Below, piece by piece: positions 1 through 64,000 of a stretch of 64,000 nucleotides of DNA. Position 1 is the first letter of the stretch. Each line of letters begins with the position of its first letter. The stretch is taken from positions 124,001 through 188,000 of the forward strand of contig JAAILG010000011.1 in assembly GCA_012026655.1 (NCBI GenBank), in the 5' to 3' direction. The position numbers were made by a program, and so were the translations under genes. The notes under the pieces were generated by a model. The model did not search any database and was not told where the DNA came from. It saw only the letters and a list, made by a program, of their open reading frames with translations. Source of the stretch: Hydrolagus affinis (Eukaryota).

Positions 1-516
1 GAGCTAATGAAAGATACACAAACAGTACCTGGGGGATTTTATCTTCCAGATTCTATCCTTTCCTGTGGTGAGAGCATCTGGGTTTCCCAACACCGTCAAT
101 CACAGCGGAGATCACACATTGTGCAGTGTTTCATTCCCAAGAGCCCTGTAGCACAGTGCATCAGGATTTACACTAATTATAATGCAAACTCCACCAACAA
201 GTAACAGGAAGAGAGAACATTGCTGAGACAAAATATGCCATTTTTTTTAAACTTGCAATTGATGTATTGAGTTGCTGGATATTCAGGCAATATTTCCACC
301 CTATATCTCAATCCACGACTGTGTGTGGGACAATTGGCTGCCACCCTTCGCCCACAAAATATCCAGTCAATTCACTTTACAGTATATTTTGTGAAGCGCT
401 AAATCAAATGCATAATTATTATGATGTTTGAAATAGCCTTTGTCCTGCTAAAAAAAATGTATTGTTTTGTTGTTGCAGAATTAACAATTTTGCACATGCT
501 TTTTTTTTCTTTCCAG

Positions 517-650
517 CGGATTATATAGTGATGCAGTTTGGCAGGGTGGCTGAAGATGTCTTTACCATGGACTATAACTACCCAATGTGTGCACTGCAAG
601 CATTCGCTATTGCTCTCTCTAGTTTTGATAGTAAACTAGCCTGTGAATAA
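517..650 (+). CDS. TUB: Tubby protein homolog, last coding exon (C-terminus of the Tubby domain)
   Basis: Acceptor ttttctttccag|cg at 516/517; translation [43 protein letters not shown] is the diagnostic Tubby C-terminus; tail-to-tail position next to RIC3 favours TUB over TULP paralogues. Confidence 0.93.
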
Positions 651-3600
651 ATGGGACACTGCCAGTCTTTCCAAGGAAGCAACATTTTCATCAAGGACAA
701 ATCCATCATTTCTGCTTTGACCTAATGACCTTTGACAGGCCATAACTCATCATCGTGCGATTTCCGTTTATTTTCTCTTGTTGAATTATTTATCTGTGGA
801 TATGAGAACACAAGGATACATTGAAAAATACTTGTAATTCTATGGCTTTTTTTTAAAAAAGCATGGCCCGAAAAGTGTTTTTTTTTAATTTGTTTCCCCG
901 ACTGACTTTAAACGGGAGTTTGGAAACAAAATTGTCTTTTGAAAATAAATGAAGAAAAATGTTTTTTTTCTAATAAAAGGTTTTGTATGAAAATGGCAGC
1001 TACAGAACCTGTGGAAATTTGGCCCAGTGATGAAAGCACAGAGATCTCTGCATGCCAGCTCACTCTTTATTTACTACCCTTTGTATCATTGGCGATGTAC
1101 AGTATAAGCAGATGAGAAAGTACTTTCCCCACATGTGCACTATATTCTCTCTGTCATTTCCGTACAATATGCAGCATTATGATACTTCAGTGACTGACAT
1201 TTCCGATACTGATTTAATCAGGCTCTTAAAGGGAATGGGGAAATTCAGTACTTAAAAAGTGTATGTGTGTATATGTGCATGAGTGGAGGGGAGTGGGGAT
1301 GGGAGGTGGGAATGGGTGGGTGGGATGTTGATAATGAAGAGCTATTTTTAAAGTCAAAGGGTTGGATATAAACACTTTGATTTGCTTTTTTTCTAAGTCT
1401 TTTTCTATTGTCACTGAGGGAGTGGGGGCAGGGATGGGTCTGTCTGTGGGGGGGGGGAATTCTAATTGTTCCAACAGATTCATTGCTGTGGGGTAAATGC
1501 CATTCCCATTTACGATCTTTACCAAATTTGTTCCCAGTGCTTCTGAGCATCTGATATGATTTTAATGTCCTAAATAACAAAACATTATAAATGTAAAACT
1601 AAATGATGAAATTCATTGATTATCGGTAAGCACCCCTTACTGAAGTGTATGTACTGAAGTTCATTTTCGCCATTCTTCGCAACTCTATTTATATATATTT
1701 TTTAAAATGTACTTACGGCAAAAATAAGTTTTTAAAAAGCAGTGTTTCGGTTCAGTCGCAAACCTATGAATCTTGAAGCCATTGAAGGTTTCCATTCCTG
1801 TACAATATGGAGCAGTTCTCTATGCACTCAACTCCGATGGTATAGACAAAGTACATTGCCAACTCTGTGAATGGCAGGACATATTGGCATGAACTCAAAG
1901 TAGTCTATTTGTTGAACACGGATCCAAGCTTTCTTGAATCCCGAAATGTTTGGGAATTATTTGATGTTAAGTACAATCCTGTTTCTCGATGTTCAGCACT
2001 AGAGTTTGTGAACTATGTGTAGTGTTAGAATTTACTGAATGTTTGCACTTTTATTGAGGAGGTAACTGCACACAGTTCTTCGTTGGCTGCTTTCACTCGA
2101 GCTTATTATCTCCGAAACAGATTCCCAAACACTGGAATTTTCCAGGGAGCTGTCAGTGGAACGCCCAGCACCAGGTTTATTGGTTGGGAATAAAGCTCTC
2201 ACATGCATTTTGTAAGGGTCATTGTACATTGAATGATGCTTTTTGTGAACTCCTAATAACATTCAGGAGTTTATTTAAATTGAATTAATGGAACGGAATG
2301 AATCTAGTGGCAGCAACAGTAACTGTAACACTTAAACTTCTGTGTCTTAGAAAATAGCTCAGTTTACCCATAGATTCATTGCCAGAGTTTTCAAAAATAT
2401 ACATGAAATCTATTCTTATAAAAGCAGTTTACTTGCATTGAAGTTAATTTCACATCAGTTCATACGTTCTACTGGATACAGTCAGCCTGGTGTTAGGCTC
2501 TGGATGCTAAAGGGGAGGGATTAACTACACTCTTAATACATTTGAAATAGTCACTGCAAATGGACTCAGTCTCATTCTCAGAAGAAAGAGAGATGATTAG
2601 TTGGTTTAGAATTGACTACTTTACACAGAAATGGTGAATCCGTGGAACAGAATACTCAGGGAGGTGGATAGTGTTGACAATGTTACAAGTGTTTAAGATA
2701 TGTTGGTGGCTTAGATTTAGGGGGAAAGGTGATTCTGAAGCTCCGAAGCAACGTTTTCAGTATTAGGAAAAGGGACCAGCCAAGACGGACTGTAATTTTT
2801 TTTAACGTTCTTGTACATTTCTATATTCCTATGTATTCAGAGGGTACAAGTTAGGATCTTGAGGCTGAGGGAATGAGCACATAAAATATGTTGAACCTAT
2901 TTAAGACAAAACCACGCTCTCCATTCAGTGCATCATCCGGTACCCCAGTGTAACATTTAAACTGCTCTTCAAAGCCATTTATGGCCTCTCAGAGTATGAT
3001 TGCGAGTTCATTGTTGTTGCGTATTTAAGTTTAGTTAGTTTTGTCCTGGTAACATGTGGCCTTTAGGTTATGAATGCTCACTTTCCCCTGGGAGCCTTAA
3101 AGCCAGCGGAGGAAACTTTGACCCCTCAGCTAGGATTGTAAACAGGAGACCCAGAATTTACAACAAAGTAAGTGGTTCTACCCCGCCGAGCCCCTCTGCT
3201 TGCAGTAACTTCATCTTTCAAAATCCTTCCTACGTAAATAGCTAATTGCAGCTTCTTTGACTCACTGGTTTACCTGTAATGCTCATTCAGTCTTGTTGTA
3301 TAGAAATAGTGGAAGAGAAAAATCCCAAGATGAGACATTATGGTATCCAAACTCAACCTGTTATCTATCACGTTTGTTTTTTCTTTTGCTTGTAACTGGC
3401 CCACCTTCACCATCTGCACAAAATCAAAAACCAAGGCAACAATATACTGGTTTAGATTGTGACTCAGACTGATGGTCTCATTTGCACAGTGAAAAAATAT
3501 ATATTTGTGGCAGGGGGGAAATTTTAATAAATAATAATTATTTATGGCCTTTCTAAAGAGTTGGAATAGAGAAATCTGATGTTAAATATTTTAGTATGAA

Positions 3601-3920
3601 ACGTGACTACGTTGAGAAGGGGTGTTAACCCCTTCGTGGTCATGCTGCAAATCTCACAAGCTTTGGTTGGTTGGCTTTGTTTAGGAAGGTGTTGGTGTCA
3701 ATTAAAAAAAACATGAATGTCTGTTTTGCATGTGCAGCTTATGCACAGAACGACATGCGCTGCTACCTGCTAACATGCATGGCATGTTTACTGCTGTATT
3801 CACTGTTTATTTTTCATATGTGGAGACCATGTATTTCAACTGTTTTACTTTGTGTTGTAAATATTAAATGATGGTTCTGATTGATGTACACCAATAAATC
3901 TAAATGATATGAGTGTATGA
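651..3920 (+). other. TUB: Probable long TUB 3'UTR with alternative polyA signals
   Basis: U-rich sequence after the stop codon; AATAAA at 944-949, 972-977 and 3893-3898. The true end is not determinable from sequence. Confidence 0.45.
2570..2835 (+). mobile_element. Degraded CR1-like 3' fragment inside the TUB 3'UTR
   Basis: ctttacacagaaatggtgaatccgtggaacag resembles the FTQRVV..WN motif. Confidence 0.5.
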
Positions 3921-5169
3921 TAACTGTGTATATTGAGACAGCTCTACAGTATAGTGCAATCCATATAAATGAATGCCCTCACTGGAGGGTAGGACTCCTG
4001 CTTTGCCACATGAGAGAGTGTAACACAGTTTAGTTGCACTGTGGGTTATAACACGCAGCCCAAATTCAAAACAGCAACGAAATACAAGAAAATTACATTT
4101 ATAGAGCACCTTTCATGTCAGGAGGATGTCCCAAGGCGCTGAAAAGTTCGCTGACCAAATACAAAGTCACAACAGTTTACAGAAAATCCTGCAGAGCACT
4201 TTGAGAATATCGATGTGAAAGACGTTACATCAAATGCAGAATTTTGTTTTTAAAAAAATTACAGATTAAAAGTATTGATTATCAATATTCCTTATCTGTT
4301 TGTGGAATATGAAGCATGCTAATAACAGTATCATGGGATTTGGCTCGGAAGAGAATGCTAAGCCTGGGGTTTTGGGGGAGCTGGCTTCATGTCAGAAAAC
4401 ATTAATTCAAGAGTGGATTTGTTTTACTGTGCATGTTAACTTTAGCTGTCTTGCTGCCTGGCTTAGTATCTGCCCTCAAACCAATCCTTCTAAAAGTCTT
4501 GAAATAAACCAAGAGTTAGGTGTGATTAAAGAAATATTATGTCCAATTGTATCACTAGTCTCTTAAGTCGTGCCTTTTTTAAAGGGATGCCGATTGTTAT
4601 TACAGTACCTCCATTTGGAAACACAAATCCATGTTCGTGACTGGCGATTTCACAGCCAAACGCTGGAGCGATTCATTGCAGTGAAGTTAAAAAATATATT
4701 TATGCTAAATGGTTTCACAATTGTTCAAACTTTCAAAAAGATACTGCTTAATACGGAGAGATGATTTCATTTCCAGTCAGAGGAGATACCCACGATACAA
4801 GAGTTTCTCTGCACAATGAGTTGCTGTCTCGATTGAGTGAGTGTCACATGCAGAAAAAATGCATAGCTGATGGGAGGGAGGCAATGTTTGCATTACTGTA
4901 TCCCGGCTGCAGTGACAGGTAATCATTGCAAGAACCTCGATGATCAATCCTCTTAACTACTGCTCAGGTGAGTGCAGGAAAGAACATTCAGCTGACGGGA
5001 GAGTGAGTGACGATTAATAAACTCCCCTTTTTGGGGGGGGTCAACCAAATGTCTACACGTGCGGAAACCCATTATCATGCTTAAGAGTATCCTTATTAGC
5101 TGACCACATAACTCGGCATTGATATTGCCTTCCTGCTTTGTTCCACACATCCATGCCATGACCTCCTGT

Positions 5170-5773
5170 GCCTTCCCTCACATTCCAACTTTGCCCGACT
5201 CCACCACTATCTCACGTGCATGCCTTCATCACGTCTAGGTTCGACTATGCTAATGCTCTGTTTGTCAGCACCTCCAGTTCCTCCCTCCATAGACTGCAGA
5301 TCATCCAGAACTCTGCAGCCTGTGTCTTCTCCCGCACCAAGCTCCGTGACTCTATCTCCACCCTACTCGTCCAACTCCACTGGCTTCCTATCACTCAGAG
5401 GATTCAAGATCCTGGTCCTCACCGTTAAAGCCACCCACCTCTGCGACCTACAACCCCCCTTTTAAACTGTACGCTCCCTCAGGTCAGCAGGCTCTGACCT
5501 GTTCAAAATCCTCCGCCCCACCATCGGCGGGCGAACCTTCAGCCACTCTATTCCTAACCTTTGGAATTCCATCCCACAATCCCTCCACCTCACCCCCTCC
5601 CTAGACTCCTTCAAGTCCTGCCTCAAGATCCTCCTCTTCGACTGTGCCATCAGTCACCCCGCCCTTCCCTCCACCCTCCCTGATCCCGAACCCAGCTCGG
5701 GTCTGAAACACTGACAGTCCATCCTCCCGATGTGAAAGGCGCAATACAAATGTAATTTTATGGTTGTTGTTGT
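5170..5773 (+). mobile_element. L2-clade LINE 3' fragment
   Basis: Frameshifted VHAFITSRFDYANAL...LQIIQNSAA...LHWLPI..RI/FKIL (L2 ORF2 C-terminus) plus tail tgtgaaaggcgcaatacaaatg(ttg)n. Confidence 0.85.
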
Positions 5774-8104
5774 CCAGCTAAGACCACCTTACCAGTTCGG
5801 GCTTTGGCTTACAGGGGTAACAAGAGCAAAGTGGGATGACTCCCTGCCTCCAATGACTGGTCTGTCCTTCCAGGTTCTGGTCTGCCCTTCCAGGTCCTGC
5901 TGATGAGTCAGGCTGTCTGTGCTGTCATCAGCAGTGCCCCAGAATACTGCGGACCTGCCTGGTTCAGGAACCCAACTGGAGACTACCATAGAAGGCTGGC
6001 TCGATTGAGACATCCTATAGCTCGGCATAACTCTCCTCTGTAGCACGAGGAGGGGGAGGAATAAACCCTTGAATGGCTTTGTTCAAATCTTAAATTAATC
6101 TAAAAATATCTCATCAGATTGAATGAAGAATGATCGACCACATATTTGAAGTTAAAGGGTGTTTTCCCAAGGCGGTTGTCCCAAGAGCAAAGGGAAATGC
6201 ATTCACGAGCACACTGCAACTAACATATTAAATTGCTCCAAACTAAGAGGCTCCTGTTCCAGGATTTACTTACAACTTGAGTAAGTGCTTTTTCCCTGGT
6301 GGCTGTTTTCACTGTGATTAGATGTGGACCAGGTGTCCTCTTCTCGTTGCAATTAACCTTCCCACTGAAAGGCTGAACTAGATAGCATGGAAGCCAAGGC
6401 AGAATTCATTTGCACATTGTGTGATGCTGGGAATTCAAGAGTCATTCTGAATCCATTAAAACAGTCTACCCTGACAGACTAACCTAATTACTGCACAACC
6501 TATGTAGAATTGACAGTTATTCAAGTAACAAAGAGTTGTGAGGGGCATAACCTTTTGCACAAAGTGAAAGCTACACATGAGAGCTGGTAAGTCAGTAATG
6601 TATTGCTTTACTTTAGGAACAACTGAATTTGCCTCCAGTCTGAATATTTGCATCACTGATCGATGGCTACTGATGCCTAGCATGTGTTTACCGATGTACA
6701 GGTTTTTCTCCAGCAGAAGGTTGAGCTGGGGCCAATCAGTGAAAGTTACTGAGCATAATTTCACCTCATCAGCCTTTGTTGGTTGGGTAGACACTGTTTT
6801 GCCCTGAGAGGATAGGTTTCCTACTTTTGGGATCAATAGCAAAATTTCCCAAAGCACACACTCGTGTATCCGATTGTTCTGCACAAGGAGATATTTGTAC
6901 TCGCGTTGAGTTTGCACAGGATGGATGGAGTATTGTATACCTCCATATGAAGGATGAATTTCAGTAAGGATGGGAAATACTAATGAGTTATGGCCTCAAA
7001 TTGCATTTTGAAAGGTGAGATTCTGAACGCTACCTAAGATAATGATATGCTGATATCATTCACCTTAAATCCAGTCAAATCACTTAAAAGTGAAAGCATT
7101 TGGTCTACCCGCCTTAACAAATGCTTAACCCGTAAATTAAATGTATTGGGAACATTTCAATAATTTGACTGCAAAAACGTTCCTGTTTTAAATGAAGAAC
7201 AAGATGTACATTCTAATGACATGTGGAAAGCTAATCTCTCATATTTGGAAAGACATATGAAACAAATCTGTTCTGATTGAATGGTTTGGAAAGAAATGAT
7301 TGGATGGATTAATTGTCCTCTGAATACCCGAGGTAGAGCTTCGAAAGATTGACTCTTGCTTGTTTTCAGTGCTGAAATCATATTATGTGTTTGCAATGGA
7401 GCATTTTATGGGCAGATTAACGAGTTTGTGTTCATTGTCGGCTTATAATTGGAAACTCTTGTCAGTGCGCTTTGCTGAACTTCATCACCCACAACATGGG
7501 CATTTAGTTGCTACAGATAATGAAATGTGCAACTAGATCTGAAAACGCTGAATTTTGCAAAAGTAATAGAAAATCGAGGGACATGATTTCTCCATGAGGC
7601 AATATTTATTATCTCTGGCAATCTTTATATCAATGCAATGAAGGATTGCAAAGATGCTTTTTAAATCAAATGCCAGAACAATAAACAGTGTTTAAGATTT
7701 CCAAGAAAGAATAAGCAATGGGGTTTGAATTTGGAATGTTAGCAACAGAATATTACAGCACAGAAGGAAGCTGTTTGACACATCGTGTCTGTACTGGCCC
7801 TTTAAAAATTAAGTTAGATCCCTTTATACCTTGGGGACTTCATGTGATGATCTAAAATGTCCAATACAATAGAAAATTAGATTTGTATAGCACTTTTCAA
7901 TGATTCGAGGATGCCAGACCCGGTTTAAGCACTCGTCTTTGCATGGTAACTTTCAAAAAGAAAATAATTTATTGGATAAGCCTGTACCTTATGAGAAAGC
8001 TATTGAGTTCAAATATTTAGCTTCTCAGTGCAACGTGAGGCAATAGAGTGAAATGGGCCCAAAAGGAATGGTCAGTGCACTTCGTAGATGAAAGAATGCA
8101 AAAA

Positions 8105-10333
8105 GCAAACATTCTTTGCCATTCTTTATTCAAAAATAAATACACATAGGATTAAATAACAGTCAGAGATGGTGACTAACAAACAGACCAGTGACTTCCA
8201 TTGGATTGGGTGCTGTGTAATGTGCAGCAAAAGGCAGTCAAGCTGAGCTAACATGGTGTCCCCTCAAAAGGGGATGGTGGGATTATTTTTTCTCTAATTT
8301 GTATTTCAAGGGGTGAAGCACAAAGCCAGAACGCCATGATCAAGGTGGGGAGAAGTCTCCCGTGGGAAGTCAGTGATGGTGCTTTAGTTGGAAAGTGACA
8401 TCCAGTTAAAAGAAGCACTCCCAGAAGATCCAACAATGGCCTGGGCTTGACTTTGCTCTTATTAACCACCTCCTGCTGTTACTATATGGGAGGATTGGGA
8501 GCTGAAGGGAAATAGCTCTGCCGTGGCCTGACACTAGCCACTGAAGACTCCTCAAAAGACATTGGTGTTTACAACGCAAAATTATGATGCCTTCTCCTAT
8601 GATAATGCAAAATACTGTTGCACCAGTTTGAATTGCTTTCATTTTCATGCATGAAAGGGAATGGGAAGTGAGGGTAGGTATGGTGGTGTACAGGGGTAGC
8701 ATTGGGATTGTAGAGCAAGGAAAGTTACAGGTAAATAATGGAGATGTAGAAATGGATACATTTTCTTTTTTTAAAAATTTGATTTACCATTGAAGCAAAT
8801 GCATCTGTCATGTCTGTGTTAAGGGGTGTTTTGGATAGTGGTGGAAGGAACAAGCGGGCAAAAATAGGCTTTTCTTATATCATGTCTATGTTCACTGTAT
8901 AGTTCAGATCTGCATACAGACATCAGTAGCTGCATAATGAACTGTAGCCAGTTGTTGCTGAGTTTCTGAGACCTTGGGTGAAAAACAAAATGAGCTGCAT
9001 TGAGCTTGCTCTACAATACTGCCTAAACAGAAGCATATGCTAGTTAGCCGTTTATAGGAAGCATGAATAATATCCTTGACAAACATCGCACTGTATGCCC
9101 AAGTTTTACTTAGACGAGCAGCTTGTGACATCTTCTTGACAATCAGGCTTCCCAACGATGCCATGCAATAGATGGCTAAACAGATCCTGACAGAGCAAAA
9201 GTAGTGAAAAAACCTCTTCTGTATCCCTCTGTCCAAACCTATTTTGCTATGGAAACTAGCTGAGTTTGCCTTGATACAAATTGAAGCAGGTAAGACGCTG
9301 GTGGAATGATTCATGCTGTGGCTGCCACGCTGTGGAAAGATAACCATGGCCTACATGCAGCTGAAGTTCATGATAACAATGATGGATCTCTGCTGGTAAA
9401 AAGTGAAGGAATCTGCAGTCTCATATGTATTATCGGCAAAGAACCTGTGTGGGGCAGTCTGCCCTAGAAAAAGGTTAGCTCTTGCTGTCATTTTTGAAAA
9501 TAAAACCACTGAGAGACTTCCTAGTCATTCTTTCAATCGCTTCAATTTGAGTGGTAACTAGCCAATGTGGTCAACTCATTATTCAGGTCACTTCTGCCAC
9601 TCTACTCGTTTTCTATTATATCTTCTGTGTACCACGACTCGCTAAGATACTGTGGATAACTCACTTCCCAGCCAATGAACATTAAAATCTTGGACTCACC
9701 ACCTGTCTGCACTCACTTATTAGCTGCAGGTAACATGCATTAACTGAGCAAACACAGACCATTTATACAATGTGTATCCGTGAGTATCCGTGAATACTGT
9801 CAGCATTCATCCAGAAACCACTTAATTACTGCTAGGGGTTATTACTGTACCTGTAAATGTGTAGGATAAAACTCTGGGCTCTTAAGGGTAGGTGAACCCA
9901 CCTAGCTTCATGATTAATTGTATTAATTTGTAAAAATGACAAATTGCTTATTTCTGGTTTAGCTTTGTGACATGGCCTGAACCACTTTAATAACTGTGTG
10001 ATTCATCACAATAATGTCTTATCAACATAAGGGAAATTGTACATACGTTTGTAAATAGAACCTGTTAGTTTTTAAACTGTTTGGATAAATATTTGCATAT
10101 AATTATGTACATTGTGTTCCTTTCAATTGGAATTATTCCAAACTTTGAAGGGGAACTAATGGGAGGGTCGGCAGCTCCAAGAACAAAAGGTATGTATGGA
10201 GTGGGATGTATTGTTAAAAGTAAATGAAGTGAAATATTGTCCCTTAGTGTATTGGTTAGAGCACTCGTCTTGCAAGCAAATGCAAGGATTATTACTTAAA
10301 AGGATACTGTCTAGTGGTGGACCTTCTGTTCAG
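8105..10333 (-). other. RIC3: Probable RIC3 3'UTR
   Basis: Repeat-poor sequence downstream of the stop; minus-strand AATAAA at 8125-8130 (others at ~7605 and ~7968). Confidence 0.35.
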
Positions 10334-10797
10334 TTACTCCATCACCTTCTTGTTGCGTTTTCGGAGCCTATCTGTACCTTTCACAATATTTTGCTGCTTG
10401 CCACAAAAGAGATCCGCACTGGATGCTTCCTGGGCTTTATCGCTGCAGTCCCCGAGACTGAGATCAGTGTTCTCCATTTGATCCACATCCTCACTGACTT
10501 GGTTGAAGTCTTGATAGTCTCCACTTTGGGATTCTTCAACTAGACAATTGTTCTCATCACACTGAATCACATCTCTCTGCTCTCCGAGCCTCAGTGCATC
10601 TCCTTCCTTCTGCCCCATCGCTTGATCTTCCCTCTCTTTAGTTTGCTTTGTCACTGTTTCATTGGAAAAGCCTTCAGTAGTTTCTGCTTCCACTTGCTCT
10701 TCCAAATTCTCTGCAGAGCACTGGTCAGGCTCTGAGGAATTCTGCTGGCATCTGCATTTGGACATGCCATAAGTATGGTCCACTTCCTCAGGATATT
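10334..10797 (-). CDS. RIC3: RIC3 coding exon 6 (acidic C-terminal region)
   Basis: ttttctaag| (E)YPEEVDHTYG...LRKRNKKVME*; all six exons join in frame to 1101 nt / 366 aa; ends in the conserved LRKRN motif. Confidence 0.88.
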
Positions 10798-11499
10798 CTT
10801 AGAAAAAGGAAGGGAAACGTATAACTAGTTTGCGTTTTTTTTAGGAAAAAAATCTGCTCGACAGACTATTTGCATCAGATCAGCAAAACTACTTTTGAAC
10901 CCTTGACCATGCAATAGAGATGGATTTAGTACCGGAAGTGAACTGGGAAGTTGCGGGTCTATTGAGGGAAATATCTGGGCTGATATTCCAGTGTAGGTAC
11001 TGGGGAAGACTTCCTTATCTGCCTGTGCAGATAGACATAAAAGATGTCCATGACGTTATTTAAGGAGAGCAGGGAATTTCTTCGGTGTGTTGACTAGCAA
11101 TCCAGCTTAATTGGTCATTCATCTCAAGGCTGTTTGTGGGACATTGCTAGCCCAAAAAGATATTCAGATTTGCTGACAATAAACAATTGCTTCACTGACC
11201 GTAATTACAAACTGGGTCAGATAATGACATCTGGTGGTGAGGTATTGACATTACATCAACTAGTTGCAGGAAATTGGGCAAGTTGGAGATTGCTGTTCCC
11301 ATTGTATTTTGCTTGAAGTTGTTACTTAACATTGTTCCAACAGCACTCCAGGCAAAATTGCCAATGGCGTTTAGTATTATTTACTGTGCTAGTTATAATA
11401 CCGATGCATTTAAAATCAGCTTTCTTTTCTCTCCCCCCCACTCAAAAAAGTTAATAAAAATAACCTTTGTATACTATCAATACTTAAATTTATCTTTAC

Positions 11500-11645
11500 C
11501 TTCCCAGTCCTCCATATACGGGTCTTCCTCTGCCTCCGTTTCAGGACAAAAGCCGTCAATCAGCTTCCCTTCTTTCATGATCCTTGTGATTTCCTTTAGC
11601 TGTTGCAGAAGCTTCTGTTCCTGCTCTGTGGTAACATTAGTCATC
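11500..11645 (-). CDS. RIC3: RIC3 coding exon 5
   Basis: tcttgcag| MTNVTTEQEQKLLQQLKEITRIMKEGKLIDGFCPETEAEEDPYMEDWE |gtaaag; 146 nt, phase 2 to 1. Confidence 0.93.
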
Positions 11646-12685
11646 CTGCAAGACAAACCCCCAAACAAGACGGAATTCCATCAACCAGCAACAGTCAGCA
11701 GCACTTACTATGAGATGGACATATTGTGATTGTTATTTTGAACAAATATTAGTCTATAGGTGCAGCTTATTGCAGCGCCTTTCATGTTCTTCGTGTCATT
11801 CACTCATGATATCTTCATTTCAACTACCCGGAGGTTTACTGCATTATGAGGCAGGCAGCTGCTGTGCCAGCTGAGACTCTACCCAATGTGATGCTATATA
11901 AATACAAGTTATATTAACATGGTAGAATTCAATTCTTTTGTGCGTTTGTGTGTGTGTGTGAGCGCATGGGGTGTATATTATTACTAATCATTTTTATTGT
12001 ACTGTATATCATTTTAAAAATGTATTCACTGTGAAAAGGAAGTGAGAATGATACCTGTGAAGAATTCAAGAATAAATCCAATGGGCTGGTGCTCTTTCAG
12101 TTTGCTTCAATAGTGAGTATATCACTATTTTATCATTTTTATTTTAAGAACGTACAGAAATGCCCCACGAGGTACTAAGACTGTAAACGAGATGGACATT
12201 CTATCTGCTGGTTGAACAAGGCAAGTTATTGTACACGGATCCAGATCTGTATTGTGGCACCAGGCAGTGAGTAACCCAATGCTTGTACCTTTTTCAGGAA
12301 TAAATGAAAGGTCGGTCTGTGGGGAAACGAATGTTGTTCTGAAAATATCAGAAGCAAAAATGCTTTCTTTGTCAGAGTCACACGGAGAGCAAGCAAAACA
12401 AGGAACTTGCCCAAGGCCATAAGGTAGAGGGATGAGGGGAATGGTTGATGCCAGCTGTTCACACTAAAAACCCTACAGAACAATCTGTGCTAATTATTGT
12501 GCATTTACATTAAAATTGGTAGGACTTTTACAGAAGACCAAATGAGAGAAAACCATTAATAGGGTAAAATCCTACCATAGCGTGTATAAAGGTGGCTCTC
12601 CTCATGCACAATGTCTGTCTGCACCTCTGATACTAACAATGCTGTGTAGCTCTGGAGCCAGTAGTACAGATTTGTTAGTGGTGAT

Positions 12686-15600
12686 GATAATAATAATAAT
12701 AATAATGCTTGCATTTGATATAGCGCTTTTCACATAACCTAGGCGTCTCAAAGCGCTTCACAGAGTAAACTGTAAAGTGAATTGACTATATACAGTATAT
12801 ATATATATGTGGGTGAAATGTAACAAGCTAATTGTGCGCAGTAGTGCTAGTGTTAGTAACCTGACCAGGTTCAGATCATGGCTCTGCTTAGGTTCAAATG
12901 AGATTGATGCTGAAGCGCTTTGAGACCTATCGAAGATGTGATAAGGTGCTTTATAAACACAAGGATTATTATTATTGTATTAGAAGGAAAAATAGAGCAC
13001 TTTTTCTCTGTGTGGGACAGAACTTGTTAAGTGGGGGCCGAAAGTTGAGTGAGATCTAGGAATTTGGGTTGATTTGTAGATCACTATGTCTGAACAGTAT
13101 ATCGCAAGAATAGAACAAAGCAAACACAATGCTGGACAACAATGCCGAATCAGTTAAAGTGTCAATTTTCCAATTTTGATCAGGGCTGAAGACCTGCACG
13201 AGTAAAGCTCTGTCAACGCCCTAGAAGCAGAATAGAGCGTGACAATCAATCTAATTCCACCCCCCACCCCCCAATTTTATGAGGAATCACCAGATAACCC
13301 AGGGCATCAGTTTCAGGGACATCTCAATAGAACAACAACAAGAAAATTACATTTGTAGAGCCTCTTTCACGTCGATAGGACATCCCAAGGCGCTGAACAG
13401 TCAGGGGTCAGGACCCGAGAATGAGCGAAGGGCAGGGTTGGAATGAGGAAGGGCAGAGAGGTAGGATGGCACCTGAAGGCACGGTCGAAGAGGATGGACG
13501 AAGAATAGAAGACCTTTATAGAGGCATATAACCAGGACAAAAAATGTACATGTTCAAGTTTGTGAATGATGGGTTTAGAATAGTCATCAGAAAGGATTAT
13601 ATGAAGCACTGGAAGGGTAGATGAAGCTAGGGCACTGAGTAGGTTCAAGAAACTGCATGATGGTTGAGAGATGGCATTCTGTAAGGATGAAATTAAAAGG
13701 ACCTTTTTCATACAGCTTTTTTTTGTGTTGGGTGCTACGGCTGACTTCAAAGATGTATCTCCTAGTACATGATTGGCACTTGGCAAATTTGCAATGATTT
13801 AATCACTTCCACTTGGGTCAGTTTACAATATCCTCTATCTAAATGAATCCATTAACTGAGGTGACAGCCTTGAATACTAGAGATTGTGCCAATTGGAGCT
13901 CTAATTCTAAAGCTAAGAATATCACTCAAACCCCTTCCCCACAAAATACCTGCACTCTTGCTACTTTACAATATTTCCTGCGAAGCGCTTTGAGGCATCT
14001 CAACGATGTGATAAGGTGCTATATAGAATGGAAGGATTATTATAACTAAAATGTCTTATTTCTCCCACCATCTACAATTCTCCATGACCAATATGGACCT
14101 TGGTTGTATCTTGCCAGTGTATTGCTGGGGCAGAATGTTCTCTGGATAAACCTCCAGCTTCAGGTATGACCACAATCATTCTCCTGACTTTAATATAATA
14201 ATAATCCTTGCATTTAACATAGAGCTTTTCATGTCTTTTAGGCGTCTCAAAGCGCTTCACGGAATATACTGTAAAGCGAATTGACTTTATATTTTGTGGA
14301 TGAAACTAAAGTGTGGAAAATATTTTTTAAAAGAAAAAAAATCACTGTTAATCAGCGACCTTCCTTGCGGCTATTGTGTTAGGACTTCGATATCTGATTT
14401 AATGGTGCCTTAACTGCAATCCTCTGATACAGTAATGCAATAGGAGACCACTAGAGGACCTTACATGCAGTACTGTAGACAGAGAATTGGTTCAAATCCT
14501 CTGTATCCCCAAACCATTATGCACCACCGGAGGGCACTGTTAATAGGACTCGCATTTTCAGGTTTCATTTTATGGCTTTTTTTTAGCAAGTTTCACATAT
14601 TCCAGGTAATTCATAAATTACTTCCTGCCCCGAGTTTAAATGTGCCAGTACTATTATTGCTTCACCTCCTGGCAAGCAAAGGGATATAATAAATATTATA
14701 CAATGCATAATTCATATCTTCACAAAGCGAATGCCAAATTCGATCACAATTGTACAGGGTGAGCCGTGATAACTACCCTGTTATCTAAAAAGATCATAAT
14801 TTCTTTCAGATTTATTAGACACTGTAACTGTATCACAATGTTTTGGTCACCCTGTAGATTAGTTCTTTGCTTGATAAGATAATGATCATGCCCCCCATCA
14901 CACATGCTCCATTTAAATTCTAATGATACCGCACGCTGAACACTATCTGACAACGTTTTAGTAGTTTCAATCAGAAGACATACGGAGCCTTGAAACTTGA
15001 CCATCCCGTGCACGAATTAATATTCTTGCGTTAATGTGGATTCTAAATTTCAAGTACAACCATCTCAGGATAATAATAATAATCCTTGCATTTGATATGG
15101 CACTTTTCACATCTCCTTGATGTCTCAAAGCGCGTAACAGAATATACTGTAACGTGAATTGACTATATTTGTGGGAGAAACGCAGCCAATTGCAAAGCCA
15201 GTGTCCCACAGTCGTGGATTGAAGCAACTAATTTGATGTCTAACTCCCACAAAATGTTGACTAAGCAAAACCCCAGTCAGCAAGTTTACAGCCTTTTTTG
15301 GCTTGGGATTCTGAAATGACCAACAGGAATATCCAATATTTGCAAACCAGGAGTTCCAATAAGAAAGTAAACCTCCTGTTTTGATCAGGTGTTTCTACCT
15401 GCATGTATGAGTAATAAACATTCTTCAAACCCATTTAGAAATATTATCCGCTGGTAACCTCTTGTAGTTTTCAAAGTGAGACTCAAATCATTTTCGCACA
15501 CAAAATACAGTCAACTCACTTTACAGCATACTCTGAAGTATTTTGAGATGTCCCAATGATGTGATAAGGTGTTATGTCAAATGCAAGAATGATTATATAG
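12686..15600. repeat. Cluster of short SINE 3'-tail copies in both orientations (RIC3 intron 4)
   Basis: (aat)n ccttgcatttgatatagc...tctcaaagcgcttcac at ~12690, 14195, 15070 (minus) and its reverse complement at ~12910, 13965, 15495 (plus). The same family recurs at ~32000, 46580, 50700, 53090 and 60075. Confidence 0.8.
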
Positions 15601-16156
15601 ATTCAGAAATCTTATCCATCCACCTCTCTTAGTTTCCATAGCAAGGTACAAATCATTTTAAGTCATGGCTTCGCAGTCAAGTGTTAAGGGAGTGAACCCT
15701 GATACATACTTCAGGATGCCTTTTAATCCCATAGCAATTACTGTCTTTTAGCAATAGCGCCAACGTTTTTACTGATGAATGAGCTGCAGAATAACTACAG
15801 CACTAGGATCCCAGATTACTCTGCTCCGCAGAGCACATGTTTTGATGTGGGCTATTCAGCACCAGTTGGTAAATTTTATGAATTTGTCCCTGTGTGCGCA
15901 TGTGCTGTAAATCATTCTAGTGCATTTGTTTTAAGACTACTACTTAATTTTACATGTTTAATAATGTAAAAATCGATGAGTTATAAGCATGTGGGGACAA
16001 ATTCCCCACATTTAGCAAACAGAGCAGATTAGCACTTAAATCCCACAGCGGTGAGCGTGCTACAAGGAGCACACACAGGGCAGAAGAACACCATATTTTA
16101 AAAATGATTTGCTATGCCAGTAAATGACCATTTTAAGCAGAATGATGGATTCTTAC

Positions 16157-16250
16157 TCGTCTGACCCGCTTCCCATTTTGGATACGATTTTCTCCACGGC
16201 CATTTCAGTTTCTTTGAGCCTTTCTTGAAGTTGAGCCAGCTCGTAATCGG
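16157..16250 (-). CDS. RIC3: RIC3 coding exon 4 (coiled coil)
   Basis: ttttgcag| (T)DYELAQLQERLKETEMAVEKIVSKMGSGSD |gtaaga; 94 nt, phase 1 to 2. Confidence 0.93.
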
Positions 16251-16734
16251 CTGCAAAACACATTGTATGGAGATGTCACATCCAGCAGATCTGGTTAAAT
16301 GTTACACTTAGAGCTTTGCCTCTGCTTGTAATGCTAAGGCACCACTTACTTAAAAGACTGAAACCCCCAGATACACAGCGAATGGGATTCTTCGAAGTAA
16401 AACTGCGGTATTCTTAAACTCATTCTAGCAAAGGATGAAATATGTTTAGGAATATTACAATTTGACTCTTCCCTCCCCCCTTCCCTATTCTGTTTTAACT
16501 CGTACAGATCTAGGGTCGGAAGTACTCTAATAAGAAGTGCACTCCTGAGCTCTAATGCATTGTTTATCTCAGCAGTTAACAGTCCACCACCATTTGGCTT
16601 GGGCAGAAGTTGGCTGCATTGAAGTTAAGTGGGATGCCAAAAAAAAAAATAGTCTAACAGACATGAGAAATGAAAATAGAAATATTTAATGTGGCTCTCC
16701 CTGTAGGGAAGATGGAAAGTAACCTGATACGTAC

Positions 16735-16813
16735 TAATTTTCCGCTTCTTGTTTTCAGGCCTTGTAGTCGCACATTTCCTCTTCACTTGAGGACTTGAAC
16801 CTTTGGCTGATAT
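16735..16813 (-). CDS. RIC3: RIC3 coding exon 3
   Basis: tcttccag| ISAKGSSPQVKRKCATTRPENKKRKI |gtacgt; 79 nt, phase 0 to 1. Confidence 0.88.
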
Positions 16814-17439
16814 CTGGAAGACAAAATGTATACATTATAATATAAACTCAGCCTGTATCAAAGAAGGAAAAAATTAAATTCTTCATTAGGATAAAGAGAA
16901 ACCTTTCTCTCGCCAGTATGATATTAATAATTATTATTATCATGGTTCAGCAGAACCTTTGACACTGTTAATGAGAACTAGTCAACATGTGCCTTTATTA
17001 TTTTGGGGGGTACTGGGTGGTGGTGGAAGAGTTCTCTCTCTTGATAATTTATACTCTCTCCTCTTTACCCTAAAGAGCTACAAAGGGTTTTGTCAAAAGG
17101 AATTAAATTTCCAAGTTCCTGGAAATGACAAAGATTCAGGTGTATTGAACAGTGAAACAGATGTGGTTGAAATTGAATCTTTGGAGATGAATGGGCCTCT
17201 GGATGGCCCACTGGTCTACTGCATGAAACGGTTAGTATTAGTCCAATATTCAATACACACAACAAAATGCATCTGAACGTTGCTCTTAGATACGGTACTT
17301 ACCACACATTTGGTGTGTGTATATATAACTTAGTCTACATGTTAATTATAAAAGTAGTTTAAACTATTCTCACCACTTAGAAGCAGGTGATGTAATACAT
17401 TTGAGCAATCATTAAACAACCTCTGGGCTCTTCTGTCTT

Positions 17440-17790
17440 GAGGGAAGACAACTCGGAAGAATACCTCATCGAAGTTTATAACATTTTAAAAGAGATTAGG
17501 GAAAAAGTAAACCAATTTCAATACTTTATGATGCATCAAGTCAGTAAAACAAGGGGACACGAGTTTAGAAGTGCAAAGGGCAATTTCACAATGGATACTC
17601 GGAAGCCTTTCTTTACGCAGAGGGTAATCGATGGCTGGAACAGGTTGTCAGGAAAGGTGGTAAAGACCAGAACACTGCACTAATTTAATAAATCATGCAA
17701 TGATGGAGGGGTTGAAAGGGTAGGTGTTCTGGTGGAATGAGATCAGATGGGCTGAAAGACCTTCTTTATCTTGACTGATCTTGTGATTTG
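17440..17790 (+). mobile_element. CR1-clade LINE 3' fragment
   Basis: LIEVYNILK...KTRGHEF...FFTQRVIDGWNRL (CR1 ORF2 C-terminal motifs) plus gatgggctgaaagacctt tail. Confidence 0.85.
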
Positions 17791-20700
17791 AAAAGTCATA
17801 AAATGGTAAGAGAGATTCTGTGGGTATGAGACATCACTGAACTAGTGTTATTATAATACCAGTTTGATTTTTAGGAGTACAAAACAACATAAACTCCATA
17901 AAATGTGCTAATATAATCTACATATTGTACTTTCATCATTATATAGTTTACTGTAAAGGCTTTATACAGTATAGCATTAGAACGTGCATGCTGGTTACAC
18001 TTGGTAATAAAAGTGAGTTCCATGTCATGGTATGACCTACTTTTAGTTGTACTGTATTGCACTATCCAAGTCACCATGGAATATAACATTAATGATAACC
18101 TTTCCTGAGGTAAGAGACTAATTGAATACTGTTGGAAAATTCAGAAAATCATTATTGGAAATGTTTCAAACAGTGTTACAAATTAATATTTAACCTTGGA
18201 GTTGATGCTTTAGGATAGTTTCCCCCCCAAAAAAATTCAGTACAGCATATTTAATTATCAAATTTACAGAACATGTAGATGTCATTCCTTTATTGCTACT
18301 GTTAAAAACATGAAACTGACCGACAGCCAATAATTACTTCTGGTTTGCAGGAACGCATGGCCTGAAGTACAGTTTGTTTCAAGACTGCATTAGTTTAACA
18401 TTGCAGAGAAGCTTGGCAGAGTTAAGTCACAAGCTAATAATAGCCATAAAAGCCACACAGATGCATATTTGAATGTTCAAGGTGTTAAATCAAAGGCTGA
18501 CCAAATAGATTGGGCATATTATTACACTGAACGCATTTTATTTGCATCAATCTTCCCTTACTGGTCTTGGATCTTATTTCTACCTTTGCTCAAAGATATC
18601 TGATGCACAAAATGCAATCATCACGTTGCTTCACTCAGATAGATGGCACATAGCGTTCCCATGCCTGGTGTGGGTTATTCTATTTCCCAGATAATAATAG
18701 AAAATAAACTTCAATTATACAGTTCTGGCATCTGTCAGATCTCCAGATTAACTATAGTATTGAAATGTCCAGTCCATGTTTGCATTCATTGGATAGTTTA
18801 CGGAACTGTCAACTGAAAGCAATGATGTGAGCATTCAAACCTTGGGTAGAAACTGCTTATTACGATTGCTGATTTGCAATTGAATCATTGACATCCGATC
18901 CATTTATTTTAGTTTAGTGCAACAGGATGCATATTGCTTCGCTATATTGCAGACATGCCTTTTTGGACTAGTTCGCTTGAAATCTTCTTACAATCATAGG
19001 TTGAATTGTTACCATGTGAAACAATGTGAAGACTTTAATAGCCATTCTGTATACTGGCAAGATCGATCAACCCATCCATCAATCCATCAATCAATCAATC
19101 AATCAATACTTACATTTATATAGCGCCTTTCACATTGAGAGAACATCCCAAGGCGCTGTTGCAGTCAAGTAGGGACAAGACCGGGGGGGGGTCGGGTCAG
19201 GGCAGGATGAAAGAAAGTAGGAGAATTGACTGTATATTTGTGGGTGAAACACAGCAGCCAAATTGCACACAGCAATATCCCACAAACAGCCATGGAAGTG
19301 GGGTTAGGGGAGAAAGGGGGAAAGAGGGTAAGGGGAGGGGTCGGGGGAAGGAAAGCAGGAAAATCGACTGCATATTTGTGGGCAAAACGTGGCAGCCAAA
19401 TTGCGCACAACAGTGTCCCACAAATATGAGATCAAATGGGTCAGAAAGTGTTCTTCCAGGTCAATCTTGACTTTTTTTAAAAAAAAGTATTTGTTATTAA
19501 AAGGCTTATAATCTCATATTCCCAACATTAGAAAGATTGCAGGGGGATAAACAGATGAGATAAACATATCTTGAAGCCATAATGGATGGCTTGGTAAATG
19601 TTAGGATCATATTGTATAATTAAGAGTGTTAAGGATATGAACTTTTAGTATGATTGACTAGGGAGGAAACATTTTCTACCTGGACACCAGCTATAGGTGT
19701 AGCCCCCAAGGCTTTTTAATGTGGACATTTATGATTTTTCTCTGTATTTTCCCTTTCTAGACAATGGTTCAAGATGACAGGGGGTCCCGTGAGACTAGTT
19801 AGTACATGCGTTAACGCGTGTTGCGACATGAAAGAGATGAGAAATCTGCTCATAATTAAATCGTTAAGTTCTTTTATTTCCAAGGGAATTGGTACCCTTA
19901 CTATCACTCACCGGGGCAAGGAGAGTGCCTGGAATAACTTCAATCCTATATAAATTTGGAACTGGGAGCTGATACAGAAATAGTGGAAGATGGCTATCAT
20001 TCTAGAAAGCTGCTCCAACCCACCCAGAGATAACCTAGACAACCATCCATCTAGTGCCTTTTGCACCAAACACATCATCAATCAGGTTGATACTGGATTG
20101 GACCACAGTACAATAAGACGTCATTGATAAATTGAAGGCTTTGTAACCTCTGTAAATGCCCTTATCAAGGTTGTGACCTTACTTGACCGGCCATCCATGT
20201 TTTTGGAAGCAGTGAGACAATGCACCAACTCAGATCATCCGTTTATAAACGGCAGGTTTCATGAACGCCTGTCCTCTAAAACTGCACTCTCCAAAGGATT
20301 TCTACAGGGTTGTATCAAAGAATGATTCTTTGGAAGACTGTGAACCAGTGAAAAGATGATGAAGAATGCAAAGATTCTGCCCAGTGCATCAGACTCGCAA
20401 AGAATCTGAGGATAAGACTGCAAAAGAATGAACAAATCTTAAGTGAGAAAGTGATACCTCAGTGCCTTTGAGATTTGATAGTTCCCAGCTAAATCAATGT
20501 CAAAGCTCAGCACTGAGGGAAATAGTGGCAGATCTCATTTAAAAATTTACAACAAATGTTAATTTCTTTAGAAAGAGTACAGTACTTGCTTATAAGAGAT
20601 GCTTGCATCTTCAACTTTTCAATTCGATTTTAAACTTCAATTTTTGAAAGCTCATAATTTCTTCTATTTCTGGTGCAGTAACCAGTGGTGAGTTCTAATG

Positions 20701-20849
20701 AACATTTTGTAATGTGGACGTATCCAGGCTGGAATTAATAAATCAATTAAAATCGCTATTCTGTCTGGTAGTCTGAAACTAATGTTCCAGTTAAAATGAG
20801 CACCAGAACCACAATAATAATCCTTGTTTTTAATATATCGCTTTTCAAT

Positions 20850-21265
20850 TCAGAATCCTGGCCCTCACCTTTAAAGCCCTCCATGGCATTGCCCCACCCT
20901 ACCTATGTGACCTCCTAACCCTCCACCAACCTGTCCGCTCCCTCCGCTCAGTGGGCTCTGGCCTGCTCCATGTCCCCCCACCCACCTACTCCACCATCGG
21001 CGGGCAAGTTTTCAGCCACTCTGGCCCCAACATCTGGAATTCCATCCCACAATCCCTCGGCCATGCCCCCTCCCTAGCCTCCTTCAAGTCCTGCCTCAAG
21101 ACCCTCCTCTTCAAAAGTCCCATTGGTTACCCCGCGCCCCCACCCCCCTCTTCCATCTACCCTCTCCGATCCCAACACCAGATTGGGTCTGAAATACTGA
21201 CTGTCCAGGCCTTGGGGCATCCTCCGAACATGAAAGGTGCTATACAAACATAATTTTGTTGTTTT
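20850..21265 (+). mobile_element. L2-clade LINE 3' fragment (same family as 5170-5773)
   Basis: High similarity to 5400-5770 (ggaattccatcccacaatccctc; ccttcaagtcctgcctcaag). Confidence 0.85.
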
Positions 21266-21429
21266 CACGTCTTCTAGACGTCGCAAAGCACTTCACACAA
21301 TACACTGTAAAGTGAATTGATTGCATATTTGTGGGTGAAACACGCTAGCCATTTGCACACAGCAATGTCTCACAAACAGTCATGGTTTGAAATAACCAAT
21401 TTTTTTTGGATGGATTATTATCAGGTCTG

Positions 21430-21530
21430 TGGAGTAAAGAAACTTGCCCAAGGTTTCGCTGTGCCTGGAATCGAACCCAGGTTCTCTTGTGTACAAGGCG
21501 AATGCGCCAACCACTGAGCTACAGGACTCC
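21430..21530 (-). mobile_element. tRNA-derived SINE head
   Basis: Minus strand tagctcagtgg (A box) and gggttcgattcc (B box); no complete cloverleaf. Confidence 0.6.
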
Positions 21531-21809
21531 AAAACCTTTGAAGAAGTGGTTCTCAAATCCAGTTCTCCAATGCATGGCCCAGACACTGCAAAGTCCTTCC
21601 TAACTGAGGGAGGATTCCTTGCTTGATCTTAACTCACTGTTGGCTATGTGTTGTCTTTATAAAAATAAAGAAACTATTGTCAAGTTACTCCCAGATGTAC
21701 TGTGGGTTAGATCACATACGTAAATAACCTGTACAATAATTAACTTACCTCTGCAAAATATTTGTTAATTTCTCTAAATGTACAAGTATCCTTATTGTAT
21801 TTTATACAA

Positions 21810-22095
21810 TAATTCTTGCATTTGATGTAGCACCTTATCACGTCATCAATTCATCTCAAAGCTCTCTCCTCTTTTTGAATAGTACCGTAGTTTTTCAACA
21901 TTCGCCTGAAAAGGCAGACGAGACCTCGGTTGAACGTCTTATCCGAAGGAAGGCACTTCCGACAATGCAACATACCTCTGGCAGTGAATTGGATTGTTAG
22001 TTTAGATGTTGTGCTTCCAAGTTCCAATGTGGGGCTTGAACCTGCAACCTCCTGGCTTGAAGGTGAAAATGCTGCATACCATTGAGCCAGACACA
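21810..22095 (-). mobile_element. tRNA-headed Deu-domain SINE (SacSINE1/AmnSINE1-like)
   Basis: Minus strand: A box ggctcaatgg, B box ggttcaagccc, Deu domain ttcggataagacgttcaaccgaggtctcgtctgcc. Confidence 0.75.
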
Positions 22096-23150
22096 TTGCT
22101 TTCCCTTACAATGAACTCCCTGCCAGTGAATCCAATCTCATTGCCTCATTTTCAGCAATTCACAATTTGGAATAATTTACTGCAGCATACTGATGGCTTT
22201 GCAAAATGCATAATACATTGTAATATATTTTTCATTACAAAGAACCAACAAAGAAATTGCTACTTTAAGTGATTGGCGCATGATCGACCTTCCATTCCCC
22301 ACCACCCCCCACCCCACCATCCTTCATTTACCAGTTCAATTCAAAGCTGTTGGAGGAATGAAAGGTGACTGGTTGGGCCTGTTTGAGTTAAAACAGTTCT
22401 GTGAGGACCTGACCTAAGCCTCACTGTTGTACCTTATGAATCACTGTACAATAGGTACACTACCTTTTACACAACCATAGAAAATCTCAGTACAAGTATT
22501 AGATATGATAAGGCGTTATATCAAATGCAAGGATTATTATTATGATAGTGTGAATGTAATGAATCAAAATTTACAACGCAGAAGGCCATGTGTCCAACAT
22601 GTTTAGCTAGCTAGACTAGCTCTTCCGCTAGAGGTATTTACTCTAATCCCATTCCCCTGCTCTCTTCCCTGTTGGAAGAGATGCAGTCAAATACAATTTT
22701 GTGTTTTAAAAGTATTTTAAAGAAATTCCCCTTTTAGGCAAACATCATGTTTTTGCCCCCTTGATAACTTTTTTTTCTATCATCAATGAATGCACTTAAA
22801 ATACTAGTTATAAAAATATTTTGCTGTTCTCCACTCTCTTTTGGCTGTAAGGATAGACAGAAAATGTACTTACAGATGATGCCTATAAAGTAAAATATGC
22901 GCATTTATTAGTGTCATATTGATGTCTTAAATGCCTCCCAATAATTACTGTTAAGTGTAATGGTGGTAGATCGAGAGAAGCCCTTGAAGGTATTGCGATA
23001 TCAGAAACTTGCAGCTGGGCAAATCGAAAGGCTGAACTTACTTCCTGACGGTTTGTGTTTTGAACGTGGGTGATTGACTTGCTGCCTTTGAATGACATCA
23101 AAACCAAAATCCCAACTGAAACACATACAGTATTGTAATTTCCACAGTAC

Positions 23151-23353
23151 CTTAAAGAGGATATATAGGATGTACACAAATATTCCGAATCCGTAAATAG
23201 GGATGATCTGGCCCATAATGTTTTTATTGCCTCCTCCAACAGCTTTGGCTTTGACCACAGCTTCTGCATTGTTGAACTGGGAAGGGGCTGACCTGCTGGA
23301 TTTGATGTCAGAAGCTTTTGGACGCATCATGGGAGGAAATCGATTGGGGTTAG
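23151..23353 (-). CDS. RIC3: RIC3 coding exon 2 (RFPPMM motif and TM helix)
   Basis: ttttgcag| acceptor; NPNRFPPMMR...AEAVVKAK...MGQIIPIYGFGIFVYILYILFK; donor |gtactg; 203 nt, phase 1 to 0. Confidence 0.95.
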
Positions 23354-23724
23354 CTGCAAAACATAATAGACGAGAATCGTTTAAACATTTGCTACCCATG
23401 AATGGTACATTTTTAATCTTCATCAAAGTACAATTTGAGATTAAATCAATGTTTTTTTGCCAGCCTGCCTTCAGTTGCATTTTGATATCACCCTTTCTGT
23501 CTGCGTAATAAATTGCTTTGTGTTGAATTGGGAATATAGAGGTGTTGGTATTCTGGAAGGATGAGCCCAATTAGGTCCAATATAATGCCCCCAGCATCAA
23601 TTACCTGAGAGTGGCAAGTTATAGAGGAGGGATCAAAGTTCGGACTATCCTGATCTGTATCACGCAATATAATGCATTTATCCACTGAGTGATCAGGAGC
23701 AGCCAAACTGTTGCTCATTTGACA

Positions 23725-24065
23725 ATAGTCCTTGCATTTTGGTATAGCACCTAATCACATCAGAGGGATGTCTCAAAGCGCTTCACAGGATTTACTGTGA
23801 AATCGAGTGACTCTATATTTGTAGGCGAACACAGTATCCAAAGCAATGCCCCACAAATAGCCATGAAACGAATGACCATTTTATTTGGGGGATTGTTGGC
23901 CAGAATGTTTGGGAGATACTCCCTTCCCGAATAGTGCTACGGGATCTTTAACATCCACCTGAACAGGCAGATGGGACCTCAGTGTCACGTCTCATTCGAA
24001 GTGTAACATCTCACCCCCAGCATTGCATTGAAGTGTCGGCTTAGACTATGTGAGTTCAAGTCCCG
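23725..24065 (-). mobile_element. Deu-domain SINE
   Basis: aatagtgctacgggatctttaacatccacctgaacaggcaga (Deu domain, reverse) plus the SINE tail. Confidence 0.7.
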
Positions 24066-26649
24066 ATATGCAAACAAATATAACCATTATGTACAAAGCG
24101 TAAAAAGAGAAATATGTCTGCCACAAATAGAAATTTAAAACTTCATCTTTTACCCATTTTGTTGTCGTCGGGATCAAAGGACCCTCATCTTAATTTTTGT
24201 TGAGCCTCCGCTTATACTGTCTTCAGTTGCTAGGCTACCATTTGTATAAATAACTATTGCGAATGTTAATCTACTGTCTACTCTTTCATTACCAGATGTG
24301 AAGGTATTATAAAATGTCACTCAGTATTCATAGAATTAATCTGCATAAGCACCCAAGAGAGCAGTATTTTAAATAATGTAAATTGCATCTGATAAGTTTT
24401 CTGGCGTTTTGCTTATCAGCTGTGAATAGGTTAATCATTCTGTACAATTGGCTACATCTCTGCCAACTCTGCCCATCACTTGGGTATAACCTTTCTTATG
24501 GCTGTTAAAATAGACAATAATTCTACGGTGAAATTCATTCTATTATGCATAAATAAGTAATTGGAAACTATTGGTTAGCTGAAAGCCAATATCGAAAGTC
24601 AACAGAACTGTTTTTAAAATGTAATATTTCAAGGAGCTTTGTGTGCTTCAATACTTCTAGTTACAATATCAAGCTAATTTTGTAAATTTTGATTGATCCA
24701 AACTAAGATCTCTCTACACTCTAATTATTTGAAGATTTATCCAGAATAGCATTACCTGCACTGAACTTCAATTTAACACCTTCAGTTTTACAGTGCTTAA
24801 TGCACCATATCCAAAATTACTGCAGTCATTTTCCTTTATCTTGCTTACCTGAAATACTTTTTAAATCAAGGCTTACTCTAGATCTTAACTCTGTGCTCTG
24901 CACTTATTTTCCTTAATACAGTACTATTATTGGAGAGAAATACATAAAGAGCAAAGCTTCAAAAGAAGGCTTTGATGCATGTAGAGGTGAAGATGCTAGC
25001 CTGACTTCACTGGTGGTACTCTCTGGATTAAAATATTGTGGATTCAGGTCCACATTGGGGACTTTAGTGAGCACATTGATCGAGGCTAGCACCAATGCAG
25101 TTTGTGGACAGCACTACATTGATGAAGATGCCATCCTTCATATCAATTCTGCCAAGCCCAGGGCCATCTGCCACATTTGGCCAGTTTTGCTTTTCAGATG
25201 TGGCTAGTTCCACTCTGATGAATCAATTTGCGTTTCAACTTGTGGGATTGAAATGGATCTTCTGTCGCTTCTATCACATCAAAACATCTAAAAACTAGAA
25301 TATATATGGCCACTGGGTTGGACAGCACTGCTTTGGATGAGAAGTGAAACCGAGGTCTTATCTGTTTATTTAAGTGGATGTTAAAGAATCCACGGCACTT
25401 AATAACTATAATAATGAGATAATAAGAATCCTCGCATTTGATATGGTGCTTTTCATGTCTTCTAGACATACAATCATGGAATCATAGAATTTTATGGCAC
25501 AAAAGGAGGCCATTTGGCCCATCTAGTCTGTGTCGGCTCTTTGAAAAGAGCAACTCAATCCCACTGCCCAGCTCTCTCCCCATAACCTGACAGACCTGTT
25601 CTCCCTAAACATCTCAAAGCGCTTCACAGAATATACCGTAAAATGAATTGCTTGTATATTTTTATGGGTGAAACTTTCCAAAAAGAGAAGGGAGTTCTCC
25701 TGATGTCCTCATCAATAATGCTCGTTTAATTTGTCATCGACCTGGCCGTTTGAGGGATACTGCTGTTCACAAATTGGTTGCTGTATTTTTCCTACTAATA
25801 GTCACTACACTAAAACTTGAAATTCATTCTATTATGTATATCTGAGTAATTGGAAACCTAGTGGTTAGCTGTAAGCCAACTGAGGACTTGACAGGAAACT
25901 AATTGCCTTGAAACACTTAGATACTGTATTTCAATCTGATCAAGTAGTGTAGCGAGGATTATTATTGAAGGATTCAGTGAGCCATGTTTCGCATCTCACT
26001 CTCTTGATAGATACTGTTCATTGTAGCAATAATGTTTTTGGTGGCAGTGAAATCTAACCCTGTAGCAGTAAAGAATTTTTAAACAAGTTATCCCTCTGGG
26101 AAGCATGTGCACTCTATATTTTGGAATTCTCAAATCTAGTAGTTTGGATACTCTTAAGCATACAGATGGGTTTCCATATGAATTTGAAATCTGGCCAAAT
26201 AAACAATTTACAAAGTCAAAGCACACAGGTAAATACGATTTTAAAGGGTTCACTATATTATCTTAGTGACATCTACTGACATACCAATAATGTGTTGTAC
26301 TTTTGCATTAACTGGTTGCTAAATTTAAAAATGTTTCATGCTGTCTGATCGCTAACTGGAATATTGGCTCTCGCTCCATTGGATACAGTTTTATACATGT
26401 TGCTAGAACAAATAAGCAGTCTACTGTTGCCTGTTGAAACAAATTAGTACATCAGAATACAGGACACTAATATGAAATGATTATTAGCATAATCAAATGT
26501 TAGGTGGAACTATTCGTCCCTTACTGAAGTTTACCCATAATTGTTTCTAGTGTCTGCTGCAATAAACACCTACATTTCCCAGATTATTATTATTATAATG
26601 AAAGAAAATGAGGATACCCATGGAGAAAGTCACCAATTATATTTGGGGG

Positions 26650-26856
26650 AAACTCTGTTCTCTTTTCGAATAGTGTCATGGGATCTGAACAGGTAGACAT
26701 TTAACGTCTCACCCGAACGAAGGCACCTCCGACATTACGAAACAACCCCAGCATTGCATTGAAGAATCAATTTAGACCATAAGTCCCAACATGGGACACA
26801 AAACTGCAAACTTCTGACTCAGAGACAAGAGTGCTATCACTTCGCCAAGCTGACAC
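26650..26856 (-). mobile_element. Deu-domain SINE
   Basis: aatagtgtcatgggatct...ttaacgtctcacccgaacgaaggcacctccgaca. Confidence 0.7.
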
Positions 26857-29544
26857 ATTAACTTAATAATGCCAAGAATTGTCAAATGTGATAATGCAGA
26901 GATGGGATGTTGGAAGTAAAGAATACTCATTCAATATTTCTATCTTTTGTTCAGAGAATACACAGCAAATGAAAATGTTTTCCATTTTAATGTTCCTGTG
27001 AAAGAATTTTTTTTTGCTAGTTCAAACATCAGACAGAATATATTTTTATTTGGCTCATAATCTGATGATATATGCCCTGTCACAGCAACTCTATACTACA
27101 TTTAATAGTCTGACTTACAAACTTCAAACTGGATTCATTTTCTGACTGGTTAATTTTATGACTTTGTAAGTGGCAACAGAAGCCCTGAATTACCACCATA
27201 AATTCTTACTTTAAGATTGACCAAATTGGAAAACCATTTGCGGATGTTGCATAATGGACAACGTATATTCCCATCCACGTTTTCAAAGCTTGACCCTTGG
27301 CACCTAAATGCTCAATCGTATAAATGGAAAGATTAAAAAATGCGAAAATGAATGAGAAATGTTCTTACTTTCAAACCTTTATTAAAAAAAAGTTCCTCCT
27401 CTTACTGTGTACCGTTGACTGTTATGTATGTATGCAAGCAAAGCAAAATTTCTGATATCACCAGGTACATCCCACAAATTACAAGGAAATGCATAGTCAC
27501 ATTTTTAAAAAAAACATTCACCAGAAAGAATCTCAGCTTAAGACCATTACCTCTGACAATGCAGACTCCCTCACATCTGTACTGGGTGTCAGCCTAGAGG
27601 TCGAGCTTGGCTTGATCTAGCATGTTGCTCAAACCTATATGCATTGACACTGCAGTACAATAGTGGGGAGAGTGTTGCATTGCTGCAGATGCAGCCTTTT
27701 CGACAAGATGTTCAACTGATTTAAGTCAAGCTAATGGCTATTCAATAGTTTCTAATGTTTGTTTTCCTGCAATAAACTTGATTTTATTTTCCCTGAATTA
27801 CTTGGTTGAGTAATTCAGGCTGAGTATGAGCATCACTGAAACTTTCCTTGTCCAGTTGGGAGCTGCTCCACCAGCGGCTGACAACATAAATTCGAAAACT
27901 TGCCCACACACTTTAGTGCAGTAGAAAATATTTAATTTGGCTAGTTATCTGACATTTTGTGTTGACAATCCCACATTAATGTTTTGAATTCAGAGCGACC
28001 GACCCCCCACCACCCAACCACCAGTGTGCGATTCGATCTGTCAGTGAATGCAATAGCTTCTCCCATTCTCGAGTTCCACAAGCTAATTAAACCCTTGGCT
28101 TCCACTTTGTGCTCAAAGGAGCTCTGCTCACTCGTCTTCCACACATTGCCCAAGCAGGAGCCTGTCAAACCAATCAGTGCAGTCAAAGAAATCTGAACCA
28201 CCACAGAAAGCATTGCTTTGGGTTGGACTCGTTTCAAAAATCAACAGAAAAATTGTAATTGTGTTGCAGTTTTCATTTTGTGGCAGAAGCATTGCCGCAG
28301 CCTTCAAAGGTTAAAGGGAGACTGAGCTGCAGTCGGCGAATGTTTGACATTTTTGATGGTTTTTAAATTACTTTATTCAACCTACCAAATGAAATACTCC
28401 ATTGTAGATATTACCCATTTATCAAAATCGGACTGCACACAAAAATCCCTATACGATTTCATTTAGATACAGGTTTATATTTAACACAGAGTAAAGCCAT
28501 ACTGTACAATAGTTTGATAGATCAGATTTGTAGCAGCAGGACTCACAACATTCGCCTACAATAGAGCTCTACGCCTCCTAATCTCTCGCCGGGCCGGGTG
28601 TATTTCGAGTTAACCTGATCTAGAGTCCAAACTGAAAGTTCCAAAATTGCATTTTTCTTATAATTTTCTTTAAGATCAAGTTTGTTGGCTTATGCATCCT
28701 GGCTAAATCAAGGTTTTATTTTTGTCCAACTAAACAGTTTTTCCATTGCCTGTAGATGGGGGGAAAAATCCTACCTTCTATTTGGCTTTTGGTTCTGTTT
28801 ATGGCTCGACTGCACTTAACTATAGATAAATTTGATTTAAACCCTTGAGTTCCTATTTTGGGGAAGGAAGCTGTGTTTTGTGCCATGGAACGGTCTGTGT
28901 CTGGGAGGAATGAGTAGGCTGAATGACCTTCTCCTGTTCCTAAATTCCTCACTGGAGCTATAGATGATAATAACTTCTTGACCTATGTGCAACCATTGGC
29001 CAATGGATGCTTTTCAATCTGACCAGACTATGATAAATGTTTTATCAAAATTGGAGGGTTACAAGTACAACATGGACTATTATGATAGCATAGTAACATA
29101 AATGGTATGGTTAGTTATTCTGAGGGGCAAGCACACTGATAAAATAAAATGCCTAGTTCTGCTCCCAACCCTTTTTAAAGCCGAGTATTACTGAATTCAG
29201 TAATGTGTCTGATCACGAATAGGCTGTGGGTACAAATCATTTAGATCAATACACTGATGGTCCAAATTAGATTTTCTTGAGGGATTGTGGTAAACATCAC
29301 ATTGTACAAACATTGTAAACATGGTTTTATTTGAATGCAGAAGAAAACTTGTGTAAATATCAGCATAGTACTATTAGCATTAGTACAAGGCCTAGATGAT
29401 TTCAAGAGTACATTTGAAACCATTTTATTAAATCAATGGTGTTCTCAAAATATGTGGTTGTGGATTTGAGTCAAATCCAGTTACTTGTATTATGTAAAAT
29501 TTAACAATAGAACTCTAGGTGAGAAACTTGTAATGTGATTTAAA

Positions 29545-29810
29545 GTTTCAGATGAAAGGTTATCCATCTGAAACATTTACTCACTTGCATCTCTCCATAG
29601 ATGTTGCCTGGCACGCTGAGTGTTCCCAGCAACTTCTGTTTTTATTTCAGATTTCTAGCATCTGCAGTATTTTGCCTCCTGTTATTGGCAGTAACTGCTT
29701 GGATAAGGATTACAAAAAAAATTTGGGTGTAATTTAATGACTAAATCAAACCCTGAATAAACATTAGTCAAAAACGCAAAATATTGCAGATGCTGGAAAT
29801 CTGAAAAACC
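29545..29810. mobile_element. Penelope-like terminal-repeat remnants in inverted arrangement
   Basis: tttcagatttctagcatctgcagtattttgc (29645) is inverted to gcaaaatattgcagatgctggaaatctgaaa (29776); hammerhead-like core at 29549-29575. Confidence 0.5.
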
Positions 29811-30929
29811 GCAAATCACATTAACTTGTAGTCCTTTGCTAAGTAGTAATTTTCTTTTCAAAAAATATTTGGGGTTGCCTTTGTTAGCATTACAGTTGCA
29901 TATGAGCATATATAATATACATGTAGAAGAGTTTTAAATTAAAGAGATACCATGAAATAAAGCCATGTGTGTGTATTTTATATACAGCATACATTACAGA
30001 AGGTCTACTCGGTTACTGGGCTTAAGTGACTTGGCTGTCAATTTGCAGTTTCCCATGTGAATGTAGTACACTAAGTACCAGATCAATCACTGGCTTATCA
30101 GATGGGTTTGTCTCCTCTCTCCTCCTTGAAGGTGCTGAATTCCTGACATGTCCATGTGACCTTCACATGTGAGTTGATAGGCTTTTCCATTGATTGTGGA
30201 GCATGATCCCTGCCCACAATTCTCAATTTGTCCAAATCAGTCCTTTGCTTTCTAGCTGGGGTCATCCGATAACATAACCTTCCCCTACTCCCTCAAGGGA
30301 ATGAAATGTAAATTGTAATGCTCTTAACGCAATTTAATATACCGGCTGTAACATTGAAACATCTAAGTGTTTGAGAGCATCTTTCTGTATAGAAGCATGA
30401 CCTTATTTGTAGGCAAAGTGGTCGATTTTATACAGGGAAATGATCCTTCAACCTCCTGGCTCAATTCGCACAAGTTGAGACACTTACCAATTGAGCTATG
30501 GGGAGCTCTCCATTGCTAATGTTTACTGGGTTCGTTTCAGTCCAACTCAATAGCATGTACTTACCACTGTGTCTGGATAAATTAATTTCCAAATTAACTA
30601 CTCTTGCGAAGTTATTTTTGAAATGTTACATTAATTAAGATAAAGTTGCTTACAAAACACTCAAAATTAAGTTGGATTCAGCAAATGAGCCTCATGAGAA
30701 GTCGTCATGTCTCCTCATCAAGGACATTACTATTATTATTTCTAGTTCAGCAGTTGTTTTTGACACAAAGTGGTTTATCCTCGAATCTGCTTTCTAGTGC
30801 CATCAGTACAACATTCACATGCGCCCCCGCCCCCTACCCCCACCCCAGCACGATTGTGGACAGAAAAGTTTGGGCACAAGGGGAAATGGGCTTCATTCCA
30901 CTTGGGAGGCCTTGCTATTGTGATTGCCC

Positions 30930-31325
30930 GAGTGTCTCTGTGTGTCTACTCTCTACACGTGTCTCTATGTGAGTACATGTTTATTGATTGACTGTCACTC
31001 TCTGGGTTTGTGTCTCTCTCCTGTGTACGTGTTTGTGAGTGTCCTGTGTCTTTCTCCTCTTATGCATGTGTTTGTAAGTGTGTCCGTGTGTGTCGCTCGC
31101 TAGGTGTCTTTCTTCGCTGTGTGCGTTTGTGAGTGTCTGTAAGTGTGTCTCTGTCCTCAGTATGTGTCTGGTTGTGAGTGTCTGTATGAGTGTGACTCGC
31201 TCTCCTCTGTATGCATGTTTGTAAGTGTGTCCATGTGCGTCTCTTCTGTCTGTGAATTTGAGTGTCTCTGTGTGAATGCTTCTGTGTCTCTTTCCTCTGG
31301 ATGTGTATGTCTGTCTGTGTGCAGT
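30930..31325. repeat. Degenerate (TG)/(TC) low-complexity tract
   Basis: ~400 bp of tgtg/tctc microsatellite-like sequence. Confidence 0.85.
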
Positions 31326-32342
31326 GTTGGGTCCTGAAAGGGAGTGAGCAATTCTAGCCCCTCAATCAAAACACTGGTCCTAAGTGTTTTTTGGCAGATC
31401 TCCAGGTTGCACTGGTATCCTCTCCATCCCCAATGGGCCACCCAGTTTTTGTTTTTAAAAAAAGAAATTAATAAATGTTTTCTAACAATCTAATAGGTGG
31501 TATTTCCTCATGTTTAGTGTGTACCAATAAAGCGAAAACATGTAGGTTGGCAGTAAAACATACCTCAATAGCACCAACCAACCCAATGCGATTTTTCAGC
31601 AAAATTCCCCATGACTTGGGAGGCAAATTTACATACTTTTCTATTGGCCCAGCCCGTTATTAACATAGCATTGCCAACTCCTTATCCCATGAATAGTTCG
31701 GGTTCAACCCAATGGGTTCATACAATCATGAAAATGCAAGTACTGGAAACGGGAATGAAGGGGAATAAATAAGGATAAAAATGAAAACAAAACAATATGA
31801 TACAAATAAACTTTATTGGGGAACGACTTGTGAATTTGATCAGGAAGAAATAAATGAGCGGTTTAAGAAGCAGGTATTTCAATGCGGCCAACTGAAGAGT
31901 AAACTAAATGCAAGGGTAAGAAGAAGAGTAATGAATGAAAGGAATGCTGAAAGGGAGACGAAAGCAAAAGGTACAAGAAATAAAGTGAAGGCTTTAGATT
32001 TCACCCACAAAATATACCGTCAATTCGCTTTGCAGTACATTCTGCGAAGCGCGTTGAGACGTCCCAAAGACATGATGATGTTAGATCAAATGCAAGGATC
32101 CTTATATCAATGCAAGTATTATTATATCCAATGCATGAATTACGATTATATCAAATGCAAGGATTATTATGATTAATATTTAGAATAGAAAATTAAATGT
32201 TTGGAGCAGGAAGATAACGCAAGGCAGGTTTATAAATGAATGTTTTTTTTCTTTGGAAGGGGTGGGTGGAGCGAGAGAGAAAGCAGAAGCCGCACCTCGC
32301 TTTATTTAAAGATTTGTATATAAATCCCTTCCCATTCCTTAC

Positions 32343-32457
32343 CCTCCTTCGGATCGCCCCCCTTCCCTCGGACCAGGAAGAGTTTAGGAAAGACGACGGA
32401 GCAACAGAGGACGACACAGGAGACCAGGGCCACCTTTTGGAAAGCGGAGAGAGTCAT
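32343..32457 (-). CDS. RIC3: RIC3 acetylcholine receptor chaperone, coding exon 1 (signal/TM segment)
   Basis: gaggccATG; MTLSAFQKVALVSCVVLCCSVVFPKLFLVRGKGGDPKE; donor G|gtaagg; 115 nt, phase 1. Confidence 0.9.
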
Positions 32458-32499
32458 GGCCTCAGTGGCTCGGGCAGCGGGAGCTCGGCCTCTCCTTTC

Positions 32500-33000
32500 T
32501 TCCACTAAAACCATCAACTCAAGCCCCCCCACCCCGGCCGGGGAGAGAGGGGAGAGGGGAGGTGGGAGTTTAACGAGGAAACGAGAGAAGAGCCTAAAGT
32601 CAAGGCCCGGATGGGAACGGCCTCCTTAGCAACCGGGAGAGGAGGCGGGGTGGGGGGGGGGGGGAGAACCAGACCGGAAATAAACCCCGCAATACGTTTG
32701 TAGCCCAATGTTCGAGCCCAAAGTAGCCCAATGTTATTATAATCATGATAATTATTATTTTTAGGGCAGCAGCCTTTTTTAAAAAAAACAACAACAAAGG
32801 GAACGGCGAGTGCTTTTTTAATATATAATATATGTAACAAATAGTGCGAGTAAAGGTTGTTTAAAAAAAATCGCGAGGCGCCCGCCCAAACCCGCCCAAT
32901 TGGGGGCGTGAACCCTGGACACGTGGTGATGGACCGGACCGGAAGCAGCTCCCCTCCCCCCCCCACCCCGCCCACCCCCCACCTCTCTCTCTCTCTCGGC
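32500..33000. promoter_or_regulatory. CpG-rich bidirectional promoter (RIC3 on minus, snoRNA host gene on plus)
   Basis: Local GC/CpG enrichment; GC boxes 32881-32887 and 32891-32897, CCAAT 32896-32900, E-box CACGTG 32920-32925, ETS CCGGAA 32674 and 32939, TCGCGA 32871, YY1-like CGCCAT at 33000. Confidence 0.75.
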
Positions 33001-36000
33001 GCCATTGGAAGCAGCAGCAGCTCCTCCAGGAGCTTTGCCTGAGGTAACTTTATATTGATGTTATATATCCAGTTAAACATTATATATATGTGTGTGTTGT
33101 GTCCTGTCTTTTATATATTGTATATATATAGTTAAGAGTTAAAGCTTTAGGTTATTTGATATGTGTTGTGTCATGTATTTTATACATTATATATATAGAT
33201 AGATAATATATATAGATATATAATAAAGATACAAAGCTTCAGGTTACTTTATATGTTATACAGTCAAGAGATCCCACCTGAGGTTATGTTTATATTTTTA
33301 ATGATTAATTATTTCACACGTGATGTAGTCCCTAAGACCAAACCGAAGGTTTATTCTATATATTATTGCAGGGAGAGCGAGAGAGAGAAATCAAGCCGGA
33401 GGTTACTTTATTTTACTGATATTATAGCTTTCCAGACTTGAGAGACCAAACCCTGCGTCATTTACATAATGTAATTTAGTCACAAGTTTACTTCTTATGG
33501 AGTCTCGGGGAAACCACACTTGGAAGTTAGTGACAGTCACCAAGCATGTAATAACGCAATCATTGCCTTTTTGTAGGGGTTGGGGTGGGGATTTTAAAAT
33601 AAATTGGTTAGAGTTTAACAATAAGAGTCTTAATCCTTGCATTCGATTCGAAGTTCCTTTTTGTCTCGAGCCTGAGCTGGTTCTTAGTTATTGGGAGTTA
33701 GTTATAAGACCCGGCTTGTGCTATTTAAATAGTTATAAAAGTTTGATTCTCTGACCCTTTTCCTCCACCGTCGGCGGTTGAGTGATGTTGGAAGTTTCTG
33801 GAAGATCTTGTTGCATGTAGATTTTTATATCTTTCATCAACAACAAAAAAAAAGCCACTATCACTGGTTACCCGCAGCTCATTTTAAACCTTTCACTTTG
33901 AGCCCTCGGGCTGATCTTTTTATAATAATGATTATTGTTATTTCCCCTCCCTCTCCCTCATTTGATCTTTCGGCCTAATAAGTTCTGAAACTCACTGACT
34001 TTCTCCCCCGTTCAGCACAGGCAGAACCACGTGGAGACAAGGCAGTCAGACAGACCTCATGGATCGAGCAGTTTCACAGAAGATGGCGCTGCTGGAATGG
34101 GTATGGACTAGAGAGAGACAAACAGACACGTGTTGGGGAAAATGAGAACTTAAAAACGAGAATAACTGGACAATTGAGCAGCTTTAGTTAATATATATAT
34201 TTTATTATAGATATATACACATGCATAATATATATTTTAAAAGGGTTACTGGGTTAACAATCGTGAAGCTGTTCTCGTGTATGTGTGTTTCTGTTGGTAG
34301 TTTTATCAGTATTACTTGAGCTGAAATGTACAATGCCTCCATGGACCACATCTAATGCTTTTTAATTTGCATTTTAAACCATAAAAATATACCTACTTAT
34401 GCAGAGGAAGGAGCTAACTCATTTTACCTTGATGGGGCAGCACAAGCTTATTTTAATACCAGTCTTGTGTCTTTACAAGTGTGTCAGCTAATGAGAACAT
34501 TGTTTGATAATGATCGATGGGCAGCTTCAATACAATTGCAGCGGCATACTTACAATGTACAACTGCAGTGCTCTTTAAAAGAAGTGTTTTAAACCAGGAA
34601 AGTTTCATTTTACAGAACAATAGCAATACCAAAGGCTAAACTCGTCATTCTTATTTCCTGCAGAATTGCTTTTTGGCCACCAAGGTCAAAGAACAATGGA
34701 GACTAGATAGAGGCTTGCTGAATGGTGTGAAGGTAAGTGTCTTTGAACCGAAAAGGGATAAAATTGAGAGAAGCAAGAATTTTTGCTGCCCACCCTCCAT
34801 TGCAAACACACACACACACACACCCCTTCAACATTCAGGTAGATTAGGAATCTTATTTTAAAATTATGGAATGTTGCTTTGCGGAACTGACTTCCGGATT
34901 TCAGCCATAAAATAGTTATTTCACTTTATAGTAAATCCCATGAAGCGCTTTGAGGCATCTCAACAGTGACCTAAGATGCTTTATCAAATGAAAGGATTAT
35001 TATGTAAAATGAAGTAGAGCTCTGGCCTATACTTGGGTGTTATCCGACATGAATAACCTGGAGTAGAAGGTAGCTTCACTGTGGCCATGTATATTTACCA
35101 ATGCCACTCACAAATGTTCAAGCAGCTGTTGCGTCCTGTATTTTATACATACATATTTATAAAATATATATAGTCAAGAGGCAAAGCTTCAGTAAGCCCG
35201 GTATTAATAAATTGTCTGGAGTTCGGTTAGCATTATGTGTCCCATCGTCAGGAGAGACTGCATTTCAAACAGGAATTTCCATGTGCAGGTGTCATGCATG
35301 AAACTGGTTTGAAAGTTCTCGTGCTTAGTTTGTTTCCACGTGTATCAGACACCTGGCTGATCACTACAAAATAGGTTGTTCTTAATGGTCAGGAATTCAA
35401 TTGGTTACTGTAGGAAAATTATCTTGCACAAACGTTTTTTTGAATTGCATTGCTGCAATAGTCTTAACTCTTATTTTGTGATGTCCTTGCATTTATTGAT
35501 TTTGGATCTTTGGGACATCACAAGTTGTGGTTAGTTACTCCCTATTCATCTATAGTTCCATGAGTTCTGTTCTGCGAGACATCCTTTGGAGTCCATGTTT
35601 CATTTATGAGTGATTTAATATTGATCAGGATTTGGCTATGGGATTCATTGAAAACCAAGCCTAATCTTTTTGTGGATTTCCATTTCAGATTACAATCAGA
35701 GATTGTTTTCTTTCCCGATTGCTAGCCTGGGATATTGGAATCAGGTGAAGTGCTCTTATTGTCACCCTGACAGATTGGCAACATTTGCCCCTTCCTTGTC
35801 TTTATTGCTCAATCAATCATTGGATAAGATTAGAGAGCTTGATCTTTTGATGTTTGGCTTCTTACTTTTGAAACATCAAACTGCAGTTTTCTTTTTGGTG
35901 GTGACTGAAGCCAAACTGCTGGAATCCAATGCCAAATAATTACATTGCCATGTCGTCGTTAAATGACCATGTGGTTAGCAATCAGCAAAACACTTAAAAA

Positions 36001-37044
36001 TGGTGTGTTTAGACACAATGGTTCATTGAACCTTTGGCTTCTTAGCCCAGTTTCTCGAGAGGGATGAGTTTCAGGTTCAGTATTATTGCAGCTCCTTCAA
36101 TGTTGTTTGAGGGAAGATTGTGTGTAGGTGACCTACTACATCGTACTACAACAACACGATTACATTTGTAGAACGCCTTTCACGTTGAGAGGACGTCCCA
36201 ACATAGTAGTTGCAATGTTCGAAGTTTTTTTTTCTGAAGTGCAATTGGACACATCTGGTAGCCAAGCCAAGAGGGACATGCTCCTGGTTCATTGTTTAGG
36301 TAGGTAATGGGGTTAATTGTTTGCTAGCAGGCATCCACTAATGGCATTTCTTGATTAGTTAACCTCGATAAGCCTGGAAACCACATAAGATATTAATCAA
36401 ACCCTTAGCGTGAAAACCTGTTCTGGCGTGCATGCAACATGACATAAGTTCATATTGAGTGCTTGACAGCTCTCAAGAATCATTGTTGATCCTTTATCCT
36501 TCAAACGCTCATTTCTCCAGTTTAGCTGAGTAAGGCAGTACAAGAAGTTTCATTGTATGCCTTTGGCTGATTATATTGTAGATTTCAGTAATTTTTTTGG
36601 TAGCATTGCGTATATCAAGGTCACTTCTAGTGCTGCTAAATGGAGTCTTTGGATGATTTTACACTAAATTTGTACCAACAATGGTAGTGTTCAGCTGTAA
36701 TAACCGATGAAATCTCTTTCTGGAGAAATTAAGCAGTTTTTTTCATTAGAATTAGTTTGATTCTAAATAGTTTGATTTCAGTTCGAAGGTAACCGAAATG
36801 GTAGGATAATCAGCTCACTATTTCACTTTTTTTTAAGAAAATGCTTTGAAAAAGCAGGTAAAACACTTGCTGTATCTATTGGATTGATGGAACTGCTGGA
36901 ATCCATTTAAAAATCTAGCAGTCTATTGGTTTATTCAGTTACAAAATAACTATGTTAGTTATACAAAAATAACATGTGTTATTCCTTTTTTCTAAAATAC
37001 ACTAGACAAATGCCAAGTTTATTGTAACAAAATATATGCCTGGT

Positions 37045-37136
37045 TAACTGGTGATAGAAAGTTTCTCCTTACATTTATCCCTCATTTAGGAACGATAGAA
37101 CAATTTAAAATCATAATGAAAACATTCTGATTATTT
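37045..37136 (+). ncRNA. Candidate box C/D snoRNA of unrecognised family (copy A) with 18S-complementary D guide
   Basis: C-like GTGATAG 37051; TAATGAAAACATT immediately before D box CTGA 37127-37130, complementary to 18S AAUGUUUUCAUUA; 81 nt upstream of the acceptor at 37211. Confidence 0.5.
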
Positions 37137-37458
37137 CATACAATATTAGATGATGTAATCCAATATCCTTAACCTAAAAAGATATTTAAATTTGGCTTTC
37201 CCCTTTTTTAGGCTGAGCTACAAAGCTGAACACTGAAATGTAGTGCCTCTGCTGTTGGTTGTCCTCATTTCTGCAGAAAGGCTTGGATGCCTATTTCTGG
37301 TATGTATGAGAAGCTTGATATATGTTAAGCGCTCTTGAGACGCCGCCCCACGTGAAGGGCGCGATATAAATGCAAGTTGTTGTACATTAAAAATGCACTA
37401 CTAGTGTACATTGTAAGTGTAACAAAATTACATTTATAGAGTGCTTTCATTGAGAATC

Positions 37459-37543
37459 TCCAGAGTTACAAATGATGTTCTCACGATGGTCTTCATAGTA
37501 AATGTGATGAAATTTCTGTATGATATTAGCTGATAGCTCTGGA
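37459..37543 (+). ncRNA. SNORD35: Box C/D snoRNA, SNORD35 (U35) family, copy 1
   Basis: Terminal stem TCCAGAGTTA/TAGCTCTGGA; box C ATGATGT 37472; guide TCTCACGATGGTCT complementary to 28S AGACCGUCGUGAGA; D' CATA 37494; C' GTGATGA 37504; D CTGA 37530; 81 nt upstream of the acceptor at 37614. Confidence 0.9.
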
Positions 37544-38214
37544 TTATTTTGTTGATTCAAAGTAGAAATGCGGGGAATGTGTTACAAGGTAACTCATCAG
37601 ATTGTTTTTCACAGCTGAAAATGAAGGTGTTCCAAGGCAATATTTCTGGATCCATGGATCTTTAGCAATGCTAAGCAGTCTGTTCAGGTATGCATGAGGA
37701 CTAATTATTCTTGTGGGTTCCCTGAATGTTAAACTATCTCGGTGACTTGGTTTCAATACATGTTAGCTTTACTGACACTAGCATCAGTGAAGGGACTTGT
37801 GTACCTTGCTTTCCTAGAGAAATTAAAAATCTCAAGCCTTCGCTTCCAGAAAGTGAAAGTGTGGCTCCTCTCAGCTAAATCAGTAACGCATTTGTAAAGA
37901 TTTACTGCTTTATTATAAATGAACTAAAAAGAGTGACAGTTGGAAATAAAATTTGCAACTAGTCTTATTAATTGTGATTCTAGAACACGCGTTTTTTAGT
38001 TTAACACTTGTATTTATAACTTTACTTTTTTTTATCCTGTTTAACGTACACTTTTTCAAATGGTTAGTTCATTTGCAGCAAGATATATGGTTCGTTGTTT
38101 AAAGAATCAAATGTATTTTGTAGAATAGTTGCATGGCAGATTTGCTTCATTTTTACACGTGGGAATGGTTATTGTAACTGCGTTGATGAAGCTGCCCAAT
38201 GGCAACATCTGGTT

Positions 38215-38313
38215 AAATAACTGGTAATAGAAAGTTTCCTCTTACATTTATCCCTCGTTTAAAGCACCTGGTTAGAATAATTTAAAATTCTAATGAAAAC
38301 ATTCTGATTATTT
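38215..38313 (+). pseudogene. Paralogous copy B of the candidate C/D snoRNA (box C mutated)
   Basis: GTAATAG at 38224; guide and CTGA intact at 38291-38307; AAATAA/TTATTT flanks. Confidence 0.4.
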
Positions 38314-38389
38314 CATACCACTTTAGACTTTAATAATGCTGTACTTGTGCTTTTAAGTGCACATTAAATTGTTGTATTCATTGAGATTC

Positions 38390-38474
38390 TCCAGAGTTAC
38401 AAATGATGTTCTCACGATGGTCTTCATAATAAATTTGATGAAATTTCTACATGAAATTAGCTGATGGCTCTGGA
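38390..38474 (+). ncRNA. SNORD35: SNORD35 family copy 2
   Basis: Same stem, boxes and intact guide TCTCACGATGGTCT; C' is TTGATGA; D CTGA 38461. Confidence 0.88.
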
Positions 38475-38637
38475 TTATTTTGTTGCTTCCAAGTAGAAAT
38501 GGAGGAGACTTGTTACAAGGAAACTGATCAAATTGTCTGGTTTCTAGCTAGTTTTTTCACAAATGAAGATAAGTGCTCCCTGGCAATTTTGAATTCATGG
38601 ATCTTCAGCGATGCAGTCTGTTCAGGTGGGCGTGAAG

Positions 38638-39178
38638 TAGTGTCCGTCGATATTGAATTTTTCTGGTATCAATATATCGGTGGGCTCATATTGATATCAC
38701 CAGGTTTTTTTTACTCGTGTTCCAAACCTTTACATATGAATGGCTTGGGAGGGTTGTGTGCAAATCTGATTGTGTTTGGTAGTGGGGGGAAGGGAAGAAG
38801 GGGAATGTGTGTGCATTCAGGGATGCGCGCGCATTCAGATATGTGCTCTACGCCCAGGAGGTTTGCAATGCCGGCGACAAGGTCTGTTGAACTTTCTTGT
38901 TACTGTTTTTGTTGTTTGTTGTTGTTGATGGAGCCCTTTGGCGCTTTAAGAAAATTAAGCTCTTGTATGCGTTGTGTCGTCAAGTACATTTGAACCTTTG
39001 GTTGTATATTTGCTGTATGCTGTAACGTGGCATATGTTGATGATATACTGATATTTCGTGGATATACCGATTTTTTTTCATACCGAACTTTTTTGATATA
39101 CGATATATTCACATTACCAATATTGGGATATCAATATGAAAAATTATACCAATATAATCGATATATCGCCGGACACTA
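38638..39178. mobile_element. Non-autonomous hAT-superfamily DNA transposon (541 bp)
   Basis: TIRs TAGTGTCCGTCGATAT / ATATCGCCGGACACTA (15/16); perfect 8-bp TSD GCGTGAAG (38630-38637, 39179-39186); subterminal GATAT/ATATC repeats; absent from paralogous units. Confidence 0.9.
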
Positions 39179-39281
39179 GCGTGAAGGCTACTTGTGGATT
39201 CCCTGGGTGTTAAATTATCTGGGTGACCTGGTATCGTTATATGTAAGCTTTCCTGAGCCCTAGTATCAGTAAAGGGATATA

Positions 39282-39622
39282 CAGTAAAAGCCTGTTTATC
39301 CAACACCCTCTGGGGGGGGTCGACTAATTGATTGTCGGATAATCGGGCGGCAAGTTGCCGAAAACCTAACACAAAAAAATTACTTATTTTAAAACATACC
39401 ATATTAATAATATACTAAATAGTAACAATATGGTATGGATACTTACCAATAAAGATTCAAGCACACTTGGTAAAACACAATTCTTTTACCGTTCTGCTAA
39501 AAAACCATAGTTCGTAAGTTTAATAAGTGCGCAGAGTGAGCATACTCGCGATTGCTGAAATGGGAAATTGCTCCGGGTATGCAATCCGGTTGATCGGGTC
39601 ACGGATAAACAGACCTTTACTG
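39282..39622. mobile_element. Tc1/mariner (Tigger/pogo-like) MITE (341 bp)
   Basis: TIRs CAGTAAAAGCCTGTTTATCC / GGATAAACAGACCTTTACTG (18/20); TA on both sides. Confidence 0.85.
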
Positions 39623-40041
39623 TATGTACTTTGCTTACCTATCAGTAGTTCCCTCCTACATTTACCCCTCATTTAAACACTTTGTTTGATTGAAATAAAT
39701 TGGATTGAAATATTTTGTTTATTTAATTCTACATTGGATGGTGTGATGCAATATCCTAAACTAAAAATGTATTTACATTTGACTTTTGTCATTTCCTTTT
39801 TTTTAGGCTGAGCTACAAAGCAGATACTGAAATGCAGTGTCCCATTGCAGATTGTCTCCATTTCTTCAGAAAGGCTTGGATACTTGTTCTCCAGGTATGT
39901 AAGAGAAACTATGTGTTAAGTGTTCCAAGACACTGCCCTGTGTGAAGTACACAATATAAAAAGCAAGTTGCTTTCGATTTTAATGATGTTAAATAAAGGT
40001 GCTTATAAGTGCACATTAGATCACTGCATTCATTGAGATTC

Positions 40042-40126
40042 TCCAGAGTTACAAATGATGTTCTCACGATGGTCTTCATAGTAAATGTGATGAAATTTCT
40101 ATATGACATTAGCTGATGGCTCTGGA
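40042..40126 (+). ncRNA. SNORD35: SNORD35 family copy 3
   Basis: Intact stem, C, D', C' and D boxes and guide. Confidence 0.88.
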
Positions 40127-40674
40127 CTGACTTTTATTGATTCAGAATAGAAATGAAGGAGACTTATTGTAAGGTAACTCATCAAATTGTTTTTGTTTTC
40201 AGACAGTTTTTCTAAGCTGAAGAGGATATTTCTGAATCCATGGGTCTTCGGGAATGCTAAGCAGTTTGCTCCGGTAAGCATGGGGGCTACTTAATCTTGT
40301 GGTTTTGCCGAGTATTAAATCGTCTGCGTGATCTGGTTTCAGTGCATGTAGAGTTTACTGACCCAGGCGTCAATAAAGGGACTTGCTTTCCTACCAGTGA
40401 GAAATGCAAGCTCTCTCTCTCTCGCCTGCGCTTTCACAAAGTGAGATAAGTGGGTTGACACTTGCATAATAACTCTTAATACCCTTTTTGATTCTTTTTA
40501 AAGCACGCTTTTTCAAATGCCTAGTCAGTTTGCGACAAGATAAATGGTTAGGTTCATTGATTAGAGAATCAAATGTATTTTCATAGATGAGTTGCATGGC
40601 AGTTTTATTTCATTATTATTTGTGGAAATGGTTTTTATAACTGCTTTGAAGCTGCCCAATGGTAACTTCTGGTT

Positions 40675-40773
40675 AAATAACTGGTGATAGAAAGTTTCCT
40701 CTTACATTTACTCGTTGCTTAAAACACCTGGTTAGATTAATTTTAAATTCTGATGGGAGCATTCCTATTATTT
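40675..40773 (+). pseudogene. Paralogous copy C of the candidate C/D snoRNA (box D lost)
   Basis: GTGATAG 40684; guide TGATGGGAGCATT followed by CCTA instead of CTGA. Confidence 0.35.
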
Positions 40774-40849
40774 CATACCACATTAGACTTAAATAATGCT
40801 GTACTCATGCTTTTAAGTGCACATTAGATTGCTGCATTCATTGAGATTC

Positions 40850-40934
40850 TCCAGAGTTACAAATGATGTTCTCATGATGGTCTTCATAATAAATGTGATG
40901 AAATTTCTATATGAAATTAGCTGATGGCTCTGGA
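40850..40934 (+). ncRNA. SNORD35: SNORD35 family copy 4
   Basis: Intact boxes and stem; guide TCTCATGATGGTCT (C>T, becomes a G-U pair). Confidence 0.85.
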
Positions 40935-41996
40935 TTGTTTTGTTGCTTCAAAGTAGAAATGGAAGAGACTTGTTGCAAGGTAACTGATCAAATTGTTTTT
41001 ATTTCTGCTAGTTTTTTTTACAGCTGAAGATAAGTGATCCATAGCAATTCTGAATCTGCAAAATGCTAAGTCTTCAGGAATGCTAAGCAACTTGTTCAGG
41101 TGGGCGTGAAGGCTTAATCTTGTGGTTGTCCTGAGTATTGACCTGTCTGGATGACCTGGTTTCATTGCATGCAAATTTTACTGACCGTTATATTGATGAT
41201 GATCAGGAGTGGGTATACATACTTGTTTACCTATCAGTAGGGAAAATACAAGCTATCACACATCTGTGCTTCCACAAACTGAAAGAGTGGCTCCCTCTCT
41301 GTCAGCTACGGCAGTGACATATTTGTAAAGATACATTGTTTTATTGTAGATTAACTAAAACGAAGGACTTTTGGAAATAAAAATCGGTAATTAATCTTCT
41401 GTTATTTATCATTTCAAATTGTAGTACCCAATTCAGTAGTTTAATATTAGTTTCTTCTGCAAAATATACAGTCGTTTCACCTTATAGTGTCTACTATGAA
41501 GCTGTTTGAGACATCTCGAAAATGTGTGATAAGGCGCGATATCAATGCAACAAGTAGTATTACACAATGGCCCTATAATATATTTTTGTTCATTTTATAA
41601 AGTACAATTTTCAAGTGCTTAGTTCATATGTAGATCGTGGTTGGAAGCCACACAAGCAAAACATCTGGGTTTGATTCCCACCAGGGCAAAAGGTTGGGCG
41701 AGTTTCCTTTCTCCACACTCCTCTGTTGACCTGGCAGTAAGTGGAAACCTGGTTGTTAGTTGATTGGTAGATTGTGTTTCTGGGGATAATAGTTCCTTAA
41801 CAGAAAATCGGTCACTTCAAACCACAGCTTTCAATGAAATAGCTAATGCAATTGGTTGTTATTTTTCACCTACAAAATATACTGTCAATTCATTTTACAG
41901 TTTATTCTGTATAGTTCTTTGAGGCACGTCGAAAACAAAATAAGCTGTTATATAAGATGCAGGGATCATTATTATTTGTGACAAAATATGAGACAA

Positions 41997-42079
41997 TCCA
42001 GAGTTACAAATGATGTTCACATGATGGTCTTCATAATACATGTGATGAAATTGTTATTACGTTGACTGATGGCTCTGGA
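41997..42079 (+). ncRNA. SNORD35: SNORD35 family copy 5 (most diverged)
   Basis: Intact boxes and stem; guide TCACATGATGGTCT with one mismatch and one extra wobble; 3' half diverged. Confidence 0.8.
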
Positions 42080-43059
42080 TTATTTTATTGATTCAAAGTA
42101 GGAATGAAGGAGTCTTGTTGCAAGCTAACTGATCAAATTATTTTTCACAGCTGAAGATGAAAGTGCTCCATGGTAATATTTCTGAATCCACGGGTCTTCA
42201 GGAATGCTAAACAGGTGGGCATGAGGGCTACTTATTCTTGTAGTTTCCTCGAATGTAAAACTGTCTGGGTGACCTGGTTTCAGTACATGTAAACTTTGCT
42301 GACTCTCAGATCCCTAGTGCTTAAATGACTTGCTTCTTCTAGTTTATTTGTAATTTATTTGGTCTTCAAAACTGTAGCCTTTGGGGGGAATACTACTATT
42401 CTCCCAGAGCTGCTGGCTCTGTTTAATTCTGGCCAAAATAATTTTGCACTTTATAATTTCTCATTAGTTAGGAAAAATAATGCAATTTGTCCCTGAACTT
42501 GGCTATCATCTACAAACATACTTTCCAGTAATTGGGAATAGTGGCTGTTTTTTTTTTCCTCTTTTCCCTTCTGCCTCATTCTGTCTCAGTCCATTTGAGT
42601 TTAGACCAATAATAGCAAAAAGTTCAGTTTGGCGTTTATTTAAAACATTTGGTGCGTCGTATGTTGCCAGTTCTCGATTTAACATTCCAACTAAGAATGA
42701 TAAATGAGTCAATTTCCCCTCATCTGTAACCTTTCTTCTCTTCTAGACAACAACTTTGAAGAGGGATTCAATACAGGGACAAAATGAATTCACAGCCGTC
42801 GTCTTTCAGTACTTCACCTTACTGGGTCATCCAATCATTAAAATGCCTGGGATGCATTTTGATGCATTTGGGTTTGTGAACTCTTGCTGGTTTTTGTACA
42901 GCTAGTTCGCTAGTGCTGTAGTTTCACAGCTGAGTCCAGTTGACTGCCTTATGTGTGATAGCGAAGAATAGTCTTTGTGATTGACTTCAGTTTGTGCACA
43001 AAATCATTTCTGGCTCCTATTGAACTAAATGAGGCCATAATTAAAATAAATTTCACTGA

Positions 43060-43340
43060 GCAGTGCATATTGGGGGGTTTCTTGGTTTGTCTCTGAGCTG
43101 GTTTGGCTGGAGCCAGTAAGAGAGCTATGATTGTCCTTGGTGCCTTTGGGCTTCAGAGAGGAAATTAATCAGAATTTCTACTCTTGATTGCTTTTCAGTG
43201 GGTGCTGCTGGAAACTGCATTTCTGGACATTGAGCAAGGCCAATTGGTCTTAATTGTCATTCTCCTGGGGCCAAATAGCCTGTTGACACTGCCTGAAACA
43301 TGAGGAATGGGTTACGAAAGAGTGTTGTTACTTGTGGAAT
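43060..43340 (+). repeat. Old interspersed repeat (SINE-like), with a related reverse copy at ~30080-30290
   Basis: tcagtgggtgctgctggaaa...aatagcctgttgacac resembles the reverse complement of 30170-30270 (gttgataggcttttcc...tttctagctggggtca). Confidence 0.4.
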
Positions 43341-44202
43341 TGTGTCCCTAGGTGAACTTGGACTTGTGCATGTTTCGAAGGGAAGTAGAGGATATTTTCA
43401 TTGTACCATCTTTATATAAGCAAGATTCTGAAGGGGGGTTGTTGAACCCTTATTTTACCTCAAACACTTTGATTACTTTTAGACTTAGTGTTAAGTTCTG
43501 AGTAGAAAATTCTAATGGACACAAATCACTTTTTGAGTATTTCATATGGTTTACATTGTGAGTTTCTGGCAATTATTCAAGCAGCTATTGACTGGTTTCT
43601 TAAACTGCCTCTAATTGTGGCCCCATTTGTATTACTGAAAACACAAGAAAACTTAAGTCACTATGACATTTACAAATTACTGCAATAACCAAATGTCGTA
43701 TTTTCTCTTGGGGACAGCAAAGATTACTTAAGTAACAAGAAAATTGCTGTTTAAATCTTGAATGGCTGTTGGTAGGTACAACATGAAAGCCAATCTAGCT
43801 GAAACGTTCATCTATTGTGTCCCAGCGGGTTTAGTCCAGATTATTGCATGTTAATATCATTAACCATGTAATGTATGTTAGCACTGCAAGTGCCAAAGAG
43901 CACAATTATATTGCGGTCTCGCTTGAACGGTTGGATATAATAGTACAGATTATAAACACTTTAGAAATACCCATGTTTTACTTGTATATGTTAATCTAAC
44001 TTAAAATTGTATTTCTAGCTGGGTGAGAACTGGGTTTGGAGGTTGAATTGTTGTTTATTAAACATGATTTTCTTAAACTCACTGGGTGCTGAATTGTGTA
44101 ATTTTAGGGATATATGGTGGACGTGAGATGCATTGCACTATCTCTGGTTGAAAGCTATTTTAGTTTTTAACAAGCTTTTTTAAACACATGCTACTTACTA
44201 TA

Positions 44203-44858
44203 TAGTCCACCTTTGCCGAACGCGACTTTCTCGACTGCGGATTTGCCTATACGCAAAGAAATAAATTAGGCAGTTTTTTGCGTAACGCGAGTAAAATTTG
44301 TGTATATACGCGCTGGCTGGCCCCGTGCGCATGTGCATTTGGGAGGACGCCGGCCCCGCGCGCAGTGCATACTTGGGAGGACGCTGGCAGCTCCCGACTA
44401 AGTCCGATGATTCCTCAGCTGGCTGGACTTGCGCATATGCGCATTTGGGAGGACGCCAGCCTCCACGTGTAATGTACACTTGGGAGGACGCCGCCAGTTC
44501 CTGCCTAAGTCCGATGATTCATCGGTGCAACCTGCTAAACAGAAGAGAGAGAGTCTCTTAAAACTTCCAGGGTAAAATCATTTAGCCAAGCTGTGGTAGT
44601 GTAAGGTGCTGTTTTATTGTCTAGCGAGTTGGGGAGCGTGATGAACGGGCCAGCCAGCTGTAAGTTGCCTCAGTACGTACCTTGCATTGGTCGGATGTGG
44701 ATGTGCCTGGAGGCTTGAGGTTGGATAGCCTGTAGATGGATTCCTCTCACCCCTTTTTTTCCATTACAATACAATACTTATTAAGCTTACCGAACATGAT
44801 TTTACTGAGTGCGTTGTTCTACAGGAACGTAACTGCTGCGTTCGGCAAGGGTCTACTG
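44203..44858. mobile_element. Tigger/pogo-like non-autonomous element with internal GC-rich repeats
   Basis: Imperfect TIRs TAGTCCACCTTTGCCGAACGC / GCGTTCGGCAAGGGTCTACTG; TA flanks; four TTGGGAGGACGC units at 44339-44490. Confidence 0.75.
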
Positions 44859-45019
44859 TATTGCTTAATTTTCTATGTGGGATAGGTGGCTTATTGTTTA
44901 TTCTTACAGTAACAGATCACCTAAACTTAGCTTACGCTTGCTGCAAGTTCCTATTGCTGATTAATTTAATTTGCTTCTATGTTGGAAAACGGTAGGTTCC
45001 AACTCCATCAGGGTTTTGA

Positions 45020-45335
45020 CTGACTAGTGATGAGGGGTTGCTCTCACATTGCTACAGTGAGGTCTTCAGATAAGACATTAAACTGAGTTCTTATCTACTT
45101 GTTCAGGTCAACGTTGAAGATCCTGTGGCACTATTTGAAAGGAGAAGGGAGTTTCCTTGTGTCATAGCCAATCCCCAAGACAAAATTTGTTTTTCATCAA
45201 TGTTTGGAAGTCATTGCTTTGTGCAAATTGGTTGTTGTGTTTCCCCAGAATGACTACATTTCACAGTGAATCTTGTGAAGTAATTTGAGCTGCTCTACTG
45301 ACAAAAGAGGTTTTATATCAAATGCAACAATAATT
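45020..45335 (+). mobile_element. Deu-domain SINE
   Basis: cagataagacattaaactgag...gatcctgtggcactatttgaaaggagaagggag plus tail. Confidence 0.65.
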
Positions 45336-48300
45336 ACAGAAACTTCCAGCCCAATGGGGAAACCAGGAAATATATCATATTTATAAATGTTCACAAAAAT
45401 GTAAATTGTTCAATGGGTTCTAATTTGCAGTTTAGGCTGTGTGTGTTGGCAGTTGCACAAAAGGAATTGCGGGTGTTTTTAATTGTTTAACAATCGTAAA
45501 AGTTGCTTTCAATTTCTTCATGACATATTTACATAATTAAAGCCATCTGTATTACACATGGTTAGCACAACATGCAAGCTAAATACTAATAGGTTGGGTT
45601 ATCTAACCAGTGGGACACACATACAGTTGGGCATATAAATGATAGGTGTGGGAGATGTGTACTGTACTTGTATTTCCCTCTGATGGTGATTTGTGATTCC
45701 CAGATATGAATTGGTATTAGGTGAAGGAGCTAGTTTGCTTTTAGGCTCATTATCAACTACCATGGCATGAATGTTGGGTTGAGGGAAGGTACATTTTATA
45801 ATCCATGTGACCTAGATTTGCATCTCCAAAGAACTGTCTTGTAACCTTTTGGCTGCTTGTATTTCAAAGCAAATAATCCACAATTTGCTATCTGGCTTGT
45901 GTTAATTAGAACATAGTTCATGTTCATTTTTGATTTTTTAAAAAGATCATATTTAAGCCATCTCATTTTCTGGAGATCCAGGAAAGGTAAAGATAAGGTT
46001 GGATCAAACTCCTACAGCAGGCGTGTATTATTTGGTATGGCTGTTTTGCTACTTGCTCAAGTGATGGGAATGCAGTTTCCTCGTGACTTGGCGAATCTTG
46101 AATGATTGATCATTGGGTTATTTTAGAAATCTGCAGCTGATTTTGTGTACTTGCCAGGCGATCGGCCAAATTAAAATAGCACCAGTTCAACGGTGCTCAG
46201 AAAAGCCAGAAGTCAGGAATCAAATCATCTCAGAAAGCAAAGTGGAGAAGATTTGTTCAGTTGGAGGAAATAGATTAAGCTTGACAGGAAGCCTGAAGAT
46301 GAAACACTTCCAATTCCCATTTTTACATTGAACTGGATTGTAGTCATTCTAATTAATGATTTCAATGTCTGTCTTATTGAGACTAGCTATGTCTTATCCC
46401 AATGCATTACAAGGAACTATGAGATCTGTGAATATGCATACTTGAATATCTTAAGACTCCCACTTGAAGATTTACTACTGTAGATATTTAGCACTGATTG
46501 CACCTACATGGTACAATACTTCTAATTCTGAAAGTTGGTTTTGGCAATTGCTGAGTCATGAGTGTTGACATTGCAACAATATAATAATAATAATCCTTAC
46601 ATTTCATATAGCTCTTTGTATCACATATTTCAGATGGCTCAAAGTGCCTCACGGAGTATACTGTGAAGTGAATCAACTATATTTTGTGGGCATTAAATAA
46701 CTTTCCCCCACTCCAATTGAGATGAACAATGCAACTGGCTTTACACACATTCACATGAACTGGATCTAAAATGTATTCTGCTAACTTGTGTGTGGTCGAG
46801 AGCAGGCAAATGATTTGTAGACACACAAATTATTGGGTGTACCTTATACACAGACTGATCAAACTCCTGTTGTAAAGATTTCAGGTGACACATACAAACT
46901 TTGTTGGCATGATTGAATGCTGATTGTTGAACGCATGCAGCAGCTTAGGATTTATGGATGAAGTGGCCTGACGAGACATTTAGAATCAGTCTGCCATTGA
47001 GAGTTGACTTGACCTGAGAAAATAAGCTCGACAATTATTTCAATAAATCTACTCTAGCAATGAGCTTCCTTTTAAAAAAAAGCACACATCTAAATACAGT
47101 TGACTTTGTGCTGGCAGCATCTGGCATATCAATTTGGAATTAGAAACTAGTATCGCACAATAAGAGGCACTTAGTATGATCATTGGTTAGATGGTGTACT
47201 GGGGTAAGTAAGCAACTGCAAGTGCAGAGAAAATTTGAGATGTCTAGACATGAAAAGTGCTATGTCAAATGCAAGGATTATTAAAACATTTTTTTTTCTT
47301 GGTACTCAAAGTTGATCAGGCTAAAACTCACAGAGATGGAGGCAAGAGGAATTATCCTCTTGTATGTTGAAATATTGTGGCGAAACAGCCTTTCTCTTTC
47401 TGAGTTGAACATTATCTCTTGAGAGTTGCTTTGCATATTGGTGTTATATTGCAATAGAATTACACGAGGGGAAACTAATTCGCAATTGCATCCATTTGCT
47501 GATCAATAAATCTTACCTTCTACTGCGCTTCTATAAAGATGCCATTTCCCAGAACTGTAGTATCAGTGTTAGGATGTGATACAGTGCCATTCACATTGGG
47601 AGGGTATCACAAAGTACATCACAGGATACACTAATGTGGGCTGGTTGTGTGATCTGTATATTGCAAGTAAGCTGTATGGTAAACTTGCATTTAACCCAAC
47701 TATACACGGGTATGTTGATTGTTGTCTAACTGCCATGTTAACTCCCCATAAGATTCAAAGCTAATGTTCTGCATTATGGAAGACTAACCATCTGTGTTAC
47801 ATACAGTACTCGTAAGTGGGTTTAATGCAATTTTCATTTTATGGAGTGACTTTCTCGTCAGTTGGACGCCTGAATGCGTGTTTCTATATGCACTGGAAAC
47901 CTGTACATCTATTAAACTTAATTCTAGAATTTTTGGAGCAGGAGTCAGTTTTGTCTATTGTGGTCTGGGTGATGTTAGTTCCCCATTGGAGCTATCTGCC
48001 ATTTCACATCTCCTGGATAATCCTATTTTCTGTTCCCTCTTCTGGATATTTAATTCTTATGCATTGTACAGGTACTTGAAATTGGCCTTTTATCTGAATA
48101 CTTTGGCAGTACCTTCCTTGTCATTTCACTATAGTACAATCAGGTGTGATCATTTACATTACAGTTTGTGCTGTAGGGTTTAATGTCGTTGGTACTAGTT
48201 ATAATCCAATTGTTAGGATTTCATAACAAGAAGGCCATTTGGCCCAGATCCCTGCTGTCTCATATCCTTTTGTATTCCTCTTCAAACAATCTCTCTGGTG

Positions 48301-48429
48301 AAAAATAACTTGCTTCTAAATCTGCTCATGCAGCTCTTGAACCAACTATTCCCATCCTGTTTCTGAGGAGGATGCAAGGGACCTATACACTCGTGAGTTT
48401 TTTTTTTTCCTCAACGCAGTCAGGATCCA

Positions 48430-50170
48430 CAATTTATGCGTTTAGTAAAGGCAATGTATGATGCCGTCAGTGAAGTCATACCAAAAAAGATTCACAACTG
48501 CCTCTTAATTCAGCAATCGTGATTGCAAACACCCAAGAGCAAGACATTGTGCTTAAAAATTCTTATTGAATACATGATAACTTTTAAATACGCTATTTTA
48601 GCAGCAATGTAACGAGCTGCAGTGGTGCAGTCTCTGTAATGGGCTAAGCGGGAACCAATTACCATTGCTGGCCAGTGTGGACCTTATTATCTCGATTGCC
48701 AGTAAATGAAATCCCAGATGAATGGTGTTTGATCCTGAAAATTTCGGTGAGATGTCTCTAGCTTTGAAAGTTTCTTCCCCCCCCACCCCCCCAACCCTGT
48801 ACCTAATCAACCAAATGGGTATAAGTGATGAAAAGAATATACATTGTAGTAAAATTATAACGATTTCAACACGAAGTCCATTTTGAGAATATTAATGGAG
48901 CATTTGCCCTCTAAGAGGATGTGTGTTGTAATTTTGTGCTACATTAGCCTAAATAGTTCAATTAAAAGTACTATTCTCCTAAGGGTGCACAAAGCTGCTT
49001 TATGGGTTATTTCACGATGTAATAATGGCAACACACTCCTGACATTTAAAAAAAAAATGCCTCTTTTGGCTTTAAGACGTGCGTGCATCCCAACGGATAA
49101 ACTCTCTGATGTTTCTTTTGCCTGACACATTGTTTGAAATGAAGTGAAGGCATCGCTAAATCCCATGCACACTTCCAGTTCTCCAGCCTTTTCATTTTGT
49201 TATGCATCGCCAGAACTTAACGAGAAAGCTGAAGAATCCGATCCCTGCATGCTTGTGATAAGCCCTAAATACAGCACTTTCATTGATTGCCAGAATGAAG
49301 CATTTTGTATGCAAATGAAGTATGGATTGGCAGAGCTGATGTGGCTGGGATGGAAAATAATAAACATATACCCCCTTGAATAGAATGTTTGCGTAAGCTG
49401 TTAGTTAACTTTGAACAGGAAAGTGCTCTTGCCTTATTTTAATAATTTAGAGCTCCTTTACGGTGGGAGTTCTGCTCTTTTTATTAAACCGTAAATGTTC
49501 TGAGATAAATAAGCGCATTGTTAACATTACTGGGCTTTATTTCACAATGATTTATATGAAACGAGCAATAAAAATAACACTTTGACAATGACCATCTTTC
49601 AAAAGCCGCCCTTGCAACGACGTACAATAGGAGCAGCAAAAAATTCACATCAAAACGTACTGAACCCTGGAATGACTGTGTGTTGGGCACTTGTATATAT
49701 GCTCAGGCGGTTGAATGTCTTGTCAGTGTACGGGGAAAAATACTGTGTGCCGTTTAAACTCACGTTTATACTGCATCTACGATAACCCATTTCAGAAAGC
49801 AGCTCGTCATAGATCAGCGCTCTGGTAATTTACAGTCAAGACGCAATCGTTAATTTAATGTTATCACTGAGGTTAGGAGGTCATTATTGATAGGTGGTCC
49901 CTATGATGGGTTTTGGTGTATTACAGGGGGCTCACAATACTTTATAATTGTCCGGATTGCTTAGTATCCAGTGACGCATTGAACGGTCAAAACGAAACAA
50001 TGGCTTTTTGAATTGTACGTGTTATCACAGCTGCTGTTAATGACATGCACCTGCCAATTCAGCTTTACATTAGAGCAGGAAACAGATTGAGAATTTTAGA
50101 AGCTCTAATTGGTTGCCCGGCAGGCACGAATTCCAGGTATGCATCCAAACAATATGGTTTGATTCTTGAA
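48430..50170. promoter_or_regulatory. Probable conserved non-coding/enhancer sequence
   Basis: Repeat-free, with retained CpGs and dense TAAT/ACAAT/TGAC motifs; lies in the interval that precedes LMO1 in vertebrate synteny. Inference only. Confidence 0.3.
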
Positions 50171-51259
50171 GCATTACCACAGGGATCTCTGAATTGTTTA
50201 AACAGCAGGCTCTGTTCTGAAGGAGAGAACCTTGAGGTGACTGAGGCATTGAGCTTCCACTTCAAATGAGGCAAATGATTTGATCACTTTTGTTTTTAAC
50301 CGTGTAACATTTTTTTAAAAAAAACCTTGCTGCCTTCTGTGGGCCCTCAACGCCTCTGCCTTTTCCATGGCTTACCTGTCAAACACACTTGTGTTCCGAT
50401 AAGGTTACCTACCGCCTGTGATTGATGTGACTGGGTTGATTGGTTAAAAGTCTCACCAATTATGTGTCACCTTGTGACTCATCGGTATTTTTGGTTGTGT
50501 TAACTTACTGGTCAAATAACTATTTAGTGACAGTTTTGAAAAGTTGTTAAGATTTGAATATGGAGGTTAAGTGTACCACTTGATTTAGAATAATGTTATT
50601 GGGGTTAGTTGACTAGTTTTGGTTGGGCAAAAGGTTTAGAGTGGAGTGAAGATACAGATCTTGCTGTGCGCAAAGTGGCTTCAGCATGTCGCCCACATAA
50701 CATACGGACAATTCACTTTACAGTATATTTTGAGACGTCTTGAAGATGCAATAAGGCACTATATCAAATGCCAGGGTTATTATTTATTATTACATGCGAC
50801 TGATGGTGAACAACTGTGGGGGATTTTCAACCAGACCGGTCAATCACCGCCAGGTGGTGCTCTCGCGTACAATCAAAAGGATAGAGAGCGATAGAACACG
50901 ATTTGTTGCGTCAAATTGAGAACTAAACCAAATTCACAAAGCATTTCATCCATCTTGAAATAAAAATCTAAACTATAAAGTTTAAACTGCAGTCTATCGC
51001 TTCCGCCTCTTGTTTTTATTCGGCCTGTTCAAGGTGCCACCTAGAGTTGGAGACAAATGGGTGGAAACTCCTGGGCTTATGGGATGAGAACTGGACAATT
51101 CTTAAGGGGCTATTTGATAAATAACTTAAGTTCTTAATACGTTCCCTTAGCTGATCGAAATAACTTACTGCCAAGTTGTAGTAGCAAAGAAATTAAACTT
51201 TTTTTCTGAATGTGATTCCAAAAGGATATTGGCCATAGATATTGGATATAAGCACCAGG

Positions 51260-51460
51260 AGAACTTCCTCTTTGAAATCATGCTGCGGGATCTTTAATAT
51301 TCATCTGAATAGTCTGGCACAACTTTGTTTTAGCTCATCCGAAAGATGGCATCTCTAAAAGAACATTCGCCCAGGACTAAATTAGTGTTTGCCTGGATTT
51401 TGAGCTCAAATCCTTGTGCTGGGTTTCAAACCATAGTCATTTGACCCAGGGGTGAAAGTA
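51260..51460 (-). mobile_element. Deu-domain SINE, degraded
   Basis: tgctgcgggatctttaatattcatctgaa...ctcatccgaaagatggcatct. Confidence 0.55.
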
Positions 51461-54400
51461 CAGTACTTGGTAATTACCTATTTATGCCATGAACAAAATA
51501 ATTATCAGGGAAACATCTCAACAATGGCATCCTCCTTATCTAGAACATCCCAACAAATAAATAATCCTCTGTCATCCAGATAGGGGAACAAAATGCCCCC
51601 TTTAGCCAGTCACTCTTAATAAATGACATAGAGTTGATATTTGAAGAATGTTTGTCACGTGCAAGGATGGTTATTCACAAGAAAAATAGAAACTAGTAAA
51701 GATCAGTGGGCTGACGGGCTGGTGAATGGCTATCTTTATGTGACAATTGGGCTCATTTTTAATCTTGGGTTTGTACAGCAGTGTGGAAGTGCATGAATCC
51801 AACACTTATTTTCTGACACTGCACTTCATATTGGGAATCAAGCAGCTAACAATATCCAGCTTTGGTATCAGGTACATGGTTTAAGTGTGAGCAGCTGTTG
51901 GGTAAGCACTGAAAGGCAGAGAGTTGAGGAACTCCTAGCTCTGGGCCCAATATTAGACACAGCTCTGCATTGAAGAGTGATTAGTGGGCCATGGAAGAAA
52001 GACGACTGTGACAAAATCAATCACCCACCCATTCTGCCAGACTAAATACCATCACTGCAAAACGGGAGAGCGGAAACGAGAGCGAGAAAATATGGCCTTA
52101 AAAATCGAACATGAACCACATATCAATTGCACTAAATGCTCCGGTATCTACTCGGTGCACTTGCAGTAAAGCACGGCTCACAGATGCACACTGTGCCAGG
52201 ACGATAATCGGGGAACATTGTTCTCAAACATCTGGCCAGCAGATAAGGTATGCCTGTATACAGATGATAATGAAAGCAGGCATCTGCAGCCCAGTGTGTT
52301 GAAAATTTCCCCAGTTTCTGAAAAGGTTTTATTTAGCCCACTGACCCTAATTGAATATTAATGAACTAATTACAGAAATATTGTTCTTCACAAATCCTGA
52401 ATAGGTGATTTTTTTTTAAAAAGTGCCATTATTTTTTTATTAATGTTTGCACAGCGTATAATTGAATCTTTGTGGCTGCCAGCAGCTGTCAGATTCACCT
52501 CTTTGAGCTGCTACAATAAACAGAATTAAAAATTTGCTGGAAGTGTGATTCATATCACTGCGGTAAGCTTGTTGGGGTTTTGCTTTCTACATTTTTTAAA
52601 GAGGCAGCCTTGCTTGCGCTGGTTCACAAACATCAAACCTACATCCACTTTCTTCTTCGGCTCATCGGCATTCAAAACATAGTCCTTTTTGTTCAAAGCC
52701 AAAGTGGTCAGAGAAGGTCAACTCCACAGAGAGCGACTGTCTTTACTCAATGGGTGGTGGTGTCCTCTCGCCAAGTGGCCAGTAGTTGCTGAAGAGCACC
52801 CTGTGGGTGGGTTCATGTCATTATCATAAACCAGAAAAATGAGCGTTGAGCTGTTAGATTTTGTGAGCGAATTGTTCGGATTTGTAACAATGCACTACTG
52901 CTGAAAATTCATGAGTAACATCCGCCATTAGAACTATAACTACTCAGCACGATTTCTTTTGGTCAGTTTTCACACTGTTGTGTTGCTGTAGTTCTGATTG
53001 CTGTCAACTGCGCGTTTTGTGATCTGCGAGTATTGCTTCTACTGAGGACCTGAAGGACCTGTTCTAGGGCAGGATGTGAAGGAATGATAATAATAATAAT
53101 CCTTGCATTGTATATAATGGCGCATTGTTTGTCATCGAGATGCCTCAAAGCGCTTCACAGAATACACTGTAAAGTGAATTGACTGTATATTTTCTGGGCG
53201 AAACGCAAGGATTGCCCCATGCACAAACAGCTGTGGCTTGAGAGTGGCACTGTTATAATGCAGGTGGTGAGGGTATGGCACTTGTTATAATCTGAATGCG
53301 ACGGAATATCGCTGAAGAGAGGGAAGACAGTATTTCAAAGGTGTTTGCAATGGGAAGTTTCATCGTCCTCTTCAGAACCCAAGGACAGTAAATCTCAATG
53401 TTGATTACTGCCTAAAGGGCATAAATGGATTTGGGGTTTGCACAACTCACAGCCAAAAGGATGCTGAGGTGGGAAGTGAGGGTATAGGGACTGGATTGAC
53501 ACATGCTGAAGACTAACGCAGACTGTTTTGCAATCAAATAACTGAATTTTTTTTCCTTTATGCCATAGGTACGAAAAATAATTTCCTTGCCCAGTGATGT
53601 GATCATTCCCGACAGTAAATTATTGCCTAATAGTCAAAATTCCAGAGTGTGTAGCAATGGAGCCATGATTCCCCTTGAGAACAAATAGCATGTGGCAGTG
53701 TTAATGGTGCATTACTGAGACCCTCTCAGTCGTGGCAGAGAACATCAAAATTCACTGGCACCTGCGACTGCAGATCTGCGGATCTTTCTCATTTTATGAG
53801 AGAAGGTCATTGTTACACTTTTGATGGTGAATTATTCCCTCGTTTATTCTGTGCTTTCCGAGGGCCTCTGTTTAAGATGGTAGGAAATGGCAGCCATCCT
53901 CTCCCGTCCTATCGTTAGTTTACAATTCATTTGCATCATCTCCGGTTTAAACGGACCTGAGATCCGTTTGTGCTTCTTCTCCTAGCGTGGGATGCCCCAC
54001 CTGTCAGATGAATACAAACTTGTCTCGAATGGATTTGAATCCCAAGTTGGGTTCTGTGTCTAGTTGGAAAAGTATCCATGATTTTTCTGCCCTACAGGGT
54101 GTCCGTTCACACCGCTGAAACCTTAACGGAGTGTACAGGAGCTTTTGGAGGCTCTGTTCAGTAATATTGAGACTGACTCTTTTCAATTGACTAGGGGGAG
54201 CACGAGGGAGATGATACATCACTCAAGCCCATTAGTGATATTTTCCATCCCTATAGCCTAAAGTAAGGGAAAAAAATCCAGTTATTTGATCCAGTTGCCC
54301 TTCACCTTGAGTATCAGAGCAGCATCACCTGCTTTTACTCCTGTCACCTCATTACAGCCAAATGCAAATTCTTCTGCCTGTGCATTACCTTCTAAAATGT

Positions 54401-56129
54401 CTTGAATTTCCATTGACACAGCCAGTCAATCCTCTCCAGAGCCCTGAAACTATACCTCTATAGAACTGTGCTCTCCCTCAAAGAAGTCTGGTTTCCTCTG
54501 CCTTGGAAGAGGAGAAAAATGAAGCAGAATACAAGCTGAGAGTTTACCATAATTTCCAGCTCTTAGCCTTGCAAAGAGCTAATAGCGTGTTAAGTGAGGC
54601 ACTGTCTTTTGGAAGAAATTAGTCACAACATTGTCTTTTCCCAAGAATGCCCGGAGCAGCTGCTTATTTGAAGGGTTTTTTAAAATTCTTTTACATTTCT
54701 TTATTAGGCTCATAAATGCACAGCAAGATGGTTTAGTCTGTGTCACAGCGGTGCCAGTCATGCCACAGGAACATAATTTACGTTGGAAACATGCACTGCA
54801 TCCCTTGCACGATGTTGTCGTGATGTGCAGATTCCCTCGTTTCTTTCCCTTCCAAAATAATGATGACTTGACTTCCACCATCAAATGCTGAAGCCTGTTT
54901 ATTGTTCTAGAGGAAGCTTGAGAGTGACCCGCTGTCTCATTACAGCCGGGAGGAATAATTTTATGCATTGTACATTGCAAGTACTTTACACCCACATGAT
55001 TTATGCCATGATTCTGTAGAGATTCAGTATTGCTTACCTGTGGTAGGTGTTGTATGTGTTGTCACGCTAAGATTGCAGGGCATACTGCTGCCCAAATATC
55101 ACGTCTGATTTTTGCAATGATGAAAGCAGACACGCAAAGCACACCTTGTTCCCATGACATGGAGCGGCATCAGAGAATATATTGGTCAAACTTTCTTGTC
55201 CTACCCTCGGATGTGAAAGAGAGCAGAGACATAAACAGTGTCTAAATTATATAGTAGAGTATATATACTTCATTGTGTATATTAACCCATTAGATGTATG
55301 TCATCGATAAGATCTTTATTTCCAAGGTGAATCAAAAATGCATTTTGCCAAGTGAGCAGCACATTGAACAGTTTACTGAGTAGGAGGAGCAGCTCTAGAT
55401 AATACAAGTGAAGGTATATTTCAACTTGCTGCCTGCTTATTAGCATGTGAGATCTACATTGGTTTGTATAAACCAGTGCACTCTATTCAAGTGTGCATAC
55501 AGAGAAAGCTTCAACAACTTCAAAAGCCAAACCCCACCTCCCTCACCCCAGCTGTCATCTCTGTGTGAACCTTGGCCCATTAAATGTGTACGGAAAAGTT
55601 CAGTTTATTACAATGCAGGGGCGGATTAGTGCCATGACTTATTAAAACAGTTGCCACAAATGACCCTTTGCTATCTTGGAACTTTTGCTGATGTTTGTCA
55701 GGCCTGTCTCCGTGCTGGAGGTGGGGAGGCGGAGGGAACAATTGGCACACCAATTTATTCTGCTTTACTGAATCCAGCAATCGTGTTCCGCATTACCGAA
55801 CTCTCCTTGACTTCTGGATGGATATGATCACGCTGACGAGAGAGTCACTAACTTTACTCAACTGAAAATACGAAAAATAACATCACTCTGCACTGCGTTA
55901 GGCAATTGATATGAATGTCCTTAGGAGGTCTTTATCTGTTCAAATCAACTCAGTCTATGGGAGCTTTTAAAATAGGTGCAGATTTTAGGTTGGCAACCTT
56001 TGCACTTGAGTGCTTCATTATTCTCTTCACAGCTTATGCCTCTCAAAGAGCTCATGTATATTTCTGTGATGTTTGTACCATATCTTCCTTTCTTCTCTTG
56101 CATGAGCATTTACTTCCGTTTACTCGTGC

Positions 56130-56415
56130 ACTGGCGAGAAGGTCAGTAACCCGAGGGCAGCGATCTAAAATGGTTGTTGAAAGAAAGGGAGGTGGGGTGA
56201 GGATAAATTTTTTCACTCAGCAAACTGTTCGGATCTGGAATGCATTGCCTGAAAGGGTAATTGAAGCTGATTTGATAAACAACTTTTAAGAGAGAAGTAG
56301 ATAATTATTTGGGGAGGACAAGTTTGCACGGCTATGGGGAGAGAGCGGGGGAGTGGGATTCATTTCGAGAGCTCTTTTCGAACGGCCGGCACAGACACTA
56401 TAATTTGATGATTCT
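56130..56415 (+). mobile_element. CR1-clade LINE 3' fragment
   Basis: SVTRGQ..K...NFFTQQTVRIWNALPERVIEA. Confidence 0.8.
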
Positions 56416-59400
56416 AGTGACAATGCGAAATCTCAGACATCTAAATAAACTTTCTGTACCTTCTTCTGAGCACCAATTGACTATATTAAAACAAAACTCT
56501 GCACAAAGGCGTTCTCTTTGAAGAGGTGTCCTTGCTTTGATTTATAATGAGAATTTCTTGCCGTATGTGTCATTGTGTATTTTTACAGCAACTCGTGGTG
56601 TTCAGTAGATTGCTTAGTTTATTAGCATAATTGGCACGTTTTGAATGCTAATTGCTATTCTATTCAAAATAGGATGCAAGGCTAAATAACACATTTAGCT
56701 AGACCTTGCCTCCAGTCTTCCAAGACATCTTTGATCCTCAACAAAAAAAATAACTGCCCGATCAATGCACCATGGAGTTGAAGAGCCAGTTTCTTCACTG
56801 CCGCTGTTGGAATGAAAGCAAATGATTTGCATTCTAGCCATTCTGATAATTAGAAATATATGATGTATATAATCACTAGCTATGTACAACCTATCCACAA
56901 CAAGAACTTGCATTTATACAGTGTTAATATCTCAGAGCGCTTCACAAGGACAGGATAGGACACTCAGCAAGGGCGGGGAGAGGGAGGCAGCCATAAGTGC
57001 ATTCAAGGTAGGGTTTGTGGCAGGACCTAAGTAGAGGAAGTGAGATGGTGTAGAGGGAGGGAGTTGCAGAGGTTTGAGGTGTACCCCTGTCCTCCACAGC
57101 TGCTATTTTACATTCATTCTTTAACATAATCTCTGTTAGATACACATTTTAAAAGGGTTGTGCTTTCTCGGCTAATATCATGGTCTGAGTTCCTTGCTGC
57201 AGATGCTGATTCAAAAACCCCAAGCGTAAATAATTAAAGCTGCGAACAATTACGTCTAAACATTTTAATTAATCTGCCCTGTGTAAATAATTAAAACATT
57301 GCAGCACCAAAATGTTTTAATTTATCTGCCTGGCTATTCGGGTAGTTGATGCAAAGATGGAGCAGTTCAAACAGATGCTGGTGGGATGCGCTTTATAGTG
57401 GACCACGATGGTTTGATCTGAACTGATAGTTCCTAGCGCTGGGGCTTTTACTAAGTGGGGTGGCGGGGGGTCAATCAGGCAATAGTTCCTATAACATTCA
57501 GCAACAGCCTGTTCTGAAATTCCAACTATAACACTAGTCATCTTGGCCACTGGGGACAGTTTGTGTTGCAGTAGATGCTAAATTAGGTGCAGAGCAGATT
57601 GCTGTAATATTGTTTACCAAGTGCTCCATGTTTATTAAAACTGATAATTTGTTGTCTCATGCCTGAACGCACAGGACTTGCAGAGATTTAGTTTTGCCCT
57701 CTTCAATTCCACTTGCAGATCTTCCCACTTGCCCCATTTGTTGCAGAGGGTGACCCATATTGGGCACCAGTACAGGGTCACCGAGTTAGTGCCAGTCCTG
57801 AACTGACATGCGTTCTCTCTGAGATAGGCATGATTCGCACCAAATTCAGTGCAACAGGAGCCAGGATTTTTTTTAAAGGTTTTCTCACCTCTCCTTGTTC
57901 TTCTTGATCATTCACTTTCAATTTGAGATGATTGACGGGAGCTTGAAACCCTGCCTTCACCTGATTCTGATACAGAATCTTGTTGAAACGCAATTTCTGC
58001 GCTGACCTTCCAAGTGGAGGCTTGATTTGCATGTGGAACTGGCTGAATTGTGTATTTTTGGGGTGTTATGCTTTGGTCAGCAGGGTGTTTGACACATGCG
58101 GGAACTCATGCCACAACCGTGCTTAAAAGTATCCAAATCAAACTGAGAATTCCATGCATCCCGCACCTACACATGGGAATTCCAGAGATAGATTGTTGGA
58201 AAGGAACATGTGCTCTCTCCCTGGAGGAAAGCATCCTGCTTACCGAATTTCAGAAAGTATAAGCACAGGTTGGCAAGAGCCAAGGTTTGGGGACCCCAGA
58301 GTGTACATTGGAGTACTGCTGAAGTTTAACCAGCTAAACCTGAGATTGATATTGCTGTCTGACAAGCTTTCCTGCTGCTTGTCCAGCTGGGACCACTCTA
58401 TTGGTTAGGGCTTTGGCTTACAGGGTTATTAGATGACCCGGATTCCACCAGTGTGACTCTCATCCAAGCTGATTTTCAAAGCAGTCTGAAGCCTCTCAGC
58501 AAAGTTCACTCATGATTCTTCTTGCTTGCCTTGAGAATGTGCCCTTCACCTCCCTCCCTTCCACGCTCCCTTGCTCCTTCTTGTGGCTGACTCTCCTCGT
58601 TGCACAGAGGTTACATATCCTTGGCTGATGTATGGGGACCAGGTGTAGAAAACTGATGTCAAAATCATTCTTTGTTACTTATCGAACGCATGAGAGCTAT
58701 TGTACACTCAGACACGGTACTTGCAAAGTCGATGCTTTTTTTTACTCCCGCTTCAGTTTTTTTCAGCTGGATGTTTCAGAATCAAGGGAAGGCAGGGTTT
58801 CAAACTCTGCTCAGCCCTTTGCAGGTGATGCATACACATTGGTTAAAAACAAATTTGTGATGGGGTTGTGCTGCAGGCCGGAGCGTGAAAGGAGAAGCTT
58901 TGGAAAATCTTAAGGCAAATAGCAGAGCACGTTCTTAAAGGAAATAAGGTGACAAAGCAGGGAGAGTGAACAAAGAGGAGGAATCATAAACGTTACACCA
59001 GGCAAGCAAGTTATCTAGAGAGCAGCAGTAACACAGTATTGCATAATGGGCTAAAGTAGGCGTTTGGACGAAGGCTAATTTAGAAACCAGTGACCTATTG
59101 ATTGAATGAATTTAAACCAAAGTACAGTTCTGGCATATGGCTGAGTATGTTGACATTTAATCAGAGGTAAGTACGTAATGTTTATTAATAGCTTAATTTG
59201 TGCATTGTGTGTGACCTGTATCCTAAGCTCAACAAAACCCTGTATCAGTAATGAAGTCACATTACATTTGCATCTCAGTGTGAGCATAGCGTATGTAAGA
59301 GCAGCTTCATTCTGCAACTAAACTCCAGAGTGTAATGCAAGGAAGGTTGAGCGAGAAGTGCCTTTAATTAGGTAAAGGTAGTCATTTCAGCATAAGTGCT

Positions 59401-62400
59401 TGTCAAAAGAGGACATTGAGGGGGGGGGAAAATGAATGGAGAGCCATTACTGAACCTTTCTGCTACGGCTTAGTGTTCCTCTGGTTAACAGAATAACTAA
59501 GCTGTCCGTGTATTCCTCTAATAGAGATCCTCTAACAGAAAGCTTATCATTAGCTTAACAAGAGGACATTGCCCCTTTCAAAAGGGGGCACTGTGCTCTT
59601 AGAAAATGTGTTAGCTATTTTGTTCAAAACAAATTACAGTAACAGAAACTCATAGCATATTGTGTTTTTGCCTATTATGGCTTTGTGATAGAGACTCTTT
59701 CTCCAAAGCAGCAAAAAAAATGTTCACCTAACACGTTTTCAGAAAGATTTTATCTTTCGACAGTGTATGTCTCCTCCGTTCTTATGAGGTGTTTTGCCTC
59801 CTTTTTCCTTCGACTTGGGTTGGATCCATGTACTTTGTCTGAGTTGTATTTATTTGTGAGCATTGAGAGCAAGTGTTATTAGGCTATTTGATCACAGGGG
59901 CATCATAACCAAATTTGGTTCTCGACTCAACTAATGACTTTTCTTCATCTTAATACTTTATAAAGCCAGGCTTACAATGTAGCAATCAGAAACTAGAATC
60001 CTGCTTTCTAGCCTGAGACATTATAGCTTTGAGGGATTCATGAGACATTGGTGCCAATTGTAAAATTAATAATTCTTAATAATAATCCTTGCATTTGATA
60101 TAGCACCTTATCATGTTGTTGAGAGGTTTCAAAGTGCTTCACAGGATGTACTGTAAAGTGGAATGACTATTTTATAACGAAACACGGCAGCCAATTGCGT
60201 ACAGCAATGCCCCACAAACAGCCATGGAGCGAGTGGCCAATTTGATAATGTCAATCTGTCCACCGCCATGGTTGCTATTACAATTCAGCAACAGGAATCA
60301 GCTATGAAGTAATGTGCGATTGACAGAATTAAAAGCCTCAAGAAATTCCAAGAAAATATGTACCAAAGGCCTCTTGAGTTTTTAGGTGGAGCTGTAATGG
60401 CACAGGCTGAATGGCTGCATTTCTTGGGGTCATTTCTGATTTTGGTTGCTTTCTGTGTTACCCAGCATTTGTCAACATGGCCGCGTGTTGTGATGTGATA
60501 CACTAAACTTAAATCACTAGAGCAGGGCTCCTAATTCAACACGAATCCCCAAGGTACCAGCTTGCGTTTTACACTCTGACATCTAATGGGTTTTGTATTA
60601 CATCTATAACATTCAGAAGTTTGACATCCTAAATTTATACCTCACGTTTCACCATCAGAACTGTTATCCTTCTCTCCCCCCACTTGGTAAATGAAGTACT
60701 TTACTAGGCTCCTGACCTATGATATGACAAATTGAGATGATTGTTTTGAGGAGCACAGCTGACATTGATGACAACAAATGAGTGGTGGGAGGAGAAGGGA
60801 GAAAACACTAATGGACTAAACAGTGGCATTGCAGTCAGAATGTGCTGCAGGATATTAGACGGAGCCGTTTCCTTAGTGTTTGAATTATTGGCTTTTGCTA
60901 TTGTCATCTTCCTGATGAATCAGCTGCTCATTGTGGCTAACCTCTCAGGTAAAGAGGTTACCTCTTGTTCTCTGACTCGGGAGGGGAGCCATGTCAATGT
61001 GGATATACCCTTTTTATCAGTTTACCATTGGACTCCATCGACGGTTGTTGAGATGCTGAGCGATACTTTTAGATCAGTGAATCTAAATGCTCACTTGCCT
61101 GCCACTGGGCAGTATCCTCACACAGTTCATGCTTAACTACCTCAAACGCTGTTTTCTAATCCATTTAAAGCCGGAGGTATATTAAGCCATCCGATGGCAA
61201 CTTACTTACAGCTACTCATGCTTAATACTTAATACCAGAAATGAGCCACTTGACTCATGTAAATTGGCATGGCTTATAGCGCTCGAATGGCAACTACACA
61301 AAGACTTGATTTTAACCGTGTTTCAATGACTGAATTACACGTTCTAGCTTAAGAATACTCCAGATGGAAAATATTAATCGTTGAGCAGAGAAGGCAAATG
61401 CCTGTAAGATCACAAGAAATGTTTCGCTGATGAAGGTACTTTAGCTCATTTGATTTCATCCTAGTAGATTGCCAACCTAGGCAACTACCTGTTACAATAT
61501 CGAACTGTTTTAAATGCATTCAGGCCTCAACTAGCTGCTTATTACCCTCTATATAAAGTAATACCTCCTGTTGTTTGTCCTAAAATTGCCCTTCCCTTTC
61601 CTTGGTGTATTTGAAAATAATCTTCTGTTCAATTATCCTGTTGACCAGCTTGTAGCTTATACTGCTTTAGTATCCCATGAGATTGTCTATCATTCCCATC
61701 TCCACAAATGATTCTTTCAGGTCCATGTCCTTCGAGAGCCTATAGAGGACGGCACCTTGCTCATTTCAGCTGCCGCGTTATTGAGATGGTTAGAGATGAA
61801 GAGCCCACCCAGCTTCTGGAGAAACTCTTCCTCTACACATGCAGAGCATGCACAAGGAATTTGTTGCTTGACTGACTTAGAAACATGCACATCGCCTTGG
61901 AATGTTTCAATGTGATTTCAGTCAGATGCAATTTCGGTTGGATGGAGTCGACAGAATTAATTTTCTCGTACAACACAGGAATTATTTCTGCCCTTGTAAA
62001 ATTTGATGTAGCCATTTGACCTGATCATTTTCTTTCTAATTACAGTATTTCATTGTCCAGTGCTGTTTTGTTCCCTCGCAATGTTAGATTCTCTTTTTAA
62101 AATCTCATATTCAGGAGAGTAGCCTGTAGCCCTTTACCTGTTGACCCTTCTTTGTGCAGCTGCTGCAATTTCTGGGATTTTCTATAAAGCGTGGTGGTAT
62201 TTTATCCTTTGGATCCTATCGTATTTGATATATTTGTGTACAGCATGCCTTGGGTCATGCAAGACGAAGCAAATACATGATTTTCCCAGTGCCTTTGGGA
62301 CGTCCTCCCGACATGAAACGCTCTGTACAAATTTAGTTTGTTGATTCTCTTCTCACCACCCTTCCACATCCCCCACCCAAAAAATAAATAAAGTTGTCAT

Positions 62401-63239
62401 TGCAAACTTTTAACCCTATTGGCATTTCGGCAGAGTATACCTGGTTGAGCTACGTACACCTGTACAACAACAACAACTTGGATTTTTATAGCGTCCTCCA
62501 TGCTGAACTGCGTCTCAGAGCGCTTCACTGGGGATGTGATCCTGGATGGATGGTGCATCATAAAATCATGGGTCTTTTCGACAGCGTCAATCCTTGCACA
62601 GTGATCTGGCAACTGGAAATCATAGCCTTTTGCAACAGTTTTCCATTAACAGTTTCATTTTTCATAATAGTTCCTATCAGTTTGGCTGAGTCCAGGCTGA
62701 CACTCCAGTACAGTACTGGGGGAGCAAGGCATTGTTGGAGGTGAATGAGAGCAGATGTTAAATTTGATTCAAAATATCCTGGGTGTTTTTGTGCAGGCTC
62801 TCAGGTTCATTGCAGTATTAAGAGTTAAAAATGCCAGCAATATGATCCACTCTCATCCCTCTTAATTGCATGCTCTCTGATTTCCTGGGTTTTACTTTTT
62901 TTTAAATACCATCAGAGCACAAGTAACACTCCAGCAAATCAGTGAGAATGTGATACTTGTATATACTGCACCAAATAAGCAAAAATGTAAGAAATGAGAT
63001 GAGAGTGGATCTTATTGCTGTTTATTTTAGCCTAACTACCCAACAAAGCAGAAAGCATGTAATGAAAACTCCAGTGAATCAGAGAGCATGTAATTAAGAA
63101 GGGCGAATGAGGGTGGATATTAATTTGGAATTTTTCAACTATTCTGTTTTCCCATCTTAATTGTGTGCTGCCTGACACACTGGAACGTCAATTAGGTGCT
63201 TTTTGATTCTGCTGGCATCTTAGGTTAGTAATGTAATAA

Positions 63240-63830
63240 GAACAACTTGAATTTATATTGCTCTCTTCCTGTAGGGTAATATCTCTGACTACTTCACGAC
63301 AACAGGGTCAGATGTCTGCAACAAGACATCTAATACAGTGCTGAGAGGAGGGGTGCAGGGTTAGGTGATCACAGGTGCAGTTGAAGAGGTTTTTAATCAG
63401 GATTTAAAGACAGATACAAAGGGGTGAGTCTGCGGTTTAGAGGGAGGAAGTTCCAGAGTTTACGCCATGTAGTTGCTGAAGGCTTGACCACTGATGGTGG
63501 TGGGGGAATCTGAATGAATGTGCAAGTGGAAGAGTGGGTAAGATCATAAAGATAGGAGGTGTTAGGGCACAGAGGGATTGATAGGAGAGAGTGAGGACCT
63601 TGAAATCGATTTGCAGGGAACTACTGGAGCCTGGCGAGGATTGAGCTGCTGGACACGCAGAGTTCGGTGAGCAAGAGGATGCAGTCAGTAGGGTTCTATT
63701 TAAGATAGAGCTTAAAGGTGGTGAAACGAAGGAGTCCGGTGATGGGTAGATTGGAGAAATCAAGTTGGGTGATACCAAAGGTGTAAATGAGAGCTTCAGT
63801 GGCATTAGATGTGAGATAGGGTGGAGGTAA
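63240..63830 (-). mobile_element. L2-clade LINE 3' fragment, degraded
   Basis: Minus-strand IDFKVLTLSYQSL..L..P remnant and tail aacaacttgaatttatattg. Confidence 0.65.
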
Positions 63831-64000
63831 TACGCTGGTTGATCAGAGAGCAGTAATTAACACTCCATCCAATGGTTGACTAAATACTCTGAAACTAGCA
63901 ACAATATGGCAGTGAGTCACGGACTACCTGAAACCCCAGTGAATCAGAGTGCAATTGAAAAGTGGATCCTGTCGTTGGTCATCTTATACCTGGTAGAGCA

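What the first reader, a model, noticed from the sequence alone, without database searches (positions are those of the whole stretch)
32982..43070. Putative non-coding 5'TOP snoRNA host gene transcribed head-to-head with RIC3
Seen: a (CT)n start followed by CGCCAT and a donor at 33043, a chain of ~13 short GT-AG exons with no long ORF, intronic C/D snoRNAs at the canonical distance from acceptors, and a terminal AATAAA. Known: this is the GAS5/SNHG1(UHG) architecture, and in mammals SNORD35A/B reside in RPL13A and RPS11 introns. I know of no snoRNA host gene between RIC3 and LMO1. Inference: a lineage-specific host lncRNA that captured SNORD35 and shares a promoter with a nicotinic-receptor chaperone gene.
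Basis: partly seen in the sequence, partly recalled or inferred. Interest (0 to 1): 0.85.

Follow-up and report, generated by a model that had tools for sequence, protein, structure and literature searches.

The report
Non-coding host gene carrying five SNORD35 snoRNAs
Next to the RIC3 gene lies a spliced, apparently non-coding gene whose introns carry five copies of a small RNA that guides one chemical mark on ribosomal RNA, which is a familiar gene design seen here with an unusual cargo and location.

Summary
Five SNORD35-type box C/D snoRNAs lie on the + strand between 37459 and 42079 (Rfam 22-30 bits, below the gathering score of 36). Each has C, C' and D boxes and a 10-bp terminal stem. 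Their 14-nt guide pairs with the conserved eukaryotic LSU rRNA motif and places the methyl group on a C.

Each copy sits 71-89 nt upstream of a 3' splice site. I count 12 short GT-AG exons (1131 nt, longest ORF 67 codons). They start at a CpG-rich (CT)n tract at 32982-32997 and end at ATTAAA/AATAAA (43040-43050).

Stranded poly(A)+ reads laid on 37140-43139 fall almost only in bins that hold predicted exons, and all in one direction. The table did not show the splice joints.

RIC3 is confirmed on the minus strand (Pfam PF15361, ATG at 32457), about 530 bp from the putative start.

Not tested:
- the transcription start and the 5'TOP claim
- exons e1-e4
- the "lineage-specific capture" idea
- the LMO1 neighbour, which was not seen in the window

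Verdict: a new member of the GAS5/UHG kind of snoRNA host gene, amplified by tandem duplication. Interest is modest. Two first-reader notes on this same window (s1-906374, s1-906375) cover parts of it.

The parts
32860..32984 (.). CpG-rich promoter-like segment between RIC3 and the host gene: GC boxes at 32882, 32892 and 32968; CCAAT/ATTGG at 32896/32899; E-box at 32920; ETS core CCGGAAG at 32939
   Evidence: For 32800-32999, GC is 0.56 and CpG o/e 0.91. This is the only CpG-rich segment upstream of the array up to 44.2 kb.
32985..33043 (+). Putative exon 1. Its 5' end is not mapped. It is assumed to lie within the CT run 32982-32997. Donor GAG|gtaact.
   Evidence: no read evidence
34016..34100 (+). 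Putative exon e2
   Evidence: AG/GT, pyrimidine tract; no read evidence
34664..34732 (+). Putative exon e3
   Evidence: no read evidence
35689..35744 (+). Putative exon e4
   Evidence: no read evidence
37212..37299 (+). Exon a1
   Evidence: depth 5/0/4 (X2/X3/X4) at 37256, all with the first mate on -.
37459..37543 (+). SNORD35-type snoRNA copy 1
37615..37687 (+). Exon b1
   Evidence: bin 37540-37739 at 2.1/1.05/2.11 on -, 0 on +.
38390..38474 (+). SNORD35-type snoRNA copy 2
38548..38625 (+). Exon b2. The ancestral acceptor is lost (CACAAATG instead of CACAG|CTG), so an upstream TTTCTAG| is assumed.
   Evidence: depth 6/8/5 at 38595 on -.
39807..39894 (+). Exon a2
   Evidence: 2/2/7 reads at 39884 on -.
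40042..40126 (+). SNORD35-type snoRNA copy 3
40203..40273 (+). Exon b3
   Evidence: depth 4/8/12 at 40232 on -.
40850..40934 (+). SNORD35-type snoRNA copy 4. It has one guide change, C to U opposite an rRNA G, which leaves a wobble pair.
41024..41099 (+). Exon b4
   Evidence: bin 40940-41139 at 2.71/5.57/3.82 on -, 0 on +.
41997..42079 (+). SNORD35-type snoRNA copy 5. It has two guide changes (one wobble, one mismatch) and the lowest Rfam score, 22.1 bits.
42151..42214 (+). Exon b5
   Evidence: bin 42140-42339 at 2.15/5.66/3.22 on -, 0 on +.
42747..43070 (+). Last exon, with ATTAAA at 43040 and AATAAA at 43045 and a GT-rich stretch after about 43070. The exact 3' end is not mapped.
   Evidence: bins 42740-43139 at 4.6-10.9 on -, 0 on +.
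32305..32457 (-). Neighbour: first coding exon of RIC3 (ATG at 32457, open for 51 codons). The exon end is not determined.
   Evidence: RIC3 identity comes from the Pfam hit on ORF 23004-23570(-), E=1.5e-16.

Best explanation
This is a Pol II-transcribed, spliced, polyadenylated, non-protein-coding snoRNA host gene of the UHG/GAS5 kind. It runs about 10 kb on the + strand. It most likely starts in the CpG-rich (CT)n tract about 530 bp from the RIC3 start codon and ends at 43.07 kb.

Its 3' half is a tandemly duplicated exon-intron unit. Five introns each hold one SNORD35-type box C/D snoRNA, placed about 50 nt upstream of a conserved branch-like TAACT(G/C)ATC element and 71-89 nt from the acceptor.

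Inferred from the known pathway: splicing releases the introns, the snoRNP core (SNU13, NOP56, NOP58, fibrillarin) assembles on the kink-turn, and exonucleases trim back to the 10-bp terminal stem. The roughly 85-nt RNA then pairs its 14-nt 5' guide with the LSU rRNA motif AGACCGUCGUGAGA. It directs 2'-O-methylation of the first C of that motif, the site known as 28S-Cm4506 in human.

The spliced RNA has only short ORFs that stop far upstream of later junctions. It is therefore probably a by-product degraded by NMD.

Shown here: the snoRNA anatomy, the guide-target match, the splice signals, the lack of a long ORF, exon-restricted stranded poly(A)+ reads over the 3' half, and the RIC3 neighbour.
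Inferred: the start site and TOP character, the linkage of e1-e4, snoRNA processing, methylation and NMD.
For: snoRNA identity:
- 5 of 5 copies are called SNORD35 by Rfam on the + strand, E 0.002-0.38 in a 12-kb search.
- The C box+guide string gives 5 matches against 0 expected.
- The guide CUCACGAUGGUCUUCA is identical to the Rfam consensus in 3 copies.
- The terminal stem is 10-12 bp in all 5. Folding z-scores run from -1.7 to -3.6.

Target:
- The reverse complement with one G.U is the conserved LSU_rRNA_eukarya consensus UUUAGACCGUCGUGAGACAGG (locus L010).
- Eukaryotic LSU matches cover the motif in 3 of the 8 metagenome loci scanned (L002, L006, L010). A bacterial LSU match covers it in L003 and an archaeal one in L022. 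L014 and L018 gave no hit, and the LSU match in L024 lies away from the motif.
- With D' taken as CAUA, the fifth nucleotide upstream pairs with a C.

Selective conservation among the 5 units:
- snoRNA 0.90, C box+guide 0.96
- spacer 0.70, exon 0.61, flanks 0.56-0.59

Gene model:
- 11 of 11 introns are GT..AG.
- ORFs reach at most 67 codons.
- 0 Pfam hits for 8 stop-free exon frames.

Expression:
- In three stranded poly(A)+ runs, the bins that hold predicted exons have depth 1-11, with the first mate on - and at most 0.23 on + (X3 has almost none, 0.03, in the a1 bin).
- The TE-free intron bins 40340-40939 and 42340-42739 read 0.
- At 4 of 5 exon positions where a DNA run differs, the RNA reads carry the window's letter.

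Promoter: this is the only CpG-rich segment between 33.05 and 44.2 kb upstream of the array, and it has GC, CCAAT, ETS and E-box motifs.

Background (passages read): UHG, GAS5, U17HG, U19HG and U50HG are non-coding and 5'TOP, and UHG and GAS5 RNAs are degraded by NMD (PMC7277114). AQR binds about 50 nt upstream of the branch site, and methylation falls 5 nt upstream of D/D' (PMC10557570).
Against: - All five Rfam scores are below the gathering score of 36, and the gathering-level scan found nothing.
- The joints table was filled with transposon and contig rows (123 rows not shown), so no splice junction read was actually seen.
- No start or end pile-up was reported (table 6: none).
- Some reads lie in bins I call intronic:
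  - 38140-38539 up to 2.5
  - 41140-41339 up to 1.7
  - 41940-42139 at 2.05 in X4
- Exons e1-e4 and the start site have no read evidence at all.
- The D' box (CAUA) is degenerate.
- The read direction is interpreted through the tool's statement that in most stranded libraries the first mate is antisense. I had no control gene.
- The RNA runs carry a different organism code (B) from the DNA holder (A).
- A 63-codon ORF runs in one frame through e2-e3-e4, and I could not exclude that it is translated.
Confidence: 0.72

Rival explanations
1. The snoRNA array is real and hosted in a spliced non-coding transcript, but that transcript does not start at the (CT)n tract. Exons e1-e4 would be chance GT-AG segments or belong to another RNA, and the true start would lie elsewhere, for example between 35.7 and 37.2 kb. 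The gene would then not share a promoter with RIC3 and need not be 5'TOP.
For: No read was laid on 32.9-37.1 kb (one search covered 37140-43139 only). The start site is purely a sequence guess. e1-e4 are not part of the repeated unit.
Against: There is no other CpG-rich segment between 33.05 and 44.2 kb. The four 5' exons have good acceptors and donors. The motif set at 32.88-33.0 kb is typical of housekeeping promoters.
Confidence: 0.15
2. The transcript encodes a small protein (the 63- or 67-codon ORF), or is the 5' part of a coding gene whose remaining exons lie beyond 43.1 kb. The snoRNAs would then sit in an ordinary protein-coding host.
For: A 63-codon ORF from ATG 34059 stays open through e2, e3 and e4 in one phase. 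A second ATG at 34083 in that frame has A at -3 and G at +4. The reads were not followed past 43139.
Against: - The ORF stops in a1, with 7 exon junctions downstream.
- The repeated exons are only 61% alike and carry frame-breaking indels.
- 0 Pfam hits for 8 exon frames (a weak test, since the peptides are 23-29 aa).
- ATTAAA/AATAAA plus a GT-rich element sits at 43.04-43.09 kb, and depth is highest in the last two bins.
- No ORF of 70 aa or more with a Pfam hit among the three tested downstream or upstream.
Confidence: 0.06
3. The copies are decaying snoRNA pseudogenes carried along in a duplicated segment. The host RNA is transcribed, but no functional SNORD35 snoRNP is made from it, and the working gene lies elsewhere, for example in rps11 or rpl13a.
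For: The Rfam scores are below threshold. Copies 4 and 5 have guide substitutions. D' is degenerate. Poly(A)+ data cannot show the mature RNA.
Against: - The snoRNA is 90% conserved against 56-61% for flanks and exons.
- Boxes C, C' and D and the stem are intact in 5 of 5 copies.
- The C-to-U change shared by copies 4 and 5 keeps pairing as a wobble with the rRNA G.
- The position relative to the branch-like element is kept in all 5 copies: CTRAY in 3, and the same element as TAACTCATC in units 1 and 3.
Confidence: 0.07

Closest known systems
Mammalian non-coding 5'TOP multi-snoRNA host genes (UHG/SNHG1, GAS5, U17HG, U19HG, U50HG) and the chicken gas5-like host gene
   Same: Short exons under 100 nt. 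One box C/D snoRNA per intron at a fixed distance from the acceptor. No long ORF. Exons much less conserved than the snoRNAs. Poly(A)+ spliced RNA. A pyrimidine tract at the presumed start. (Passages in PMC7277114, PMC2653536 and PMC6954239.)
   Different: Those genes carry several different snoRNA families, whereas this one carries five paralogous copies of one family. Its place next to RIC3 has no counterpart that I could find: 0 papers hold both 'RIC3' and 'snoRNA host gene'. TOP initiation is not shown here.
SNORD35A/B (U35; Rfam RF00211, clan CL00056) in RPL13A and RPS11 introns of amniotes; snR73 in yeast, AtU35 in plants
   Same: The same 5' antisense element (16 of 16 nt identical to the Rfam consensus in three copies), the same predicted LSU C target, and the same box order C-guide-D'-C'-D (PMC8393311, PMC2653536 and PMC3511168 passages).
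   Different: The host is a non-coding gene rather than a ribosomal protein gene. There are five tandem copies rather than one per host. The RNA is shorter than the family model, lacking about 4 nt after box C and about 9-13 nt in the middle, which puts it below the Rfam gathering score.
Tandem snoRNA arrays in repeated non-coding exon-intron units (SNORD116/SNORD115 in the Prader-Willi locus, SNORD113/114)
   Same: A duplicated unit made of a short non-coding exon plus an intron with one C/D snoRNA, which evolves by local duplication (the abstract of PMC4063771 was seen in a search listing; the rest is recalled).
   Different: Those are eutherian, imprinted and mostly orphan guides in dozens of copies. 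This one is a canonical rRNA guide in five copies with housekeeping-type promoter motifs. The likeness is one of design only, not of kinship.

Membership tests
SNORD35 (RF00211) | [quoted passage not shown] | tested here: met
   AUGAUGU and CUGA are present, with a 10-12-bp stem, in 5 of 5 copies.
SNORD35 (RF00211) | Family-specific 5' antisense element upstream of D' | tested here: met
   CUCACGAUGGUCUUCA is identical to the Rfam consensus in 3 copies, with 1 change in copy 4 and 2 in copy 5.
SNORD35 (RF00211) | Guide complementary to LSU rRNA, with a C at the fifth position upstream of D' (human 28S-Cm4506) | tested here: met
   A 14-bp duplex (13 Watson-Crick pairs plus 1 G.U) forms with the Rfam LSU_rRNA_eukarya consensus at model positions of about 2965-2978. 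The C is predicted if D' is CAUA. Equivalence to human position 4506 rests on the shared family guide and on PMC8393311 and PMC3511168, not on an alignment to human rRNA. This species' own 28S was not available.
SNORD35 (RF00211) | Score at or above Rfam's gathering threshold (36 bits) | tested here: not met
   Scores are 29.9, 29.1, 29.1, 25.8 and 22.1 bits, with 0 hits at gathering level. The shortfall comes from deletions in unpaired, poorly conserved model regions, so I call the copies SNORD35-type by guide and target rather than by the curated cut-off.
SNORD35 (RF00211) | A stable RNA of about 85 nt and dependence of the methylation on it | not testable with these tools
   The only runs offered were poly(A)+. 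Bin 39940-40139, which holds copy 3, has about 0 depth, as expected for a non-adenylated small RNA.
Non-coding 5'TOP snoRNA host genes (UHG/GAS5 class) | snoRNAs in introns of a spliced, polyadenylated Pol II transcript | tested here: inconclusive
   Exon-bin-restricted, one-direction depth in 3 poly(A)+ runs over 8 predicted exons, and 0 in clean intron bins. No junction row was displayed, and e1-e4 were not covered.
Non-coding 5'TOP snoRNA host genes (UHG/GAS5 class) | No protein-coding potential | tested here: met
   The longest ORF is 67 codons in 1131 nt. Four exons have stops in all three frames. No Pfam hit. The joined model itself was not searched, by rule.
Non-coding 5'TOP snoRNA host genes (UHG/GAS5 class) | Exons poorly conserved relative to the snoRNAs | tested here: met
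   Among the five paralogous units, exon identity is 0.61 and snoRNA identity 0.90. Conservation between species was not testable.
Non-coding 5'TOP snoRNA host genes (UHG/GAS5 class) | Transcription starts at a C within an oligopyrimidine tract | not tested
   A 16-nt CT run lies at 32982-32997, but no 5'-end data exist.
Non-coding 5'TOP snoRNA host genes (UHG/GAS5 class) | Spliced RNA unstable, NMD-sensitive | not testable with these tools
   This is inferred only from the early stop: the stop at 37236 is followed by 7 junctions.

The most novel reading that the evidence does not exclude
In this lineage the ancient rRNA guide SNORD35 has left its ribosomal-protein-gene hosts altogether. It is produced only from a dedicated non-coding gene that arose beside RIC3. 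That gene was amplified by unit duplication into a SNORD116-like array and is driven from a promoter shared with a nicotinic-receptor chaperone gene. This would be a complete host switch of a housekeeping guide to a young lncRNA, with dosage set by tandem copy number.
Probability: 0.2. Interest if true: 0.5.

Novelty: new member of a known kind. Interest (0 to 1): 0.35.

Why it matters
The locus adds a clear non-mammalian example of a non-coding snoRNA host gene, one where introns rather than exons carry the product. It shows the gene in the act of growing by tandem duplication of an exon-intron-snoRNA unit.

It also shows that a guide found from plants to yeast to human (U35/snR73) can sit in quite different hosts. 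That bears on how freely snoRNAs move between host genes, and on whether TOP-type co-regulation with ribosome synthesis is the constraint that survives such moves.

For genome annotation, it shows that Rfam's SNORD35 cut-off misses all five copies.

It does not open a new mechanism. Every step proposed here is known from other host genes.

Tried and rejected
- Rfam at gathering level on the whole window gave nothing. Only the permissive run showed the copies. Its other rows are single hits with E of 0.15 or more and I treat them as chance: snoR32_R81 on the minus strand in intron 1 (E 1.8), SCARNA7 over a GT repeat, and SNORD38 on the minus strand.
- My own C/D scan of 32.9-43.2 kb on both strands found the five copies plus two weak 5-bp-stem candidates, at 37150-37236 (which overlaps exon a1) and 41196-41282. 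I do not count these.
- The second candidate C/D RNA at 37045-37136 (note s1-906375) got no Rfam row. Its box-like motifs are not kept in its paralogous copies: GTGATAG becomes GTAATAG in copy 2, CTGA becomes CCTA in copy 4, and copy 3 is degenerate. I leave it out of the gene's cargo.
- Tandem Repeats Finder does not see the units, because the period exceeds 500. The repeat finder does.
- The run search gave no run on record as RNA that holds the stretch. The three RNA runs came as additions.
- The joints, loose-ends and start/end tables were swamped by transposon-derived rows, so junctions and the poly(A) site could not be read.
- A LIM-motif regex in 43-64 kb found nothing.
- Literature: 'RIC3' + 'snoRNA host gene' gave 0 papers. 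'snoRNA' + 'host gene' + 'shark' + 'tandem' gave 3, none relevant. 'snoRNA' + 'elephant shark' + 'host gene' gave 5, none on this topic by title and abstract. PMC13736004 and PMC6984369 do not mention SNORD35 in the main text.
- Supplements were closed. Xenopus supplementary table 1 and chicken Additional file 5 may list SNORD35 hosts that I could not see.
- The search of earlier findings found no note on rpl13a or rps11.
- I did not search the joined exon model in any tool. Exons were searched one by one.

Full report
WHAT IS THERE

The stretch 32982-43070 was read in full. A 16-nt CT run (32982-32997) is followed by GGCGCCATTGG and a donor after 33043.

Downstream I could place 12 short exons on the + strand. 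All 11 introns begin with GT, end with AG and have pyrimidine-rich acceptors:
- e1 32985-33043
- e2 34016-34100
- e3 34664-34732
- e4 35689-35744
- a1 37212-37299
- b1 37615-37687
- b2 38548-38625
- a2 39807-39894
- b3 40203-40273
- b4 41024-41099
- b5 42151-42214
- last exon 42747 to about 43070

The last exon ends with ATTAAA at 43040, overlapping AATAAA at 43045 (read off), and a GT-rich stretch. I did not test it.

THE snoRNAs

Rfam at its curated thresholds finds nothing in the window. With permissive filters on 32500-44500 it reports five matches to SNORD35 (RF00211). All are on the + strand, at 29.9, 29.1, 29.1, 25.8 and 22.1 bits against a gathering score of 36, with E of 0.002 to 0.38.

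The 24-nt string made of box C and the guide occurs five times at up to 3 mismatches, where 100 shuffles gave none. The 16-nt guide CUCACGAUGGUCUUCA is letter for letter the Rfam consensus in three copies. Copy 4 has one change and copy 5 has two.

Every copy has the following:
- box C (AUGAUGU)
- a C' box (UGAUGA)
- box D (CUGA)
- a terminal stem of 10 pairs in four copies and 12 in the fifth, UCCAGAGUUA with UGGCUCUGGA
- a minimum-energy fold closed by that stem (z from -1.7 to -3.6)

The scores fall short because the copies lack about 4 nt after box C and about 9-13 nt of the unpaired middle of the model (alignments).

THE TARGET

I searched public metagenome contigs for the reverse complement of the guide with one G.U allowed. 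Of the loci returned I ran 8 through Rfam:
- In three (L002, L006, L010) a eukaryotic LSU rRNA match covers the motif.
- In L003 a bacterial LSU match covers it, and in L022 an archaeal one.
- L014 and L018 gave no hit.
- In L024 the eukaryotic LSU match lies away from the motif.

In L010 the Rfam LSU_rRNA_eukarya consensus reads UUUAGACCGUCGUGAGACAGG in capitals, which marks it as highly conserved. The guide UCUCACGAUGGUCU pairs with AGACCGUCGUGAGA over 14 positions, 13 Watson-Crick and one G.U.

Methylation falls on the nucleotide paired five positions upstream of D or D' (passage in PMC10557570). If D' is the CAUA that follows the guide (the Rfam consensus has CaGA there), the target is the first C of the motif. 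That fits the family's known product: 28S-Cm4506 for human SNORD35A/B (passage in PMC8393311), 28S-C3991 for the chicken homologue (PMC2653536), and Cm in plants and yeast (PMC3511168).

The C-to-U change shared by copies 4 and 5 lies opposite an rRNA G, so it keeps a wobble pair. The second change in copy 5 creates a mismatch near the far end of the duplex.

THE REPEATED UNIT

The repeat finder shows that the 3' half is built from duplicated units. I aligned the five stretches from about 60 nt upstream of the snoRNA to about 30 nt past the next donor. Mean pairwise identities:

| Segment | Identity |
|---|---|
| snoRNA | 0.90 |
| box C + guide | 0.96 |
| spacer to the acceptor | 0.70 |
| exon | 0.61 |
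| flanks | 0.56-0.59 |

The snoRNA, not the exon, is what selection or gene conversion keeps. This is the hallmark of non-coding host genes.

The snoRNA 3' ends lie 71, 73, 76, 89 and 71 nt from the acceptor. A conserved TAACT(G/C)ATC, a branch-site-like element, lies 49-53 nt after the snoRNA in the three units where it matches CTRAY. The same element reads TAACTCATC at the aligned position in units 1 and 3. This matches the position-dependent assembly reported for mammalian intronic C/D snoRNAs, where AQR binds about 50 nt upstream of the branch site (PMC10557570).

CODING POTENTIAL

A script walked the exon coordinates in order and counted codons.
- The longest ORFs are 67 codons (ATG at 42170) and 63 codons (ATG at 34059, stop at 37236 in exon a1).
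- The 63-codon frame runs open through e2, e3 and e4. I note this as a point for the small-protein rival. It ends with seven junctions still downstream, the classic NMD configuration of UHG and GAS5 (PMC7277114).
- Exons a1, b4, b5 and the last exon have stops in all frames.
- Eight stop-free exon frames of 23-29 aa gave no Pfam hit. This is a weak test.

EXPRESSION

The run search found one holder of unknown kind (X1, contigs at about 60x depth, 1-2% different; probably DNA). It added three stranded poly(A)+ single-cell RNA runs from one sample. I laid all four on 37140-43139. I chose the 3' half because poly(A)-primed libraries favour it.

In the RNA runs:
- Each bin that holds a predicted exon has mean depth of about 1-11 (X3 has almost none, 0.03, in the a1 bin), with the first mate on the minus strand and at most 0.23 on the plus strand.
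- The transposon-free intron bins 40340-40939 and 42340-42739 read 0, and 37740-38139 reads at most 0.09.
- Position-wise depths inside exons are 5/0/4 (37256), 6/8/5 (38595), 2/2/7 (39884) and 4/8/12 (40232).
- At four of these five checked exon positions (37256, 37284, 38595, 40232) the RNA carries the window's letter. At 39884 it carries the letter of X1. The reads therefore come from this locus in the same or a very close species.

The tool states that in most stranded libraries the first mate is antisense, so the RNA is on the + strand, in line with GT-AG on +.

Against this reading:
- The joints table showed only transposon and contig rows (123 rows hidden), so I saw no junction read.
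- No start or end pile-up was listed.
- A few reads lie in bins I call intronic (38140-38539, 41140-41339, 41940-42139).
- Three segments (about 37340-37430, 38640-39640 and 41540-41940) have heavy two-strand depth and loose ends typical of dispersed repeats.

THE 5' END AND THE NEIGHBOUR

RIC3 is confirmed.
- The minus-strand ORF at 23004-23570 matches Pfam RIC3 (PF15361, E 1.5e-16).
- A first coding exon opens at the ATG at 32457.
- That is about 530 bp from the CT run.
- The segments 32251-32750 and 32801-33050 are the only CpG-rich ones until 44.2 kb.
- The part next to the CT run holds three GC boxes, CCAAT/ATTGG, an ETS core and an E-box.

That is a plausible bidirectional housekeeping promoter, and snoRNA host genes do start in pyrimidine tracts (PMC6954239, PMC7277114). 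No 5'-end data were available, though. The start site, the TOP character and the membership of e1-e4 remain inference.

LMO1 was not seen in the window.

COMPARISON AND NOVELTY

The design is that of UHG/GAS5-type genes and of the chicken gas5-like gene. That gene was described as a hotspot of snoRNA expansion by cis-duplication (PMC2653536).

Differences in host gene between vertebrate lineages, and higher copy numbers outside placental mammals, are already documented (passages in PMC6984369 and PMC2653536).

What is particular here:
- The cargo is five copies of one ancient rRNA guide, which in human sits in RPL13A and RPS11 and in chicken in RPS11.
- The location is beside RIC3.
- The repeated exon-intron unit recalls the SNORD116 design.

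I found no paper linking RIC3 with a snoRNA host gene (0 papers) and none on shark snoRNA host genes. I could not test whether the gene is lineage-specific or whether ribosomal protein genes of this genome still carry SNORD35.

Two first-reader notes on this same window cover the five copies (s1-906374) and the second candidate RNA (s1-906375). A note on another piece of this genome (s1-906363) claims another unusual snoRNA host. I did not check it.

VERDICT

The host-gene reading is well supported for the 3' half and plausible for the 5' half. It is a new member of a known kind, of modest interest (0.35).

Noticed in passing
window 37045-37136, 38218-38309, 39632-39720, 40678-40770: A second repeated element was proposed elsewhere as a novel C/D snoRNA. 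Only the first copy has both a C-like box (GTGATAG) and CTGA. Copy 2 reads GTAATAG, copy 4 reads CCTA at the D position, and copy 3 is degenerate. It has no Rfam row. In units 2 and 4 it shares an intron with a SNORD35 copy because exon 'a' is missing there.
   Followed up: partly
window about 37340-37430, 38640-39640, 41540-41940: These intronic segments have very high read depth on both strands in the RNA runs and thousands-fold word depth in the DNA contigs, with many loose ends. They are dispersed repeats or transposon fragments inserted in the host-gene introns.
   Followed up: no
window 36240-36299: A possible extra 60-nt exon (tttttttttctgaag| ... TTTAG|gtaggt) between e4 and a1. No reads were laid there.
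   Followed up: no
window 44201-44650: The most CpG-rich segment of the window (up to 20 CpG per 200 nt), with a 34-nt unit repeated 2.1 times at 44319-44388, lies 1.1 kb past the host gene's end. It may be a repeat element or another promoter.
   Followed up: no
window 41140-41400 and 38140-38540: Low but non-zero minus-first-mate read depth (up to 2.5) in stretches I call intronic. This may be retained introns or unpredicted alternative exons.
   Followed up: no
window 23004-23570 (-) and 32457 (-): The ORF that holds RIC3's second coding exon (with the Pfam RIC3 core) lies about 9 kb from the first coding exon, so RIC3 has a long first intron here. An acidic 154-aa minus-strand ORF at 10337-10798 may be its C-terminal exon, though it has no Pfam hit.
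   Followed up: partly
window 38552-38560 versus 41013-41030: In unit 2 the ancestral acceptor CACAG|CTG has mutated to CACAAATG, yet the exon region still has reads. An upstream TTTCTAG| probably took over as the acceptor.
   Followed up: partly
L010 600-718: The environmental contig used as the rRNA reference has a 5S rRNA gene about 150 nt downstream of its LSU 3' end. This linked arrangement is seen in some fungi and protists.
   Followed up: no

Follow-up and report, generated by a model that had tools for sequence, protein, structure and literature searches.

A candidate lineage-restricted box C/D-type snoRNA gene from an intron of a spliced SNORD35 host in Hydrolagus affinis, with a predicted target at 18S rRNA U1015

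The DNA analysed here, a stretch of 64,000 nucleotides of the Hydrolagus affinis genome (hereafter the window), raises the question of whether a short intronic element, named copy c1, encodes a box C/D-type snoRNA that guides 2'-O-methylation of 18S rRNA. Analysis revealed that the host is transcribed from the plus strand and spliced, that the box D of c1 lies 81 nt from the 3' splice site, and that the bases directly before this CTGA pair perfectly with the 18S rRNA of the same genome. The element likely belongs to a real family of C/D-type guide genes local to this host. On the evidence of the DNA, c1 is tentatively read as a lineage-restricted box C/D-type snoRNA gene, located in a spliced intron of a SNORD35 host, which would still yield a guide RNA predicted for U1015; that c1 methylates U1015 today seems doubtful.

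The candidate element and its pairing with 18S rRNA

The 15-mer TAATGAAAACATTCT (37114-37128) is exactly complementary to L013:116-130, part of an 18S rDNA fragment from the same genome, and the 18S match of the original prediction is therefore now anchored in the organism's own sequence. Its length was revised: the 15-mer ends in a CT that already belongs to box D, and the guide is therefore 13 nt rather than 15 nt. The D+5 base of c1 (37122) lies opposite L013:122, which is a U as predicted. With Am1031 positioned via the pairing of zebrafish SNORD59 (as given in the available part of PMC7668251), this U lies 16 nt upstream of Am1031 and therefore corresponds to U1015 in human numbering, instead of U1016 at 15 nt upstream.

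Several features of the box C/D class were found in c1, including a CUGA box D near the 3' end, an antisense element directly upstream of it, and an intronic position. The RUGAUGA consensus of box C near the 5' end was not found; GTGATAG, rightly described as non-canonical by the original prediction, keeps the GA of the sheared pairs and the U, with its final two bases swapped relative to RTGATGA and the stem II G-C pair lost. Moreover, a C-like motif as good as that of c1 occurs upstream of 138 of the 652 CTGA in the window, and the C-like box therefore carries little weight. The duplex between c1 and 18S rRNA is weak (-12.9 kcal/mol vs -23.1 for SNORD35), the guide folds together with box D into a local hairpin, and the 18S target word is AT-rich and partly self-complementary. 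No convincing pair of C'/D' boxes was detected. In a search space of ~4.9 kb of rRNA fragments of this genome (without 5.8S or snRNAs), no second target of c1 was found, and in these partial rRNA sequences the 5' half gave no duplex of more than 11 bp with 2 G.U and none common to all copies. For fuller rDNA, an LSU family search and two primer patterns returned no match. It was also observed that a 16-nt block in the 5' half (37068-37083) is kept in c1, c2, and c3, with no target found for it; it may serve as a second guide or be left over from SNORD34. As a separate observation, three 28S rDNA fragments (L037, L038, and L039) end within a few bases of one 28S position and run into a 10-nt tandem repeat, which we take to be a possible site-specific insertion, e.g., at an R2-type target site.

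The original prediction had cautioned that an AT-rich 15-mer could match by chance, and the genome bears this out: 1.11 Gb contain 13 exact copies of the 15-mer compared with 5 of the reversed control, and the word hence means little on its own. Two of the 13 occurrences fall in the window, and one is the 18S rDNA fragment itself. The other loci with the 15-mer make a biased background, having been chosen by that word and including real snoRNAs, and were left out of the chance estimate. When Markov-simulated stretches before CTG were compared with 4,865 nt of own-genome rRNA fragments, a Watson-Crick run of at least 13 directly before CTGA arose in 305 of 3,000,000 cases (1.0e-4), a rate that a complete rRNA set is estimated to raise by roughly a fifth. 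Of the window's 653 CTGA, no more than two, that of c1 and that of its paralog c2, are preceded by 13 pairs, the next best reaching 10. With 653 CTGA on the two strands at 1.0e-4 each, ~0.07 such chance matches are expected in a window of 64 kb, which is not negligible over a large scan, and the genomic context narrows chance. Across the nine introns of the host, only seven CTGA end 50-110 nt before an acceptor, comprising five D boxes of SNORD35-like copies, one CTGA in a SNORD35 flank, and that of c1.

As for the site, the claim that no vertebrate guide is known for it largely stood, with no methylation of this position in the tables for zebrafish, Xenopus, and others. No 18S site is listed between U799 and A1031 in the zebrafish RiboMeth-seq data (available portion of PMC7668251), the Xenopus table lacks U977, the equivalent of human U1015 (portion of PMC6984369), and a table covering fly, human, mouse, yeast, Arabidopsis, Xenopus, and Dictyostelium passes from human 867 to 1031 with nothing between (in the accessible part of PMC11014333). 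The guide motif was not found in the accessible portion of a zebrafish snoRNAome supplement, a file that may lack sequences (PMC11880993). The claim is qualified by a weak computed 18S-1015 target for SNORD144, a human-only prediction with an ICI of 0.17 that was unselected by its authors, in the available part of a human catalogue (PMC4914119). A literature search on the 18S site, shark snoRNAs, and SNORD144 yielded nothing on point, and maps of trypanosomes or other groups could hold the site.

The host gene, its SNORD35-like copies, and the paralogs of c1

Table 1. Coordinates of the host gene, the candidate element, and related features in the window
Feature	Position	Strand	Remarks
RIC3	23151..32443	-	Pfam PF15361 match in exon 2; exon 1 placed by eye using the ORF list
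Host gene, apparently non-coding	33000..43300	+	multi-exon, read-supported splicing, divergent from RIC3
Host first exon	near 33000-33044	+	placed from read coverage; joint not listed
Host exons joined by reads	~34017-34100, 34664-34732, 37212-37299, 37615-37687, 38548-38625	+	
Host exons joined by reads, continued	39807-39894, 40203-40273, 41012-41099, 42151-42214, 42747 onward	+	
Host intron holding c1	34733..37211	+	GT..AG; removed in spliced RNA reads
Copy c1, predicted box C/D-type RNA	37045..37136	+	80 nt from C-like box to box D; presumed RNA ends
c1 C-like box GTGATAG	37051..37057	+	5/7 match to RTGATGA
c1 antisense element, 13 nt	37114..37126	+	perfect Watson-Crick match to own 18S, L013:118-130
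c1 box D CTGA	37127..37130	+	81 nt upstream of 3' splice site at 37211
SNORD35-like copy a, box C to box D	37472..37533	+	10-bp flanking stem; 29.1 bits vs gathering score 36
Copy c2	38215..38313 (38214-38318 at its widest)	+	guide and box D as in c1 (38291-38307); terminal stem of 6 bp; box C GTAATAG
SNORD35-like copy b	38403..38464	+	Rfam model match below gathering score
Copy c3	39645..39728	+	5'-truncated (without box C); guide and box D decayed
SNORD35-like copy c	40055..40116	+	Rfam model match below gathering score
Copy c4	40675..40773 (40674-40778 at its widest)	+	retains GTGATAG and the 6-bp stem; four A-to-G changes in the guide; CCTA in place of box D
SNORD35-like copy d	40863..40924	+	Rfam model match below gathering score
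SNORD35-like copy e	42010..42069	+	found by alignment; absent from cmscan list at E<=1

The longest ATG frame of the host in the joined exons has 67 codons (the first two exon starts being guessed and one junction being off by a base). Nine splice junctions place the transcript on the plus strand, eight of them listed as GT..AG and one in two registers. The joint 34730/37210, supported by 7 reads over 3 runs of one sample, removes the intron holding c1 and confirms the 3' splice site that the original prediction had placed 81 nt downstream of box D. The RNA evidence consists of three polyA single-cell runs from one sample of one study; they contain no reads over c1, a result that is uninformative on a snoRNA. 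The position of c1 agrees with the rule, stated in the available text of PMC8178906, that C/D snoRNAs lie within ~100 nt of the 3' splice site in a spliced host. The window also contains the end of TUB. Elsewhere in it, an ATGATGA...CTGA pair downstream of TUB (1603-1657, plus strand) gave no Rfam match and no guide of at least 11 pairs, a weak SCARNA7 match (34764-34940, minus strand, E 0.79) lies over a CA repeat and is probably due to chance, and two hydrophobic open frames resembling membrane-protein exons (60750-61136 and 62123-62344, plus strand) had no Pfam match.

Four SNORD35-like copies in the host scored 25.8-29.9 bits against the Rfam model, under its gathering score of 36. Flanking stems of 10-12 bp were present in 5/5 copies, and the distance from box D to the acceptor was 81, 83, 86, 87, and 81 nt, respectively. 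The equality of spacing between c1 and its neighbour claimed by the original prediction was thus upheld, both being 81 nt (joint 37298/37614, 8 reads, for copy a). A canonical SNORD35 was located in an RPS11 intron elsewhere in the genome, and the host copies (60-62 nt from box C to box D) are shorter than it. In RPL13A (L036, G000:C29811), three SNORD33/32-family copies and one SNORD34 were identified, and no SNORD35 was seen, including in the intron that follows SNORD34. A single snoRNA per intron is usual in vertebrates; in the host, two snoRNA-like elements occur per intron at 38215-38464 and 40675-40924, because the exon between them is missing.

The original prediction gave only one copy of the element and so missed three paralogs, c2, c3, and c4. 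A genome search with the element returned at least three matches (c1, c2, and c4), all of the listed ones within the window, and c1 is accordingly not a dispersed repeat or SINE. Copies c1 and c2 are identical at 87 of 97 positions with no difference over the last 28 nt, the guide/box D block, and their upstream flanks align no better than shuffles (218/500); the flanks of c2 and c4 are 83% alike. Copy c2 has lost the sheared-pair G of box C and lies 240 nt from the 3' splice site, in an intron common to SNORD35-like copy b. The four changes in the c4 guide (40751-40763) are all A-to-G opposite U, and therefore all 13 positions are still able to pair, D+5 itself now being G.U; the duplex energy is -12.1 kcal/mol vs -12.9 for c1.

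In addition, the terminal stem of both c2 and c4 comprises 6 bp without a mismatch, and 5 nt separate it from the GA of box C; this is the register of 5/5 SNORD35 copies, and 6 bp in that register was found at 0 of 1,304 random CTGA-anchored positions. The stem of c1 in the SNORD35 register is only 3 bp because of a 4-nt deletion in its 5' arm, in line with the weakness flagged at the outset. The pairing energy of the flanks was no better than that of shuffles for c1 (402/500), c2 (264/500), and c4 (166/500), compared with 1, 3, and 0 of 500 shuffles as good for SNORD35 copies a, b, and e, respectively.

Signs of constraint were also detected. With c1 as the outgroup, 2 private changes were counted in c2 and 13 in c4 (p=0.007), and the same polarised count in the adjoining SNORD35 unit gave 11 and 16 (p=0.44). 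The changes of c1 itself fell at 0/24 box and guide positions and at 11/73 positions elsewhere (Fisher p=0.06). Judged against the lowest neighbouring-flank divergence (17%), the 13 differences in 97 positions were not significant (p=0.21), and the 17-nt guide and box D gave p=0.04. Patchy gene conversion could be the source of the c1/c2 identity. Copy c2, the best conserved, combines a broken box C with the wrong spacing and is not explained by selection for methylation. GTGATAG is shared by c1 and c4 and is therefore old, so that it probably predates a split after which constraint still acted, which suggests that this box C was tolerated. In a related genome, one c1 change (37096), outside the boxes and guide, was among the changes listed (16/20 substitutions, 0/6 gaps); this genome is ~98% alike, which is too close to be informative on selection. 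Local duplication produced the four copies, of which c1 alone could still work.

Other identities, proposed mechanism, and rival explanations

A cmscan against Rfam, proposed as a check in the original prediction, left the candidate claimed by no family. The whole window gave 0 matches at gathering score; for c1, only chance-level matches appeared at E<=10 (RAGATH-27, E 0.16; minus-strand SNORD101, E 0.43; minus-strand snoZ159, E 0.79), and nothing below E 3.9 was found for c2. SNORD35 (RF00211) had no model match on the candidate at E<=10, and its alignment was at chance level (188/300 shuffles as good); SNORD33/32 (RF00133) was rejected both as family and as ancestor, given no model match, an alignment at chance, and no guide for 18S U1326/G1328; and SNORD34 (RF00147) had no model match and no intact 28S U2824 guide with a D' box. 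A DNA-level duplication from RPL13A or RPS11 was likewise rejected, as the alignable parts are limited to SINE-like pieces and the 5' half of SNORD35. Folding was no better than that of shuffles (z +0.08 to +0.94), arguing against a box H/ACA or hairpin RNA. TTGATGA near 38184, a conceivable other box C for c2 lying upstream of it, is absent from c4 and has no closing stem, and an external stem around c1 (37020-37031 with 37134-37145) was not above shuffles. The 27-nt 3' block had 0 matches in metagenomes. A pattern of box C, guide, and CTGA matched 62 loci (22 distinct, 17 in open frames, 1 with a 4-bp stem), and these matches are ascribed to chance because prokaryote genomes give similar counts (18 distinct, 13 in open frames, 0 stems).

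The C/D reading of the original prediction thus gains support from the own-18S match, the spliced intron with its spacing, the stems of the paralogs, and conservation concentrated on the boxes and guide, and is weakened by a box C that departs from the consensus and by the fact that no copy is fully intact. Strict membership of c1 in the C/D class is not established because its box C fails the consensus; the element looks like a C/D guide and would work like one. In the proposed mechanism, the intron would be spliced and debranched, after which exonucleases would trim it to ~85-90 nt; GTGATAG and CTGA would form a weakened kink-turn, in which the sheared G.A pairs and the U.U are kept and an A.C replaces the G-C, and which would be bound by SNU13, NOP56/58, and fibrillarin; the D+5 rule would then direct fibrillarin to 2'-O-methylate 18S U1015. 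As background, the title of a paper published by Watkins and colleagues in 2002 reports stem II to be essential. Once the intron is debranched, intronic C/D RNAs are released from it by trimming, with the core proteins shielding them (stated in a portion of PMC5519232), tandem sheared G.A pairs are required at the stem II edge of the kink-turn (passages of PMC8162545), and the methylation site is set by the fifth base from box D, perfect antisense elements sometimes leaving rRNA unmodified (both in the accessible text of PMC8522698). A bolder version, in which c1 would be the active founder of a new C/D guide family with the box C GTGATAG, installing Um1015 and perhaps derived from a retargeted SNORD34 duplicate, so that the four copies would record birth, constraint, and decay, likewise seems doubtful.

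With its imperfect box C, c1 may no longer work. It is rather unlikely, though in keeping with part of the data, that c1 is a snoRNA gene by origin that is now dead or inert, either because the four copies are decaying or because the c1 RNA binds 18S rRNA without methylating it. Every copy carries a lesion (a short stem and an odd box C in c1, a broken box C in c2, truncation in c3, and a missing box D in c4), only ~37% of annotated human C/D copies are expressed according to part of PMC8178906, and U1015 is unmethylated in the available portions of the zebrafish, Xenopus, and multi-species catalogues; however, the lack of changes at functional positions of c1 and its retained 81-nt spacing argue against this, and the odd box C is old, having already been there while constraint acted. 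That the locus is ordinary AT-rich intron sequence caught in tandem duplications, with the match, the CTGA, and the spacing coincidental and the c1/c2 identity due to gene conversion, is improbable: it would require the match, the in-register 6-bp stems, and a spacing of 81 nt inside a real SNORD host to fall together, as well as homology stopping at the 5' end of the predicted RNA, although very many windows were scanned at the chance rate given above and neither a structure signal nor an Rfam family was found.

A drifted SNORD34 paralog, whose 3' end would match 18S rRNA largely by accident and whose 5' block would be a relic of the 28S U2824 guide, is also improbable as an explanation, and the SNORD34 link is suggestive only. 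The SNORD34 in this genome's own RPL13A has the run AAAACATT before box D, as does the candidate, and an ACATT-ending block after box C is common to both; in an anchored global alignment, c1 outscores all 187 control segments, c2 outscores 186 of them, and c4 182. The apparent lack of SNORD35 from RPL13A also counts for this explanation, as does the gene order of human RPL13A, where SNORD34 presumably precedes SNORD35A. These likenesses are offset by a local alignment without significance (as good in 26, 93, and 151 of 300 shuffles), a four-copy profile search that misses SNORD34 at E<=50, the lack of an RF00147 cmscan match at E<=10, 0 host exons aligning to RPL13A, the lack of a D' box at the SNORD34 spacing, and the choice of SNORD34 after six snoRNAs had been compared.

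If c1 is a guide gene for U1015, as tentatively read here, it would add to the small subunit a new ribose methylation, located 16 nt from Am1031, itself widely conserved, and would do so in a vertebrate lineage for which no modification map was found in the literature; it would also indicate that a C/D guide can persist although its box C disrupts the stem II G-C pair. The set of four copies, decayed to differing degrees, forms a compact natural series for the birth and death of guides.

Comparison with known guide systems

Like vertebrate intronic box C/D guides, c1 has a CTGA box with a 13-nt antisense element upstream, spans ~80 nt, and is located in an intron 81 nt from the 3' splice site, and copies within one host gene are known among such guides as well. 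It differs from them in its GTGATAG box C, its 3-bp stem, and the lack of a detected C'/D' pair or second guide, and its RNA is predicted. With SNORD35 (RF00211), c1 and its paralogs have the host gene, the 81-nt spacing, and the terminal-stem register in common, but c1 shows no sequence similarity to it, and its target, 28S C4506, differs. With SNORD34 (RF00147), two short collinear resemblances link c1 to the copy in this genome, but there is no significant model match, and the 28S U2824 guide is interrupted in c1 and without its D' box. SNORD59A/B, which guides 18S Am1031, is the nearest known 18S methylation guide, its target lying downstream of U1015 by the 16 nt given above; its guide and site are different from those of c1, and only a weak match on the opposite strand was seen by cmscan (RF00160, E 0.79). 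SNORD144 (revised SNORA97) resembles c1 in the 18S-1015 target computed in the catalogue noted above, and differs in that this target is a human-only prediction for a therian snoRNA hosted by SEC31A.

The closest parallels are lineage-restricted guides for sites unmethylated in humans, namely zebrafish SNORD200-204 and the SNORD52/202 array in FP101887 (passages of PMC7668251) and Xenopus NET1-3 (passages of PMC6984369). As far as these portions describe them, such systems comprise tandem copies, some degenerate, in a non-coding host, as appears to be the case here. In zebrafish, 10 novel sites and 5 novel SNORDs have been reported (portion of PMC7668251). The zebrafish and Xenopus guides have expression and modification data behind them and none of them targets U1015, whereas c1 is known from its DNA. 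Lineage-specific guides being known from zebrafish and Xenopus, the present find, if borne out, would extend a known pattern and overturn none.

Follow-up and report, generated by a model that had tools for sequence, protein, structure and literature searches.

The window, by which we mean the whole 64-kb stretch of DNA analyzed, contains RIC3 on the reverse strand (23004..32625) and, head-to-head with it, a spliced, polyadenylated forward-strand transcript, seen in poly(A) reads from one sample, whose introns carry five probable SNORD35-family snoRNAs. Two stretches of RIC3 were examined. The Pfam RIC3 domain matches 23004-23570 (E=1.5e-16), and the reverse-strand frame at 32305-32625, which has no Pfam match, is presumably the first exon of the gene, judging from the N-terminus and from opposite-strand RNA coverage.

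The host transcript extends over 34026..44075 on the forward strand and is apparently non-coding; the 5' limit of its first listed exon and its 3' end are our estimates. Exons are listed at about 34026-34100, 34664-34732, 37212-37299, 37615-37687, 38548-38625, 39807-39894, about 40203-40273, 41012-41099, 42151-42214, and 42747 to about 44075. The RNA data are three poly(A) runs of the one sample, which represents another individual or a close relative because 12 listed differences from the window fall in the last exon. Depth across the host was low, with the last exon at about 4-12 per 1.4-1.5 billion letters read. Seven of the eight listed splice joints are GT..AG, and the first mate was on the reverse strand in all eight. 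ATTAAA at 44057 and seven molecules starting at 44041 point to the 3' end. The longest ATG-initiated reading frame in the ~2.05-kb exon chain, taken in three versions with the first exon left out, is 67-68 amino acids, and indels separate the repeated host exons. A likely first exon (32980..33043, forward strand), which none of the listed joints reaches, consists of a pyrimidine run followed by a GTAACT donor at 33044. It would lie within a CpG-rich stretch common to RIC3, where CpG observed/expected is 0.67 (32300-33050) against 0.45 for the body of the host; reverse-strand mate coverage in bin 32701-33101 is thin, and reads are cut at a CT run at about 32981-32997, a candidate 5'TOP motif.

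The host is an apparently non-coding snoRNA host gene of the SNHG/GAS5 type, a familiar class of gene in an unusual location. Like those hosts, it has short exons, no long reading frame, one snoRNA per intron, a poly(A) tail, and a likely pyrimidine-rich start, but its guests are all of one family and its exons and introns were duplicated together. Our literature search, with subscription papers and bioRxiv supplements outside its scope, showed no SNORD35 cluster at RIC3 among the papers listed and no paper on RIC3-DT, and RIC3 was absent from the 15 listed of 759 matches for snoRNAs and divergent lncRNAs.

The first-pass annotation had described five tandem box C/D units here, and these were confirmed. 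A 22-nt pattern of box C plus guide, with up to 3 mismatches allowed, matched the 64-kb window five times, always on the forward strand (37473, 38404, 40056, 40864, and 42011), while none of 100 shuffles reached five matches and the largest shuffle count was 0. Copy 1 (37459..37543, +, 85 nt) has stem arms at 37459-68 and 37534-43, box C at 37472-78, a guide at 37479-92, a D' (CATA) at 37494-97, C' at 37504-10, and box D at 37530-33. Copies 2 (38390..38474), 3 (40042..40126), and 4 (40850..40934) are likewise 85 nt on the forward strand, and the most diverged, copy 5 (41997..42079, +), is 83 nt. The ~85-nt length, the 10-bp terminal stem, and boxes C and D claimed earlier hold for all five (83-85 nt), but the claimed C' does so only in part, as the consensus GUGAUGA is present in four of the five copies and is UUGAUGA in copy 2. 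Neither box C (AUGAUGU, matching the SNORD35 consensus) nor box D (CUGA) varies among the five. All 50 cells of the stem (10 pairs in five copies) are paired, with nine invariant pairs and one changed on one side from G-U to A-U; there are no compensatory changes in this stem among the five copies. D' is degenerate in every copy: CAUA is off CUGA at two of four positions and off the Rfam CAGA at one, and was placed via the alignment. Because CAUA, unlike CUGA and the family consensus CAGA, contains no GA, the +5 register depends on the Rfam alignment.

In human, SNORD35A lies in RPL13A and SNORD35B in RPS11; the yeast counterpart is snR73, and the Rfam clan is CL00056. An Rfam scan placed SNORD35 (RF00211) as the top family for all five copies, as had been anticipated, but with 29.1, 29.1, 29.9, 25.8, and 22.1 bits for copies 1 to 5 (E-values of 0.0011-0.21 with 6.5 kb searched) every one falls below the gathering cut-off of 36 bits. 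We therefore file them as predicted diverged SNORD35 paralogues and not as Rfam-threshold members, and since all are sub-threshold, standard annotation would overlook the locus. The same genome has a canonical SNORD35 (47.3 bits) in a host gene confirmed as RPS11, so that the cluster's five copies are joined by a sixth. blastn connects this RPS11 copy with all five, 52 of 97 columns in the alignment of the six are invariant, and box C, guide, and stem arms are common to them. Its D' is likewise degenerate (CCAA), and the five copies are 8 nt shorter than it between D' and C'. The guide of the five also aligns column for column with the RF00211 consensus. Compared with SNORD35/U35 in general, the copies share box C AUGAUGU, a D'-side guide, and the 28S target, and they differ in the CAUA D', a longer outer stem, a sub-gathering score, and a non-coding host beside RIC3.

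RPL13A of this genome contains no SNORD35, carrying three SNORD33 and a SNORD34 instead. A search with PF00572 yielded, by eye, only mitochondrial-type L13 exons. A custom model built from the six sequences, with those six set aside as matches, gave no hit scoring over 8.9 bits, whether in the window, in the 10 kb flanking it on each side, or in RPL13A and RPS11. Genome-wide, 59 of 20153 candidates were scored with Rfam and copy 5 was missed, so the SNORD35 count is a lower bound. Inspection by eye of one weak match (L010) showed a stretch resembling the guide, with a mismatch, and no recognizable host; the other weak matches were re-scanned with Rfam only.

The predicted target is likely the cytidine of 28S that corresponds to Cm4506 in human. 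Against 28S of the same genome, the guides of copies 1 to 4 form 14-bp duplexes, with one G-U in copies 1 and 2 and a C-to-U change giving copy 4 a second G-U; copy 5 has one mismatch, two G-U pairs, and an 11-nt unbroken duplex. The guide substitution shared by copies 4 and 5 still pairs, as G-U, and their duplex energies are -22.9 and -17.5 vs -24.7 kcal/mol. The claim that the guide is kept thus stands for copies 1 to 4, but copy 5 has an additional T-to-A that mismatches the target. In all five, the antisense stretch directly 5' of D' is at least as long as the 10 nt required of a box C/D guide. Counting back from D', the fifth base pairs with the leading C of AGACCG in 28S, which supports the target C proposed earlier from the D'+5 rule; 28S-Cm4506 is listed together with SNORD35A/B in PMC8393311. 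The longest complement of every copy to three 28S pieces is the guide, and the exact target is present in seven 28S loci of the genome. A stricter 28S family search of the genome gave no match, and 28S was recovered with a 14-nt pattern. Overall, the pattern shows no enrichment (22 genome-wide matches vs 36 for a control); the 22 comprise four window copies, the RPS11 copy, eight LSU rRNA (Rfam), one rRNA-like by eye, and eight unrelated. These data bear on the alternative that, as suggested for some C/D snoRNAs, the copies have another target outside rRNA or influence host or RIC3 expression in cis. The head-to-head position with RIC3 would fit such a role, and redundancy with the RPS11 copy leaves retention unaccounted for, but the sole conserved antisense element matches 28S, and variability within the RNA is highest ahead of box D (8/17 columns), the place expected for a second guide. 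We consider this highly unlikely.

Each copy occupies its own intron. Joints support those of copy 1 (37300-37614; 5/0/3 reads), copy 2 (37688-38547; 2/4/3), copy 4 (about 40274-41011; 0/1/5), and copy 5 (41100-42150; 6/15/5). The copy 4 joint was aligned as AA..AG, 2 nt off a GT at 40274. The copy 3 intron is absent from the eight listed joints, leaving four of five snoRNA introns read-supported; it probably runs from 39895 to 40202, 40206, or 40216, and RNA reads fall on both flanking exons. Four further read-supported introns lack a copy, three at the host ends and one in the middle. From box D to the 3' splice site the read-supported introns measure 81, 83, 87, and 81 nt (for copy 3, 86, 90, or 100 nt), and the spacing keeps to 81-87 nt although the shortest of the four introns is 315 nt and the longest 1051 nt. 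In human, according to PMC8178906, C/D snoRNAs with high expression mostly lie within 100 nt of the 3' splice site.

Several comparisons suggest how the units arose. The segments 37120-37799 and 39708-40385 are 73% identical over 700 nt, as are 38001-38594 and 40455-41055 (84% over 606 nt), and copies 1-2 and 3-4 look like the products of one larger duplication. The 3' flank of the unit has five genomic matches, all at this RIC3-adjacent locus, and a flank tree of the five units supported neither of its two inner branches. Just 5' of copy 5 is a SINE-like repeat (41628..41980, +) with many genomic matches. The sequence on its 5' side (41526-41627) aligns to the upstream flank of copy 1 (score 55, shuffle maximum 42), so the element looks like a later insertion; part of this match runs through an older repeat tail carried by both, and a shorter comparison of the two stretches excluding the tail was not significant (48-379/1000 shuffles). 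A SINE-like repeat in the same sense also precedes the RPS11 copy, and the two are 69% identical over 193 nt, a match that extends into the snoRNA. We did not accept a shared origin via this SINE because the two elements (70-78%) are no closer than the rest of the family (68-80%, median 74%, for 22 matches of 120 nt or more), SINE tails have a density of 0.32 per kb, with 51 counted in 160,369 bases, and the copy 5 element looks later, although the RPS11 copy and copy 5 may share an older repeat. RPS11 flank was not evidently copied along either, as the 250 nt 3' of the RPS11 copy score like shuffles against all five units (46-185/200).

The earlier expectation of less divergence inside the unit than outside was borne out by alignment. 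Among gap-free columns of the five copies, stem, boxes, and guide vary at 4/60, the rest of the RNA at 10/23, and the homologous 3' intron and exon flank at 47/111 (functional columns vs flank, Fisher p=4.5e-7, with columns taken as independent and no tree model). Spacer and pre-D columns are as variable as flanks when copy 5 is included (p=1). The within-RNA contrast depends on copy 5, because copies 1-4 alone give 3/60 functional vs 4/25 other inner columns (p=0.19). In these four, inner columns outside the functional elements are fairly well conserved too (4/25 vs 45/120 in the flank, p=0.06), so gene conversion is possible. The copies might be neutral tandem repeats homogenized by conversion, passengers or decaying pseudogenes beside an RPS11 copy that does the work. 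The 93-96% likeness of copies 1-4 across the whole 85 nt, the sub-threshold Rfam scores, the degenerate D', and the skipping of one copy in a close relative would all agree with this, as would a report that only about a third of annotated human snoRNAs are expressed (PMC10234308). Conversion tracts, however, would not be expected to leave spacers varying like flanks, as they do with copy 5 included, while functional columns stay nearly fixed; the steady distance to the acceptor and a transcribed, spliced host also argue against neutrality, which we judge quite unlikely.

Copy number itself appears to vary. Contigs of close relative X1 join 37427 to 37993 at a depth of 59.5, with a depth of 1.9 in the skipped bin; as they skip copy 1, four copies seem enough in that relative. 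The count of five stands, but the first-pass contrast with two human paralogues is weak. Xenopus tropicalis has three (snoRD35a/b/c) grouped into about 1 kb of a single strand (chr3:31,908,928-31,909,957), as listed in PMC6984369, and more copies have been reported in non-mammalian vertebrates than in human. The Xenopus set resembles ours in having several SNORD35 on one strand with the same target. For chicken, PMC2653536 gives one SNORD35 (U35) with a 13-nt D' guide, RPS11 as host, and snR73 as homolog. Five copies might nonetheless have been selected for dosage, to keep the 28S site fully methylated by, for example, offsetting a weakly transcribed host. Intact boxes and stems in all five, the low depth of the host exons, and the missing RPL13A copy speak for this, as does the buffered family-level snoRNA abundance reported across human tissues (PMC8178906). 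Against it stand the skipping of copy 1 in X1, the weaker duplexes of copies 4 and 5, and the presence of a canonical copy within an intron of a ribosomal-protein gene, which PMC13736004 describes as the class of host with the most abundant snoRNAs; moreover, low steady-state poly(A) level carries little information on host transcription. We regard selected dosage amplification as less likely than not.

We consider it very probable that the locus holds five SNORD35-family guides, in separate introns of an apparently non-coding host beside RIC3, predicted to direct 2'-O-methylation of the Cm4506 equivalent. The host would start at the RIC3 CpG promoter. A single SNORD35, close kin of the RPS11 copy, would have arrived by trans-duplication, the direction being suggested by RPS11 serving as SNORD35 host in chicken and human, and would then have multiplied through tandem duplication of intron-plus-exon units. 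Purifying selection would maintain every copy as a functional guide that is dispensable by itself, so that their number drifts by birth and death. Lariat trimming, C/D snoRNP assembly, and D'+5 methylation are established features of snoRNPs. Here, splicing would release each copy, with the lariat debranched and trimmed to the stem; C/D and C'/D' would be bound by 15.5K, NOP56, NOP58, and fibrillarin, the last of which would methylate the target base opposite the fifth guide base before D'.

Both cis- and trans-duplication of snoRNAs have been described (PMC2653536). The zebrafish lncRNA FP101887, with ten intronic SNORDs, nine being related (PMC7668251), is likewise a non-coding fish host with same-family C/D snoRNAs in consecutive introns and a 28S target. 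It differs in that its guests belong to the SNORD52/202 family, have acquired a second guide or lost it, and, according to PMC7668251, are demonstrably expressed, whereas the window copies have one guide and a small RNA predicted from sequence.

What is new here is a spliced, apparently non-coding host beside RIC3 carrying a SNORD35 cluster; the gene type itself is familiar. The locus is a further clear-cut example of a snoRNA changing hosts and being amplified in tandem, in which a conserved guide sits in the lineage's own lncRNA, is missing from RPL13A, and is retained in RPS11, with a cluster copy number that apparently differs between close relatives (four vs five). More speculatively, and in our view unlikely, a young host derived from a divergent RIC3-promoter transcript may have captured SNORD35 and amplified it exon plus intron, giving a tissue-tuned Cm4506-equivalent mark under a neuronal promoter, with copy number among close relatives forming a natural dosage series. 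If so, part of the guide supply for methylation of the peptidyl-transferase center would be under the control of a neuronal gene's promoter. If the cluster's share of the guide is not real, it would be an ordinary instance of a described process; if it is real, the copy-specific bases and the four-versus-five contrast would allow a direct test of the relationship between copy number and rRNA methylation.

As the first-pass annotation had proposed, five SNORD35-type snoRNA copies of 83-85 nt lie in tandem on the + strand, at 37459-37543, 38390-38474, 40042-40126, 40850-40934, and 41997-42079 (copies 1 to 5). A 22-nt motif, allowing three mismatches or fewer, matched five times in the 64-kb window and not once in 100 shuffles. 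When either copy 1 or its 3' flank served as DNA query against the complete 1.11-Gb assembly, the search returned five matches, every one at this locus. The 5' half of the unit is made up of a 10-nt stem arm, CAA, box C (AUGAUGU), a 14-nt guide, a U, box D' (CAUA), and a spacer, and the 3' half consists of box C' (GUGAUGA, but UUGAUGA in copy 2), a variable stretch, box D (CUGA), and a 10-nt stem arm. Pairing in the terminal stem is complete across the copies (50/50 cells), with one change that is one-sided and no compensatory change among the five. Folding z-scores for copies 1 to 5 were -3.6, -1.8, -4.1, -2.8, and -1.9. The array is real and well formed.

SNORD35 was the best Rfam family for 5/5 copies by E-value, in agreement with the identity first suggested, but their scores of 22.1-29.9 bits fell short of the cut-off of 36, and no match in the window reached a gathering score. 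One SNORD35 in the genome does pass the threshold (47.3 bits): it sits within RPS11, in the second of the introns seen there. Box C, most of the guide, and parts of both stem arms are common to it and the window copies; from D' to C' it is 8 nt longer. Since the window copies fail the Rfam threshold but agree in guide, target, and homology, we file them as diverged SNORD35 paralogues. In the RPS11 locus (L006), a SINE-like element whose tail is (ATT)n (~1598-1925, -) directly abuts the 5' stem arm of the SNORD35 there. We weighed a SINE-linked derivation of the window copies from RPS11 but did not adopt it. RPL13A introns (L046, G000:C29811, 2980-5016, -) hold three SNORD33-family members, two of them nearly identical, and one SNORD34; neither Rfam (E up to 2), the guide motif allowing two mismatches, nor a model built from the five window copies and the RPS11 copy found a SNORD35 there. 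A tRNA in the opposite orientation (5827-5898, +, 67.6 bits; CCA anticodon by eye) lies ~200 nt upstream of RPL13A, and beyond it are exons (7361-7970, -) resembling the ATP synthase inhibitor ATP5IF1. On a further contig (L010, G000:C15893, 1501-1597, -), box C and a near-guide with one mismatch score 26 bits against SNORD35; no clear box D or host was seen at that site, which may be a decayed copy or a chance match.

In the same assembly, seven LSU rRNA loci contain either UUUAGACCGUCGUGAGACAG itself or a variant whose differences are confined to the side 3' of the pairing. Against this 28S, the duplex spans 14 nt in copies 1 to 4, with one G-U in copies 1 to 3 and two in copy 4; copy 5 has 11 unbroken nt plus one mismatch. 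The RPS11 copy likewise forms a 14-nt duplex with a single G-U, in a position unlike that of the window copies. Five bases back from D' is the first C of AGACCG, the very target predicted earlier, although this register depends on CAUA being D', a placement that rests on the Rfam alignment. The structure line of the rRNA match puts the site in a short hairpin with a bulged A, presumably helix 93, beside the peptidyl-transferase centre. A second target or a cis role finds no sequence support and seems highly improbable. In PMC8393311, 28S-Cm4506 is linked to SNORD35A (RPL13A) and SNORD35B (RPS11). Decayed 28S fragments were also seen in two ordinary genomic contigs, L029 (228 bits) and L024 (recognisable by eye only).

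The RNA data are three poly(A) runs from a single sample, and such reads do not capture mature snoRNA. This sample shows 17 listed differences from the window, 12 of them in the last host exon, and therefore represents another individual or a near relative. Eight splice joints were listed at 98% likeness, seven of them GT..AG; the first mate is on - in all, and reads of the minus-strand neighbour's first exon have the opposite orientation, which places the host on +. By these joints, copies 1, 2, 4, and 5 each have an intron of their own, 315, 860, ~736, and 1051 nt long (the copy 4 joint aligned 2 nt off the canonical donor). The copy 3 intron had no joint at the listing threshold of three reads, and reads fall in both flanking exons. 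The distance from box D to the acceptor is 81, 83, 87, and 81 nt in copies 1, 2, 4, and 5, 86-100 nt in copy 3, and 116 nt in the RPS11 copy. In units 2 and 4, the reads are spliced to upstream AG acceptors, at 38547 and 41011; the site that corresponds to the acceptor in units 1 and 5 has become AA in unit 2 (38548-38560) and is still AG, at 41023, in unit 4 (41012-41023). The last exon begins at 42747 and probably ends near an ATTAAA at 44057. The first exon is probably at ~32980-33043, as sequence and thin coverage suggest, in a CpG-rich stretch shared with RIC3. The exon chain from the second exon onward holds no ATG ORF above 68 aa. Next to the host lie RIC3, on -, and the end of a Tub-family gene; together with CpG depletion, they mark the DNA as vertebrate. 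A CpG-rich short tandem repeat lies at 44270-44520, just beyond the host 3' end, with a similar stretch in another contig (L041).

Selective conservation was borne out in gap-free columns of a five-way alignment, taken as independent: 4/60 columns vary in the stem, boxes, and guide, 10/23 elsewhere in the RNA, and 47/111 in the 3' intron and exon common to all units (functional columns versus flank, p=4.5e-7, and versus the other RNA columns, p=2.3e-4). A first count of 3/60 versus 162/274 was set aside, its upstream and next-intron flanks holding unrelated insertions; the final count leaves those flanks out and reassigns one base to C'. With copies 1 to 4 only, the contrast with the flanks persists (3/60 versus 45/120), but that inside the RNA does not (3/60 versus 4/25, p=0.19), so some conversion among these copies is possible. 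That the copies are neutral altogether, their likeness maintained by conversion, is nevertheless improbable, a poor fit both to conservation that singles out the boxes and to a distance from the acceptor that stays constant.

Self-comparison indicates that introns and exons were duplicated jointly. The block of copies 1 and 2 resembles that of copies 3 and 4 (73% over 700 nt, 84% over 606 nt), and unit flanks are mutually 71-85% alike; a tree of the five flanks did not resolve their branching order. Contigs from X1, a sequencing run of a close relative, differ by 1-2% from the window and join 37427 to 37993 at depth 59.5, while depth in the skipped bin is 1.9 versus 51-79 in nearby non-repeat bins. 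Copy 1 and its exon are absent from the joined form, in which each remaining snoRNA would still have an intron to itself. Copy 1 has likely been lost in X1; fixation is unproven, X1 contigs omitting rare variants. These contigs also skip 35006-35666, 38691-39150, and 39301-39587, with short other letters between the sides, stretches that are probably insertions in the window lineage or deletions in X1.

The most likely reading, which we hold with considerable confidence, is that the five copies are working guides, predicted to be released by ordinary intron processing and mutually redundant, with a copy number that drifts. The selected dosage amplification proposed in the first-pass annotation would be compatible with redundant guides, but we think it rather doubtful given four copies in X1, the weaker copies 4 and 5, and an additional SNORD35 in RPS11.

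Cis-duplication within one host is the main reported route to C/D paralogues (PMC2653536, PMC8178906), and host association across vertebrates is less stable than snoRNA sequence (PMC13736004, PMC6984369). In zebrafish, nine related SNORDs share one lncRNA host (PMC7668251), and a table gives three predicted SNORD35, each on a different chromosome (PMC11880993); in Xenopus, three SNORD35 lie within about 1 kb (PMC6984369). No SNORD35 cluster at RIC3 was found in the literature searched, which did not extend to bioRxiv supplements and subscription papers. The array at RIC3 adds to the tandem snoRNA-host arrangements already known.
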